Origin: Octopus bimaculoides | Lineage: Eukaryota | Direction of reading: 5' to 3' | DNA: 64,000 bases | Assembly (NCBI RefSeq): GCF_001194135.2 | Contig: NC_068988.1 | Location: forward strand, 91,580,943-91,644,942 | Notes under the pieces: generated by a model | The model's database searches: none | Told to the model about the DNA's origin: nothing | Seen by the model: the letters and a program-made list of their open reading frames with translations, nothing else | Part shown: one piece after another, positions 1-64,000 of the stretch | Layout of the letters: each line of letters starts with the position of its first letter | How positions within the stretch are numbered: position 1 is the stretch's first letter | Program-made: the position numbers and the translations under genes

Positions 1-394
1 GTATGCAGTAATATACATCTGGAAGATCCTGGAAGGAATTGTGCCAAATTTTGGCATTGAAAGCTACACCAATGCTAGAACGGGACGACACTGCATAGTG
101 CCAAAGATCCCAGCAATGCCATCGCGCTTCAGGACCAGTTACTGCAACAGTTTGGGTTTCAGGGGCCCACAGCTTTTTAATATTCTCCCAAAGAGCCTGA
201 GGAACCTGCACAAAGTAGATGTAGGGTTTTTTAAATCAAAGCTAGACCTCTTCCTGTTGAGAGTCCTAGATGAACCTACCTCGCGGCAGGAGGTGCAAAT
301 GAGGGTTGCCAAATCAAACTCCATTCTTCACCAAGTGCCACAAATTGCAAGAGGCGACGAAGTTGGGTGTGTAAACAACAAACAGATGTATTAG
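1..394 (+). mobile_element. 3' end of a non-LTR retrotransposon (CR1/L2-like LINE) ORF2, 5'-truncated by the window edge
   Basis: ORF 41-394 reads ...GFRGPQLFNILPKSLRN...FKSKLDLFL..VLDEP...AKSNSI, resembling the post-RT C-terminal tail of CR1-clade LINEs. The RT core is not in the window. Confidence 0.65.
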
Positions 395-1193
395 TTTAAC
401 GCTCGGAAAGTAAGGTACACATCTATATATATATACACCTATAAATATATGAGTGTTATTTTTAGATCTAACTAAACAGATTTTCTATAAAATTCAGAGC
501 TAGCACTGAAAGTTATGACTATCTGCATACAAAATGCCATAACTTTTATGTAAAGAATGCAATCAAAGACAGAAACAATAATGGGTGTATATGCATATTT
601 CAATAACTCTTGAAATATGCTTTACACACACGTTACCTATTTTCCTTTCTTCGATCACATTGTTTACATAAATGTATTCAGATATGAAACATAACTTTTG
701 GTGTTGGCTCTGAATTCTATTGAAAATGTGTAGAGATACACTTAAAAATGAGAACATTGCACTACTAACACTAAAGTAAGGCACAATGTTGACTTGTAAA
801 CCTTTATTATATTTGATAGTTTACTATGGTTGCAAAACAAAATACTGTGCCCCTGCTAGCTATTAATATTTGTGTGTATATATGTGTTTTGATATATATC
901 TATACATATATATTTGTATATAAATGTATGTGTAACTCGGTTTGGAACAATGGATCTTGAAGCACATAAAGCTATAAACATTTACATGCTGGTATTTACA
1001 GTTTTATGGGCTTTGAGATCCACTGTTCCAAAAGAATTATTTCACATTCTTAAAAATTTATAAATTCTTATGACTTCACTGTATATGTTTATTTATTTAT
1101 TACATCAAAGTTGAGTCTACTCTGAGTTTCACCTTTGTTAGGTTATCCATTTAAGCAAAAATACATTAACAAAAATGTTAATGCATGCATTTA

Positions 1194-1429
1194 TTGGGTT
1201 GGTGCATAATTATTGCGGCTTTTTTCAACAAAAACAATAACAATATTTAACAAAAACATCTTTAAATGACAGTCTGACCGTCTACGAAGCAAATGAGAAG
1301 CAATAATTGAAGGAGATGGTGACTATGCTCCGGAACAATCATTTAAAGATGTTTTGTTACATGTTGTTATTGTTTCTGTTGAATAAAATTTGTTAAAAAA
1401 AAAGCCACAATAAATATGCACCAATCCAA
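1194..1429. mobile_element. Mariner-derived MITE with ~80-bp inverted arms, flanked by TA
   Basis: TA|TTGGGTTGGTGCATAATTATTGCGGC at the left and GCCACAATAAATATGCACCAATCCAA|TA at the right are mutually inverted and resemble Hsmar1/MADE1-type TIRs. The centre resembles the last codons of a mariner transposase (DRLRSKxEAIIEGDGDYAP). Confidence 0.8.
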
Positions 1430-2920
1430 TACAAACGAAGCAGATTTTCAAACTTTTGTATTGCCCAGTATATTTAGCTACAAGTTACTTGAATAGAAAA
1501 TGCTAAGAAAATATCATAATACAGACTTTATTCTGTCGAATCCTGAGTATTTTAGATTGCTAATTTAAGACAGTGTTGTCGAGGTTGTTGAGAAGTCAGT
1601 GTATCTACAGTTGAATGGTAGTTGTGAAAACTAACTCACTAACTTGTTATTGTTCAGTGACTTAGTGATATATTAGTTTGATTGGTTGACTTTCTACTTG
1701 CTGCTGGCAGTTTGACAATTGTTGGTCTGGTTAACTAGAACTTAGCAGCTGACTAGCTCTAGTACTTATTAGAATGGTACTGGCTCTAGAATGCTTTTGC
1801 TTTTTTTAAGTGTGGCTTGAACCTCACAAAGATGATAATGATAATTGATTATGACAAATGGCATGACACTATACTGGAGAAGAAGCATGCATGCATAAAA
1901 AATAGATGTAAGAATGATAAACCTTGGGTTAGCTTCAAGAATTAAGTGATCATCTTTTGTCTTTTCCAGAAATACTTCTCTTCTTTTTATTTAATAAAGC
2001 TGTAGGATATGATTCAAGGAAGATCTAACAGAGTTCCTTTTTTAGCTGAGGTATATATGTGAGTAGACATAGGAAGTAGCTTTCGTAGTCTCAGCTAAGT
2101 CCTGCTAAAGCTGATCTCTGATCAAAAGTGCTCCAGTCATAACCAGCGACTCATTTTTGTTACACAAGTGGGACTACATTATTTAATGAGTCTTCCTTTA
2201 AGATGGCTGGGTGTGATTTTTTTCCCTATTTTATCAGAATTGGTGAACAAAACTATTGTTGGTGTCAAGTTTCTGGTTCACTACATTTTTGATAGTGAGT
2301 GACAAGAGAGTGTAAACCTGGAAGCTTCATTTGAAGAGTTCTGGCTTACTGCCAGTACATAGATCCTTTGTTTGTAAACATAAGTTTGATACATATCAAC
2401 ACATATATTTAAGGCTAATATGTATTACAGGCATGTTTAAAATATACATGTAATCCTACCTAACAGAAAAACCATGCTTAAAGGTTTTGTACAGCCAGCC
2501 TTGTTTCTATATAATATGGCAAACAAACAAGTCCATATGAAAATATATTTATGCTTAAATCTCTTCAGTCTTGGTCTAGAATAATATTGTACTTATAAAC
2601 ATTTCCTGTTATACTTAATTGTTAAGTGACTTGCAGAAAAAAAAAATGTGCCAAAACTAGACATGGTTTTTACATAGAACAGGAATAAATTCTCATATGG
2701 TTTCTATGGATGTCTTATATAACATTCTACATAAAATATACAATTTAATCACACACATTAATTCTGTTTTCACCCTAATTATATATTAAACTATAGATTA
2801 ATTAGTAATACAACTACAAAGAATTTTTCCTTTAGTATATATATAATTTGAAAGTAAAGAAGACAATAAAAACTGAAACAAATGCATTTTGAATAAACAT
2901 TTAATGTGTTGCTTCTCCAG

Positions 2921-2986
2921 GTTGAAGTCAGAAATATCCTGAAAACTGAAATGACTGAACTGCAGAAAAAATTTCTTTTTGACGCT
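2921..2986 (+). CDS. Putative penultimate exon of an unidentified plus-strand gene (VEVRNILKTEMTELQKKFLFDA)
   Basis: Acceptor tgttgcttctccag| and donor |gtaagt. 66 bp, phase 0-0; only one of three frames is open; helical/coiled-coil-like peptide. Confidence 0.6.
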
Positions 2987-4073
2987 GTAAGTAGTAACTC
3001 TTTTTTTTTTTCTTTACAAGAGATACAGATAAATCTTTGTTGCAATGCTTTGGACTGGGGTTGACCAACAGAATATTATTGGTATTTTAAGGAACTTGGA
3101 GAGCAGAAATACAATGTTAATCCTGACAGAGACAAAACTTAAAAGACACAAACAATTTAGTATGAACACACCAACCATTAATCACATTGTATGTCACTCA
3201 ACACATACTTTCTTCCTCTCTTTTTAAATTTGGTTTGGTCTGGAGCCATGGACTCTGCCCATGGCCTTTGCTAGTTCTCCAAGACCTATGAGATCAATAC
3301 TGTTCATGCTCTTGAACAAATGTAGAAAAAACAAGGAATCTCACTGTAGTATTAGTAAAAGTATCAGAGTGAGGTGGCACTTCAAATTCTAGTCAACAGG
3401 TATTTTGTGTTGGGTAAGTGACTTCATGCCAATCAGTCAAGTCTTTTTTGGGAGACATCTTTTAAATAATTACAAAGGTTCCTACATTAACATAGAGCTA
3501 TCAATATGTAATTGAGTTGAACTCAAAGTACTGATAATTAGTTTTATTGTCTCTTGAGAGAATAGAGCCACTCATTCAAAATAGGATAGTTAGCTAAAAT
3601 GCTTTCAGTTTGACATTCAGCTGTCCTAAGAACTAAAATAATAAAATAACACCATCTCCCACCTTGTGCTAACAATACAAACCCAAACAACACTTATTCT
3701 ATTACATCCATTTTCCCATAGGTAGGATAGTTTTTGTTAGAACAGTTGGTTTTACAACAGAGTGAATGTACTTCCTACTATCATCATCAACAAACAGATG
3801 TTAAATGACAAAAATAGCTATTCAAATGTTAAGGATGGAGTGGAATTTTTGTTCAGTCAGGAAAACTGGAACAAGCTCAAGTCACTTGCTAAGATACACA
3901 CTACTATGCTATAAACAATGTGGCTTATAGTATAGTACCACATCCTGGACTTGTTTACTGTATATCTAACTAATACATCCAAGGACTATTGCACACATGG
4001 AGGTGGGTGACAGGGGAATTACCTTCATTATTTCTTCCCTTTGAAAACCTTTAGTTTTTATTTTCCATTGTAG

Positions 4074-4127
4074 ACCCAGCAAGAGATGCAACAGATCCGA
4101 AGCCGTCTTTACAAAATTCTCACCTGA
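4074..4127 (+). CDS. Putative last coding exon of the same plus-strand gene (TQQEMQQIRSRLYKILT*)
   Basis: Acceptor tttttattttccattgtag|; phase 0 matches exon 2921-2986; TGA at 4125-4127; ATTAAA at 4307 and AATAAA at 4442 downstream. Confidence 0.6.
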   Translation, partial: TQQEMQQIRSRLYKILT

Positions 4128-4255
4128 ATCAAAAAGAGCCCCCAGTTTTGGTTTTATGATTAACACAAGTTTAATGAATTTACTACACTGTTCAGTTACA
4201 TCGTTTCATTTCAGATATAAAACTAAACAAACATGTCAAAGTGTATTGTATTGAT

Positions 4256-4265
4256 TTTATTTATT
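4256..4265 (-). promoter_or_regulatory. Candidate polyadenylation signal (overlapping tandem AATAAA) for RB1CC1
   Basis: Plus-strand TTTATTTATT equals two overlapping AATAAA on minus, about 285 nt past the RB1CC1 stop and followed by T/G-rich sequence on minus. Confidence 0.45.
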
Positions 4266-4546
4266 ATTTTCAGCTTAAGAATAACTATATGTAAATCTGT
4301 ACAACAATTAAAATAACCACTGCACAAGTCACTGACCAGCGGATAACAGGCAACACTACATTGCAGCAGGTGTGTGTGTGTGAGAGAGAGAGAGAGAGAA
4401 AGAAAGATAGACAAGAAGAGGCAGTGGTAGAGCAACCACAAAATAAAAGGTACCCCTAGCATGAGGAACCTGCTGCATTGTTTTCATGGAATCTCTTGGA
4501 AAGGATTAGTCTCATCCTCAGCAAGGAAAAGACAAAGCAGTTTCTT

Positions 4547-4741
4547 TCAGGAGGCTGTGCTGCCACTGGTGGTGGTAGTGGTGGTGCTGCTTAATGAAGC
4601 GGGAGGACTGCTGCCCACAGAGCCAAGCACTGACGGAACTTGTCCACTATTTTCTCTGGTCAGCCGTGGGTCCTTTGGCCAGGGTTTAGCTCGTACACGG
4701 TAAAATTTGGTGCCCATTGGTACACGATACCGATTCTGGTA
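4547..4741 (-). CDS. RB1CC1: RB1CC1 exon 24, terminal ([21 protein letters not shown] + 43-aa Ser/Thr-rich tail)
   Basis: 195 bp, phase 0, tattttcag|, TGA at 4547-4549; QNR..VP.GTKFYRV.A motif. Confidence 0.96.
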   Translation of the reverse strand, partial: YQNRYRVPMGTKFYRVRAKPWPKDPRLTRENSGQVPSVLGSVGSSPPASLSSTTTTTTSGSTAS

Positions 4742-7700
4742 CTGAAAATAGAATGCAGGAACAAAAACATGTAAGATTATGTTTTGTAGATAAAACCATG
4801 GAGAAGAGGGAGAAGAATGATTAGGAACTTACTTTTTTAGCAATGCAGTATTCCTTGTCTGTGATAATTCCCAACACCCAGGGTTCACGGGGTGTACTCA
4901 TACCTAACAGAAAGAGAGAGGGAGAAGAGGAGATGAGATATCAGTTTACAAGATTATTTTATAACAAGGTATGAAGAAGATCTGAACTTACGTGATCGCA
5001 ACCCTAGGTTGTCAAGACAGTCTGTGTGTAGGAAATGTAAAGTGTTCCCTACAGTAAATACTACATAATGTCCATGTTCCTCATCCAGACAGAGCAGCAC
5101 CAGGTCTCCAGACTGGAAACTACACAGAGACAGAGAAGATGAATCAGAGGATGAAGTGGACTACATGGAGATGGGGAGAGGGAACTGTTGTGGTAAAGTG
5201 GACCACAGTATTGTGAAGACTGAAATATGAAATGGAGAAGGAGACACTTGTAAAGTAGACAATAACATGGGGGCTAGGAAACTGTCATGATAAAGTGGGC
5301 TAAAACATGAGTGGGGAAGGGATATTGTTGAGAGATAATATGGGCTCCAACAGGGGTGAAATAGGAAAATGAGTAACTGACCTTGTGATGGAAACTTTAT
5401 CTTGGTCAAAAACACTGGCACTCATGGATAACTCCATCTGGAAGAAAGACAAGAACATCATAATTAACAGTGAATTAGACTGACAGTTGCAGATCATTAT
5501 TAAGGCCGATGGATTGTGAGATAGAAGTTGTGACCTTTCTCTCTTTATGGTCTAAATTCAGTCAACTTTGTCATTCATCCTTCCAAGGCCAATAAATTAA
5601 GTCAAAAACTAGGGTCAATAATGTCCCCTGCAAATTAGTGACCTTCCACAAGGATTAAAAATGATTGTTGTTGGTTTGCTGCTGAGTGCTGCAAAGCAAG
5701 GATGAGAATTAGTGTTGCAATGACAGACATTGGTCCTCTCAATAAAGTCTTCCCAAGGCTCCCTGCATGTTAGTGGAACATCATTGACACAGGTCCAGAA
5801 GTTTAAGTAACATGGGGTCATGTTGATGATTAATTAACAAGGGGCTGGATTGTATGTGAGAATTGCAGTAATGCAACAGCTCCAGCATTCAGTTGTGAGA
5901 AGAGAAGAGGTTGGTAAAAAAGCCAAACTTAGTATCTTCAATTTGGTTCCCATGTGATGAATGATGGGCAATAATTGAAAGAATATGATCATGAATACCA
6001 CCAGTTGAAATAGGGTTCCTCTGAAGGATCTCTGGAATAACATTACTAGACAGGGTGCATAGCTCAGAGATCAGGAAGTCTCTCCAGATTGAGCTACTAC
6101 TTGAGCTCTGATACTATGGAGATATAAGAATGTTGCAGCAGGCTTCAAGCCATATGGTAGGAGACCTAGGAGTACACCAAGATTGAGAATCCAGCCAGGA
6201 ACGGTTGGCGGAGAAGATGGACTGAGGAGTTTCTAATATTGAGATCCAGAGTTTGTTTTTTTTTGCATGGGGCAACTAACTATAGCTGACTGTATATTAC
6301 AGGCTGCACACACACACACATGAAAGATAAAGTTACCTTTAGCAGGATTTGAACTCAAAACCCCAAGAACAAGATTAAATAGATAGCAACCTCTGATATC
6401 TATGGAAGTAGGATTCTTTGATCAAAACAAAATGGTTTTCTTCATCAGGAAATTTGAACTCGGTACTTTGAACTAACAAAACATCTGTCGACTTTACAGT
6501 GCTACTACTGCATTCTGTAGTAGCACTGATCGTTCAACTAGTTGCTGGTTATTTATTGTCAGCATGAATGACATTAGGAAGAGCATCCAGCCATAGAAAT
6601 TGTGCTGAAGCAGACATTGGAGCCTGATGCAGTGCTCGGGTTTGCCAGCTCCTTTCAAACCATCCAACCCATGCCAGCATGGAAAACAGATGTTAATAGA
6701 TGATCATTAATATCATTGTCATCATTATTAAACAGTCAATGGATGGAAGTGGTTTTTGTATTTATTTTTCACCCCTTTACATTCCAAGTTCAAATCTGGC
6801 TAAAATCAACTTCACTCGCCATCCTTCTGTCGTTGGAAAATTAAGTTCCAATCAATATGACCAAATACACTCCCTCCCAAACATAATAATATCTTGTAGT
6901 ATTTCTTCTGGCTCTTTCTGAGTTCAAATCCTGCTATGGTCATCTCTCCAAGGTTGATACAATCGGCTAATCTTATCTCCCAAAATTTCAACCCTTGTGC
7001 CTATATGGGGAAACTATTACTATACTACTTACCACTTTTGACTGCAGTTTTTCTATTCTTTCATCTTTACTTCGGATTGTCTGAAATATAGAGTAAAGGT
7101 GAAAAAAAATATGAAGGAGTGATGAGAAAGAAGATTGGCCAAGGAGAGTGAGTGTAGTGTAATTTGGAGTATGTCAAGAAAGAGAGGGGAAAATATGGCT
7201 TACCTTCTTCAAAGCTTTCAGTTTATCAACAGATTCTTCTTCATATCTACAATATGAACAACAGAACAAGTATAGTGGAATGGTGAGTGATGGTGATATT
7301 ATGATGGCAGTGGTGATGATGAAAGTAGTGGTAGTGCTAAGCTACACTGTAGAGGTGTTCAACTAGATATAAACCACATGCACACACATCTATAGTTCTG
7401 AATGGAGTTAAAACTAAAACAACATAAACCACTTCCTGCTCAACCTTTCTGTCTCTATACGGTGGTTGTGTGGTTAGAAGTTTGCTTCCCAACCACATGA
7501 TTTTAAGTTCAGTCTCACTGCAGGGCACCTTGGTCAAGTGTCTTCTGCTGTAGACCCAGTCAATCCAAAGCCTTGTGAGTGGATTTGGTAGACAAAATCT
7601 GAAAGAAACTTATTGTGTATGTATATATAAATATGTATGCGTGTGTGTTTGTTGTTCTGTCTGTCCCCTGCCACTACTTGACAAACAATATCTGTTTGTT

Positions 7701-10425
7701 TATGTCCCTGTAACTTAGCAGTTTACTAAAAGAGACTGGTAGAATAAATGCCAAATTTTAAAAAAATAACTACTAGGGTCTCCTAATCTCAAACATCATG
7801 TGATGGTTGTCAGCATCATGCAATGTTTCCATCCAACCCATGTTAACATGGAAAAGTGGATGTGAAAACAATGGTGTGGTTTGTATGAATACATTTTAGT
7901 CGGTTCATTTTGTTGTTTCTATTCTTTTATATAAAGGATTAAACTCAGAAGGTTTACTTCTTTTAACATCATTGCTACACCCTCAATCCCCAAGTCTGAC
8001 GGGTATTTAATATAGGGACAGAGCTGTTTAGGAGAGCAGTTTTCACATCAGTGATGTTTTTTCACTGCAATACTGTACAAGTCTTATGTTAACACAATAA
8101 AATTATGTTATCCCACTGCATTATGGATTAAGATACAGGTCATCTATTCAGCTACACGGGTCATTGTTTCCTATTTTACAAACCTAAATAACTAACATAC
8201 TGTGTTCACCTGATCAGTATAAAATACTGCCTAAATAAGTATGTACCTATGTTGGCAAAGTTACTTATGCAGCTAGTATTTTTACGGTCAAAATCTCTCT
8301 CCTATTTTACAGGTAACAGAGTTTTTTTTTTTAAACTTCACTACTTTTAGAGTGCAAAGTGACAGAACAAAATGTTCAACAAGAATGACAACTTTTACAC
8401 GTGCATATATACACACACACACACACATACACATAAGATAGCCTTCCTTGCAGTTTCCATCTGCAAATTTTATTCATAACGCATGGTCAGCTTGAGGGCA
8501 ACAATAGAAAATATCTGCTCAGGTACTGTGCAGTGTGGTTGCACCTAAGGTCACAGTTGCACGCTAAACATTTTAACTATCCAGCCATCCTGCACCTAAA
8601 TTCATATACACCTATAGGAAAGTGGGTTATTGTAGCTCAGCGGGCTGCGTGTTCGAATCACGTCGGGGTCACCACTTTATAGGAAAGTGGGTTATTGTAG
8701 CTCAGCGGGCTGCGTGTTTGAATCACGTCGGGGTCACCACTTTATAGGAAAGTGGGTTATACATCATTAGATGTATACCTGACTTTCCTATATAAAATTA
8801 AGAATTAACGGAACGCTGAACTCCAAACTATCAACTTAAACAACATTTATTAAGGTGGTTAATATATACATCTTTAGCTCTTGTTTGTTGTTACAGCTTC
8901 TGTGGGTGTGAGCATGATTGTTGGGACGTTGGTATGTAGATGTGAGTGAGCTGTCTAGCGTAAGTTCGAAAGGTGGAGAGAGACAGCTAAACACGTCCTT
9001 GCTCAATCGCTGGCCAGCAAGAAAGAGACAGAATGAAGCGGGAAAGCTTGGTTGTTGAATTCCATGCATGCGTGAGACTACGCATGCGCACGGCGTTACT
9101 ACACACCTATGTATATATGTGCACAGGCATGGCTGTGTGGGTAAGAAGCTTACTGCCTGTGTTGTCTCAGGTTCCGTCCACTACATAGCATCTTGGGGAA
9201 GTGTCTTCCACTATAACCTTGAGCTGACTAAAGCTTGTGAGTAGATCTGGTAGATAAAAACTGAAAGAAGCCCATTGTGTATATGTGTGTGTTAACTTGC
9301 TTTGATCTGTGACGATTGTAAAGAAACATCACTATCAGACAAGCAACATTGTCTCCAGTCCTCCATGGAAGACATGTCTGGCCAGGAGAAATATTACCTT
9401 GCTTGGAAACAGGCGAGTGTTGGTGACAGATGGGGCATCTGGCTGTAGAAAAGTCTGCTTCAACGAAATTCCACCCAACCCATGCACACACACACACACA
9501 CACAGAGTTTGTGGGGAGTCTTCTTCCTTGGTTGTCACCTGCAGATCACTGATTTGATCATCATTACTCCCTCTTATATTGCCAATAAACATTGATGCTT
9601 TCTGAGAATGTCTGGATTCTTTCATTCCACCCCTTAGTATACCCACAACTCTTTCCTCTGCTTAACAACCAACAGCAGGTGTGACCCTCCTCACCATGCA
9701 GTGACTATTTTATGTCACTAGACGTTTTCTTTCTTTTTGTTTTCCTTGACATACCTTTGCCATATCCATGTGACACCCCCTCTGCTTCCCTCTACAATTT
9801 ACCAATCATTGTTCTGTTATCCTTCTCAAGAGCAATACTGGCCATGCAGGACATTGTGGATCTAACTACAACCCCACTAGCTTCCTCATGCCTCACACAT
9901 CTCCCTTCGTTTTACATATGCCCACTCCAATATACATGTCTCTCCATACAGAAATCATTGACTGAAGCATGATGATGACAATGATGATTTTGATGACATG
10001 ATAGTGAATAGTGTACTGAAAGCCTACATAGCTCTCTTCAAACAGCTGCAACGAAGCCATTTGACTGTACCAGAAAGCTCTATCCTTGATTAGCTCTGGT
10101 AGGTCCTCAATTTCAGGTTCTGTGTGTTGCAAATAACATCAATGTGTTGAATAGTCTTTGTTCTCCTTTAGGCTGCAGAAGTAACATCTGATATGACCCA
10201 GTGTTCAGCATGATAGCAATGACTAGCAAAGCTTACCCTTCGTAAACAGCTGGCAGTTAAATAGTTGCAAGTTCACAATGCTCGCATTCTTCTCTATGGA
10301 GCTGAAACCTGGACTATAAGCATCATCTCTATGGTAGATACACATTCTTATCAGGACTCAAACATCTCATGATATGTGCACAAGACCAAAGAAGAGATTT
10401 ATGGACACATACCCATATCTATCTA

Positions 10426-10485
<60 letters not shown>

Positions 10486-13400
10486 CACATATGAGCATAA
10501 TTGACAAATCACAGTTACTATGGAAACTAATAACAGAGTCACTGGTTGATCTCTGTTACCATGGTAACTTGTCAAAATAACACACCGAAGCACTCCACGC
10601 AGCAAGAGATGAAGCTTGTTCCTTCAAATTTCTTCAAAGACTAAAAAGTTTCACTTGAGCAAAAACAGTTATGGATGACCGACAGGGACAAGATCTGCAG
10701 GGTCTCATTTTGTTAAATATTTTTTTTTTTTTTTGTAGTACCAGTATTGTTGTTTAACAACAGGTCAGCCCTATACACGTACACTTACAATCAAACGTGT
10801 TCCGGTAATGACCATCCTATTTGGTTACCTACAACTACATTGCTTTCTGCCTTTTTTTTAGAGATAGCAGTGAGATTTAGTAGCTATTTCTAGTATACTG
10901 AGTGACTGCATAGAGGTTCCCTCATTGGCATAAAGGTGATGATAATGATGGTGATGGTGGTGGTGGTGGTGGCGGTGACAGTAGGAGTAAGAGAAAGAAG
11001 GACTGACCCTTCATCAGCGTTCTCCTCAGATGAAACCCTCCTATTACTGCTTTCTGTGGCAGCCACCTTAGCAATGGCTGATTTTAGTTCATTTTCCAGT
11101 CTGTCTTCATTGCTTCTGAAGAGATAATAACAACAAGGATTTCTAACATTGGTACAAAGCTATACATTTTGGAGGAGGGACAAAGCCGATGAAATCCCCC
11201 TCCAGTATTTGACTGATGCTTTACTAACCCTGCAACAATGATGAAGAATTAAAGCAAAGTTAACCGCTAGGATTTGAACTCAAAAAGTAAATACTAAAAA
11301 GCATTCTGATGTCTGCTCTACTGGTTTTGTATAATGCTGATGACTAAATAGAGGGGAAAGTGCTGAGTGGCTGGCACTACTGACAATATAGCTAGGCAAA
11401 CACACATCTATTTTTCCACTGAAATATTTTCTAGAACTGTCATTGTGTCCACAACTAATGGTTGTACAAACACAGCCCCAAATATCCACACTAAAATTCT
11501 GACTGGCCTTTGTAGGGTTTACGAGCGAGATCGTTGCCAGTGCCCCTGGACTGGCTCTTGTGCGGGTGGCACATAAAAGACACCATTTCGAGCGTGGCCG
11601 TTTTCGTGCGGGTGACACGTAAAAGCACCCACTACACTCTCTGAGTGGTTGGCGTTAGGAAGGGCATCCAGCTGTAGAAACTCTGCCAAATTGGATTGGA
11701 GCCTGGTGTTGCCATCCGGTTTCACCAGTCCTCAGTCAAATCGTCCAACCCATGCTAGCATGGAAAGCGGACGTTAAACGATGATGATGATGAAACCATC
11801 ATTTATGTAGTCAGTAAACTTACTAGAAATAGCAAACAAATCATGCCCGACTGTATAAATAACAAGAAGGACATACTGCATCTGACTAAAAGATAGCATG
11901 GTCAGTACTGAGCAAGAGCTCACACAACCTGCTAGAAATAGCAAGTAAACCTTCCTCAGATTACACCCTGGAGTCTAAAATAAGACGACCACTTGTCTTG
12001 AGTGCCTTTAGCAGAGTTTTGTGGCAAGTATTGAGATGAGATCTCGGGTCCCAAGCTTTCTCCTTTCCTCTCATCATTCATGGCAGCTCTGAGAAAGGAT
12101 CATAGGTGTTGTTCTTCCTCTTTCGACTCAACCATTTAAAAAAAAAAAGGGAAAAGATATGATGACCCTTAATCAAAGGCATTTCAGCCTTTGATGAAGG
12201 GTTTTCTCAATCAAGACTTGCATTAGGCTACATGAATCCTGACTACCAGGGTTTATTCTACGAAAAATGTTGGTACTGTGAATAAATAGAAAGCTTCACT
12301 GCATTGGCCTCACTCTACATCTACAGAGGATGGAGAAAGACTGTTGGAGAGACAGGGGGGGGGAAGCTATGAAACAGACTAAGAGAGAGAAAAGGACAGG
12401 TAGAGTAAGAGAATGGAAAGTAGACAGCAGTGTATAATATACATATATGTGTGTGTGTGTGTTTTTAAACTGAGTGTTTAACACATGACTTGACCTTCAA
12501 GCTATTGTGATCTTCAAGAAAAAACAGAGATAAACATTCAGCTTTAATAAATTATATGCTATGTATGTTTTGGGTACTCCCTCATTTTTTCAACAATGGG
12601 TGGTAGACTTAATCTACTGCCTTCTTTAACACCTTGGGTGCTTTTAGCAGAGTTCACTCTGTTGCAACCATTCAAGCCAAGTTTCCAGTTTGAGGATATA
12701 TTCATCTCTCCATCTCACCAGTCTAAATGTATATCGACAGAGTACTTTGGTTATCGCATTTTCAACCTTAAGTTTATATTAATGTTTATTACGAAATTCT
12801 CCCTACTATAAATTAAGTAAACGAGGAAAATTTTTATTAGGTTTCTTTACATATTCTACTATGGAATTATCCCTCCGAGAAAACAATAAATATGGAAGAT
12901 TATTATTAGTTAATTTAAACAATAATTTTTTTTTTATATCAATTAATTTAAATAAATAGAAGAGAGTTGTTGTATTGAAGATGTAACTATTTATATATTT
13001 TTTGTTGCATTTATACATAGGGGAAGACTTAGATAATTATATACATATATATATACACACCTATCTTATTGTTGTATGTTGTGGTGACGAGGGACTATCT
13101 TGGACACGAAAGGGTTTCAATTGGTATATGTTTGAGATGTAATGAAGTGGATTTCAATGGTTGTGGATTGCACTTACTTGGTTGTATTGTCTGTTAGAGT
13201 GTTTCTGTTGTTTTTTAATTGTAATTGATGTATGATTGAATAGTTAATGCTCACACTCATAATACATAGACATTTGAATTAATTTTTACAATCCAAACGT
13301 CTTTTCACACGGAATTTTGTCTATCTTTAAACCATAACCCTAAAGTGACTTATATACATTGTTGTTGGCACTCCGTCGCTTACGACGTTGAGGGTTCCAG

Positions 13401-13910
13401 TTGATCCGATCAACGGAACAGCCTGCTCGTGAAATTAACGTGCAAGTGGCTGAGCACTCCACAGACACGTGTACCCTTAACATAGTTTTCGCGGATATTT
13501 AGCGTGACACAGTGTGACCCTTTGAATTACAGGCACAACAGAAACAGGAAGTAAGAGTGAGAGAAAATTGTGGTGAAGGAGTACAGCAGGGTTTGCCACC
13601 ATCCCCTGCCTGAGCCTTGTGGAGCTTTAGGTGTTTTCGCTCAATAAACACTCACAACGCTCGGTCTGGGAATCAAAACCGCGAGTCTGTTGCCCTAACC
13701 ACTGGGCCATTGCGCCTCCACCGACTTTTATATAAGGGAACTGTTATTGTGCATGTATATCAGAAAATGTATATAAGTCGAAACAATTTGTTGGCCTTTT
13801 ATGTTTTTTTTAAATAATTGTTGGTTATATTATATTCATAGTATATCATGTAACATTATAATATAAATAAATTATTGGATTGTCAATAATATCTCTCTAT
13901 TTAATTTATC

Positions 13911-13941
<31 letters not shown>

Positions 13942-16900
13942 TATAGGAGAGTAGGCCAGTTTATAGCATTACCCTGGCTTTCTCAATCATAAGGGGTTTA
14001 AGCCTTACAGCATATCTTCAGACTCTAAACACTGCTAGCCTGAGACCTCTTTAAAGGTCTCAGGCGAACTCCATAAACCGGCCTACCCCATTATAATATT
14101 AATTGCTCTACATCTCAGAGTGCGTTTCTCCTCCAGATTTAAGTATTTCTACAAACGATATACATACACACACAGACACATACATCAACTGTTTGTTTAT
14201 GATATATATGTAAATATGTGTGTAGTTTAAAGATTGACGGCCTTACGTCTTCTCCTCTAATTTTTCTGCGAGTTCTTTAATGATTTCCTCATTGTTTTGT
14301 TTGGACACTTCCTCCTCCTGTTTGAGATCTGAAAAAATAATCAAAATAGTGTCACAGAGTAGTGGTTTATTCAGAGCAGTAGCAGGTTGAGGGAAGGAGA
14401 GTACCAGATATTGCTGAGAAGTACATTGCAGTAATGAACAAGTGGAATTGCAATATCAGGCAGTATCTACTCATTACTTGGTTATGGGTGAGTAGTAGGT
14501 CACTACAGTGTAAAATGCTACCATAAGGGCAACATTATCATGGTAAAAGAGTTAACTCTGTAACTGTGAAATCAAATTTCATGGTTATTCTAATAATGAT
14601 GTGAAATATCTACCAAAAATTAGAAATGGTATTTTCTGCAAGTCCCTTTGTCTCAATACAATTGACATATCAGTAAAAAGAAAAAAGTTTCAGACATGGC
14701 ATTCCTCAACAAAGATAAGACTGCTATCTAAAACTGCTTTCCACAGTAAAGGTCAATGAAATTTTGAGTGGATATATCTGATTCCTGCAGTAGAAGGGTT
14801 AAACTAGACATAACCAGCCCAAATATTCTACCTATTTTATGTTAAAACCATCCAGATCTGGCCTCTCACACCTTACATACAATGTCATTCCAAAAATAAA
14901 CAATCACATCGAAATCTCAAAACTCCAAGATAATGTAGGATAAAGTCAAAGCAATGTGAATATATAATCCTTACATTTGACCGAATAATCTGAATGCTAA
15001 AGGGTCAATGTAGTGCAGTGGATTACAAGGTATGATTTAGAACAGAAAAGATTTTGCTGTGAAAAAAAGATAAGGTGTAGTAGATTAACATAAGGATAAG
15101 CAGATAATAACAACACAGTGGGTTTCTACACAACTGTGAGTGAAGAGAAAACTAGTGTTACTATACAGTAATATGGCAACATATTTCACCCTTTAGCATT
15201 TAAACCAGCTATATCTGGCCAAAATATTCTTCCTGTTTTATGTTCAAACTAGCCAGATCCAAACTCTCACCCCTATTTACAATGTTCATCGAAAAAAATA
15301 TAGTCGCATAATTGCAATCTCAAGGCTACAAGATAAATTCAAAACAATGTGAATATATAAACATTACAAACTTTTTGACTTGCGGACCCCTTTATATTTC
15401 AGGCTTTACCTTATAAACGTTTATGAAATTTATACATAAATATTTGCTTAAAATAACATATTTTTACATTTATTTATTTAACAGTATTTAACAAAATAGG
15501 TTTATTGTCAATTAAAAGATTTCGATTAAAAAACATATATAAAATCAAATTGCCCATAAAAAGTATTTGCTGTCCACGGACCCCTGTCTTGTCCTTGCGG
15601 ACCCCCTGTGGTCCGCGGACCACAGTTTGAAAACCCCTGTCTTAGAAGATAACTTCCTTTGTTACCTTCCAACAGTCTTGGAAGCACTGAAAAGATAAAA
15701 GGGCATGGGTGCTACTTTTCTATCTCTGACTAAGAAATAAGGTTTTAAAAAAAGAGGGGTGGTGGGGTGGAATGGATCATTAAAATAGAATGGGCTACAT
15801 TCAAGTATTGGGTTAGTACATAAGGAGTTACAACATAGCATGAAGGCACCGATGTGGTGGGTCAACATAGGCCAATGGTGCAATGAAGATCAGTGGGGAA
15901 ATGGAATAGGGACACATTGAAGTTTGGAATATAGCAACAGTTTAATAGGCATGTGGGTCAATACTTAATAACAATTATATGGGAGATCATAAATCAGTGG
16001 GCTAATTACATCAGTGAAATATAACTATGAAGCTTTAAAGAATAGTAGAGGTGACATGAGGTAGTATTGTAACCCATAGAACTGGCCCAACATATATTGG
16101 GGACAATGAAACAGTTTGATATCACATAGTTCTAAATTGAAATTAGAGATGTTAGCATGGAAGGCAGACGTTAAATGATGATGATGATGTTGACAGTGAA
16201 TGAACACAGTTGGAGACAGCCCAGAGAAATGGGTGAACAGTGCAATAAAAACCAAAGTTACCATTTATATTTGCAGTCAATTCTTCAATCTGTTGTTGGA
16301 GTTCCTTGTTTGTCTGGTCCTTCTCAGTAGTGAGTTTGGCTAGGGCTTGGTTGAAGATAACCTGTGTATAGATGAATAGAGAGAGAGAGAGAGAGAGAGA
16401 GAGTGGTAAACGTTGGGAGATGCTGAGAGACCAACAAATTTGGGGAGAAGTGGAAAAGAGGTGTGAAGGGAGTACAGAGACCATACGGAGGTAAAGACAG
16501 CAGAGAATGGTGGGGAGAGAGGTGAAAAGGTTGCTGATATGTATATAGAAAATTGTTACAGTGTGTGTCTATATATGTATGTATATACACACACACACAT
16601 ACAGCTTCTCTTTCTCTCTCCAACATACACCTCAAGAGTTCAGACAGCAATATACACAAGACCTGGCACCACCAACAGACCTGGATTTCAAGTCTACTGC
16701 AAGTGTTTTAATTCATAACTTGTTCACATGAAGTTAATCTTAACATCTGGAACAGACACAAGGTTACCTCTAATATCTAGTCTCAACATAAGGTTAACCC
16801 TTCCATCTGAGTTGAACATAAAATTAACCCTAACACTGACAACTAATCCCAGATGTATAATTAATACAATAAGTCAATAAATCCAATCAAAATTTAATTA

Positions 16901-18430
16901 AACATTTATCCCCCAAACTAACTGCTGACTATGTATGTCTGGAGTATTTTACACAGATCCCTATCCCTTGTTGAGAGAAAACCTGGAGGAATTAGGGAGA
17001 ACTTAAGAGGTATGAAGACAAAAAATTTATAGTATCAAGAGTAGATCAGACAAAAATATTTACAGTATTTGTACCAGTTCTTTATACTCATACAGGTATG
17101 GGAACATTCTCTGGATCTAACTGACTTTTATTTTCCTTTTGAAATTCTTTGACAAGCACACAGCACATGTCAAGGAAATCACCAGGAATTTTCATTGGCC
17201 TGATGATGGCAAAGAAATGGAAAAGGGTGTGACTTGCAAGAAGTGGGTCAACAGACTGGTCCCTACCAGCCATGCCTGGCCCAGATATTCTGTTTTGTAT
17301 TCAAACTGGGCAGATCCAGCCTCTCACACCTACCCTATACATCAATCACACTATTGAACACTCAAAGCTTTCAGATAATGCCTGACTGATTCAAAACCAT
17401 ATGAATAAATAAGGATTACATTTGACAGAGTAATCTGAATATCAAAGGGTTAGCCCTAACAGCAGCAATGGGTTCACTGAAAACAAAACACTTGGAACAA
17501 AAAAGGTCACTCATCCCTACTTTGTCTTAGAAAACGAATGTTCAGTATAAAGTTGTTAACCTACCTGTTTCTCTGCTATTAAAGACTTCCTCTGAACATT
17601 GAGCTTCTCTTCATATTCTGCCTCCAAACTGGCTCGAAGTTGCTTTAACTCTTGCTGGTGCCTTAAAGACTCTTCTTGCCTTGCCTAAGAGGGAACAACA
17701 GAGGTTCCAATGAAGGGGTCATTAACAGGATTAATTTTGCTGTCTGGAAACTTCCAGACAAATTAATTAGATTTAGCAAGAGTGGGGAAGGTATTAAATT
17801 TAGATGGAATTGTAGCAAAAATTAGACAAAGAGCAAGAAAGAGAGAGAGAAGTGTATGTATGTAGATGTAAATGACAGAGCTGGGTTTCGCTGCTCTGTC
17901 TACCCTGGTGTCAGTTCAAATCTTCCTCCAATCAACATTGCCTTCTGGGGTTCAAGCATAAACCATTCCCAAAAACCATTAAACTGCTTAATTTTTGAAA
18001 TTGATATCGGACAACTGTTATCCCATCTAAAGAAATAACCTAGCATTTGTCAAGATAAACGCCTTATTACAGTACTTAGTGAGAGAGTGGAGAAGGAGGT
18101 GCTGGTTAATGAGTACAAATTTATTTTAAAATACGTGTTTACAGACATAAATATAATGGCTCAGGAACAGAGATTAAGAGATCAAATTTTAGTTAAAATA
18201 CTAATTTAAGAGAACTTAATACTCTCTCTTTACTCTTTTACTCGTTTCAGTCATTTGACTGTGGCCATGCTGGAGCACCGCCTTTAGTCGAGCAAATCGA
18301 CCCCAGGACTTATTCTTTGGAAGCCTAGTACTTATTCTATTGGTCTCTTGCCGAACCGCTAAGTTACGGGGACGTAAACACACCAGCATCGGTTGTCAAG
18401 TGATATTGGGGGGACAAACACAGACACACA

Positions 18431-18490
<60 letters not shown>

Positions 18491-21400
18491 TACGACGGGC
18501 TTCTTTCAGTTTCCGTCTACCAAATCCACTCACGAGGCTTTGGTTGGCCCGAGGCTATAGTAGAAGACACTTGCCCAAGGTGCCACGCAGTGGGACTGAA
18601 CCCGGAACCATGTAGTTGGTAAGCGAGCTACTTACCACACAGCCACTCCTACACCTATAGTTCAGAATACTTCAACATCAATAATAATAATAATAATGGT
18701 TTCAAATTTTGCCACAAGGCAGCAATGTTGGGGGAGGAGATGAGTCAATTACATTGACCCCAATGTTCAACTGGTACTTATTTTATTGACCCCGAAAGGA
18801 TGAAAGGCAAAGTTGAACTCAGAACATAGCAATGGGAAAAATACCACTAGGCATTTCATCCAGCCTTAAATAAATAATAATAATAGTTCCAAATTTTGAC
18901 AGATTGCCAACAATTTTAGAAGTGAGGGTAAGGCAATTACATTGGGAGGTAATATATATCTCCACTTCAATATGGATTTGCACTGGAAACCAAGATGAGA
19001 GCTTCTCTCATGGTATCTACCACAGTACAGTCTGATTTAACAGAACATCCACGTTTAAGTGTGAATAAATATCACCTTTCAGTATTAATACTGCTTCTGA
19101 CATCAATATATATTATATATCATCTACATTGATTTCAATGCTTAATTGGTATTTATTTTATCAACCCTAAAAGGATGAAAGACAAAGTTGGAATTTGAAC
19201 TCAGAATGTAAGAAGCCAAAAGAAATGTCACTAAACATTTTGCCCAACACACTAACAATTTTGCTTGCTTGCCATATAATAATCCTTCCTACAATAGGCA
19301 CAAGGCCAGCAGTTTTGGGAGAAGGAGGTAGATTAGATTGACCTCAGTGCTCAACTGGTACTTGTTTCGTCAACGCCGAAAGGATAAAAAGCAAAGTCAA
19401 TCTTGGTGAAATTTGAACTTAGAGTGAAATGCTAAACATTTTGTCGAGTGCAGTGATGATTGTGGCAGCTCACTGCCTATAATAATAATAATGATGGTTT
19501 CAAATTTTGGCACAAGGCCAGCAATTTCGGGGAGGGGGTAAGTCGATTACATTGACTTCAATACTCAACTGGTACTTATCTTATTGACCAAGATGGGATG
19601 AAAGGTAAAACCCACTTCAGCAGAAGCTGAACACAGAACATAAAGACCCCAGGACTCATTCTTTGTAAGCGTAGTACTTATTCTATCAGTCTATTTTGCC
19701 AAACCGCTAAGTTACGGGGACATAAACACACCAGCATTGGTTGTCAAGCGATGTTGGGGGGGCAAACACAGACACACACACACATACATATATATATATA
19801 CATATATACGACGGGCTTCTTTCAGTTTCCGTCTACCAAATCCACTCACAAGGCTTTGGTCGGCCCGAGGCTATAGTAGAAGACACTTGCCCAAGGTGCC
19901 ACGCAGTGGGACTGAACCCGGAACCATGTGGTTGGTAAGCAAGCTACTTACCACACAGCTACTCCTGCGCCTATAAAGGGTTTAGCATGCTAACAATTTT
20001 GTCATTATAGGCACAAAGCTTGAAATTTGAGTGGGAGGGGCTAGTCAATTACAGCGACTCCAGTACCGGACTGGCACTTATTTCATCAACCCCAAAAGAA
20101 TGAAACGCAAAGCTGTAGAATTTGAACTCAGCGGGTAAAGATGGACAAAATGCCACTAAGCATTTTGTCTGACATGTTAAATAGTTCTGCCAGCTTGCTA
20201 CCTTAATAATGATAATGATAATTCTTGTTGTTTATCAAGATGGTAGATTGGCAAAATTATTAAAATATTAGACAGAATGCTTTGCAGGATTTCTTCCTAC
20301 TCTTTACATTTTCAATTCAGAAATCAACTTTGCCTCTCATCATCCTGTGTTTGATAAAGTGCCAAGCAAGTACTAAGATCAATGGTATCAACTATCGTCG
20401 TTTTCCCATCAAAATTCCTGGCCTTGTACCTAAATTGGAAACCATTATGATTATTTCTGACTATTGGTAATAATATAATCCACAATGCCATTAACAATAC
20501 ATAACTAGTATTAGCCTAGATAGAATTTGAACTCAGAATGTAAAGGGATATAAATATACACTCTAAGGTAGTTTTTATCTATTGTTCTACTGTTTCTGCT
20601 ATTTCGTCTCAGAAATCCAGACCTAAAGTTCTTTAGTCTTTACCTTAAATGACCTGAACAGAAACAGGTGAAAAACTTACATGGACTGACTTATGTCAGA
20701 TGACATTCTAAACCTGAAATACTAGTCAAAACTACATGAAGGTCACTATTTGTGGATGTGCACGTTTTCTTAATTTAATGGTAGTTTCTTGAAGCCTGCT
20801 GAACAAACTGCACAGATGATTTGTTTCTAGTGATCAAGTGTTTGCATACAAGCTTACTCCCTTCATCAAATCAACACTGCCTGAACAGGTGCTGAGTAAA
20901 GTAATCACAGAGCAACATGAGCTGAAGTCTTTTGCTCAAGAACACAATGCATCACCCGATTCAAGAATTAAACACATGATCTTACAGTTGTGAGTGCAAA
21001 GCACTAGCTCAAGCACCCTCAATGTACTATCCATTAGAGTTGTTACTGGGTAAATCCAGGTCGGCTTTGATCAACAGATCTATGGTGCACAGGGAGTCAG
21101 TTAATTGACTAGAGGATCTATGGTATACAGGTGCTTGGTTAAATGACTAGGTGGTGTGATCAACAGATCTTTTTTTCAAAATATACCATACCTCTATCTA
21201 ATGGAGAACCAAACAGTATAGTGGATGTAATGCGGTGGTCTGGGTACATTGCTGTTGGTATTGAGTCTCATATAAACTATGACCAAAGATCTTCCAGCTG
21301 TGATTATCTCATCTTTTGTTTAGACGCAGTGTATGAGACATCATCCAATGTTTTTCTTTCCTTCCTTTTTTCCGTAGAACAATAAATGATATGAGGGATA

Positions 21401-22957
21401 TTTGGCTGTTATTTCTAGTGAGTCAAAAAACCATATAGAGGCTTCATCTGTGCATGTGCTTATATGCATGATTCCATATTTTATGAATATACTACAATTT
21501 AAAAATTATGTAGTCATCTTGAAATTTATTTTATTCAAAAAGAGAAATTTATATTTTACGCAAACTTTATGTACTTCATCATAAAGTGAATTTATTAGAA
21601 ATTTAAACAATATTGTCTACATTGGAAACTCTTTATTTTCAGTAAGCTAAAACTAGACAGCATATAAAGTGTGTATGTGTAAAAATATATATTGACTAAT
21701 AATAAGTCATACCCTTGTCCTGATTGTGACTTCAAATTGCATCTGGTTGTAGATCTCTTACTCAGGAATAAAGAGTGTGGAACCACCTCTTAGCCCCTAT
21801 TGTTCCCAGGTCTGACCTGGAGTAGCAGCACTTGTCAGAGTCCCACCTACGGGTTATTGTTATTGCTTAGCAGAATCGTTATTATGTTGGGTGAAATGCT
21901 TAGTGGCCTTTTGTTTGTCTTCAGGATCTCTGAGTTCAAATTCCGCCATGGTTGACTTTGCCTTTCATCCTTTCGGGGCTGATAAATTAAGTATCAGCAG
22001 TTAAGCACTGGGGTTGATGTAATCAACTAGTCCCCTCCCACCAAATTTCAGGCCTTGTGCCTATAGTAGAAAGGATCATCATCATCATCATCATCATCTG
22101 CAGTCAGTCATCATGACTATGTTCATGTTTATGGCATGATTTGATAAGCTTTCTCTTTCTTCATCCTGGTTGGTTTTTCACTTGAGTTTGCCATTTATTA
22201 TGATCAATTCCTTTTTACATTAATTAGCATTATTAAGGCTTGCATGTGAAAACTGGATCCAGCAGACTCTGCAGAAGACACCCTCATGGTTCAATTGAGA
22301 GGAAGGCAACTTCAGCAATGCATATTGTGAAGTGTTTGGAGCAAGACAAGGCAAATAAGACATCTTGATCATCCACTGCGTCCATCTCTATCCTCAGTCA
22401 TCTTGACCTGGTCTTACAACTGGATTGACAGATGGTCATGGACAAGAGAGTGAGTTTGACAGTGAACAACGCTTTTTCACTTTAAACAAAGTCAAAGGAT
22501 GACTATACGAAACAGGATATAAGCTAAAGCAGTGATACAGTATTTTTTTTGTGGACAAGTTGTAAATAAATTTACATGTGTATGTTTGATAAACATCTAG
22601 TCTCACTCTGAAAACAGATCCCATGATTAAACTACAAAATTCATACTGGAGAACAACTTGTCAAGCTTCAAGTGTTTATCTACTCTTTCACCCAATCTAC
22701 AATCACCAATCAATGAACTGATTTGCAGATGAACAAAAACAGTGCTGGTTGTTCATAGCATTTTTCACTAGTAGCTATAAGCTTCTCTCTCTCTCTCTCT
22801 GAGAATAAGTAAATATTCCTGATGAGCATGTAAAGAATGGAAAAGTATTTGAGTTTGTTTTCATCTCATTCTGCAGGCACAACCCACCCTGTAGTTTAAT
22901 ATGTACATATGATGCTACATGTATTGTCAAACATAAATATGTAAATATATTTACAGC

Positions 22958-22996
<39 letters not shown>

Positions 22997-25900
22997 CTCT
23001 CTCTCACACGCACACTTAGCTTACTGCCAGTATATTCCATTCTTTATACAAACTTTGGAGAAACTGACAATACACACACACATGTATTGGGATGGTTTCT
23101 TTGTTTCTATATTGAAATCTGTTGAAAATGTCTTCAATACAGAAGTTCTAAAGTAGGAGTGGAGCACAAATGACCACACTTGACCAAAAGCTGATCTCAC
23201 ACTAAATCATATACAATTTAATTTTGGTTAAAAATGTCATTTTAAGCAGATATGTATATTGTTTTCTTGAGTAAAGACCTTGAATCCCACATCCTCTGTA
23301 CTAACTTCCCTTTTTAACACCCTACACTCGTACTCCATCAATCCATTTTTTCCATCCATTATTCCTGGGAGGGTCATGGGGGTGGTGTTCATGGGTATCT
23401 CCCCCATAGGATCCTATCAGGAGCAATTGTCATTACATTTTCCAGCTGGATTCCCAAACAACTGAGACAATGGATATTATCCAACCATCTCATTGCTGAT
23501 CAATCCCTAGATCTGCCAGTTGGCTTAGCTTCAAGAAACCAATTTGGGATTCATTCATAGTAACAGAGCTGTGACCTCACAATGCAGAGAAGCAGTGGCT
23601 TGACCTGGAGAGACTCCCTGATCTCCGAGTCCTATCAAATAACAATACTCCAGAGATCCTTTTGAGGAACCCCATTTTGGCTGCTTGTATTCACGATCAT
23701 ACTTTGTCGGTTACTGCCCAATTCATGACCATAGGTAAGGACAGGTATGAAAACAGAATTGAAGATACCATGTTTGAGCTTTTTACCAACCTCTCCACTT
23801 CCAAGGATCACATGCTGGAGCTGGTGCATTACTGTGCCAGCACCTGCAATTCTCACATCAAATTCAGCCCCTTGTTTCCTATTACTCATGAACATAGTTC
23901 CAAGATACTTAAATGTCTCAACTTGTCTCAGTGATGTTCCACTAACATGCAGAGTACACTGGGGAAACTTTCTTGACAGAACCAATGTCTCAACCTTCGC
24001 AACACTAATTCTCAACCATGCCCTGCCGCACTTGGCAGTGAGCCCGTTTAGTGCATGCTGGAGAGTACCTTTCAACAAGCCAAGCAGCACCATGTCATCT
24101 GCAAATATCAACTAACCAATCTACACCCACCAATCATGAGACAATTTCCACAATGGTAATCCACATGACAGTCCAGTTCATAAAATTTATGCTGTGTATA
24201 AACCAATAAGAATTCTCAGTTATTCATATCAATTTCTTTTCTCCCTCTCAGCAACGCACTCTACACTCCTGGGTAACCACAAACATTACCACATGACTAC
24301 ATCTATTAACTAATGTTATGATCTTACCTCCTGGTCACACACGACCAGCCTCATACTTCAGCTCAACAGTCTATTTTGAGTGAGGAGTCAGGCAATTGTA
24401 TTGTTGAATCACTCATTAATTGCAGTTATTAACAAAACATGAAATAAACATCTCCAAAGTTATCATCTGAGTAACTGAATATGGAGTTAGAATCCTGCAG
24501 GGAAACATTAATTCCATCTGTATTCAGTATTATATTTGACTGATTTCTCCACAAAAGGATTGTAAGTTTTTGAAAAGGGAAGTGCAACCTGTTTAGCTGC
24601 ACCCAGATTCACATTGGCAGTGTATATCTGCATTTATATAAAGTCTCTACACAGCAACACTCAAACAATTCAGCTCCTAACACACATATACATACCTATT
24701 ACACACAGACGCGTGCACACATGCACACACCCACATACCACTTCACCTTCCAACAGATTTTAAACCCTAATTTTCTCTTTTTATTCTGAAAATATTAATC
24801 CTTTAATTTTGAGAGAGTTAAGATCCCTAGCTAACAGCTCCATTGACAGTTAACTTTTGGATGCTGGCTGTAAGGATGAGCTACTTAAAACAGATAATCA
24901 CTAGTGAAGGGCTCATTTATGACAGATTCTGTTTTTATTCCTTAGGTAAGTTATTTTTCTCCCTTCCATAAGATAGCAGTAGAAACATTACATACTGTAA
25001 CAGTAGAGGGAGAGCAGAGTCAACAGTCTTCCTAAGCTAAACTCAATTGAAGGTCACAGGGCACCATCTGAGGTTTGGTCTTACTAATGGGGCTAAGCAT
25101 GCATGCATGATTCAGAGATGTAGAATCAAAATGAAACTTCAAGATCACCCAAACTCATTTTTTGATTCAGTAAATCAATGAAGTAGCACCATTGGTGATT
25201 TAAGGGACAAATTTTGCGATTCACTAGATATTAAAACATAGCACAATTCATCACATAAAGGGGATGCCAAGCAAGACTGAACCATCAACTGATGTTTTTT
25301 TTTTACAATAATACAGCAAAGGTAATTGATGGTTGGAGGGATGTCTTCCAGAGAGAAAGTCTGTTTCATAAACATCATCTGAAGCCCATAGACTTGTATA
25401 CAATATTTCTATATTATACAAATATGTTAAAGTTCTTAAATAGGAGAGTTTAACGGAGAAGAGAGAAACTTTCAGAAAATTCTTAGAACAGTTTCGTTGA
25501 TGAAATGTTGTTCAAGACTAGTGCAGGACCACCTTAGCAGCATTTATAGGCCTCCAGGCAAATCAGTGCACTTGACTCTTTAGTATTTATTTATCGACAG
25601 CATGCCATAACATACACAGATCAGAATTGGGCCTCAGGGCAACTGCCCAATGTGTCCATACCTTAAGAAAGCACTGCATGAATAAGCTTCAACTTCCAGG
25701 TTAAGGGTTCAAATAAAAGGTCCAACCTTGAATTGGAGTCTGACTCTAGATAAGACCTGACTCAGTAGATCTCTAATCAAAGAATATTTTAACCATGACA
25801 AGCATGTCTTGATTGCATTCCATATTAAATGTCTAATGGGTCTTTCCTTATTTAAGATCTGTACAACCACAAAGCTCCCACATTGACTTGACAGATCCAG

Positions 25901-26160
25901 CTTGGTCAATAGATTAAGATGTTCAGTTTCTCTGGATACTATGATAGACAACAGCAGGAAAAACACCAACTTTACAGCAATCATTCACCATGTTAATTAG
26001 TTAGAGAGAAGCATGGTTAATAAAAACACCAAAAAAAATGGCAAAAAAAAAATTAGTAAACATGCAGAACTAATTCTATTTTACAACTGCCACAATTTGC
26101 CCTCTCCTGCATCTCCTTATATTCCTCTTGTAATGGGAAATTTTTTGAACTTTTTTCTTC

Positions 26161-26191
<31 letters not shown>

Positions 26192-29100
26192 TGTTGGGTC
26201 AAGAGGACGAGGGCAGTAACCCAGTGTCTTTGCAAGCCCTCCTAGATAGGTGAGATTGATGTCATTAACGTACTTGAACATTTTAAAACTATATTTTTAA
26301 TTGTTGTGGGAAAGATATGAGCAGGCAGAGAACTCCAGAGGACTGATGTTCAAGGAAGGAAGAACCGAGTACAATGGTTAATGTAGAGCTGGTAGAGGAG
26401 GGATTAGCTGAAGCATTGCTAATGCAGCCATATGTGATTTACCCAATGCACAATGTAATAGTTGAGGTAAGGCTTGAACCTATGACTAATCTAGAGAGGT
26501 AGTAGATTTAATCCATTCATAGGTGACTTGTGGCCCATAGGACTTTCTGAATGGCATGCTTAACAAAAAAATTACCATGAATTTTTTTTAGTAGAGTAGT
26601 CTGCATGATGAGGAGCCAAGTCTCATGTGGCTTGCTTGAAAAAGGTTGCCCACCCTGGTCTGCTCTATTGTCTGGTGTAACACCACCAGGTGGCCTTCAG
26701 AATGTTTTTCAAAGTCCACATTGTTGCAGATATTTAGACCAGGTGTCTAACCTACAACCTACTAATTATTGATTCTTTCTGTCACCTGTCCAAAGGACCT
26801 GGTGAGAAAGACATGAATCTTGCTTTTTCTCTTCTGACTAAATCTTAAAAAAGGTTTTAAAAAAAAAGGAAAGTTATCTAGTTTGATGCCACATCATCTC
26901 AGTAGTGCTATGGAAGAATTATAGTGAATAATGATAGCAGTTACAGGTACACACATGTGATGGCTGTCATCATCAATACTGTATTATATCTTGATTGAAC
27001 CAGACACTGAACCAACCCCTGCCCTGCCCTGCATACCCAACTACAGTGAGGTCACAATGACACAACAGTGGAGTAAGTGAACTAAAGAATTCTGTAAATG
27101 TTGCAATTTGTAGATCTACCCAATCCCCACCATCCTCCTCCACCTCTTTTAACATCAGTTGTTCCATGTTTGGCATGGGTTGGACAGTTTGACCAGAGCT
27201 GCACCAGGTTCCAACGGCTGGATGCCCTTACTAATGCCAACCGCTTTACAGTGTGTGATGGTGTTTTTAATGTGGCACCAGAACAAACACTTATGTGACG
27301 CCAGCACATGGAAAAGACAGATGAAGGTTTTTTTTTTGTTTTTTGTTTTCTCTTCTTATTTAAATAACATTCCCATCTTGGCCAGTTTAGAGCCATGTGA
27401 GATGATGAGATTAAACCTGAGATGCAAGGCTTTTTTTTTATGAAACAGAACCACAGATAGAACTGAGCTAAACCTTAACAGCTAACAACTAGGTGGACTG
27501 TATTCATTAAATAGTATCTATTTAGAGCTAGATGGACTGTACATCCTCGTGGTAGCTATTTACAGACAAGAAGATTGATTCACTACATGGTATCTTTTTA
27601 TAGCTATGTGGACTGCATGTACTACAGGGCATCTATTTAGATATAGATACATTGTCTGAAAAACAAAAAAAGCTATCATGTAGGTACAGACTTCACTCTC
27701 AGATGTTACAGATAGATTTCAGACACAGCTTGGTGGATTGTGCCAATGACTTCATGACAAACACAGTAGGACATTAGAGAAAAAGTATGAAATCCTGACT
27801 TCATCTCATAACCCCTGATCTCAGCTCATTATTGCAATCTCATTGACCCCGGAGCAATCTTGGCAGTTGTAAATTAGAATAAGATTTTAAAAAGTTAAAA
27901 ATTGTTAAAAAGGAAAAAATAAAATAAAATTTTAAAAACAAAAATAAAGAAACAAAAGAGAACAAAAGATAACGAGTTTGCTGGCAATTGAGACCCATTC
28001 CTACACGAGGAATGACTTTTAATTTAATTAAACTCAACATACAAAATATAGTCTCGTTCAATTAAAGATTAAAAAAAAAAAAAANNNNNNNNNNAAAAAC
28101 ATGCAAAGAGATTGGGGTAACAACAGCAACAACAACAAAAGGCCATTCTGGCATTTGATGGTATGGACAGTGGTCAGTTGAGATGTCTTCATTAGGTGGA
28201 TGTTGGGTCATCTCAGCAGACTTTTGGTTTCAATTTCTTCACTTTTATCCAGAGATGATAGAGGAACATTAGTAGTAGTAACACACAGTAAATGCAAAAA
28301 TGATGTAGTAGTGTGTGGTATGTGTGTGTGTGTGTGTATGTGTTACAAATATGTCTGTATGTAGTACAGTATAAAATACACAAAAGGTTGGGGCACAGTC
28401 GCCATAAACTTTGCAGTCCTCCCTGACTGTAAAACCTGCCCCTCCTACCAACAACCTCAATAAATAACTATATACTCCTCAGATCAAATACTTCCATATT
28501 AATTACTAATTAATTAAGATATAGATTTACAAAAAAGAGGAAAGCAAGTGAGAGGGAGATCGACAACTAATCAACTCTCAGAATAATCTATATTTCAGCC
28601 AATTATATCACAGAAATTTACATCATAAACATATTGCAAATGTGAGGAGGTGGAGGAAGTGGCGTATAGTTGTGTGGACTGATCTCCACTATATTACAGG
28701 TAACAATGAAAAATGACCCTCCAGGAAGCCCCTTCAGATGACTAGGAGCAACTGAAGTGCTTACTTTTATCCCTGACGGTTCTGAGTTCAAATCTAACCA
28801 CAGTCGACCTTGCTTCTTACTCCTCTAAGGTAAATACAATAAATACTTACTCATGGTCAACCGTCCACTATATTCCTTTTTACTATTTTAGCCATTTTTA
28901 TTTTATAAATAATAATAAAAATTATAATAATGGGTGTTTCATTCATCATCCTTAAACAAACCTTATTCAGGGACCTTTTGAGCAGAATGGACTACTCAAC
29001 CTGAAGAAAATTTTAACTGGGTCCCATCTGCAAGGTCATGCACTGCTTATCTTGATGTGAGATCACTATGCCATGCATGTGCCTGGTGTACCATTATCAG

Positions 29101-31410
29101 ACGGGTAGTCATGATGGGTATATTGAGCTTCCTATATCTGTACCCCGGTGTCACTTTGATGGTATACGCTGCTCTCTCACTCAATTATAATAATTGATGA
29201 TGATGATAACAATCCTTTCTATATTAGGTGCAAGGCCTGAAATTTTGGGGGATAGGACTAGTTGATTACATCAACCCTAGCGTTTCGTTGCAACTTACTT
29301 CATCAACCCCCATAATAATTCTTCTTACTATAGGTACAGTGCCTGAGATTTTGGTGGCAGTGGGGGTAGCTGCTTATATTGATCCCAGAGTTCAGCTGGT
29401 ATTTATTTTATCAACCCCATGATGAAAGTCAAAATCAACCTCAGTTGAATTTGAACTCAGAATGTAAAACCTGAAGAAATACCGTTAAGCGTTCTGTCCA
29501 ACATGCTAATGAGTCTCCTAGCTTGCTGCCTTTGTGGGAGAGGAGTCAAATCAATTCCAGTACTTAACTGGTACTTTATTTTATTGACCCTCGAAGGATG
29601 AATAGACAAGCTGGCCTCAGTAGAATTTGGACTCAAAGCAATAAAGACAACAAGGCATTTTGTCCAATGGTCTAACAATTCTGCCAAACAGTCAATTAAA
29701 TTGGTTTCAAATTTCGACACAAGGCCAATAATTTCGGGGGAAGGGGTAAGTCAATTACATCGACCCAAGTGCTCAACTGGTACTTTATTTTATTGACCTT
29801 GAAAGGATGAAAGGCAAAATTGACCTTGGTGGAATTTGAACTCAGAACATAAAATTACAGATGAAATGCTGCTGCTGCTAAGCATTTTGCCTTACATGCT
29901 AACGATTCTGCCAGCAACTGCCTTAAACAGTCAATTAAATTGATATCAGTATATAACCATCAGAAGGATGTAAAGTATTCTCTAGCAGAATTTGACCTGA
30001 AACAACAAGATGTAACTAAATGCAAGGACACTGTTATTCCAGTGCTTAATAATTTTGGCAATACACCAATAATGATTTCCAACAGAAGCACAATGGTTCA
30101 AACTTAAGAGGGGTAGTGAATAGTGGATTATTATTAAGGAACTCCAGCACTTAGTGCTGTCTCAAAAATATTTTATTTTCTATTGATCAAACTACTAAGT
30201 TATAGTTTTGTCTTTTTTATATGAAGGGGACTCAGCACCCATAAATACACACACACCTATTTATATATATATGTATATATGTGTGTATGTATGTATGTGT
30301 GAAAGAGTTAAGACTGAGAAAAGAACCTTGTTAGAAAGTCAAAAGACACTAACCTTTGGCAAGAGATTTCACAAAACGTGTGTGGGCTTTGCTTCTATAG
30401 ATGTGCAAGCGCTTTCAGTTCTTAACATTTTGAAGCACGTGTTACTATATATAGGGGAATTTGTTTTCAGTAAAATTGTTGTTGACTATTTCCAGTCTTG
30501 TTTCGGACTCAGAAATCTTATGAAATATTCTTCTTTTGCCTTCCGGAGAAGGTCGTTCTCTTCATTTATTTTATGAAGAGGGAAAATTGTAAATTTTCCT
30601 TGTGCACAAGTGTCCAAATGATCGCTACATGGCATACATCTAAGAGCAGATGTTTTATTTGATGTCTATGCACATTTTCACGGTTGGTTAGTTTCATTTT
30701 TCTTCCCCCAATATAATGTTCGTTGCATTGTGGGCATGTGATACAATATATCAGGTTTTTGCTTTTGCAGTTCATATTTGCATTCACCTTTAATTCTTTT
30801 CCATTCTTGGATTTTTTTACTAGTCTCTGTTCTATTAAATAATATGTCCCATATCGGGGGTCTCCACATTTAGTAACTTGCATCATTTCTTCCTCTGATG
30901 CAAATCTTGCTTTGGTTAGAAGTTTTTTAAGATTTGGTGGTAGCCTTCGGCTGTTGATTATTTGTTGTTCCTTAATTATTTGTCGGAGACATGGGGACTG
31001 GTGTAGAATTGGTAGATGGTGTTTGGCTATTTGTAGAATATTGTGGTTCTTAAGATTGTTTGTAGAATCCCACCCATGCATAAGGAAAATTTACAATTTT
31101 CCCTCTTCATAAAACAAATGAAGAGAACGACCTTCTCTGGAAGGCAAAAGAAGAATATTTCATAAGATTTCTGAGTCCAAAACTAAACTGGAAATAGTCA
31201 ACAACAATTTTACTGAAAACAAGTTCCACTATATATAATAACATGTGCTTAAAAATGTTAAGAACTGAAAGCGCTTGCACATCTATAAAAGCAAAGCCCA
31301 CACACATTTTGTGAAATCTCTTGCCAAAGGTTAGTGTATTTTGACTTTCTAAAAAGGGTCTTTTCTTAATCTTAACTCTTTGAGAAAAAAAATCTCTCCA
31401 AATATATATA

Positions 31411-31470
<60 letters not shown>

Positions 31471-34400
31471 TACAAAAATATACTTTTATAAAAATATACA
31501 CACATATACATACAGCTATACTTTAGAAGAATGAGTGCTCAACACTACATGGATGAATAAATAATTTCTTTTAATAGAATTCAGTAATCCCATACCAAAG
31601 GTTTCATGCAGTTTATTTGCAGTTATTCAATCAGAGTTTAAATAACAGCCGACAACTCTACCATTTAACTGATGACAGTATTGTGTGTGTGTGTGTGTGT
31701 GCTCTCTCATACATACACACAAATATACAAGGGGGTACTGAAATTTTTCTAGCTTTGGGTGAAAGAAAATACAGGGGGATTAGTTAATTATGATTTTATT
31801 CAACATATTCCCCTCTCAGATTCACACACTTATTGCAGCAGTCCTTCAGTTTTCGTAAGCCCTGTAAAAGAACTTGGAAGTTTGGGCCCCAACCAAGCCT
31901 TTCACAATACCCTTAAAGCTAGGAGCTTTTCAGCATCACCTATGTGTAAATATATATATATACACAGACACACACACACACAAACACTTGACTTGGCTAA
32001 TCTACAGGAATGCTTTGTTATGATAGGAAATTGTGTGACTTTTATGCCTTCTTCAAGAACAAGAACAACAAAAAATCAAGTGAGATGATTCCAAGAAGGA
32101 ATAGAAACTGGCCAAACAATGAGTAAGCGCACCAAGAACTCGGTGTGGGGTATCTAAATTATTAAAAAAAAAAATTCATTTACTTTTTAAGTTACCAAAG
32201 AAAAAAGGCATAAGGAGATTAAATCTCACTCAAATATATTACTGGTACTTTAATGATATTCTGAAGTGACGAAAGACAAAATCCTACCACAGCAGGTTTA
32301 GCTTACAACAGGAAGGCATCAAACTAGATACCAGAAAAATATCTGGCTCACTTCTGCATCCGTGCTATCACCACCACCAGCATCAATAACAATAAACAAA
32401 ACAGAGGGATATACTCTTGGATTAGCCACAGCCAAGTCAGGGGTCAGCTATAGCAGGAATGAGCAGCATTGGACAATAACAAAAACAACCACATAGTGGA
32501 ATGTGTAGGGTTTCAATGAAAAACCCTTGGTGTTACTCTATTGAAACACCAAGTAAAATAAAGTTAAACAATTTAAGAACAAATTACAAAAAATAGAAAT
32601 TGAACCTACATCTATTTTGACTGAATAGGGGAGGGGCAATGTGGATGGCAGTTTTGACATGAAACTTTTTGGAATCACAGACTTAGGATGGTTTTGGTAG
32701 TTTTAGATACTCACTGAATATTCTCAGTAAGCCAAGAGTAGATTTTACAGACTGAGTAAGGAGAAGGTATTCTGGTCTCATTTTATATGCTACAACAGTA
32801 TTTTCCCTGTTATAACATGGTTGGCTGGTTGTACACATTTCGATATAAGCATGTGAATTATTGAAGTGCAAACTACTTAACTGTAACATGTAGTATCTAT
32901 TATCAGCCAAGCAGACTGAGGCACAGTTATAGCAGCATGCTATGTGTCACAACATAACAGGGGATGCAATGTTCAAACTGAAGCTGTCTTTTCTACAGTT
33001 AACACCCAACCCCCTAGGTTAACAAGATGTTTCTACTGATGTGAAAACTAAATTATTGTAGCCAAAATATTATAGATATGAGGCTGAATCAAGTGTTAAG
33101 ACATGGGAACTAATATTTCACATCCCGCATTTAGTAGGTGTGAATATATAACTTGACTAGAAGCACAACACAGACTACTGCAGGGATAAAACCCTGATCT
33201 TTGGTTTACTCAGGCAAATACCTAAAATCCCTGCCATTATACAAAAATAAATATATACATTGAAAAAATATTTTCATCTACAATCTCAATTAAAAATGAG
33301 GAAGGTGTGGGAGATAAGACAGCTTTGCAGACAGAAGTGAGACATGACAGGGATAACACATCTTCACAGAATAATGAGACAGAGCCATAACGAGTATCAT
33401 AGTGTAATGAGATGTCATAGTGCAGTGAGTCATAACAGCATGGTGAGTCATAACAGCATGAGGAGTCATAACAGCATGAGGAGTCATAACAGCATGAGGA
33501 GTCATAACAGCATGAGGAGTCATTACAGCATGAGGAGTCATAACAGCATGAGGAGTCATAACAGCATGAGGAGTCATAACAGCATGAGGAGTCATAACAG
33601 CATGAGGAGTCATAACAGCATGAGGAGTCATAACAGCATGAGGAGTCATAGCAGCATGAGGAGTCATTACAGCATGATGAGTCATTACAGCATAGTGAGT
33701 TGGGACAGTGGGGTGAGTCATAGTGAAATGCTAAGTCATTACAGCATGATGAGTCATTACAGCATGATGAGTCGTTACAGCATGGTGAGTCATTACAGCA
33801 TGGTGAGTCGTTACAGCATGGTGAGTCGTTACAGCATGGTGAGTCGTTACAGTGTGGTGAGTTCTCACAGCATGGAGAGTCATCACAGCATAGTGAATCG
33901 GTGTCACAATGTGATAGACAATATCACGATGCAACAAGATAGTGTCACAATGTGGTGTAGCATCACAGTGAGGAGTGTCACTGTTACAGTGAAGTGAGAC
34001 ATTACACAGAGAAATGATAGTGTCACTGTGAGGTGAGGTATCATTTTTACATCTTCACATATAAAAATTAACAATCAAACAACTCCAGAATGAGTAAAAA
34101 ATAGATGAAAAGGCCAGTTAACAAAAAATACACATTGTGCTTCTGGGGTGGCTGAAATACAGAAATCAACAAATACTTCTGCATTAGACCTTTTGTCTTA
34201 ACACTAAACATATAACATGTTTAAATTATTTGCAGCACTGAAAATATTAGATAGATAGATAGATAGAGAGAGAGAAAAAGAGAGAGAGAGAGAGTGTGTG
34301 TGTGTGTGTGTGTGTGTGTGATCACAGGGAGAAAATATTAAAAAATAGATACACTTTAATAAACTGGAAGACACTGGTCAAGGAAGCAGCTGACTGAAAC

Positions 34401-37400
34401 TTTAAATACATTTCCAGAATCATCTCAAAATAACTTTTAATAAACAACCTAAAATTAAAATGTAATCTATTCTATTTACACTATTCCCAAACTCTTCACA
34501 TAAAAACAAATAAAATACATTGTCATTGAGACATGATGAAAACAAGGGGTTGCATAGCTTGTGGGGTTCATGTATATATACAACATATCTTTTATCCCAA
34601 GTGTAAGTCAAGGCTATGTTAATCTTCTGCTAAGTTGATAATGTATGTTAAGGTTACAATAACCTAAGTCCGAACAGACAGATCATCTTAGATGTTATTT
34701 GTACATATATGCTTGTAAATAATCTTGAATGTACATGTGTGTAATTGTGGTTTGTAAATGTGCACACGAGTGTGTAATAGTATGTATGTATGTAGGCACA
34801 AATGTGGGTAGGAAATTATTTACCATAAAACATGTAAGCAAAAGAAATTGGGACAAAAAGGAAAATGAAGGCAAGTAAACAGATTCTCACCGTTTTCTCA
34901 GCTTCAAGTTTGGTACCATAGTCACTAGTGGATTCCCTGAGTTTTTGCTCAAAATCAGCTACACTTATCACAGATTCGGAAGTCTGACACTGACCATCAC
35001 ACTGTTTTGGCCGAGCAGCAAGCTGCCTGTATTCTAGCAGCTCAGCTTGAGTCTGTTTTAAGTTGGCCTCACACTCAGTCAGTTTGGAAGTGAGATTTTG
35101 GTTCAGCTCAGACATGGCAGCATTAAGAGTGGTGGACAGTTCACAATGTAGTGAATGTAATGCCTGCTCTTTCTCCGCATTTAACTTGGATTGCATCGAC
35201 TTATATTCCTCATCTAAGTTTGCATAATCCAATTTCAGGGATTCTAAGGAAGCGGTATGTTCTTTAATCAGCAGCTGCTTTGCTTCCTCAACAGCTTGCA
35301 TTTTCTCAGACATGAAACTGCTTTCTAGTTTCTCAATCAGCTCAGCTTTCTCTTTCTTGTTTGTCTCAGAGAAAGTGTCAGACATGTTAGATATATCTTG
35401 CATTAACTGATCCACCCTGCACTGTGCACATTCCAGATTATTTGATACCTGCGACATTTCCTCATTTTTCTGTGCAAGGAGACCTTCATACTCACTGCGT
35501 TGCTTATCAAGCCCCACCTCCATCTCCTTCTGACATTTATCACTTAACTGCTTTAAACTTTTCTCTTTCTCATCTTCCAGGAAACTTATCTTTTGACTAA
35601 GCAACTCACACTGGTTTTTATTCTGCCTCAGCTCCTCTTCAAGAGCACTGTTTTCTTGTTCCATCTCCTTAATCTGTTCATTGGCCTTACCCAATTTTTC
35701 AGTCATCATCTGGAGTGCAATTTCGTGTTCTTTCTGGAAAGCCAAGAAATTATCAGCACGCTCTTTATCTTTATTTTCATTGAACATACGGATAGCGTCC
35801 ATGAGGTTTTCCTCGACATGACTTGCATTTCTTATAAAATCAATTTGATTTTGCCGCATCAGTTCATGTAGTTCACACAGTTGTTCGCGGAACTCTGGCA
35901 GGCTGCGTTCCGTGGTGTTTTTAAGAGCCTTCAGTTTGTCTAACGTGACACCAAAGCTGGCACGACAGGCTTGCAGTTCTCGAGAGAGTTTCTCCGACAG
36001 TTCACACTTCTCCTGCAGCATCTTCTGTAGGTCTTCCTTTGGTATTCCCTTATGTAACGGAGCTTCAATAGATGACGGCATAGATTCATCAAAGTAAAAA
36101 TCAGCTGTTGTGAATTCCTGTGAAGTTTCCACTTCAGGAGAGGTGTCTGATGCCAGATGACCTTTCCAGTGATGTCTTCGACTTGAAACACTCTCACTGC
36201 TCTGTTCAACGCTCTGATTGACTGCATCGGTGTCACAGGAGAGACGGTAGCTGTCACTGGTTCCCGCTTGTGCATCACCAACCTGTTTAGCAGGAGATCC
36301 AGATTTCATCATTAAATCCTCTTTATCTATGCAAAAATCTTCATCAATGGCAACAGCTGCTGCATCAGATGAATGCGTGCCAAAATCAACAGGGGGGGTT
36401 TGGCAATAACTGTCATTACTCTGAGTATGTGGTGAGTTGACAATAGTAAATGGACAGATGTTCTGAGATGTAGCAGTAGCAGCATCAATGGCAGATACTG
36501 ACTGGCTGGCTTCTTCCTTCTGCTCTTCTTTGTTGGTCAGCTTTAAGGATAACCTATCTTCAACCAACTCCGGAGAAATGTTACGAAGATCTTGAAACAC
36601 TTGCTTACTGACATTCACACAAAGTTGATTATAAAGATTTTTCTTTGGAGGCATTCTGGAAAACAGGATTAAAAAGAGGAAGAAAAAAAATTTAGACTTT
36701 CTCAGTGAATTAACAGTAGAAGATTAATTAACAATAAGTGGATTAATAAGTAACAGGAAATCTATAGGATGACTGAACTCTCAGGGACACAGTTTCAAGT
36801 ATTAATCTGGATCCACACAAACTTGGTTTTACTACTGCTCTAACCCTTTCTTCCTCTAACACTAACCTGAACATTGTAACAATCCTTCTACCCCTACATC
36901 ATCTTGTAACTGCTTCCTACCTCTGTATCTCTCCACTAACCACTCAACATTAAAAAATTTCCCTCAAGTGTCCATGACGGCCTGTATATAACACACTAAA
37001 CAGTTATGGATTCTGATACTGACCCTTCCCCGTAAAAGATGCTTCTGACCAACAGTAAACTATAAAAGCTAGGGGAGGAAAAAAAAAATGGGCTGTCAGA
37101 ACTCAAACAATTGACCCATATTACACCCTGGCATCAAACTGCCCAGCATCACCACCACGTTACCCACACAACTACGACAGCAAGAAGATGAAACCAAGGT
37201 AACTTACATGAGTGAACTAGCTAATTCTGGAACAGCTGTTTTCAGTTTTTCAATGTCATCACTTGTAATCTCTGGGATGTTGTGATCGAAAGTACGTGGA
37301 GGGGTTGTCTGTAGGGGGAAGAAGAAACATTGATATGGTTTTGTGAGTAGGGGTGAAGAAGAACATTGACATGGCTCAGTAAATAGGGTGAAGAACATTG

Positions 37401-40400
37401 AAATGACTTAGCAAGTAGGAAGGGACATTGATAAGGCACACTGAATAGGGAAAAATAATTGATATGATTCAAAAAATGGGTAGAAGTTTGATTTGGCCCA
37501 GTGAGTAGGGAAGAAGAGAGAACTTTTATGTGATTTTGTGAATGAAGTAGGTTTAGTGATCGTTATCAACAAAGACATGATGTTGAAATATAAATTATGT
37601 TTGAAAATTTTGTATTTACTCTAACAAAGCTTAATTACAGATGAAGGATGATTCTGAGAGGGAGTTACATTTCACAAAGGGATTTATTAACAGGGATGTG
37701 AAGCAAGTGTATCCAAAGACCCAGTATTTGGTGATGTAATTGTGTTACATTGTTTGTATTAATGCTTTATATCCACTTGTCCATGATTACATGCTTAATT
37801 TGTTGGATGAATTGTCTTTACAGTTAATGGATGGATGGATGTGGAGGCGCAATGGCCCAGTGGTTAGGGCAGCGGACTCGCAGTCATAGGATCGTGGTTT
37901 CGATTCCCAGACCGGGCGTTGTGTGTGTTTATTGAGCGAAAACACCAAAAGCTCCACGAGGTTCCTGTTGTACTCTTTCACCACAACTTTCTCTCACTCT
38001 TACTTCCTGTTTCTGTTGTGCCTGTAATTCAAAGGGTCAGCCTTGTCACACTGTGTAACGCTGAATATCCCTGAGAACTACGTTAAAGGTACACGTGTCT
38101 GTGGAGTGCTCAGCCACTTGCACGTTAATTTCACGAGCAGGCTGTTCCGTTGATCGGATCAACTGGAACCCTCGACGTCATAAGCGACGGAGTGCCAACA
38201 ACAACAGTTAATGGATGTATTTACTAACACTGATCTCTGAACAGTGTAGCACAGGACATGAGAATAGGACAAAGAAAGAGTTGTGTTTCTTGGTTAATGG
38301 TGTAACACTGAAGTTATATAGTAAGATATGAACTTATAACTATGTGGCTAAAAGGTTCAATACTAAACCATAGTGTTACTGTGCTCTTCATAATAATTAT
38401 ACCAAGCATAGACACAATGGTACAGAGGGAACAGTCACGAAAATTTCAGCCAGAATTGACAGATACTTTACTGATGCTGGAAAGATGAGAAAACAAAGCC
38501 AGCTTCAACGGGAATTGAACAAAGAATGTAAAAGTATGTAACTAAAATATAGAGATATACCATATTTCCCAGCATAGATGTCAAACTTTTCAGTCCAAAA
38601 TTTAGAGCCAAGAAAGGTAGGCCGACTTATACACCAAGACAACATTGGAGGACCAAAAATTCCATGTAAAATGCAACAGGATTTGGAAAGATGGTGACAA
38701 TGTTTGAATCTTAACATTGCATGTTTACAATATATACTATGTGAACTTGTATACTAAAAAATACAGCATACAAATATTTACAAATTCCACTGCACAGAGG
38801 CCTCGACTCCTGATGGAGTCATAAGGACACTGTCATAAGCTATAGCATGTCTTGGGTAATTTTTAGATCTGGTGGAATCCATCTCTTTTCTGGTTTGGTC
38901 ATAGCCAATTTCTCTTAGAGGATGAGGAGAGTCAAACAGACAGACATAAAGAAAGAGAAATAAAAAGAATTGACTCTAGTATAAGACTTGTACTTAACCA
39001 CTCTGAAAAAGTGAAAGGCAATCTTGACATTGGCAGTATTTGAACTCAGAGGCCAAACGTTCAAACAGCTCAGCCAATGTACACGTTAGCATCTACACAA
39101 ACACATCTTTCTAATTGTTAACCAGTCAACTTGTAGTAAGGTTAGAACTTATGACTCAAATTTCAAAAGTGTTCATCCATAACTTAAAAAAAAAAAATCC
39201 TTCTTATTTCAGTTATAAACTCTTTAATATCAACCTACTTTAAGACCAGTTTTTTTTTAGAATGGCTCATACTTATATCAAAATTCTCAACTGAAATCTT
39301 GTTATAAAATAAATGATAATGTGGTATTTCAGTGGGTAAAAGATTACATCACAGTTTTATAAAACAGTATCTTATGTTATGTTTCAAACACCAACTTAAT
39401 ATACCAAGGTGGGTTAATATACTGAGAAATTAGGTTAGTTATTTTAATGTGTCTCCTCCACCTCCAAATAATAAACAGATTATTCCGAAACTGAATAGAA
39501 ATACATAAATAGTGTGTACACCTGCCAGAAATATAGTTGTGGTAAGTTTAAATAGATTGCTGAGGAGAATGTGAGGTAAGTATGTCTAGTGTAGCCAGAT
39601 CATATAAGTTCCTGCATCAGGTAGCTCTCATAAGTGTCTGGTACAGTTAACCTTTATTTCAGGAGTCTCTAATACAGCCAGGCCACATTGTGAGTTCCTG
39701 TCCTAAATCATCTTCCAAGGAAACATTGAACAGACAGACTGTATAGAAGAGAAAATGGGCTGGGACCTTGCTCCACTCCTGTATTATACAAGTATGGTGC
39801 ATTTTGATGATGGTCACTAGCAGTATGAGGACAGATGAAGTAACAGATAGTGAAAGCCGAAGGAGGTAACTAACATATTAAAGTATAGGATCTTTTCACT
39901 TTCATTGGCAGATCGAGAAATTAATTTTTTGTAACTGAACACTTTCAAACTTCGGACACTGGTAGAATGTGTCATATAAAACATCTTTTACTCTTAGCGT
40001 TGTTGAGAAAAGTTTCTATTTACGAAGTTATTTCGTGTTAAAGTTGTCGTGTTTCAGTAATTTCAACCAATCAATGACGTGTATTCAGCTGAATAAAATT
40101 ACTGCTGTTGTTTGTCAACAACAACTATTGGCAGTGTATATTCCGTTTGTCACTGTTATTTATGACATCGTTCGTGCGTTTGTACTGGTTTTAGCTTTAG
40201 GGTTAGGGTGTTAAGGTTGGGGGGTTAGGGTTACGGTAAAAAGTGAAAAATGAAGAAATTGGAGTGAGGAGTATATTATTATCAACAACAATAAATAACA
40301 GTTGATTGACTTACAGCAAACTTTGATGGTTCATCATGTAAGCCATGGAACAGGGACTGAATGAAATGTTTATCTGCAATGGAAGAAAACAAATAATCAT

Positions 40401-41933
40401 CAATGGCTTAGGGTGTAATGGATTACTGTTGGATGAAGGACCTAAAGAACCTAAATGACCTCATAATAGGATTACAATGTTTTCTTGCTGACCACTAATC
40501 TGTCATGAATATTTACAGGCTAATAAGGCTATGGTCAGTCAAGGGGCAATCAAGACCCTTTACACACTATGCAGCTAATAGACACAGCAACTAAAGCTAT
40601 GGTCAACAAAATAGTCAAAGGTCAGTTGTGTCTATTTATAGACCAGTTATCTATTAATGTTAGGATCTGTTCAGAAGACTACCAGTGGGTCAATTTTTAG
40701 TATTTAGTATTTAGTACAAAGTTAGTGCCTCATAACCTTGCATGTTTTCTCCAGATTGGGGAGCTTTATGTGGTTAGTAAGGGCAACAGTCAATCTAGGT
40801 AGGTTACATAGTAATGGTCTGTGTCACTGTTAACTGGATTAGAAATACCAGCAAAAAATTCATTATTGGTGTGATGTGAGATAAAGTGAACATGTGTGGC
40901 CCAGTGGTTAGGGTGCTACACTCATAATCGCGACCCTAACTGAGCAGTGTGTTGTGTTCCTGCACAAAACACTTAATTTCAGTCCAGTCAGCTGTTATCC
41001 GACAACAGAGTGGCACCTCATTCAGAGGGAATGTGTGACCCGAGTCATACAGCAGGGAAATCGAGTAACCAACTCTATGAGGCCTAGTGCTCAATGCAGT
41101 ACTTATAATAAGAGATAAAGTAGAGACAAACATTTTAGACAGGAGATCTTATCAATAGTATGTTTTTGTTTCACACCTCACCAATATGTCTTGTGCTTTA
41201 TACCTCCAACAGATGATATTCAACTTCCAAATGATCAATGATTCCCAAAAGTCAGAAGACATGTAAAACCAACAATATCTAACAACAAATGGTAAACAAG
41301 TTCATTACACACAATACTAGCCCTCACTTACCAACAACAAGCCAATAAGGGAGCTTCTACATGGTCATTTCATTTGCTAAAAATAGTAATCAAATCTCTT
41401 AGAAACTACACTTTATTGTTTTAATAAAAATACATTGATTAATAATGTCTGTAACACAATAGAGCCAAGAAGAGAAAAAATAAGATGGTCATTGCAGGAA
41501 CGTCTGCTGGATTAAGAGGACCATCTGGAGAGATAAACAGCACTGAAAGAGAGAAGATAAAAAGGAATTACTCACTAAATGTTTCTGAGAAATTCTGTCT
41601 GTCTTGAAGTTCACCTATATACAGAGAATGTGATGTAGCGGCAACATTTCTGGCCCACTGTAACAGAAATAGTAACAGTAGATATCATGAGGAATATGCA
41701 TTCATCATCAGTAGTCGCAGCAGCAGCAACAGCAGCACCATACTTTACCCCCTCATCACACCCACCACTTTACTCAAGGTTACTACCACCACCACCACCA
41801 CCACCAGTAACCCATATGTGACGCTTGACATGCTAGAAACAGCAGTCAAATCCCTCTCACACCACTATTGAAAGCCATCAGTCATATCTGCTGGATCAGG
41901 TCTAACCTGGGACTAAAAAGTGCTTCCATAATA

Positions 41934-41964
<31 letters not shown>

Positions 41965-42030
41965 TAAATAATAATAGTAGTAGTAATGATAATAATAATA
42001 AAAATAATAATAATAATAATGATAATAATA

Positions 42031-42061
<31 letters not shown>

Positions 42062-42499
42062 GTACCCTTGAATCGTTGGGTGATACGCTGTGTTTGAAAA
42101 GACCTATTGTGTCAAGTAAAATTGAAATCAAAATAGAAATAGTTGTGGCCAATGCCAGTGCTGCCTGATTGGCTCCCTGTGCCAGTGGCATGTAAAATGC
42201 ACCATCTGAATGTGGTTAATGCCAGTGCTCTCCAACTGGCTCTTGTGCCAGTGGCACATAAAAGCACCCAATACACTCTCAGAATGGCTGGCGTTAGGAA
42301 GGGCACCCAGCTGCAGACACCTTGCCAGATCAGATTGGAGCCTACTAGCTTGCCAGTCCTCAATCAAACCATCTAACCCATGCAAGCATGGAAAACGGAT
42401 GTTAAATGATGATGCTGATGAATCTTATGGACATCAAAATATTTTCTACACACCTCAGATGTCTATAGTGGCTACATTTATATTAATTTATTGGCATTG

Positions 42500-42538
<39 letters not shown>

Positions 42539-42571
42539 GTACACTCATGGATTAGTGTGTGTGTGTGTGTG

Positions 42572-42625
<54 letters not shown>

Positions 42626-43307
42626 TACATGCATATGTATGTATATACAATACTCATGTATATATTTGTACATATGCAGTAGATATAAACATTTTTATCC
42701 ACATCCCGTATCGTTTTCCTTTTTATATTGATTAAAATAAAGAAGAGAGAAGGTACTGGATAGGAGTTCAAATTCTGCTAGTCAATATGTTGCCACTCCA
42801 ACGTTACAGGTTCAATCCCAGCCATGCCAACTGGATCTTGAAATCCTTAGAAGGCATGCATAGCTACCACTGATTCCCTAGTAAGTGGGTCCATTAAGTT
42901 CAAACTGCAGCCAATCTGCCTGACCTCAGTGTATAACTGGTATCTAAAGCAACAAATACAGCAGTGAAGTGGATGGATATTTTGTTAACTTCTCATCTTC
43001 AGAGACATCGGTTCAACTCAAACCACATTGTATTCAAGGGACTCTGGAGCAGAGCTGGTGATATGCAGGGTGATCGGTAAACACAAAGGGCGTGGTGGGA
43101 CTTGGTCAGTGTGTGCAGCAGTTGTACAAAGTAATGGTGTAATGCTATGCCTGAGGGATGAGTATGGCTGTGTGGGAAGAAGTTTGCTTCCAAACTATAT
43201 GGTTTCAGGTTCAGTCCCACCGTGTGGCACCTTGGGTAAGTGTCTTCTTTAGCCTTGGGTCAACCTAAACCATGTGAGTGGATTTGGTAGACAGAAAAAT
43301 GAAAGAT

Positions 43308-43342
<35 letters not shown>

Positions 43343-46300
43343 TCTCTCTCTCTCTCTCTTTGTCTTGACATTGTGTGATAGTTGTAAATGAGTATTACAA
43401 TTACACAAGCAGTGTCTTTCATTTCCAATATATTGTATGAACATGTCTGGAAACAGGTGAGAGTTGGCAACAAGAAGAGCATCCAGTAGCAGAAAATCTG
43501 CCTCAAAGGAAACTTCATCCAACCCATGCAAACATTGGTAAGTGGACGTTAAATGGTGACAGTGATTGTGCAGGGTGTAATGGTTTACACATCAAAACTT
43601 CTCAGATAGCAACATTGGTTGAGAAATTAATCTTACTCTGTGTGTGTGAGAGAGAGAGAGAGAGAGACAGACAGACAAACAGAGACTACTTACAGTTAGG
43701 AATTGTGTGGAATAGTTCTTGCGACGTATTATCTCCACCAAAGCATTAATGTACATCTTGGCTGAATCATGCACTTGCTGTAAAATCTTCAGATGTTTGC
43801 GTTGTCTTTTGATCTTTTCAGACTCAATCTTTATCTTCCTCTCTTTCTCCATAATCAGCTGCTCCACATACATGACCCATCTAGACAAAGCAAACAGTAA
43901 AAAGCCATGTTAACCATCACAAAAAAAACGTGTAACAGGTTATCTAACGTGATACCCAATTACTGTTATCCTGAATATTATCATCAAGGATGGTGAATTG
44001 CCAGAATCAATGAAAAGACAGATAATATGCCTTGTTTTATTTTATTTCAAATCTCACAAAAGCCAAAATTATCAGCCGTCCCTCTAGGGGTAAATGAAAT
44101 TACCAATCAAATACTGGGGTTCATTTAACTGACTGTGCCCTCACTCGAAAACTGTGGTATTGTGCCTGGGTTAAAATCTCCAACTGTTTTTTGTTTTTGC
44201 AATCTGTCCTTATAATTTCTTCAGTTATTGCTCCAGTGGAAAATGAAATATTATAAGGTACTGAACTGGCAGAACTGTTAGCACGCTGGGCAAAATGCTT
44301 TGCAGCATTTCGGCAACCTTTATGTTCTGAGTTCAAATACTGTCAAGGTCAACTTCGCCTTTCATCCTTTCAGGGTCGATAAATAAGTATCAGTTAAGTA
44401 CTGGGGTCAATGTAATTGACTTGTCCTCTCCCTCAAAATTGCTGGCAGTGTGCCAAAATTTGAAAACATCATCATTATTATGAAGGCAAGAGCTAGCAGA
44501 ACTGTTAACACACTGGGCAAAATGTTTAGCAATATTTCGTCTGTCTTTACTTTCAGAGTCAAAATTCCATTAAGGTCGATTTTGCTTCTCATCCTTCAGA
44601 GTCAATAAATTAAGCACCAGTTGAGTACTGGAGTCAATGTAATCAACATAACCCTTTCCCCAAAAAAATTCAGGCCTTGTGCCTATACTAGAAAAGATTA
44701 ATAGTATTATTTAAGTGGTGAGCTGGCAGAATCATTAGCACGTTGAACAGTATTCCATCTTCGTTCTGAGTTCAAATTATGCTGAGGTCAACTTTGCCTT
44801 TCATCCTATTGAGGTTGATTAACTGAATACCAGTTAAGAAGTGAGGTCAATATAATCAACTTAACCCCTCCCCAGAAACTGCTGGCCTTGTGCAAAAATT
44901 TGAAGCCGATATTCAAGGTGGCAAGCTGACAGAATTAATAGCAACCCAAGCAAAATGCTTAGCAGCATTTCATCTATATTTCTGCTCTGAGTTCAAATTC
45001 TGCCAAGGTCAACTTGGTCTTTCAACCTTTTGGAGTTGATAAAATAAGTCCCAGCTGAGCACTGGGGGTCGATGTAATCAGCTAGCGACCCCCACCAAAG
45101 ATTCCAGGCTTTGTGCCTATAGTAAAAAGGGTTATTATCAAGCTTTCTTACATAAAGATTTTCTGTAATAAAATACCACTCCAGTACTGAGATCAATCAA
45201 GATGAATGTTCTTCTCCAATTTCCATTATTATCAGACAAGATCAAACTTTGCCTTTCATTCCTTCAGAGGTCAATAAAATAAAGCACCAGTCTAATGCAG
45301 GGACTGATGTTATTGACAACTCCCTGCCCCACCCCTCAAAAAAGTTGACTATGTGCTTAAATCAGAAACAATTATTATAAGATAAGTTTATAAACAAAAG
45401 CTCGCAAGAACGCATATGTGAACTGCTGGAGTACCAGACAACTGGTAGAGAAGTGACTGGTTCATGTCTTACTAGAAATGATGTTTGTCTGTAGGTAAAA
45501 TACCTATGTCCTTAACAACTATACTGTAAAAAGGTACAAGGTAGTAAAATCTCTGCAACATTAAAGTAGAGTTGATTGTAACTCGACATATGAGTATAGT
45601 ATCGAGATCTATAATACAAACTCCATCAGACTGTCTTACACCAGGTACATTACACAGAAATGGGTAGAGCAGAGGAAGTTGCAGGAGTGACCCAAGGGCC
45701 CAATAGATTACAGCAGCAGTCCCCAAACTATTTTTCTACAGACCAGTTCCATACAAGACAATTTTCCCACAGACCAGGGAGTCGTGAGTATAACATAAAA
45801 ACAATTAAGTGCATAATATATGGTTTAATTATTACATATATGTTACATATATAATGTAAAAACACCATGCATAAAATTTATTCTTTCTGTGCAGCCTGGA
45901 ACCAAATGATCTATGACCCAATATCGGCCCACCACCTGATGGTTAGGTGACCCTGGATTACAGGATAATTATCAACACTTTAGGCAAGTCAACACCAAAA
46001 TCTGATGCCCATTGGCTACTGACCAAGTCAAACAACTGAGATAAAAGTCAACTACTTACTGAAGGCGAACATGAAGGTTCTTGCTGAGTTCTTCTTTGGC
46101 CTTGCAGCATCTCTTCCTGAATATTTTAATTTGATTGTGTCCCTCGGAGAGATCCATCAGATCCTTCTTGTGGTTCTTCCAGTACTCCGACAGGCACTCA
46201 CAGTCCATTCTGCTGGTCGTTTCTAACTGGCTGGAAAATTTCTGTCCAAAAGAAAGTAAATGTTCAGGTTGTACTGTGATGTAAACTTATGTAATGGATT

Positions 46301-49300
46301 GTTGTTAACTTGTTTACAAAATACTTTCTGCTAATGCAGACCACTACTAGTTTCCTCTGCGTGTGTGGGCATGTTGCAGCTCAAGATAGTTTATTTGGTG
46401 TCTGACCAAGTGATACTGTGATAACAATCTCTATGTTTGCTTCCACAGTCTTGTGTCCTTGTTTTGTTTAAGCAGGATATCCCTCAATGTCTCAAACTTT
46501 CACAGCAGTTGCTACTAAAGCTCTAAAGCCTACAAGAGAGACAAGAGAGTATCACTGATGGACTAAGCGCACAATGCAAAATAATTCTGAGATATGATAA
46601 TTTAGTCTGACCACTGAACATTGTAGGGGCCCAGCTGCTGAAAGTGAAACCAAAACTAGCCACTGAATAGACATGTCAAAGGCTTTAGCCCAGTTCTTAT
46701 CTGGTTAGGGCCATACCAAAGCCACATCTATTCACTACCCACTTTACAATACAGGCGGAGCTCGTTGTCATGAGAAGCCTGGTCAGAGATCCAATCTGCG
46801 ATTAGACTAACAACAACAAGCACCAAACTTTTAGCAAACTTCTTTAACTGTGTTCAGCAGAATTTTAGGTCAAATATTGCCACAGGTTCCAATATTTCCT
46901 TTCTAAGAATGTGTTGTGAATGTTAGTGTGTATATATCATAGGCAGTTTGTTCTGGGTGAGTATGTTACAGATTAAGACAAATGGTTACAGGTGTATCAC
47001 AGGTCAAGTCAGATGGCTTAAGTATATTACAGGTGTGGATATGTCCTCAGTGTGAGTAACATGAAATAAAAACAGTAAACTAGATGAAGTGAAGTGGATT
47101 TGAACACCTAATGTTACCATCATAACAGCCAGGTTACATAGACTTACCTGATAGAACTTGGTCTGTTTATCCATTATGGTACGAGTGTTGGTTATCAAGT
47201 GGTCCAACTGGTAGAGGCGATTCTCCAGACCTTTCACCTCCTTCATGTCAGGACGGTCAATAAATTTGAGCATATCATCAATCTCCTGCATTAACTTCTC
47301 CACATTCTTCTGACTTATCTGGAAAAGTGGAGTGAGAGTTGAGAGGTAACAGGGAGGAGTTGAGGTGGGAGGAAAGAGATAGAAAGGAACACAAAGGTAG
47401 AAGAATAGAGAAGTTAGTGGGGCAAAGTTAAGAAAAAGTGATAGTTGAAGTAGTTAGAGTGGAGGTATGTGGAGGGGGATAGATAGTAGATTGGGTGGCA
47501 GAGGAAGAACCACAAGTAAATTAATGGTTTAATTATTTGAAATAATGTCTTGTATATGTGTGTGTTTGTGAGAGAGAGAGAGAGAGAGAGAGAGAAAGTG
47601 TACACAACAAGAATAACATACCTGTTCAGAAATCACTCTACACTGCTCAACCATATCTTCTAAACTGCTGCGAGGGTCCTGGGGAGACAAACAGACACAA
47701 ACAATGAGTGGCTGAAGTTTCACTCATACTCTACACAACAGAGAGTGTGACATACGGAATGTAATAAGTACCACAAACAATTAGAGTGTAGTTTTATATC
47801 TTACAGTATCTTAGTTTCCATATCAATGCAAACCACACATTATCTTAATAATTTAACTTTACAGAAGCTGGTTTCTTAGTTTAATGTTCAGACAGGTTAC
47901 TTTATTACAAGTAATAATAATTTAAGGTGGAGTGAGAGAGGGAGGGAGACAGAGAGAGGGAGAGAGAGAGAGGGATGGAGACAGAGAGAGGGATGGAGAC
48001 AGAGAGAGGGAGGGAGACAGAGAGAGGGAGGGAGACAGAGAGAGGGAGGGAGACAGAGAGAGAGAGAGAGAGGGAGGGAGACAGAGAGAGAGAGTGGGGG
48101 AGACAGAGAGAGAGAGAGAGAGAGAGGGAGGGAGACAGNNNNNNNNNNNNNNNNNNNNNNNNNNNNNNNNNNNNNNNNNNNNNNNNNNNNNNNNNNNNNN
48201 NNNNNNNNNNNNNNNNNNNNNNNNNNNNNNNNNNNNNNNNNNNNNNNNNNNNNNNNNNNNNNNNNNNNGAGAGAGGGATGGAGACAGAGAGAGGGATGGA
48301 GATAAAGAGAGAGATGGAGACAGAGATAGGGAGGGAGACAGAGAAAGAGAGAGACAGAGAGAGAGAGAGAGACAGAGAGAGAGAGAGGGAGGGAGACAGA
48401 GACAGACAGACAGACAGACAGAGAGAGAGAGAGAGAGAGATGTGTATGTAGTAAATTACCTGTTGATATATCCAGTCTAGCAAGGAAGGTGAACGATGAC
48501 CACCACTATCACTAACATCTTCAAGCATAGCAGGTTCAACAGGATTAGTTTGTGAGAGAGGACTGGACACTAACGTCTGAAGACTGTTTAACAGTGGAAT
48601 ACGGCCAAGAAGTCTTAAAATCCCTGGAACACTGAGAGAACACATAGAACAATGGTGTATATTAATGGACTGAGGTAGTAGTAGGAGGAGAGTAGTGAGT
48701 GGGGGTGAAGTGGAGAGACAAAAGATATGTGAAAGTGAAAGTTATCTCATTAGCAATCATCATCATCGTTTAACGTCCGCTTTCCATGCTAGCATGGGTT
48801 GGACGATTTGACTGAGGACTGGTGAAACCGGATGGCAACACCAGGCTCCAATCTAAATTTGGCAGAGTTTCTACAGCTGGATGCCCTTCACGCCAATACA
48901 CATTGTAATTTATATAATAACATAATTAAGATACATAAGCTCATTGTGTGTGTGTGTGTGTGTATTATCTCTTACTTGTTTCAATCATTAGAGTGTGGCC
49001 ATGCTAGAGCACTGCCTTGAAGAATTTTAGCCAAATGAATTGACACTGGTGCTTTTATTTTTTAAGCCTGGAATTTATTCTGTCAGATTCTTCTGCTGAA
49101 CTGCTAAGTTATAAGAACTTAAACACATCAACACCAGCTGTCAAGTGGTAGGGGGGGGAACAGACACAAAGACATGCACACACACACACACAACAGGCTT
49201 CTTGGAACTTCTGCCTACCAAATCCACTCACAAGGCTTTGGTCAGCCCAAGGTTATAGTAGAAGACACTTGCCCTAGGTGAAATGTAGTAGGAACACAGA

Positions 49301-52300
49301 ACCATATGGTTAGGAAGCAAACTTCCTACCTCACAGCCATGCCTGCACACACACACACACACACATAATTAAGATTCAGTTGAATTAGGTACTTATGTTG
49401 AGGCACCAAGTCAGTCCAATAGTATCCACACAGCTTGAAGTAAGGTGAATAAAATACATACATACATACATACATACATACATACATACGTTCGTGCTGC
49501 AGATCGAGGTGAGAGGGATAACTTCCCTTGGCAAACAGGACACAGTCGTGTGTCGATAAGCCAGCTGGAGGAGATGTCCTCCTGGCGCTANNNNNNNNNN
49601 NNNNNNNNNNNNNNNNNNNNNNNNNNNNNNNNNNNNNNNNNNNNNNNNNNNNNNNNNNNNNNNNNNNNNNNNNNNNNNNNNNNNNNNNNNNNNNNNNNNN
49701 NNNNNNNNNNNNNNNNNNNNNNNNNNNNNNNTATGTATGTGTATGCATATATATATCATCATCATCGTCGTCATCGTTTAACGTCCGCTTTCCATGCTAG
49801 CATGGGTTGGACGATTTGACTGAGGTCTGGAGAGCCAGCGGCTGCACCAGGCTCCAATCTGATTTGGCAGAGTTTCTACAGCTGGATGCCATTCCTAACG
49901 CCAACCACTCCGAGAGTGTAGTGGGTGCTTTTACGTGCCACCGGCACGAAGGCCAGTCAGGCGGTACTGGCAACGGCCACGCTCAAAGTGGTGTATTTTA
50001 CGTGCCACCTGCACAGGAGATATATATATATATATGCCCATATATATATATATAAAGTTACCCCAAAAAGCAACAAAACCAATAACTGATACAGAAAGAT
50101 GATTGTGAAGAGAAAAGACTTACTTTGATAACATTTCAAGGGATTCTTCTTGTGTCTTTAGAAATATATTACAGGTACTTTGGAATTTTTCCACTCTTCT
50201 ATTGAAAGACCTGAAAGAGAAAGAATCCAAAAAGTGGTCTTGTGACATTATACAGTGCAGAAACTCAACCTGTGATATCATACTACTTTGTTAGATATCT
50301 TATGCTAGTTTCCATGAGGTATAAGCAACCAAGAGTACAATATTCACTCTTGAACAAGACACCAGTCTATCACAGAGAGTACAAGAGTCTCTCCTGAATG
50401 ATACACCAGTCTATCACAGAGAACACAATACTCACTTGTGAATAAGACATCAGTCTGACAGAGAGAGTACAATACTCACTCCTGAATGAGAGGACAGTCT
50501 GTCACAGAATTAACCCTCAGTTGTGGGTACTCATTTTCAGCAGAATGGACTGGAGTAGCATGAAATGAAGTGCTTTTGCTCAAAAACACAACATACCACC
50601 TAATCTGGGAATTGAAACTGTAACTTTCCTATCACGAGTCCTGCATCCTAACCAGTAGGCTTGCACCTCATTCAAAATAGCAATACAAAATGGTGAGGAG
50701 GGACACTTAGTAAGAACATCACAGATTGAAAGAAAGATGGTGAAGGGCAACCAGAAGAGATCTGTCATAAAATGGTACATACGCCAGATGGTCATCAAGA
50801 TTGGCGATAGCCGCTGCCCATCCTTGCTGCTGCAAGTGCTGGTCATGTATCAGACGTTCACTGGCTTCCATACGACTCTTATCACATTCAACTGTTTCCT
50901 GTAAGCAGAGGGGTGTGTGTTGTCATTGGTCAGAGGGTCATGAGGAAAGAAGACAAAGACATGGTCAATAACATAACATAGAAATAATATAAGCACTTGC
51001 TGGGAACCAAAACAAGAATGACAGTGATGATGAAGGGGGGGGGGTCATTTATTTGCCACANNNNNNNNNNACTTTGTGGGAAGATGAGTCAATTAAAGTA
51101 AATTCTATTCTCAACTGGTACTTATTTCATCAACCTCAGAAGGACAAAGGTAAAATTAATTTCAGTAGTTTTTTTGAACTCAGAATGTAAAGGGAAGTAA
51201 CTCAATACAAACCTGGCATTTTTGCCAGACGCCCTACTATTTCTGAGACCCACCAACATTAATAATTCTTTCTACTATAGGCACAAGGCCTGAAATTGTG
51301 GGGAGGGAGCTAGTTGATTACATCGACCCCAGGACTCAACCAGAACTTATTTTATTGACCCCAAAAAGAATAAAAAGTAAAGTTGACTTTGACAGATTCT
51401 GAACTCAGAATATAAAAATCCAGAAGAAATATCGCTATGCATATAATCTGGCATGCTAACAATTCTACCAGCTTGTCACATACTGCCTTTAATGATAACA
51501 GGTTATCATTTCCAAAAGTGACACAAGGTCACACATTTTGTGAGAGTGATATACTTAATTTTATTAAACCCTGTACTTGATTGGCAATTATTTTATCAAT
51601 CCTTCAAAGTTGAAAAGCAAAATTATCCTCAACTGGATTTGAATTCAAAACAGAAAGAAATGCAACTAAATGCCTAAGAGTATTCAGTCTGAAAATCTAT
51701 CAATTCTACCTCTACTATAATTGCTAATACTAATGAGAGAGAGCTTCAATGTGGTTGTTTGACCTGCTTAAAGTAGCAGTTAAATCTCTTACAAATCACA
51801 CTATCTCTAAGAGAAAAGACACCATAGCTAATATAATCATACATATTCTATATCTGCAAAAGAGATAAGAGGTTGGGAAACATAAGCATCTATAAAAGGA
51901 AAATGTCATTTTAATATATTTTTTCTTTTGAATTGGCAAAAAATACTTGGAAATAATCAGAGACATAATACTTTCATTATTTAATCCTTTAATTATGAAA
52001 TTAAATTTTATTGTTATTTGGTAATGATGTTAAATATCTAACAAAAATTAGAATTGGTATTTTCAGCAAATTACGTTGCTTCACAATAAACTTGACATTC
52101 CAACAGAAATTAGATTAGTATTTAAAAAAATGCTTTCTGCAGTTAAGGGTAGTGAAATTTTGAGTGGAGGTATCCAATTTCCACAGTAAAAGGGTTAAGA
52201 CTTTTGTTATCTATTAATTCATTTTTCTTTTTGAAAATTTCAGTTTTTCAATATTTTGATTGAATCCTTTTACATTTAAACTGGCCATATCTGACCAAAA

Positions 52301-55300
52301 TATTCCAACAGTTTTAAGTTCAAACTAGCCAGATGCAGCCTCTTGCGCCTTCCCTACAATGTCATTCAAATTCACACAATCATATCATCAATACCTTAAA
52401 GGTACAAGGTAATGCGTAATTAATTCAAAACAATGTGAATAAATAAACATTACATTTGACAGAGTCACCTGAGTGCTAAAGGGTTAAACATCAAGACCTC
52501 ATCTAACTCCATTTTACCATCATTTTTCACCTAGCTTATTGCATCAATATGAAATTACTTCCATGATATGCTATCTAACAAATACTGAAATTATGGTACA
52601 GCATTGACACAACTGAACTTCTACACTGTCAATGATGTTTTGAGTGTCCATAACATCACCACCTGCCTTATTTCCAAAATGCCAATGCATTACCATCATC
52701 TCACTACACAGACAAATACATGTTTCCAGAAATGTCATTCTATTCCTGCAGAAATTCAGTGACATTATAACAAGATTGGTGTTATTTATTACTGACATGA
52801 AATTCAAAGATATCATTACAAGTTTAATGACTTTACATTTGACAGACTACAGTAACAAATGAAAGCATTAATGTATGCAAGAATACAATTGTGACAGTCT
52901 TGCAGAACAAAACTATTTGGCTGTACGGTAAGAAGTTTGCTTCTCAACCACATGATTTTGAGTTCAGTCCCACTGAGCAGCATTTTGGGCAAGTGTCATA
53001 TACTAGAGCCCCAGACTAGTCAAAGCCTCGTGAGTGGACTTGGTAGATGGAAACTGAAAGAAGCTTATCGTGTGTGTTGTGTCTATCTATATACTTGTGC
53101 TTCTTCTCCCACTGCTTGACAAATGTTTAAGTCCCTGAAACTTAGTGGTTCAGCAAAAGAGATTGATAGAATAAGTACCAGACTTAAGAAATAATACTTG
53201 TGCCAGCCTTCAAGGTTGTGCCCCAGCATGGCTGCTGTCCAATGACTGAAACAAGTAAACAATAAAAGAACAGTTGAAAGCTTTCACTCTGTACATACCA
53301 CTTCTTTAGATCGGCCAAAGATGTGATCATCACTGCTAGAACACTACTAAACATAGGCCTGATCACTTTGAGCAGACCTAGGGCTAAATAGCAACATCAA
53401 ATAAAGTTATTAATATTAACTACTAAAGCCACCACAAACATCTAGTGATCATTTAACCTGTTAGTAATATTAGTCAAATTTAAAGCCGTGAGCTGGCAGA
53501 ATCTTTAGCAGGTTGAGTGAAATGTTGCTAAGCATTTCGTCTGTCTTTACATTCTGAGTTCAAATTTCGCCAAGGTCAGCATTGCCTTTTATTCTTTCAG
53601 GGTTGATAGAATAAGTACCAATTGAGCACCGGGGTCGATGTAATCAACTCACCCCTATACCCAAAGTTGTTGGCCTTGTGCCAAAATCTGAAGCCAAAAT
53701 TAGCTAAATTTCTATCAAATGACACCTAACTGGCTTACAAAAGGAAGGTCATATTGGATAATGTAATCTGTAATCATGCAACATGGATAAAAATGGATTA
53801 GTGATAGCTGAAATGGCTGACCTGGGGCTAAACAACAAAGTTACAAATACCAACTGTTAGAGTCAACACAAGCCAGTGAAGGAGATTTCTATGTGGTCTG
53901 TCAAATTGGAAAAAATTGTAGCCAAATCTTCCTTAAATTACATACTACTGTCTAGAAAAGGAAAATACATTATTATATGATGGTCTTAGATACACTGTCT
54001 GGGGCAAAAATATAGGAGACTCAACTAGAATACCTTTGACATTATGCCGACTCAGTAAGTACAGACTTGGCACCAACTACTAAAACCACCAACAAAGGCC
54101 TTTGCAACAACACTCAAACAGCTAGGAATAGCAGCCAATTCTCCCTCAAATTGTACTCTATTGTCTTAAAATATGAAAAGCACATAGGATAATGTGATTA
54201 TAGATACATGTTGCCTAAAAATGAAAATGGCAAAATAGTCACAGCTTTAACAACTTATCCATAGGATTGTTTGATTAGGGCTGACCTGGAATTAAACAAT
54301 AATAACTATAACCACCAATATCAGAAATAAAATCCATTGCTATATACTTGTGTTTAAAACATGTTTATATTGCATTTTATTTATCATGTAGCCCATAGGT
54401 CACCTAGTATGACATGTTGGTAAAGATTGGGTAGAGAATAAAAAGAACGTAAGCAATAATAATTAACTCATTAACATTCAAACCAGCCATATCCAGCCGA
54501 AATATTCTACATGTTTTATGTTCAAACTGCCCAGGTCTGGCCTCTCAAACTTACTCTACAATGTCATTCTAAAAATAAACAATCACATCATCGAAATTTC
54601 AAAGTTATGTGATAATGCATGATTAATCCAAAACAATGTGAATGAATAAGGAATAGATTTGATAGAATAATCTGAATGCTAAAGGGTTAATGATAAGACC
54701 ATTGATGACGATTTGTGATGGCATAGATTTAAAGGCATAGATACCTTAGCCAGTTTGTAAGCATCTGAAACTGTCTCATGAGTGGCTGGTAGAAGTACAA
54801 CTTCACTGATGGCATCTGTAAGGACTTTGTCTGGAATAATAAAGGGGAGATATAGTCAGAGAGTAATGTGATACTTTCTTTCTCTCCATGCAAAAACTAG
54901 AAAGGAATGAAACTAGCGAATGGATGTGCAACATCACTGCATGTATAACAAAGTACAAATATGCTGAAAGAAAAATTGGGCATAAGAGGTATCAGATGTG
55001 GGGTGCAGGAAAGAAAATTGCACTGATATGGTCATGTGACACAGATGGATAAGGACAACTGTATAAAGAAGTGCCAATCACTGAACATGGAAGGAACCTG
55101 TGGAAGAGGGAGACCGAGGAAGACATCAAGATTTTGAGCCTCTCAGAGACGATAGGGCATCAAGATGAATGGTGATGTGCTGTGTTTCAGAAGACCTGTT
55201 CCATCTCAGCAGGGTTAAGATTCAATCAAGCCTACCCCAACAACTCATCTTCGAACAGTCGTCTATGTTACCCCATTTCTTTCTATGTTACCCCATTTCC

Positions 55301-55458
55301 TTCCTTCACTTTCCCTCTAACGAACTGATATTCTCTGTGTCCAACACATTCCCTGTTTCTAATTATCTGTCACACTATTTTCATTCAGAGTACTTACCCA
55401 CACATCCACCTTTTCTGCTAACTTATTCTGTCTCTCATATTCACCTTGTACCTTGACT

Positions 55459-55494
<36 letters not shown>

Positions 55495-58489
55495 TTGCTT
55501 GTAGTGACATTTGGCAAATACAAACTTATCAAAACAGTCTGTTTAAGAAAGTAGTTTCAGTAAAATTTCCAAGTAATCAGTCATGGCTGTATGGTTAAGT
55601 TTGCTTCCCAGCCTTGTGGCTTCAGCACTGTGGGCAAGTACCTTCTACTAAAGCTTCTGGTCAACATAACTCTTGTGAGTGGATTTGGTAGATGGAAACT
55701 GAAAGGCCATTGTATGTACACACATGCAAATGTAAGAGGACTAAATAAAAATCAATACAAAGTAGAGGGAGCAATTCAGTCCTGGTATATAACTTCTCTA
55801 GTGACATAAAATGTACTCAGTCCATATCATAAAATAGTTGATGATAAGAAGGGTATCCAGTCATAGAACATAACATGCAATGCATAACAAGCTGGCTGGT
55901 TGCTGCTTTTTTTTTGTGCAGCAGCAGAGCTGTTTAAGTTGCATTATAGGTCCCTGAGCAAAACAACATCTATTTATTGATAGTAAGCCATAACATACAT
56001 GGATCAGAAATGGCTCCCTAGACCTTTCGGGATCCCAGGCAATTGCCTTAAGGCAACACTGTGTTGCAAATGATGTAATACCATTTCATATGACAAGATG
56101 TTGCGATGGAATCAAGGCCAGCATGAAGGAGTATACATAAAATAATGATTATGATGATGCACAATGTGTGTGTGTGTGCTTGTACTAAGAATATAAAGAG
56201 AATGTGTTTACCTGTGCCATAGTTGATACAGGGAGATGGTGGTATATTAGCTTCAATGGTTACTTTACTGAATACAAAGATTGGGTTAGTGTCCTGCAAT
56301 ATAATACAAAGAGTATACATTTTTTTATATTATGCAAGTTATGACACAAAAAATTGGTTGAACAAGAAAGAAAAGAAAAGGCTCAGAACAAGTGTAGAGT
56401 TGTAGGATTTCATCATATTTATTGGAAGCTGCAAACTTCACTGACCATTGCTCTGACTAATTCTTGGGCATTAGTACAGATTAAAAACTCTACCATAGCC
56501 AGTTCCAAGCCCAGATGAGAAAGAAGTAGGGTGATAGACATAGAGTTAGCAGCCCAACATGATCAAATTTTAAACATTGCTACTAAAAAGCTAACAAGAG
56601 AACATATGAAACCAGTCCTGGTAAGAGGAAGTAATTCCTAGAGATTGTGTATGATGCAACACAAGCTACAGAGGGCCGACTGCAACCCATTGCCAAATAT
56701 CGAGACAGATAGGTTTCTTATTAGCATCTATACTCCACTCCAAATAAAAGTAAAGACAGTCAGTATGTTTTCACCTTGCGGGGAAAAAAAAAAGGTTAGG
56801 AAAAAAACTTCTAGAAGAAAAGTACATGATAACAAGGAAAACAAAAACAAAGAAAAGGACAAAATATTGCAAAAATATCTTTTTTAGGAGTGTGTTAGGA
56901 AGGATATATGGATTTGGTATTGTTCTCTTAACAATTTCTCTCAGTATTTAATCAAAGAGAAGCATTAAATTCAAGTAGCTTTCTTGACACAATTCTAAAC
57001 TAAAAAACATTTTTTAGGTGTCTCCCACCCACTGCCAAATTTCCTCCTCATTCTTTTTCATGTACTTTTCCTATGGCAGACATGGGATGAGGTATTGAAG
57101 GCCAATCTCAAAACACCAATGAAGGAGAGGACAGAGGACCAAAATATGTGATGAGTTACTCTACCCAAGAAGACCAGCCCACCATAACAGAATTGATCTC
57201 CTAAAACCCAAAGTGCCAGGTAAAAAGCACTGGTGCTGATGCCACATAAAAAAATACCCAGTACATTCTGTAAAGTGGTTGGCACAAGGAAGGGCATCCA
57301 GCTGTAGAAACTAAGCCAAAACAGATTATGGAATCTAGTGCAGACCCTGGCCTTGCCACTTCCTGTCAAGCCGTCCAACCCATGCCAGCATGGAAAACAG
57401 ACATTAAATGATGATGATGGTGGTGGTGATGACACATTCATATAAATACATACACACACACACACACTGGATTTTATATGGTTATATATAAAATGAAGAA
57501 TGATATATACACTTGTGGCTGCTGCCAATGGTAATTATAAGCTTTGGAGTAGGAGACAATGAGGATTTTGGGGGTAAGGGTTAGGGATTTTAAGGTGAAG
57601 AGTAGGATATTATAAGAATGTAGGGGAGGTGTAAGTGTGAAGACTTCAAAAACTGAAGTAGCAAAGGAATGATGAAAATCACTCCATCACAGTCAACCGT
57701 GAATCTATGGGAGGAAACACAACTCTCTATAGGTAACCTATGTGCTTATTTTGGTTGTTTTGACTTATGAAGTCCCTCTAAGCGTGAGGCATTATTGTAT
57801 AGTAATGCCCTTATATAAATTAGATTATATATTTTGGGAATAAATGATGGGTTTTTTTACGCTGACTACTTGATAAATTCTTCTAAAGATTTTATCCTCC
57901 ATTATATTACTCAGAATGTAAAGACAGACGAAATGTTGCTAAGGATTCTGTCTGTCATTCAGCCAACTCACTGTCTTTGCGCTAAACCTGATAACAAGCA
58001 CCAAAAGACATTCAAAAGTGTGGCAGATTTACTGTAGTACCATTTAGAAACAACCCCCTCTGCTTTAGAATCATCATCATCATTATCATCATTAGTATTG
58101 TTGCCATCATCACTACTGCCACCGTGTCCCGAACATGACCACCACCACCAAAAAGAAGGTAACTTGAAGTCTAACTACTCAAACGAAGCTCCTGATGGGG
58201 TTGTATAAAGGCTTTGGTGAAGATGAAAGTAAAGAGATGATGTATGGCGGGGTGTAGTAGACATGCTGACAAAAGGAAGAGCAGGTAACATTTGAGATTA
58301 TGGTGTTAGTTGCATGTTAAAAAATCTGAAACTCTACAAAGTGGAATGGAGAGAAATTGAGACAAATATAGGAGGAAAGGTGAAATACAGTGGAGGGAGG
58401 GATAAAGTCAAAATAATTCAGAGAGAGAAAGGTATGAAGAAGAATGAGAGAGAGAGAGAAAAGGAAAGTGGGAGAAAAGAGAAAGAAAA

Positions 58490-58529
<40 letters not shown>

Positions 58530-58579
58530 ATGAGAGAGTGAAAGCAACAAAGGGAGAGTAATGTGTGTATATGCATGTT

Positions 58580-58610
<31 letters not shown>

Positions 58611-60868
58611 NNNNNNNNNNNNNNNNNNNNNNNNNNNNNNNNNNNNNNNNNNNNNNNNNNNNNNNNNNNNNNNNNNNNNNNNNNNNNNNNNNNNNNNNNN
58701 NNNNNNNNNNNNNNNNNNNNNNNNNNNNNNNNNNNNNNNNNNNNNNNNNNNNNNNNNNNNNNNNNATAAAATAAACAATGAAAAATGTCTTGGCATCATC
58801 TCTAAAAATAGCCAAACAGCTACAACTGCTGTCCACGAGAATGCACAGTGGAGGGAAATAAATATTCGTACATGTCAAAGTTCTTTATTTATGTAATTGC
58901 TAATGAACATAAATGGGAAATACCAATACTATATTTGCATACACCTGCATAAACTAAGAATATGCAAAAGAAACTAATAAATTATAGTAACTAAGGAATT
59001 TATATACAATTATAAATATTTAGGGGTGAAAAAAGTATTCGTACAGAATAAATTTATGAGTTTCCATGCCACAAAATACAATTAAAATAATTTTTTTTTA
59101 CTAGAACTTTCTCGTTTGCTCCAATAATCTTATCAGTAGTCATTTTTAAGTGTCAAAACGCAAGCTTCTTCATCCAGCACTGAGACAACATAAAGTAGTG
59201 TCGTAATAATGGCGAAAAGGAAAGAACTCACAAATTCAGTGAAAGACTTAATTATTGAACAGTGGAAAGCAGGTAAAAGTTACAGGAAAATATCAGAGAC
59301 CCTTTGTATTCCATTTTCTACCATATCTTCATTTATTCAAAGATATAAAAAATCGGGAACTGTTGAAAACAGAATAAGATCCGGTGCACCACGCAAGATT
59401 TCCCCTAGATCTTTAAGAAAAATGAAGCGAAGAATTGAAAAAAATGCAATGATTACCAAAAAGAAGTTGCAAGAAGATCTGTTAGCTTCAGGGACCAGTG
59501 TTACACTACGAACAATCAGCAATGAACTTCATAGGAATGAACTGAAGTCACGCTCTCCTAGAAAAACTCTGCTGTTGACTAAAAGGCATAGAGATGCCAG
59601 TTTAAAATTTGTTTATGAACATAAAGATAAATCTGATACATTCCGGGAAAATGTTCTATGGACAGACGAGTCGAAAATTGAATTGTTTGGATGAAATTCG
59701 CGTAGCCATGTTTGGAGGAAAGATGATACCGCCTATTCGCCGAAAAACAATTCCTACTGTAAAGTTTGGAGGTGGCAACATCATGGTGTGGGGGTGTTTC
59801 TCTGCAAATGGCACTGGCAATTTACATGTGATAGATGGTAGAATGAATGCATAGATGTACCAAAATATTTTGAACAATAATTTATGGGACTCTGTAGAAA
59901 AGCTCCAGCTTTGTGAAGGGTGGGTTTTACAACAGGATAACGACCCTAAGCACACAGCGAAGTTTACCAAAAAAATGGATTGCCAATCATAATATAAAAT
60001 TATTAGAATTGCCAAGCCAGTCATCTGACTTGAACCCCATTGAAAATTTGTGGTGTTATTTGAAAATTAAAATTCATTCAAGAGCCCCAACTTGCATTCC
60101 AGATTTGAAGAAAATTTGTCAAGAAGAATGGAAAAAAATTCCTAAAGAAACATGCAAGTCGTTGATTAAGAACTACAAGAAGAGATTGGTTGAAGTGAAA
60201 CTGAATAATGGTTATGCTATGAAGTATTAAATCAGAATTATCAGTTATTTATGTTCTGTACGAATACTTTTTTTCACTCCTAAACATTTATAATTGTATA
60301 TAAATTCATTGGTTACTATAATTTATTAGTTTCTTTTGCATATTCTTAGTTTATGTATGTTTATGCAAATATAGTTTTGGTATATCCCATTTATGTTCAT
60401 TAGAAATTAAATAAATAAAGAATTTTGACATGTATGAATATTTATCCCCCCCCCCCACTGTATATAAAGGACAAAAGACAGCCAGTCAACTACAGTTGAA
60501 ACATTCCTGTCACAACATGGGACCTTGAAGACTGCTTAAATGCAAGAAACTATATTAGTCCTTTAATATTTGATACTCAATATTTCATTTATTCAATAAG
60601 ACAACTAATACTTCATTTCATTTTACTATATATACTATATATTCTATATCTTACATTACTATTATAAGACTATAAATAAAACATAAAAAACAGACAGAGT
60701 TGGAATTACTTTGAGTAATATATTCTTCTATACACAATCATACAAACCCCTTTATATATCATCATCGTTTAACGTCCGCTTTCCATGCTAGCATGGGTTG
60801 GACGATTTGACTGAGGACTGGTGAAACCGGATGGCAACACCAGGCTCCAGTCTATATATATATATATA

Positions 60869-60924
<56 letters not shown>

Positions 60925-62081
60925 TCAAAACAGTTTGATACAGACTCCTTGGTACTCTGAGTTTCAAGCGTACGGCTAGTCTTTGGCAATTGGGGTCTGA
61001 ATGAGAGTTCGATTGAAGAGAGTCAATGTTTATAATTGGATGTTAGCTTGCAACTGATCTAGAAAGGTCACGCAGTATAGCGGATTGATGTTGGTATTTT
61101 AGCGACAACAATTAGTTGGAAAATACCACATGGTGAACAGGAAATCGACCATGTGGTGGACAAAAAATTGGTTATGTGATTGGGGGGAAGTAGGAAGGGG
61201 TGGTAGATGTGAGAGTATATATGTAGAGGTATATGCCCATATATCAGCGTGTATGCATCCGTACTTATACGAGTGTGTGTGTGTGTAAGCACACATACAC
61301 ACTCGAATAAGTACAGATACATGCAAGCAGATTATGGGCATATACATGTAAATACATATACACCCCCACATCTACTGCCCCTTCCTACTTCCCCCCAACC
61401 ACACAACCGATTTCTTGTCCAACACACAATTTCCTGTTCTCCATGCGGTTGATTTCCTGTCCACCATGGAGTTGATTTCCTGTCCACCATGGAGTTGATT
61501 TCCTGTTCACCATGGAGTTGATTTCCTGTCCACCATGGAGTTGATTTCCTGTTCCCCATGGGGTTGATTTCCTGTTCCCCATGGGGTTGATTTCCTGTTC
61601 CCCATGCAGTATTTTCCAACTAATTGTTGTTGCTGAAATACTGACATCAAACTGCTATACTGCGTGACCTTTCTCCACCAATCACAGGCTAACATCCAGT
61701 AATAAACATTGACTCTCTACAATCAAACTCTCATTCAGAACCCAATGGTCAAAGACTAACCACACGCATGAAACTCAGAGTACCAATGAGTCTGAATCAA
61801 ATGCTTTGGTCTATACATGTAACCCCCAATAAATGTGTTGAGTGCCCTTCTTTCGTTTGTCTACTCATTTGTATATGTGTATATATATATGATTGATTGC
61901 TAGCCACTAAACCATTTTTTATTTTCTCTCTCTGTTTATGTCTGTGTTCCTTTCTGTTGAAGAGCGTAGGCTCGAAACGTAAAAGAATTTCTCACTTCCC
62001 CCAAGCATTAGACCAATACATCTGTTTGTTGTTTACACACCTGTCTTTATCTTTCATTTTATTTGTTTTTTTGTAAATTCA

Positions 62082-62145
<64 letters not shown>

Positions 62146-63781
62146 ACTTGGGGATGGTCATATTGCCAGTTTAGCCAATAAAAACACACGCACTGTATAT
62201 TTGGTGTTAATTTGCTTCAGCTTTATATTACATTAATCTTAATCTTATTTCGGCCAGAGTTCTTTCGTCACACTTCTGTGACCTCATCAGTGGTCCTTTG
62301 TTTCCTTCTTTCTTATGTGTGTCTCACCTTGCTAACTATCAGCCATATATATATATATACACACACACACACGCACTCACACACACACACACACCTCTCT
62401 CTCTCACTCTTGCCTATAAATATATCAAAGTAGAAATTAGAATACATACAGTTCCAGCACAGTAGTGCCCAACACGACAGCTATTGTCCAAACTAATTCC
62501 ACCACTGACCAACATCACCTGTTTGTCTGGAGCAATTCTACATAACCTGGCAACATGAGACTTGAGGACAGAGACCCTGCAACGACAATCAATACATTGG
62601 GTAATCATTAATAATAACTCTACAAACAGCTTTAGGAATGATAAGATGTTACGCACATGAAAATATATAGATAATATATACAAAGCCCCATTACTTTGTT
62701 GTCACTTACACTTAACTAAATAATTTCTTATTTCACACATCACTGGAGGTAAAACGCAATGAGACTATAGCACTTGTAGTTTACACCATGTGTAAACAAA
62801 CACACAGATATTCTACACAAGTTTCTTTCAGTTCCTGCTGACCAAACCATTCAGAAGGTCCAAAGTGCCACACAGTGAGACTGAACCTGAAACCATGTGG
62901 TCAGGAAGCAAATTTCTTAACTACAGTAATATGCATAGGAAGGGAAATATATGTTACCGTGATATAAAGGAAATATGACATGACACAATATGATCTCACA
63001 TGAGGCTACTAAAATGTCACCTTTTGACAGTAAATTTACACAGAAGATGATATTTCTATGAACATTGCTTGTTTCTAAGTGAGTCAGAAGAAGGTTAGTA
63101 TCCATAACTTCTTGCAAGCCCCACCCAAACATTCTAGCTGTCCTTCTTTACATTCATGGCCTTGTTTAACCTTTTTGATATCAGCCAATCTCAGAGCACC
63201 CTTGGTTCTGTGATACAAACTTCCTGTTTTATATGGATCTAAATGAAAACTTTCCCTAAGAAGGTTTAATGATGATTAAGTTATAAAGTTATTTTACTAA
63301 TTCTTCATTAATTTCAAAAATGAATTGAAACAAAAGCAGTGTTTCAACAGGAATATGATAACTAAAGAGTTAGTCATATCTGTCCCTTTACATTTTAACC
63401 CTTTAGCAATTAAACTGGCTATAACTGGCTCTGGCCAGCCCCAGCCTCTCACACATACCCTACAATACCATTCTAAAAATAACAATCACATCATCGAAAT
63501 CTTCAAGCTATGTGATAATGCATGATTAATTTGAAACAATGTGAATAAATAAGCATCACATTTGACAGAGTAATCTGAATGCTAAACGGTTAATTCTTAC
63601 TTCGTTGAATGCATGTGAAAGTATGCTAGAACTGAAGTCTAGCTGGGAGGCCTGTTTGGCTTTTGACAGGTGAAGACACGATATAAGAGATGTGAGTAAT
63701 GTGTCATACTTACGTCTCAGTGGTGTAGCAAGTATCAATGGTTAGCATCTGGCCTAACTCAACAAGAAACACATACAACAT
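4547..63781 (-). CDS. RB1CC1: RB1-inducible coiled-coil protein 1 / FIP200 (Atg11-family autophagy scaffold); 24 coding exons, 4245 nt, 1414 aa
   Basis: Spliced translation starts [17 protein letters not shown] and contains [70 protein letters not shown] and FQSGDLVL...[31 protein letters not shown]. These match RB1CC1 motifs recalled from the human protein. All 23 introns are GT-AG with compatible phases. Confidence 0.97.
4833..4903 (-). CDS. RB1CC1: RB1CC1 exon 23 ([23 protein letters not shown]), Claw domain
   Basis: 71 bp, phase 1-0, ctgttag| ... |gtaagt; PWVLG...KEYC.AKK. Confidence 0.96.
4992..5119 (-). CDS. RB1CC1: RB1CC1 exon 22 ([42 protein letters not shown]), Claw domain
   Basis: 128 bp, phase 2-1, tgtgtag| ... 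|gtaagt; FQ.GDLVL and FLH motifs. Confidence 0.96.
5382..5437 (-). CDS. RB1CC1: RB1CC1 exon 21 ([18 protein letters not shown])
   Basis: 56 bp, phase 0-2, ttcttccag| ... |gtcagt; start of the Claw domain. Confidence 0.92.
5640..6230 (+). mobile_element. Degenerate RTE-clade LINE fragment (post-YADD RT region)
   Basis: Reads ...RISVA...[14 protein letters not shown]... and shares extended similarity with the RTE fragment at 23635-24111 (opposite strand); many stops and frameshifts. Confidence 0.7.
7204..7246 (-). CDS. RB1CC1: RB1CC1 exon 20 ([14 protein letters not shown])
   Basis: 43 bp, phase 2-0, atattgtag| ... |gtaagc; its phases bridge exons 19 and 21. Confidence 0.82.
8643..8674 (+). 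pseudogene. 3' 32 nt of mature tRNA-Trp including CCA (copy 1)
   Basis: GGCTGCGTGTTCGAATCACGTCGGGGTCACCA matches the variable loop, T-arm, acceptor 3' strand and CCA of eukaryotic tRNA-Trp(CCA) as recalled. No 5' half or anticodon arm. Confidence 0.85.
8708..8739 (+). pseudogene. 3' 32 nt of mature tRNA-Trp including CCA (copy 2, one C>T in the T-loop)
   Basis: Identical to 8643-8674 except GTTTGAATC; period 65 bp. Confidence 0.85.
10270..10340 (+). mobile_element. Small RTE-type LINE relic
   Basis: Frame reads [12 protein letters not shown], a typical RTE post-RT motif. Confidence 0.55.
11008..11115 (-). CDS. RB1CC1: RB1CC1 exon 19 ([35 protein letters not shown])
   Basis: 108 bp, phase 2-2, ctcttcag| ... 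|gtcagt. Confidence 0.85.
11525..11793 (+). repeat. High-copy SINE-like family A with (GAT)n tail; other copies near 6560-6710, 27130-27320, 42120-42420, 48763-48900, 49750-50020, 57230-57420, 60760-60850
   Basis: Recurring ...GGCATCCAGCTGTAGAAACTCTGCC...CCAACCCATGCTAGCATGGAAAGCGGACGTTAAACGATGATG in both orientations. Confidence 0.85.
13358..13720 (-). mobile_element. tRNA-head SINE family C
   Basis: 5' GGAGGCGCAATGGCCCAGTGGTTAGGGC tRNA-like head and (AAC)n tail; near-identical to 37842-38203. Confidence 0.85.
14247..14328 (-). CDS. RB1CC1: RB1CC1 exon 18 ([26 protein letters not shown])
   Basis: 82 bp, phase 1-2, ttttttcag| ... |gtaagg. Confidence 0.9.
14551..15006. mobile_element. Two adjacent piggyBac-type (TTAA) MITEs; the same pair recurs at ~51981-52487
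   Basis: Ends such as TTAACTCT...AGAAGGGTTAA and ...AATGCTAAAGGGT(T)AA; internal sequence shared with other copies. Confidence 0.6.
15367..15638. mobile_element. hAT-type non-autonomous element, left end truncated
   Basis: Right end ...GGTCCGCGGACCACAGTTTGAAAACCCCTG and repeated GCGGACCCC subterminal motifs. Confidence 0.6.
16262..16361 (-). CDS. RB1CC1: RB1CC1 exon 17 ([33 protein letters not shown])
   Basis: 100 bp, phase 0-1, tacacag| ... |gtaact. Confidence 0.9.
17565..17684 (-). CDS. RB1CC1: RB1CC1 exon 16 ([40 protein letters not shown])
   Basis: 120 bp, phase 0-0, cctcttag| ... |gtaggt; coiled-coil composition. Confidence 0.9.
18220..18656 (-). mobile_element. tRNA-head SINE family B (CORE-like centre, internal (TA)n); other copies near 7440-7770, 9125-9290, 19645-19972, 43170-43300, 48960-49345, 52915-53250, 55580-55720, 62810-62920
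   Basis: Head GGAGTGGCTGTGTGGTAAGTAGC...GGTTCAGTCCCACTGCGTGGCACCTTGGGCAAGTGTC, the last part resembling the CORE-SINE core; multiple copies visible. The family name is not verified. Confidence 0.8.
18670..20210 (-). repeat. Head-to-tail array of SINE family D (~200-230-bp units, (ATT)n tails), interrupted by a family B copy
   Basis: Repeated GAAAGGATGAAAGGCAAAG...GAATTTGAACTCAGAA units separated by AAT runs. Confidence 0.8.
23400..24115 (-). mobile_element. RTE-clade LINE fragment, RT C-terminal half
   Basis: ORF 23635-24111 reads IFADDMVLL...QVETFKYLG...RIAGA...[10 protein letters not shown], then degenerates. Confidence 0.88.
29210..29930 (-). repeat. Head-to-tail array of SINE family D (about 4 units)
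   Basis: Same unit as 18670-20210. Confidence 0.75.
30302..31381 (-). mobile_element. Penelope-like element fragment: GIY-YIG endonuclease core between ~305-bp inverted repeats (30302-30606 / 31077-31381)
   Basis: ORF 30566-31081 has [22 protein letters not shown]...L..R...HR. The repeat arm encodes the C-terminal [16 protein letters not shown]. The arms are reverse complements of each other. Confidence 0.88.
31726..31930. mobile_element. Mariner-like terminal fragment
   Basis: TA-CAAGGGGGTACTGAAATTTTTCTAGCTT resembles a mariner TIR; the partner end is not seen. Confidence 0.45.
33425..33895. repeat. 18-bp minisatellite (ATGAGGAGTCATAACAGC and variants), about 26 units
   Basis: Direct tandem periodicity; produces the MRSHNS / MTPHAV repeat ORFs of the track. 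Confidence 0.95.
34891..36655 (-). CDS. RB1CC1: RB1CC1 exon 15, giant exon (Ser-rich linker followed by the central coiled coil, ends ...KLEAEKT)
   Basis: 1765 bp open frame, phase 2-0, gttttccag| ... |gtgaga; lies within ORF 34816-36654 of the track. Confidence 0.93.
37208..37308 (-). CDS. RB1CC1: RB1CC1 exon 14 ([33 protein letters not shown])
   Basis: 101 bp, phase 0-2, cccctacag| ... |gtaagt; PR.FD...P.I motif. Confidence 0.94.
37842..38203 (+). mobile_element. tRNA-head SINE family C, full length, 14-bp TSD
   Basis: A-box/B-box-like head (TGGCCCAGTGG ... GTTTCGATTCC), (AAC)n tail, and ACAGTTAATGGATG at 37820-37833 and 38204-38217. Confidence 0.88.
39888..40251. mobile_element. Possible Helentron/DINE-like non-autonomous element with TTAGGG-like tract
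   Basis: TTTTCACTTT (39893-39902) is inverted at AAAGTGAAAA (40240-40249); degenerate (TTAGGG)n at ~40196-40232; CpG content is above the flanks. Confidence 0.35.
40315..40373 (-). CDS. RB1CC1: RB1CC1 exon 13 ([19 protein letters not shown])
   Basis: 59 bp, phase 1-0, ccattgcag| ... |gtaagt; LF.GL...P..F motif. Confidence 0.94.
41576..41657 (-). CDS. RB1CC1: RB1CC1 exon 12 ([27 protein letters not shown])
   Basis: 82 bp, phase 0-1, tctgttacag| ... |gtgagt. Confidence 0.92.
41927..42060. repeat. (AAT)n trinucleotide microsatellite
   Basis: Direct reading. Confidence 0.95.
43694..43880 (-). CDS. RB1CC1: RB1CC1 exon 11 ([10 protein letters not shown]...[22 protein letters not shown])
   Basis: 187 bp, phase 2-0, tttgtctag| ... 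|gtaagt. Confidence 0.95.
44255..45375 (+). repeat. Head-to-tail array of SINE family D (4 full units + 1 partial); further copies near 21880-22080, 51075-51490, 53490-53700
   Basis: Units begin near 44255, 44481, 44712 and 44913, each GAGCTGGCAGAA...CTGAGTTCAAAT...GCCTTTCATCCTTT...GGCCTTGTGCC. Confidence 0.8.
45714..45953. mobile_element. hAT (Charlie-like) MITE
   Basis: CAGCAGTCCCCAAAC ... GGTTAGGTGACCCTG degenerate termini. Confidence 0.5.
46060..46241 (-). CDS. RB1CC1: RB1CC1 exon 10 (KFSSQLETT...[16 protein letters not shown])
   Basis: 182 bp, phase 0-2, tttggacag| ... |gtaagt; AK.EL..NLHVRL motif. Confidence 0.95.
47148..47318 (-). CDS. RB1CC1: RB1CC1 exon 9 ([57 protein letters not shown])
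   Basis: 171 bp, phase 0-0, cttttccag| ... |gtaagt; MK..KGLE.RLY.LD motif. Confidence 0.96.
47622..47678 (-). CDS. RB1CC1: RB1CC1 exon 8 ([19 protein letters not shown])
   Basis: 57 bp, phase 0-0, ctccccag| ... |gtatgt. Confidence 0.92.
47935..48440. repeat. GA-rich ~18-bp minisatellite/(GA)n tract spanning an assembly gap, just inside the exon 7 donor
   Basis: GAGAGAGGGAGGGAGACA-type units; N run at 48139-48268. Confidence 0.9.
48460..48631 (-). CDS. RB1CC1: RB1CC1 exon 7 ([17 protein letters not shown]...SLLDWIYQQ)
   Basis: 172 bp, phase 2-0, ttctctcag| ... |gtaatt; IPLL and SLLDWI motifs. Confidence 0.93.
50124..50210 (-). CDS. RB1CC1: RB1CC1 exon 6 ([28 protein letters not shown])
   Basis: 87 bp, phase 2-2, tctttcag| ... 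|gtaagt. Confidence 0.9.
50783..50898 (-). CDS. RB1CC1: RB1CC1 exon 5 ([38 protein letters not shown])
   Basis: 116 bp, phase 0-2, cttacag| ... |gtatgt; conserved HD.HLQ.QGWAA..ANL. Confidence 0.96.
54745..54830 (-). CDS. RB1CC1: RB1CC1 exon 4 ([28 protein letters not shown])
   Basis: 86 bp, phase 1-0, tattccag| ... |gtatct. Confidence 0.88.
54960..55220 (+). mobile_element. RTE-clade LINE 3' end relic
   Basis: Reads ...[34 protein letters not shown]. Confidence 0.7.
56212..56293 (-). CDS. RB1CC1: RB1CC1 exon 3 ([27 protein letters not shown])
   Basis: 82 bp, phase 0-1, attgcag| ... |gtaaac; DTNPIF motif. Confidence 0.95.
58846..60460 (+). mobile_element. Full-length (1615 bp) Tc1-family DNA transposon with ~210-bp IR/DR terminal repeats
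   Basis: CAGTG...CACTG termini; TA on the right, CA on the left; arms ~58846-59052 and ~60247-60460 are inverted and each carries two TATTCG/ATACA-type direct repeats. Confidence 0.93.
59209..60230 (+). pseudogene. Tc1 transposase pseudogene (DD34E)
   Basis: N-terminal [31 protein letters not shown] and [11 protein letters not shown], with 34 residues between the second D and E. Three frameshifts and one in-frame TAG are visible. Confidence 0.93.
60923..61811. mobile_element. Foldback (near-palindromic) element flanked by TA
   Basis: The left arm 60923-~61286 is the reverse complement of the right arm ~61289-61811, apart from a tandem expansion; the centre is GTGTGT-AAG-CACACA. Confidence 0.85.
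61425..61616. repeat. 23-bp tandem repeat (GTTGATTTCCTGTCCACCATGGA), about 8 units
   Basis: GTTGATTTCC recurs at 61448, 61471, 61494, 61517, 61540, 61563 and 61586. Confidence 0.95.
61947..61987 (+). ncRNA. Variant minimal type I hammerhead-like motif (A6 replaced by U)
   Basis: UUCCUUU-CUGUUGA-A-GAGC(GUAG)GCUC-GAAA-C-GUA-AAAGAA: stem II is perfect, stem I is 5/6, stem III is palindromic ACGU. Confidence 0.5.
62252..62296 (-). ncRNA. Minimal type I hammerhead ribozyme motif, sense to RB1CC1 intron 2
   Basis: GGACCA-CUGAUGA-G-GUCACA(GAAG)UGUGAC-GAAA-GAA-CUC-UGGCC: intact core, 6-bp stem II, stem I with one bulge, 2-bp stem III. Confidence 0.7.
62450..62576 (-). CDS. RB1CC1: RB1CC1 exon 2 ([42 protein letters not shown])
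   Basis: 127 bp, phase 2-0, ttgcag| ... |gtatgt; ubiquitin-like N-terminal region. Confidence 0.95.
63395..63593. mobile_element. piggyBac-type MITE (TTAA-CCCTTTAGCA ... TGCTAAACGG-TTAA); related copies near 15190, 17270, 52260, 54468
   Basis: TTAA at both ends, short terminal inverted repeats and conserved internal sequence across copies. Confidence 0.75.
63714..63781 (-). CDS. RB1CC1: RB1CC1 coding exon 1 ([22 protein letters not shown]; exon extends to 63793 with 12 nt of 5'UTR)
   Basis: Acceptor cctttctag| at 63794, GCCACC-ATG, donor |gtaagt, ends in phase 2. Confidence 0.93.
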
Positions 63782-63787
63782 GGTGGC
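63779..63787 (-). promoter_or_regulatory. Consensus Kozak context at the RB1CC1 start
   Basis: GCCACCATG read directly on minus. A splice acceptor 12 nt upstream of the ATG implies a non-coding first exon and promoter outside the window. Confidence 0.85.
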
Positions 63788-64000
63788 AGTCAACTAGAAA
63801 GGAGGCTGCTGACCACACGAGGACAACGTAATAAACACGTCCAACGTGACAATGGAGAACGACAGCTGCAAATGAGGTGATGCACGGCAAATATGAAAGC
63901 TGCTGAACAGTGGGCACTGGTCAGCGATGAAGACAGGCTGTGAGAGGACAGCAAGGTGCTTTCCTGCCTGACAAGACTCAGCCCAAACGACAGTAGAGAG

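What the first reader, a model, noticed from the sequence alone, without database searches (positions are those of the whole stretch)
8613..9103. LTR element whose 3' end is a tandem array of tRNA-Trp copies plus re-created LTR termini
Seen, minus strand: a 361-bp LTR-like unit (TGTAG...AATAAA...CTATA), then twice [AAG + 32 nt complementary to mature tRNA-Trp including CCA + CGCTGAGCTACA + the last 18 nt of the LTR]. The whole is flanked by CACC direct repeats. Established: LTR elements normally copy only 18 nt of the primer tRNA, because plus-strand synthesis stops at m1A58, and an integrated copy ends in a full second LTR. Here 32 nt are copied (to about position 45, past A58), and the integrated end is only an 18-bp att-like terminus. 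Inference: either a plus-strand strong-stop DNA that read through the tRNA and was circularised or re-primed twice before integration, or a minimal one-LTR TRIM-like family that iteratively adds tRNA-derived units at its end. The 12-nt linker reads TGTAGCTCAGCG on plus, resembling both an inverted LTR start and a tRNA A-box.
Basis: partly seen in the sequence, partly recalled or inferred. Interest (0 to 1): 0.8.

Follow-up and report, generated by a model that had tools for sequence, protein, structure and literature searches.

The report
Retrotransposon LTR with duplicated tRNA-Trp primer modules
This is a lone long terminal repeat of a gypsy-type retrotransposon in an animal genome, whose end carries two tandem copies of a module partly copied from tryptophan tRNA; the same oddities occur in complete elements elsewhere, so it is most likely a relic of such a family rather than a new kind of mobile element.

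Summary
On the minus strand, 9103 to 8613, there is a 361-nt LTR-like unit with a TATA box, an AATAAA signal and a U5 hairpin. It is followed by two 65-nt units, each made of AAG, 32 nt complementary to the tRNA-Trp 3' end including CCA, a 12-nt linker, and the last 18 nt of the LTR. GGTG flanks the whole.

A copy of tRNA longer than 18 nt is real and must come from read-through into the primer tRNA. It is not special to this copy. A metagenome scan found gypsy-like elements, several carrying gag, protease, RT or integrase, with 28-50 nt of tRNA-Trp complement directly after the 5' LTR. Some also carry tandem tRNA-derived repeats, and one carries an array of U5-end plus primer-site units. Avian-retrovirus-like contigs with the same primer site stop at exactly 18 nt.

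Best reading (confidence 0.45): a solo LTR or deletion relic of a tRNA-Trp-primed Ty3/gypsy family whose U5-end/primer-site module is tandemly duplicated. Priming from a downstream copy would place the modules inside the LTR.

A self-propagating one-LTR family is mechanistically unlikely. Direct integration of an aberrant cDNA remains possible. No second copy of this LTR could be retrieved, so the choice stays open. Interest is moderate.

The parts
8743..9103 (-). 361-nt LTR-like unit (TGTAGTAACG...ACTTTCCTATA), a putative U3-R-U5
   Evidence: Sequence read. It is followed immediately by AAG plus a perfect tRNA-Trp primer-binding site. It is CpG-rich, unlike its TA/TG-rich flanks. No second copy exists in the window.
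8861..8868 (-). TATA-like box TATATATT, at LTR positions 236-243
   Evidence: Motif positions. The function is inferred.
8846..8851 (-). AATAAA polyadenylation signal, at LTR positions 253-258
   Evidence: Motif positions. The function is inferred.
8743..8792 (-). U5-end hairpin with 23-nt arms, 87% complementary, and a 4-nt loop. Its 3' arm contains the 18-nt terminus that is repeated in the units.
   Evidence: the repeat finder I1. RNA fold of 8613-8800 gives -51.9 kcal/mol, z-score -5.9.
8678..8742 (-). Unit 1, next to the LTR: AAG (8740-8742), 32-nt tRNA-Trp complement (8708-8739), 12-nt linker (8696-8707), 18-nt copy of the LTR end (8678-8695)
   Evidence: It carries the T-loop variant TTCAAAC, a CpG decay relative to unit 2.
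8613..8677 (-). Unit 2, distal: AAG (8675-8677), 32-nt tRNA-Trp complement (8643-8674), 12-nt linker (8631-8642), 18-nt copy of the LTR end (8613-8630). This is the end of the element.
9104..9107 (-). Upstream copy of the putative 4-bp target-site duplication GGTG (CACC on the plus strand)
   Evidence: Significance is moderate only, because the left boundary is not independently defined.
8609..8612 (-). Downstream copy of the putative 4-bp target-site duplication GGTG
   Evidence: The right boundary is defined independently: homology to the LTR/AAG junction ends exactly after CCTATA.

Best explanation
The 491 bp are a dead relic of a tRNA-Trp-primed Ty3/gypsy-type LTR retrotransposon. In that family, the module 'last 18 nt of U5 + AAG + tRNA-Trp copy' has become tandemly repeated at the U5/leader boundary. 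The relic is most likely a solo LTR.

Proposed steps:
1. Inferred from the sequence and from established reverse-transcription rules: plus-strand strong-stop synthesis read past position 58 of the primer tRNA. This fixed a tRNA copy of at least 32 nt, possibly about 44 nt, in the leader.
2. Inferred: the nascent strand then continued on a template end that still carried about 18 nt of U5. This duplicated the U5-end/primer-site module. Later slippage, or a repeat of the same event, gave more copies.
3. Follows from the rules of LTR reverse transcription: when tRNA primes from a downstream primer-site copy, everything upstream of it becomes part of U5 and so part of both LTRs. That gives 361 + 2 x 65 = 491-bp LTRs ending in the normal U5 terminus.
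4. A common, established process: recombination between the two LTRs removes the interior and leaves one LTR between the 4-bp target-site duplication.

A close variant is recombination between an 18-nt copy in the leader array and the identical end of the 3' LTR.

The locus has no coding capacity and cannot move by itself.
For: 1. It is an LTR/primer-site junction. A perfect 18-nt tRNA-Trp site occurs twice, against 0.02 expected. It sits 3 nt after a unit that has a TATA box, an AATAAA signal and a U5 hairpin.
2. A tRNA-Trp primer site together with a 4-bp target duplication are stated hallmarks of the CsRn1/Boudicca clade of gypsy elements (PMC2582038). A shrimp element, GyRex2, uses the same primer (PMC3587641).
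3. Extended tRNA copies are a lineage trait. Among the 20 metagenome loci holding the 28-mer, 17 place it in non-tRNA sequence, mostly just after an LTR-like end; L011 is a tRNA-Trp gene and L009/L014 a tRNA-Glu. The complement runs 28-50 nt there. L006/L019 carry RT, RNase H, integrase and a DUF7041 gag, L013 and L010 carry a DUF7041 gag, and L004 carries gag and protease. L017 runs into a gag-like reading frame, seen by eye and not scanned.
4. Three independent families stop at the same 32 nt: the window, L003/L015 and L006/L019.
5. The tRNA part is re-copied at each event. L007 and L017 share an LTR (88% identity) but carry 37 nt and 29 nt of tRNA copy, and their homology ends there.
6. Tandem tRNA-derived repeats occur in leaders ahead of gag. 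They vary in copy number within a family: 2.4 units in L013 and L016, 1.4 in L008.
7. L018 has at least 7 units of about 113 nt. Each holds the LTR 3' end, a 2-nt spacer, a 15-nt primer site and a piece of leader. This is the closest analogue of the window array.
8. No gag or pol reading frame, second LTR or polypurine tract lies near the locus. That fits a solo or relic copy.
9. As a control, nine IMG/VR contigs with the same primer site stop at exactly 18 nt.
Against: - No other copy of this LTR could be retrieved. Searches with the LTR reading frame and the unit reading frame found nothing. A full-length relative with the array, or paired 491-bp LTRs, is therefore predicted but not seen.
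- The analogues come from other families, probably from other phyla.
- L018 is not shown to be part of a full-length element.
- The resemblance of an L003 spacer to its own U5 end is weak (p about 0.04).
- The linker is only 7 of 12 like tRNA-Trp, and its CTACA end mirrors the LTR start. The model does not explain this.
- The left boundary and the target duplication are only moderately supported.
Confidence: 0.45

Rival explanations
1. An aberrant reverse-transcription product was integrated directly. A plus-strand strong-stop DNA (U3-R-U5) read through the tRNA primer. It switched template twice back to the last 18 nt of U5 and ran off at the tRNA/DNA junction. Integrase then inserted this one-LTR molecule, making a 4-bp duplication. 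The insertion was dead on arrival.
For: - The left end coincides with a possible U3 start (TG), and the right end is exactly the U5 terminus. These are the two ends integrase needs.
- Both unit junctions are identical, as expected from repeated switches at the same sites.
- Read-through of the primer tRNA is real in these lineages, and it varies between copies of one family.
- Read-through past position 58 when m1A58 is missing is documented for HIV-1 (PMC8599865).
Against: - It needs several rare steps in a single particle, and it needs the single-stranded product to be converted into an integration-competent duplex.
- There is no microhomology at the linker/U5 junction.
- The same architecture follows from ordinary solo-LTR formation if the family carries the array, and arrays of this type exist elsewhere.
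- One unit has a CpG decay, but the three 18-nt copies are identical. This does not separate the two models.
Confidence: 0.2
2. An ordinary truncated element plus later local duplication. A 5' LTR with its leader suffered an internal deletion. The breakpoints happened to lie after the tRNA-derived segment and 18 nt before the end of the 3' LTR. The resulting 18-47-18 arrangement then expanded by replication slippage. No special reverse-transcription event is needed beyond the inherited long primer site.
For: - Direct repeats of 18 nt spaced 65 nt apart are a good substrate for slippage.
- The units are 98% identical.
- Copy number of short tRNA-derived repeats varies within a family elsewhere (L008 against L013 and L016).
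Against: - It requires a deletion that preserves the exact U5 terminus and the target duplication.
- It does not explain why similar U5-end plus primer-site modules recur in an unrelated element (L018).
Confidence: 0.12
3. A minimal non-autonomous 'one-LTR' family that propagates as such and adds tRNA-derived units at its end.
For: Only the integrase-compatible ends and the putative 4-bp duplication.
Against: - A transcript starting in R would have no 3' copy of R for the first strand transfer.
- There is no polypurine tract next to any LTR start.
- There is no second copy in 64 kb.
- No related reading frames were found in the protein collection.
Confidence: 0.05
4. A tRNA-derived SINE, or a tandem pair of tRNA pseudogenes, on the plus strand and transcribed by RNA polymerase III.
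For: On the plus strand, TGTAGCTCAGCGG resembles an A box and GTTCGAATC resembles a B box. The segment carries CCA, like a retro-copied tRNA.
Against: - ARAGORN finds no tRNA and Rfam finds no family match.
- Only the 3' 32 nt are tRNA-Trp-like.
- The boxes are about 8 nt apart, where roughly 30-60 nt is usual.
- CCA is followed by the complement of the spacer and U5, which is the signature of a primer-site junction.
- There is no A-rich or LINE-like tail.
Confidence: 0.03
5. An assembly artefact: the second 65-bp unit does not exist in the organism.
For: The window contains N gaps, so it is a draft assembly. Short tandem duplications can be mis-assembled.
Against: The two units differ by one base, which an artificial duplication would not produce. 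Even with a single unit, the LTR + tRNA copy + U5-end structure would remain.
Confidence: 0.05

Closest known systems
Solo LTRs of Ty3/gypsy retrotransposons
   Same: A single LTR-like unit with a promoter, a polyadenylation signal and a U5 hairpin. It has no internal region or partner LTR and is flanked by a short direct repeat.
   Different: A normal solo LTR contains no primer-binding site. This one carries two primer-site modules. That is compatible with a solo LTR only if the modules belong to the LTR of the parent element, which is predicted but not shown.
CsRn1 / Boudicca / Kabuki / PwRn1 clade of Ty3/gypsy elements; GyRex2 of a shrimp
   Same: A tRNA-Trp primer-binding site and a 4-bp target-site duplication are named as shared properties of the clade (PMC2582038; PMC3587641).
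   Different: The clade is defined by its Gag (CHCC motif) and by pol phylogeny, and nothing here is coding. The papers read here do not report long tRNA copies or repeated modules. The coding relatives found here have a DUF7041-type gag (L006/L019, L013, L010) or a zinc-knuckle gag (L004), and I did not place them in that clade.
Retroviral plus-strand strong-stop read-through of the primer tRNA
   Same: The primer tRNA is copied beyond the 18 nt that m1A58 normally allows. Loss of m1A58 lets HIV-1 RT continue, with U54 acting as a second stop (PMC8599865). From memory, tRNA sequence has also been found between LTRs in circle junctions of avian and murine retroviruses, and in Ty1.
   Different: In retroviruses these are dead-end by-products. 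Here, and in the metagenome elements, the long copy is inherited by elements with gag and pol. Retrovirus-like contigs with the same tRNA-Trp site stop at 18 nt.
TRIM / SMART / LARD non-autonomous LTR elements
   Same: Small, non-coding, and with a primer site next to a terminal repeat.
   Different: Those elements have two terminal direct repeats flanking a primer site and a polypurine tract. This locus has one LTR plus an 18-nt terminus and no polypurine tract.
The 'strong-stop DNA' origin proposed for tRNA-derived SINEs (Ohshima and Okada, 1993; cited from memory)
   Same: A tRNA segment with CCA joined to the complement of U5, when read on the plus strand.
   Different: That hypothesis concerns minus-strand strong-stop DNA that became a polymerase III retroposon. 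Here the complete U3-R-U5 is present, and there is no polymerase III-type tRNA head and no LINE-type tail.

Membership tests
LTR retrotransposon LTR (Ty3/gypsy type) | Primer-binding site complementary to the 3' end of a tRNA, including CCA, within a few nt of the LTR end | tested here: met
   An 18/18 match to the tRNA-Trp site lies 3 nt after the unit. It occurs twice; 0 of 100 shuffles reach two matches. Complementarity continues to 32 nt.
LTR retrotransposon LTR (Ty3/gypsy type) | TG...CA termini forming short inverted repeats | tested here: inconclusive
   The unit starts TGTAG and ends CTATA, so the termini are TG...TA and the inverted match is 4 of 5. One metagenome relative also ends in TA before its site (L001).
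LTR retrotransposon LTR (Ty3/gypsy type) | Target-site duplication of 4-6 bp | tested here: inconclusive
   GGTG lies on both sides. However, the left boundary has no independent support, and the extended 8-mer is over-represented in the window (6 occurrences).
Full-length LTR retrotransposon | Second LTR, polypurine tract, gag/pol reading frames | tested here: not met
   No second LTR in 64 kb. No purine tract before TGTAG. No reading frame of 70 aa or more that looks like gag or pol within 8 kb either side, judged by eye and not scanned against Pfam.
Solo LTR | One complete LTR and nothing else between the target-site duplications | not testable with these tools
   This holds only if the two 65-nt modules are part of the family's LTR. 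Testing it needs paired LTRs from the host genome, which none of the collections on hand holds.
CsRn1-like clade of gypsy elements | tRNA-Trp primer site and 4-bp target-site duplication | tested here: met
   The criteria come from PMC2582038.
CsRn1-like clade of gypsy elements | CHCC Gag motif and pol phylogeny | not testable with these tools
   The locus has no coding sequence.
TRIM / SMART | Two terminal direct repeats enclosing a primer site and a polypurine tract | tested here: not met
   The only repeats are the 18-nt termini and the 65-nt units. There is no polypurine tract.
tRNA-derived SINE / tRNA pseudogene | tRNA-like cloverleaf head with correctly spaced A and B boxes, and a 3' tail | tested here: not met
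   ARAGORN finds 0 genes. Rfam finds 0 matches. Only tRNA positions 45-76 are recognisable.
Retrozyme | Hammerhead ribozyme inside the repeats | tested here: not met
   No Rfam family reaches its gathering score in the window.

The most novel reading that the evidence does not exclude
The tandem modules are written by reverse transcriptase itself and are heritable. The proposed sequence is as follows:
1. Plus-strand synthesis runs through an under-modified or cleaved tRNA-Trp primer.
2. It jumps end-to-end onto the 3' end of minus-strand DNA that still carries an RNase H-limited stub of about 18 nt of U5.
3. This adds one 'tRNA copy + U5 terminus + primer site' module per event.

Arrays of primer sites would then grow over replication cycles. 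They would shift between leader and LTR depending on which copy primes. They would also record the modification state of tRNA-Trp in the host germ line. This would be a so far undescribed, systematic by-product of LTR replication in invertebrates.
Probability: 0.2. Interest if true: 0.7.

Novelty: new variant of a known kind. Interest (0 to 1): 0.4.

Why it matters
- If the long tRNA copies and the repeated U5-end/primer-site modules are products of reverse transcription, they are natural fossils of steps otherwise seen only in retroviral test systems. Those steps are the stop at m1A58, the second strand transfer and template jumping.
- The contrast found here is 18 nt in avian-retrovirus-like contigs against 28-50 nt in invertebrate gypsy-like elements using the same tRNA. 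It suggests a difference in tRNA-Trp modification, or in the reverse transcriptase, that could be tested directly.
- There is also a practical consequence. LTR annotation tools that assume an 18-nt primer site directly after the LTR will misplace LTR ends in such families.
- For this locus alone the consequence is small, because it is a dead, non-coding relic.

Tried and rejected
1. Other copies of the LTR inside the window: none (blastn).
2. Other copies through predicted proteins. The 77-aa LTR reading frame, tried by exact look-up and homology search, and the 41-aa reading frame spanning two units, found nothing.
3. Viral contigs with the 28-mer: none. With the 18-mer: only retrovirus-like contigs that stop at 18 nt. 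I used these as a control. Only 36 nt at each primer site, plus 12 nt upstream of it, were read.
4. Host identification. The 612-aa reading frame is 94% identical to a Logan contig of run SRR11869394 and 48% identical to an ENA contig. Tc1/mariner domains and simple-sequence richness point to an animal.
5. Literature searches for long or duplicated primer sites gave background only. I found no description of such arrays.
6. The SINE or polymerase III reading was rejected.
7. The claim that an L003 spacer is a copy of its own U5 end is only weakly supported (p about 0.04), and I do not rely on it.
8. Two readings of the linker are both post hoc and remain unresolved: a copy of the tRNA-Trp anticodon arm (7 of 12 matches, p about 0.014) or an inverted LTR start (CTACA).
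Full report
**1. The observation**

- A 361-nt unit (9103-8743) starts TGTAGTAACG and ends ACTTTCCTATA.
- It carries a TATA-like box at LTR positions 236-243 and AATAAA at 253-258.
- Its last 50 nt form a hairpin with 23-nt arms. The fold of 8613-8800 has a z-score of -5.9.
- Two 65-nt units follow, at 8742-8678 and 8677-8613. Each consists of AAG, then 32 nt beginning with the exact 18-nt tRNA-Trp primer-binding sequence TGGTGACCCCGACGTGAT, then the 12-nt linker CGCTGAGCTACA, then ATAACCCACTTTCCTATA. That last stretch is identical to the last 18 nt of the 361-nt unit.
- Tandem Repeats Finder gives period 65, 2.3 copies, 98% matches.
- The 18-mer occurs twice against 0.02 expected.
- The only difference between the units is a CpG-to-TpG change in the part corresponding to the tRNA T-loop.
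- GGTG abuts both ends.

**2. Caveats on the observation**

- The right end is defined independently, because homology with the LTR/AAG junction stops exactly after CCTATA.
- The left end is not defined independently. The longer shared 8-mer ATAGGTGT occurs six times on this strand of the window. The target-site duplication is plausible but not strong evidence.
- A sharp change supports a boundary near 9103. The sequence switches there from TA/TG-rich simple sequence to CpG-rich sequence.
- The termini are TG...TA.
- The window has no second copy of the LTR, no tRNA gene and no Rfam match. No reading frame of 70 aa or more that looks like gag or pol lies within 8 kb on either side.
- The window is from an animal genome draft. 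It has N gaps, abundant simple repeats, a Tc1/mariner transposase fragment and a weak RT fragment.
- I could not name the host. A 612-aa reading frame at 34816-36654 is 94% identical to a contig of sequencing run SRR11869394. That accession is not in the paper library.

**3. What the tRNA-like part is**

The segment includes CCA. It lies in the orientation and position of a primer-binding site, 3 nt after a U5 end. Complementarity past 18 nt cannot be inherited from a normal primer site. By the established mechanism, the plus strand copies the primer tRNA only up to m1A58. The long segment therefore implies read-through into the mature tRNA at some time in the history of the family.

Against an insect tRNA-Trp gene recovered here (L011), the 32 nt differ at two positions. 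From memory, a tRNA-Trp isodecoder with exactly these two bases exists in vertebrates, but I could not check the host. The 12-nt linker matches positions 33-44 at 7 of 12 (binomial p about 0.014). Its last five bases, CTACA, are also the reverse complement of the LTR start. I leave its origin open.

**4. Related sequences**

One scan of the metagenome collection for TGGTGACCCCGACGTGATTYRAACACGC returned 20 loci.
- Two (L009, L014) are an unrelated tRNA-Glu in a tRNA cluster. One (L011) is a tRNA-Trp gene.
- In the other 17 the 28-mer lies in non-tRNA sequence, in most of them directly after an LTR-like end, usually ...CA plus 0-2 nt.
- The complement to tRNA-Trp runs as follows: 28-31 nt in L017, L018 and L001; about 29 nt in L008, L013 and L016; 32 nt in L003/L015 and L006/L019; 36-39 nt in L010, L012, L007 and L005; 45 nt in L020; about 50 nt in L002 and L004. 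The 50-nt copies end just before position 26.
- Several are real elements. L003, L006 and L019 have LTR pairs about 4.9 kb apart. L003 and L019 also show purine tracts before TGTG... LTR starts.
- Pfam finds RVT_1, RT_RNaseH_2, rve and a DUF7041 gag in L006/L019, a DUF7041 gag in L013 and L010, and an aspartic protease in L004, whose reading frame also shows a zinc-knuckle gag.
- L017 runs from the site into a gag-like reading frame.
- Nine IMG/VR contigs with the same 18-mer stop at exactly 18 nt. From memory, I recognise their U5 end...GGCTTCATT, as avian leukosis/sarcoma type.

The scan required 28 nt, so it says nothing about how common long copies are. It does show that they are inherited by gypsy-like elements with gag and pol in several families. 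They are not confined to aberrant molecules.

**5. Repeats of the tRNA-derived part elsewhere**

- L013 and L016 have 2.4 copies, and L008 has 1.4 copies, of a 28-nt tRNA-derived unit between the primer site and gag. This is copy-number variation within one family.
- L003/L015 carry four partial tRNA-Trp copies in the leader of an element with both LTRs.
- L018 has at least seven units of about 113 nt. Each unit holds about 58 nt of the LTR 3' end, a TT spacer, a 15-nt primer site and 40 nt of leader. This is the same kind of module as in the window.
- L007 and L017 share an LTR (88% identity) but carry 37 nt and 29 nt of tRNA copy, and their homology ends there. This fits re-copying of the tRNA at each transposition.
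- The U5 end of L007/L017 (...ATTACCCAGTTCACTAAAG|TGG) resembles that of the window (...ATAACCCACTTTCCTATAAAG|TGG), at 81% over 68 nt.

**6. Most likely explanation**

A transcript from one LTR plus an 18-nt terminus has no 3' copy of R and no polypurine tract. A self-propagating one-LTR family is therefore mechanistically unlikely. Two routes remain.

Route (a): the parent family carries the module array, and tRNA primed at a downstream primer-site copy.
1. Under the rules of LTR reverse transcription, everything between R and the primer site in use becomes U5.
2. Both LTRs of the progeny would then be 361 + 2 x 65 = 491 bp and would end in the normal U5 terminus.
3. Ordinary LTR-LTR recombination then leaves exactly what is seen, between the original target-site duplication.
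4. A variant is recombination between an 18-nt copy in the leader and the identical end of the 3' LTR.

Route (b): an aberrant plus-strand strong-stop product, made by read-through and two template switches, became double-stranded and was integrated directly.

Route (a) uses only common processes once the array exists, and arrays of this kind exist in other elements. I therefore rank (a) at 0.45 and (b) at 0.2.

For the origin of the first module I propose the following as inference only. The plus strand reads through the tRNA. It then continues on the 3' end of minus-strand DNA that still carries a short U5 stub left by RNase H. This would produce 'tRNA copy | about 18 nt of U5 | spacer | primer site' without needing homology at the junction. 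None is present: the LTR has GATGT, and the units have CTACA, before ATAACCC.

**7. Comparison with what is known**

- The tRNA-Trp primer site and the 4-bp duplication match the hallmarks given for the CsRn1/Boudicca clade of gypsy elements (PMC2582038). A crustacean element, GyRex2, uses the same primer (PMC3587641). Clade membership rests on Gag and pol, which are absent here.
- Read-through of the primer tRNA when m1A58 is missing is documented for HIV-1, with U54 as a second stop (PMC8599865).
- My literature searches found no description of inherited 28-50-nt tRNA-Trp copies, or of tandem U5-end/primer-site modules. The library is incomplete, so this is absence of evidence only.
- The SINE and retrozyme readings fail their defining tests.

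**8. Verdict**

The tRNA read-through inference is sound. The special mechanisms proposed for this copy are neither needed nor demonstrated. I file it as a new variant of a known kind, a solo LTR or relic with duplicated primer modules, of moderate interest (0.4). The more interesting reading is that reverse transcriptase iteratively writes such modules. I give it about 0.2. It could be tested at once with the host genome.

Noticed in passing
L001-L020 (metagenome contigs): Gypsy-like LTR elements, apparently from arthropod DNA in gut and other metagenomes, carry 28-50 nt of tRNA-Trp complement after the 5' LTR. End points cluster at about 28-32, 36-39, 45 and 50 nt. The 50-nt copies stop just before tRNA position 26. 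Retrovirus-like contigs with the same primer site stop at 18 nt.
   Followed up: partly
L018:393-1271 (oriented so that the primer site is on the plus strand): A tandem array of at least 7 units of about 113 nt. Each unit holds an LTR 3' end (...TGTACA), TT, a 15-nt tRNA-Trp primer site and about 40 nt of leader. The last unit has a 28-nt tRNA copy plus about 46 nt that the other units lack.
   Followed up: partly
L007:1-258 versus L017:170-453: The same LTR family (88% identity) carries different lengths of tRNA-Trp copy, 37 nt and 29 nt. Homology stops there. L017 continues into gag, while L007 continues into a SINE-like sequence.
   Followed up: partly
L009:192-269 and L014:7229-7306: A tRNA-Glu (UUC) inside a dense tRNA cluster of phage or bacterial type has a 3' 28 nt, including encoded CCA, identical to that of eukaryotic tRNA-Trp.
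   Followed up: no
L011:6116-6190: A complete tRNA-Trp(CCA) gene is followed directly by CCA in the DNA. This could be chance or a retro-copied mature tRNA.
   Followed up: no
window 34816-36654 (-): A 612-aa uninterrupted reading frame with no Pfam domain. It is 94% identical to a Logan contig (L021; DNA 92% identical over 2.2 kb) and 48% identical to a protein on a 70-kb ENA contig. It is probably a real single-exon gene of unknown function.
   Followed up: partly
window 59209-59694 (+): The N-terminal part of a Tc1/mariner transposase (Pfam HTH_SB and HTH_Tnp_Tc3_2).
   Followed up: partly
window 23635-24111 (-) and 30566-31081 (-): The first is a weak reverse-transcriptase fragment with a FADD motif (RVT_1, E = 0.0055). 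The second is a cysteine-rich reading frame (…[14 protein letters not shown]…) with no Pfam hit, which by eye resembles the GIY-YIG region of Penelope-like elements.
   Followed up: partly
window 33344-33997 (+): A reading frame made of a tandem SHNSMR-type repeat. This is a coding-looking minisatellite.
   Followed up: no
window about 48050-48300 and about 58650-58800: Runs of N (assembly gaps) inside CT/GA and TA simple-sequence tracts. The window comes from a draft assembly.
   Followed up: no
window 8737-8755, 8672-8690: A 7-bp inverted repeat, CCACTTT / AAAGTGG, straddles each U5-end/primer-site junction. The U5 terminus can therefore pair with the spacer and the first bases of the primer site.
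   Followed up: no

What the first reader, a model, noticed from the sequence alone, without database searches (positions are those of the whole stretch)
62252..62296. Hammerhead ribozyme motif in pre-mRNA sense, ~155 nt downstream of the RB1CC1 exon 2 donor
Seen: intact CUGAUGA and GAAA core, 6-bp stem II with a GAAG loop, stem I GGACCA/UGGCC, predicted cleavage after CUC between 62257 and 62256, and one extra G between A9 and stem II. Established: Penelope-like elements and animal retrozymes carry minimal type I hammerheads with very short, often palindromic stem III that act as dimers. Here stem III reads AGAACU, one change from the palindrome AGAUCU. Inference: a PLE-derived ribozyme that, if active, would cut nascent FIP200 RNA co-transcriptionally; the broken palindrome may be an inactivating or attenuating change.
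Basis: partly seen in the sequence, partly recalled or inferred. Interest (0 to 1): 0.7.

Follow-up and report, generated by a model that had tools for sequence, protein, structure and literature searches.

The report
Penelope-type minimal hammerhead in a repeat
The hammerhead-like motif in the RB1CC1 intron is real, but it belongs to one of about 1,800 near-identical copies of a small Penelope-derived mobile element, and as a lone copy it is unlikely to cut the gene's RNA.

Summary
It is not unique to this gene. The 45-mer occurs 863 times exactly and 1,809 times within 3 mismatches in the 2.34-Gb genome.

It sits in a 5'-truncated ~210-nt copy (62136-62345) of a ~400-nt non-coding element. 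Copies lie in (TA)n microsatellites, vary in 5' truncation, have an optional 3' tail and often form head-to-head inverted pairs. The element's last ~100 nt are 74-82% identical to the 3' UTR of a GIY-YIG Penelope-like element (PLE) family in the same genome.

The "extra G", long helix II and short helix I are published hallmarks of PLE minimal hammerheads, not defects. The non-palindromic AGAACU is the family consensus, not a change at this locus. Rfam models do not detect the motif.

Tandem copies are almost absent, so this is not a retrozyme array. Published single minimal hammerheads show no detectable self-cleavage, so cutting of FIP200 pre-mRNA is unlikely and remains untested.

Verdict: a new member of a known kind, of modest interest.

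The parts
62252..62296 (-). Minimal type-I hammerhead motif. Helix I 5' arm 62296-62291; CUGAUGA 62290-62284; unpaired G 62283; helix II 62282-62267 (loop GAAG 62276-62273); GAAA 62266-62263; loop 3 'GAAC' 62262-62259; U16.1 62258; C17 62257; helix I 3' arm 62256-62252.
   Evidence: Read directly. The descriptor scan finds only this site in the window. The MFE fold shows helices I and II. No Rfam hit.
62136..62345 (-). 5'-truncated copy, with the short 3'-end form, of a ~400-nt non-coding PLE-derived interspersed element. It corresponds to positions 127-337 of the full-length form.
   Evidence: 99.5% identity over 211 nt to the full-length form built from other loci. The 186 nt at 62150-62335 are 100% identical at >=40 genomic places. 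Boundaries come from 30 aligned loci.
62085..62137 (.). (TA)n microsatellite abutting the element's 3' end; the probable insertion target.
   Evidence: The same (TA)n flank appears at the 3' end of most of the 30 copies. (TA)n targeting is described for PLEs (PMC8557442).
62346..62395 (.). (TA)n followed by (CA)n microsatellite abutting the truncated 5' end.
61889..62085 (+). Older, related PLE-derived SINE-like repeat. It lies tail-to-tail with the element above across the same (TA)n. It carries a degenerate minimal-hammerhead layout at 61950-61987: CUGUUGA-A-GAGC-GUAG-GCUC-GAAA-CG-UA, with U at core position 6.
   Evidence: 84-90% identical to >=40 genomic copies, 2,153 candidates. Consensus derived from 20 copies. 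92% identical to that consensus.
62450..62576 (-). RB1CC1/FIP200 coding exon 2 (ubiquitin-like N-terminal domain). Donor GT at 62449/62448.
   Evidence: Match to human RB1CC1 residues 28-86, E = 2.4e-7. Exon 1 at 63781-63713 and next exon starting at 56293.

Best explanation
The motif is an inherited Penelope-type minimal hammerhead. It is carried on the sense strand of a short, non-coding, PLE-mobilised retroelement that derives from a PLE 3' UTR.

One 5'-truncated copy of this element inserted, in gene-sense orientation, into a (TA)n microsatellite 90-300 nt inside the intron after RB1CC1 coding exon 2. The likely mechanism is target-primed reverse transcription by a GIY-YIG/RT Penelope-like element.

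At this locus it is a passenger. As a single copy with a 1-2-bp helix III and a non-palindromic loop, it should not cleave efficiently in cis. RB1CC1 pre-mRNA is therefore most likely spliced normally, with the element removed along with the intron.

Shown here: the motif, the repeat family, its insertion signatures, and its 3'-end homology to a PLE. Inferred: mobilisation by that PLE lineage, and lack of catalysis at this locus.
For: **A repeat family, not a gene-specific feature.** There are 863 exact and 1,809 <=3-mismatch copies of the 45-mer, on both strands equally, with 0 for the reversed control. The surrounding 186 nt are 100% identical at >=40 loci.

**Retroelement and PLE signatures among 30 copies.**
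- A constant 3' region with variable 5' truncation.
- Both ends embedded in (TA)n.
- Two alternative 3' ends that differ by a 65-nt 'tail'.
- A 32-nt inverted copy of that tail at the 5' end of long copies.
- Head-to-head inverted pairs: 5 pairs among the first 100 hits (L043-L046).

These are the features described for PLEs (PMC8557442). The tail is explained by two RT start sites (PMC11167929).

**Homology to an autonomous PLE.** The last ~70-100 nt are 74-82% identical, in the same orientation as the ORF, to the 3' UTR of a GIY-YIG PLE family (L049 E = 4e-14, L078 E = 1e-14). That family has >=152 copies and open frames up to 900 aa. It carries a hairpin-plus-GAAA about 160 nt from its 3' end, the same distance as in this element.

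**Motif architecture.** The unpaired nucleotide after A9, G10.1-C11.1, 6-bp helix II and 5-bp helix I match the published PLE min-HHR consensus.

**Likely inert at this locus.** There is only one sense copy in the window. Published single min-HHRs gave no detectable cleavage. Hammerhead catalytic mutants did not affect PLE insertion in vitro.
Against: - No Rfam hammerhead model scores the motif, so membership rests on a descriptor and on literature features rather than a statistical model.
- No autonomous PLE carrying this exact motif was found. The related PLE family (L049/L078) and the older sister repeat have non-canonical cores. The intact core here could therefore be retention without function, or even partly fortuitous.
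- Within-family variation looks neutral: mostly C>T changes, and one compensatory double among 49 helix II variants. It gives no evidence of selection on the fold.
- Catalytic inactivity at this locus is inferred, not measured. About 1,800 copies could supply partners for trans-dimers.
Confidence: 0.75

Rival explanations
1. The motif is an active ribozyme at this locus. It self-cleaves nascent RB1CC1 pre-mRNA 190 nt into the intron, co-transcriptionally, and so lowers FIP200 output.
For: All invariant core nucleotides, A15.1-U16.1 and a cleavable CUC triplet are intact and lie in the pre-mRNA sense. The MFE fold forms helices I and II. Many transcribed copies could act as dimer partners.
Against: - There is a single copy in the intron sense strand.
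- Helix III is 1-2 bp with an AA loop, so a dimer would have two A.A mismatches.
- Single PLE min-HHRs gave no detectable cleavage, and dimers only weak, mostly non-physiological cleavage (PMC4209133).
- No RNA-seq ends were seen at a PLE hammerhead site in Anolis (PMC11167929).
- The family reached about 1,800 copies with this loop, so there is no sign that the loop matters.
Confidence: 0.08
2. The conserved unit is not a ribozyme. It is a hammerhead-derived structural element: helix II stacked on the G8-A9/G12-A13 'domain 2'. It serves PLE RNA recognition or processing, for example RT/EN binding in the 3' UTR, and catalysis is dispensable.
For: Three related families keep UGA-(1-3 nt)-hairpin-GAAA at the same distance from the 3' end. 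Their stems are completely different: GUCACA/UGUGAC, GAGC/GCUC and GUUGC/GCAAC. Two of the three have lost G5 and/or A6 of the U-turn. Hammerhead mutants do not impair PLE insertion in vitro. Naiad PLEs keep only 'HHR_core' remnants (PMC8557442).
Against: There are only three families, aligned by eye; MAFFT did not reproduce the structural alignment. No protein-binding data exist. A decaying ribozyme would leave the same pattern.
Confidence: 0.12
3. The hammerhead resemblance is a chance feature of an abundant repeat and has no evolutionary link to ribozymes.
For: The relaxed descriptor is expected to hit hundreds of times by chance in 2.3 Gb. There is no Rfam support. The fold z-score is only -1.3.
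Against: - The motif shows four independent PLE-specific traits: the extra nucleotide, G10.1-C11.1, a long helix II and a short helix I.
- It lies on the sense strand of an element with PLE 3'-end homology.
- It sits at the position where related families carry the same layout.
Confidence: 0.05

Closest known systems
Minimal hammerheads (min-HHR) of metazoan Penelope-like elements (Cervera & de la Pena 2014, PMC4209133)
   Same: Type-I topology. An unpaired nucleotide between A9 and G10.1, a G10.1-C11.1 pair, a long helix II (6 bp), a short helix I (5 bp) with no defined loop 1, and a vestigial helix III. Copies are mostly single and truncated, plus inverted pairs 50-700 bp apart. Rare copies are associated with full PLEs.
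   Different: Loop 3 is AA, so AGAACU is not palindromic. The palindromic AGAUCU and AGUACU occur in only 4 copies each. No full PLE carrying this exact motif was recovered. The family is carried by a ~400-nt non-coding derivative rather than a pLTR flanking an ORF.
Animal non-LTR retrozymes (Cervera & de la Pena 2020, PMC7229834; Li et al. 2026 bioRxiv 10.64898/2026.07.22.740005)
   Same: Small (200-400 nt), AT-rich, non-coding, hammerhead-bearing and thought to be mobilised by PLEs.
   Different: Retrozymes are tandem arrays with canonical type-I hammerheads (loop 1-loop 2 contacts) that yield circRNAs. Here copies are dispersed singles: one direct tandem at ~205-nt spacing in the genome. 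The hammerhead is of the minimal PLE type, and Rfam Hammerhead_1 does not score it.
Canonical PLE hammerheads in the same genome (RF00163 hits L001-L011; L067)
   Same: The same core. L067 (GAGGC CUGAUGA AUGCC AAUA GGCAU GAAA GUACGUAC UC GCCUU) shares the GAAAG...CUC context and lies ~200 nt downstream of a GIY-YIG domain.
   Different: Those have a 2-3-bp helix III with palindromic sequence (ACAUGU, AGUACGUACU) and, for L001-L011, pass the Rfam gathering score. Ours does not.
Sm-alpha SINE-like hammerhead elements of Schistosoma
   Same: A short, non-autonomous, high-copy retroelement carrying a type-I hammerhead. This comparison is from my own knowledge; the elements are cited within PMC4209133.
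   Different: Sm-alpha has a canonical hammerhead with tertiary contacts and a tRNA-like promoter region. No tRNA-like head was seen here.

Membership tests
Hammerhead ribozyme (general) | Invariant core C3 U4 G5 A6 N7 G8 A9 ... G12 A13 A14 | tested here: met
   CUGAUGA at 62290-62284 and GAA at 62266-62264.
Hammerhead ribozyme (general) | A15.1-U16.1 pair and a non-G nucleotide at position 17 | tested here: met
   A 62263, U 62258, C17 62257; the triplet is CUC.
Hammerhead ribozyme (general) | Three helices enclosing the core in one molecule | tested here: inconclusive
   Helix I has 5 bp with a bulged A and helix II has 6 bp. Helix III has only 1 bp with a 4-nt loop, or 2 bp with a sterically impossible 2-nt loop. 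A stable helix III would need a second molecule.
Hammerhead ribozyme (general) | Match to a curated covariance model (Rfam RF00163/RF00008/RF02275-7) | tested here: not met
   No hammerhead family at gathering score, nor at E<=10 on 601 nt or 71 nt. The same genome has 11 RF00163 hits over the cut-off elsewhere.
Hammerhead ribozyme (general) | Site-specific self-cleavage giving 2',3'-cyclic phosphate and 5'-OH ends | not testable with these tools
   Requires in vitro transcription or RNA-end mapping.
PLE minimal hammerhead (min-HHR) | [quoted passage not shown] | tested here: met
   G at 62283. The feature is listed in PMC4209133.
PLE minimal hammerhead (min-HHR) | Conserved G10.1-C11.1, long helix II and short helix I without a defined loop 1 | tested here: met
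   G62282-C62267 closes a 6-bp helix II. Helix I has 5 bp and is open-ended.
PLE minimal hammerhead (min-HHR) | Palindromic 15.2-16.2 and loop 3, allowing a dimeric helix III | tested here: not met
   15.2/16.2 are G/C and so complementary, but loop 3 is AA. AGAACU paired with itself gives two A.A mismatches. Palindromic variants occur in only 8 of about 1,800 copies.
PLE minimal hammerhead (min-HHR) | Lies on the sense strand of PLE terminal (pLTR / 3' UTR) sequence | tested here: met
   The element's 3' ~100 nt align plus/plus with the 3' UTR downstream of the GIY-YIG ORF in L049/L078 (74-82% identity, E about 1e-14). An exact autonomous parent was not found.
Non-autonomous PLE-mobilised element | PLE insertion signatures: microsatellite target, 5' truncation, inverted 5'-truncated partner, optional 3' tail, no ORF | tested here: met
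   compared with PMC8557442 and PMC11167929.
Animal non-LTR retrozyme | Head-to-tail tandem repeats, each unit with a hammerhead | tested here: not met
   One direct pair at 188-218-nt spacing in the whole genome. One direct pair against five inverted pairs among the first 100 hits.
Animal non-LTR retrozyme | Canonical type-I hammerhead with loop 1-loop 2 tertiary contacts | tested here: not met
   There is no loop 1 and Rfam Hammerhead_1 is silent.
Animal non-LTR retrozyme | Expressed as monomeric circular RNA | not testable with these tools

The most novel reading that the evidence does not exclude
The roughly 1,800 sense-intact copies of this minimal hammerhead, many presumably inside introns, might pair with one another in trans or with nearby copies. 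Intronic copies such as the one in RB1CC1 would then be cut in vivo. That would make a genome-wide, PLE-borne layer of ribozyme cleavage of pre-mRNAs in this cephalopod.
Probability: 0.05. Interest if true: 0.75.

Novelty: new member of a known kind. Interest (0 to 1): 0.3.

Why it matters
For RB1CC1 it matters little. The motif is a passenger of a common repeat and tells us nothing special about FIP200 regulation.

For cephalopod genomics there are two modest points.

1. A young family links a class of small elements to Penelope-like elements through their 3' ends and a minimal hammerhead. About half of its sampled motifs are still identical (863 of 1,809). Current octopus repeat annotations would probably file such elements under "unclassified SINE" (PMC13282606 lists 893 such families). 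The family's youth also implies recent PLE activity.

2. Three related families keep the hairpin-plus-GAAA half of the hammerhead, and two of them have lost the catalytic U-turn. This is a natural experiment bearing on an open question: what are PLE hammerheads for?

Tried and rejected
- **Rfam scans at three stringencies.** No hammerhead hit. I did not treat this as refutation, because PLE min-HHRs are documented to escape standard descriptors.
- **RNAcofold of wild type against AGAUCU/AGUACU versions.** Predicted dimers were dominated by non-hammerhead pairings, so the result is uninformative.
- **Within-family covariation.** Forced-mismatch pattern searches on loop 3 and on the helix II 5' arm gave 12 and 49 variant copies. 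The spectrum is neutral-looking, with C>T giving G.U pairs and one compensatory double. As expected for dead-on-arrival copies, this is neither for nor against function.
- **MAFFT alignment of hammerhead regions across families.** It did not recover the structural register, so no pair-count statistics were attempted. The cross-family comparison is by eye.
- **MITE/DNA-transposon reading**, prompted by the 32-nt terminal inverted sequence and TA flanks. I rejected it because of the variable 5' truncation, the alternative 3' ends and the 3'-UTR homology to a GIY-YIG/RT element.
- **tRNA-derived SINE reading.** No A/B-box-like head was seen.
- **Search for the exact autonomous parent.** 30 GIY-YIG loci were screened and only L049 matched.
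- **PDB search with the 42-aa exon alone.** It gave only weak FUBI hits. Adding the next exon was needed to identify RB1CC1.
- **Pfam RVT_1 on the L049 RT fragment.** No detection. A YVDD motif is visible in the ORF.

Full report
**1. Observation.**

On the minus strand, 62296-62252 reads GGACCA-CUGAUGA-G-GUCACA-GAAG-UGUGAC-GAAA-GAAC-U-C-UGGCC.
- Every invariant hammerhead core position is present.
- Helix II has six Watson-Crick pairs closed by G-C.
- Helix I has five pairs with one bulged A.
- The minimum-free-energy fold of the 71-nt context shows helices I and II, but it is not unusually stable (z = -1.3).

A descriptor scan written to accept this architecture finds only this site in the window. 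In 300 Markov simulations of the window, it expects 0.02 hits per 64 kb, and 0.003 at the observed stem lengths. That is improbable for one window but not for a 2.3-Gb genome, so chance has to be judged from context.

**2. Gene context.**

The exon 62576-62450 (minus strand), joined to the next exon starting at 56293, matches human RB1CC1 residues 28-86 (E = 2.4e-7). A further exon at about 47.2 kb matches residues 346-388. A first coding exon ([17 protein letters not shown]..., 63781-63713) lies upstream.

The motif therefore lies in pre-mRNA sense, 153 nt past the donor (GT 62449/8) of coding exon 2, inside a 6.2-kb intron.

**3. The motif belongs to a repeat.**

- The 186 nt around the motif are 100% identical at 40 or more loci on many scaffolds.
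- The 45-mer occurs 863 times exactly and 1,809 times within three mismatches. Counts are equal on both strands, and the reversed control pattern gives none.
- Aligning 30 copies defines an element whose sense strand is the window's minus strand.

The full-length form is about 400 nt and has no ORF. Most copies are truncated at variable 5' points.

Two 3' ends occur: ...ACAACAA|(TA)n, or a version 65 nt longer ending ...CTTGCAAAACAAA|(TA)n. Long copies begin with a 32-nt inverted copy of that 3' tail. Both ends are embedded in (TA)n or (CA)n microsatellites.

About 10% of the first 100 hits form head-to-head inverted pairs 50-180 nt apart. The window copy (62136-62345) corresponds to positions 127-337 at 99.5% identity.

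**4. Link to Penelope-like elements (PLEs).**

- The genome holds many GIY-YIG ORFs: 112 or more scored hits.
- Of 30 such loci, one (L049) has a 3' UTR whose end is 82% identical over 71 nt to the element's 3' end, in the ORF's orientation.
- That PLE family has 152 or more scored copies, some with open frames up to 900 aa.
- The 3' UTR of one such copy (L078) aligns over about 100 nt at 74% identity.

The insertion signatures match published descriptions of PLEs: (TA)n targets, adjacent inverted 5'-truncated copies and an optional tail (PMC8557442). The tail is explained by two internal RT start sites (PMC11167929).

I conclude that the element is a non-autonomous derivative of a PLE 3' UTR, mobilised by that lineage. 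The exact parent was not found.

**5. Which kind of hammerhead.**

Cervera & de la Pena (PMC4209133) defined PLE 'min-HHRs' by these traits:
- a conserved G10.1-C11.1 pair;
- a long helix II and a short helix I with no defined loop 1;
- a vestigial helix III whose 15.2-16.2 positions and loop 3 are palindromic, so that two copies form an active dimer.

They also reported that these motifs occur mostly as single truncated copies, with some inverted pairs 100-700 bp apart.

The present motif meets every trait but one: AGAACU is not palindromic.

AGAACU is also the consensus of the whole family. A forced-mismatch search found only 12 copies changed at the two loop As: GAUC in 4, GUAC in 4, and other changes in 4. 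No palindromic subfamily exists within one mismatch.

Canonical PLE hammerheads do exist in the same genome. There are 11 RF00163 hits. L067 carries GAAA-GUACGUAC-UC about 200 nt downstream of a GIY-YIG domain. This suggests the ancestral loop may have been AGUACU-like.

**6. Relatives of the motif.**

Immediately left of the (TA)n, on the plus strand (61889-62085), lies an older sister family: 84-90% identity among copies and 2,153 candidates. It has a related 5' box (ATGRYTGATNGNTAGC) and a related 3' end (CCCNAG...ACATCTGTTT...ACACAC).

Its consensus carries CUGU[C/U]GA-A-GAGC-GUAG-GCUC-GAAA-CG-UA. That is the min-HHR layout, with the extra nucleotide, G10.1-C11.1 and a palindromic ACGU, but with U at the essential position 6.

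The L049/L078 PLE 3' UTR carries CUAUUGA-(UA/AAA)G-GUUGY-AAGAC-GCAAC-GAAA-AU-UU about 160 nt from its end. This is the same distance as in the element, and both G5 and A6 are changed.

So three related families keep UGA-hairpin-GAAA with entirely different stems, and only the present family keeps the full core. This comparison was made by eye; MAFFT did not reproduce it.

It argues that the motif descends from a PLE hammerhead rather than arising by chance. It also argues that catalysis is dispensable for amplification in this lineage. That agrees with two published findings: hammerhead mutants do not impair PLE insertion in vitro, and hammerhead-less Naiads proliferate.

**7. Within-family variation.**

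Of 49 copies changed in the helix II 5' arm, 22 are single C>T changes, which leave G.U pairs. One is a compensatory double (C>A with G>U). The rest break pairs. This looks like neutral decay of dead copies and is uninformative about function.

**8. Not a retrozyme.**

Animal retrozymes are tandem arrays with canonical type-I hammerheads that yield circRNAs (PMC7229834; bioRxiv 10.64898/2026.07.22.740005). Here a whole-genome pattern search found one direct pair at 188-218-nt spacing. The motif also lacks loop 1-loop 2 architecture.

**9. What happens at RB1CC1.**

The intron sense strand in this window carries one copy only. The sister element's motif is antisense and core-mutated.

Published single min-HHRs showed no detectable self-cleavage, and dimers showed only weak cleavage, mostly at non-physiological Mg2+. 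Here a dimer helix III would contain two A.A mismatches.

The most likely outcome is that the element is transcribed as part of the intron and removed by splicing, without consequence. I put about 8% on meaningful cleavage at this site.

**10. Verdict.**

This is a new member of a known kind. Interest is modest. It lies mainly in the family's youth and its link between small 'unclassified' octopus repeats (PMC13282606) and PLEs, and in the pattern of core loss with hairpin retention across related families.

Noticed in passing
window 61889-62085 (+), motif 61950-61987: An older sister repeat family (84-90% identity among copies, >=2,153 candidates) lies tail-to-tail with the finding's element across the same (TA)n. 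Its consensus has a complete minimal-hammerhead layout but U instead of A at core position 6.
   Followed up: yes
L078 (G000:C2:54689200-54690900) ~860-890; L049 2440-2480: A GIY-YIG PLE family with open frames up to 900 aa carries a hairpin-plus-GAAA (CUAUUGAUAG-GUUGY-AAGAC-GCAAC-GAAAAUUUU) about 160 nt from its 3' end, where a hammerhead would be expected. Core positions 5 and 6 are changed, so this looks like a hammerhead remnant in an apparently intact PLE.
   Followed up: partly
genome-wide: C>T at helix II position 10.3 (GGTTACAG) recurs in 14 copies of the family and keeps the pair as G.U. It could be a small subfamily or a mutational hotspot.
   Followed up: no
window 59194-60230 (+): Tc1/mariner-type transposase ORFs (Pfam HTH_SB E = 7e-15, HTH_Tnp_Tc3_2 E = 2e-13) lie inside the same RB1CC1 intron.
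   Followed up: partly
window 30566-31090 (-): An ORF containing [18 protein letters not shown] looks like a remnant of a PLE GIY-YIG endonuclease domain. Pfam gave no hit at E<=0.01.
   Followed up: partly
window 23635-24111 (-): A reverse-transcriptase fragment ([11 protein letters not shown]...; weak RVT_1 hit, E = 0.0055), probably a LINE remnant in an RB1CC1 intron.
   Followed up: partly
window ~61380-61545: A minisatellite with a ~24-nt unit (CTGTYCMCCATGGRGTTGATTTC), just upstream of the older repeat.
   Followed up: no
window 33237-34054: A long coding-looking tandem repeat, open in several frames (CCNDSS / HAVMTP repeats), of unknown nature.
   Followed up: no
window 4547-63781 (-): RB1CC1 appears to span almost the whole window on the minus strand. 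It runs from the first coding exon (63781-63713) to a last-exon-like [18 protein letters not shown] at about 4.6 kb (weak ATG11 hit), and includes a 635-aa coiled-coil exon at 34816-36723.
   Followed up: partly
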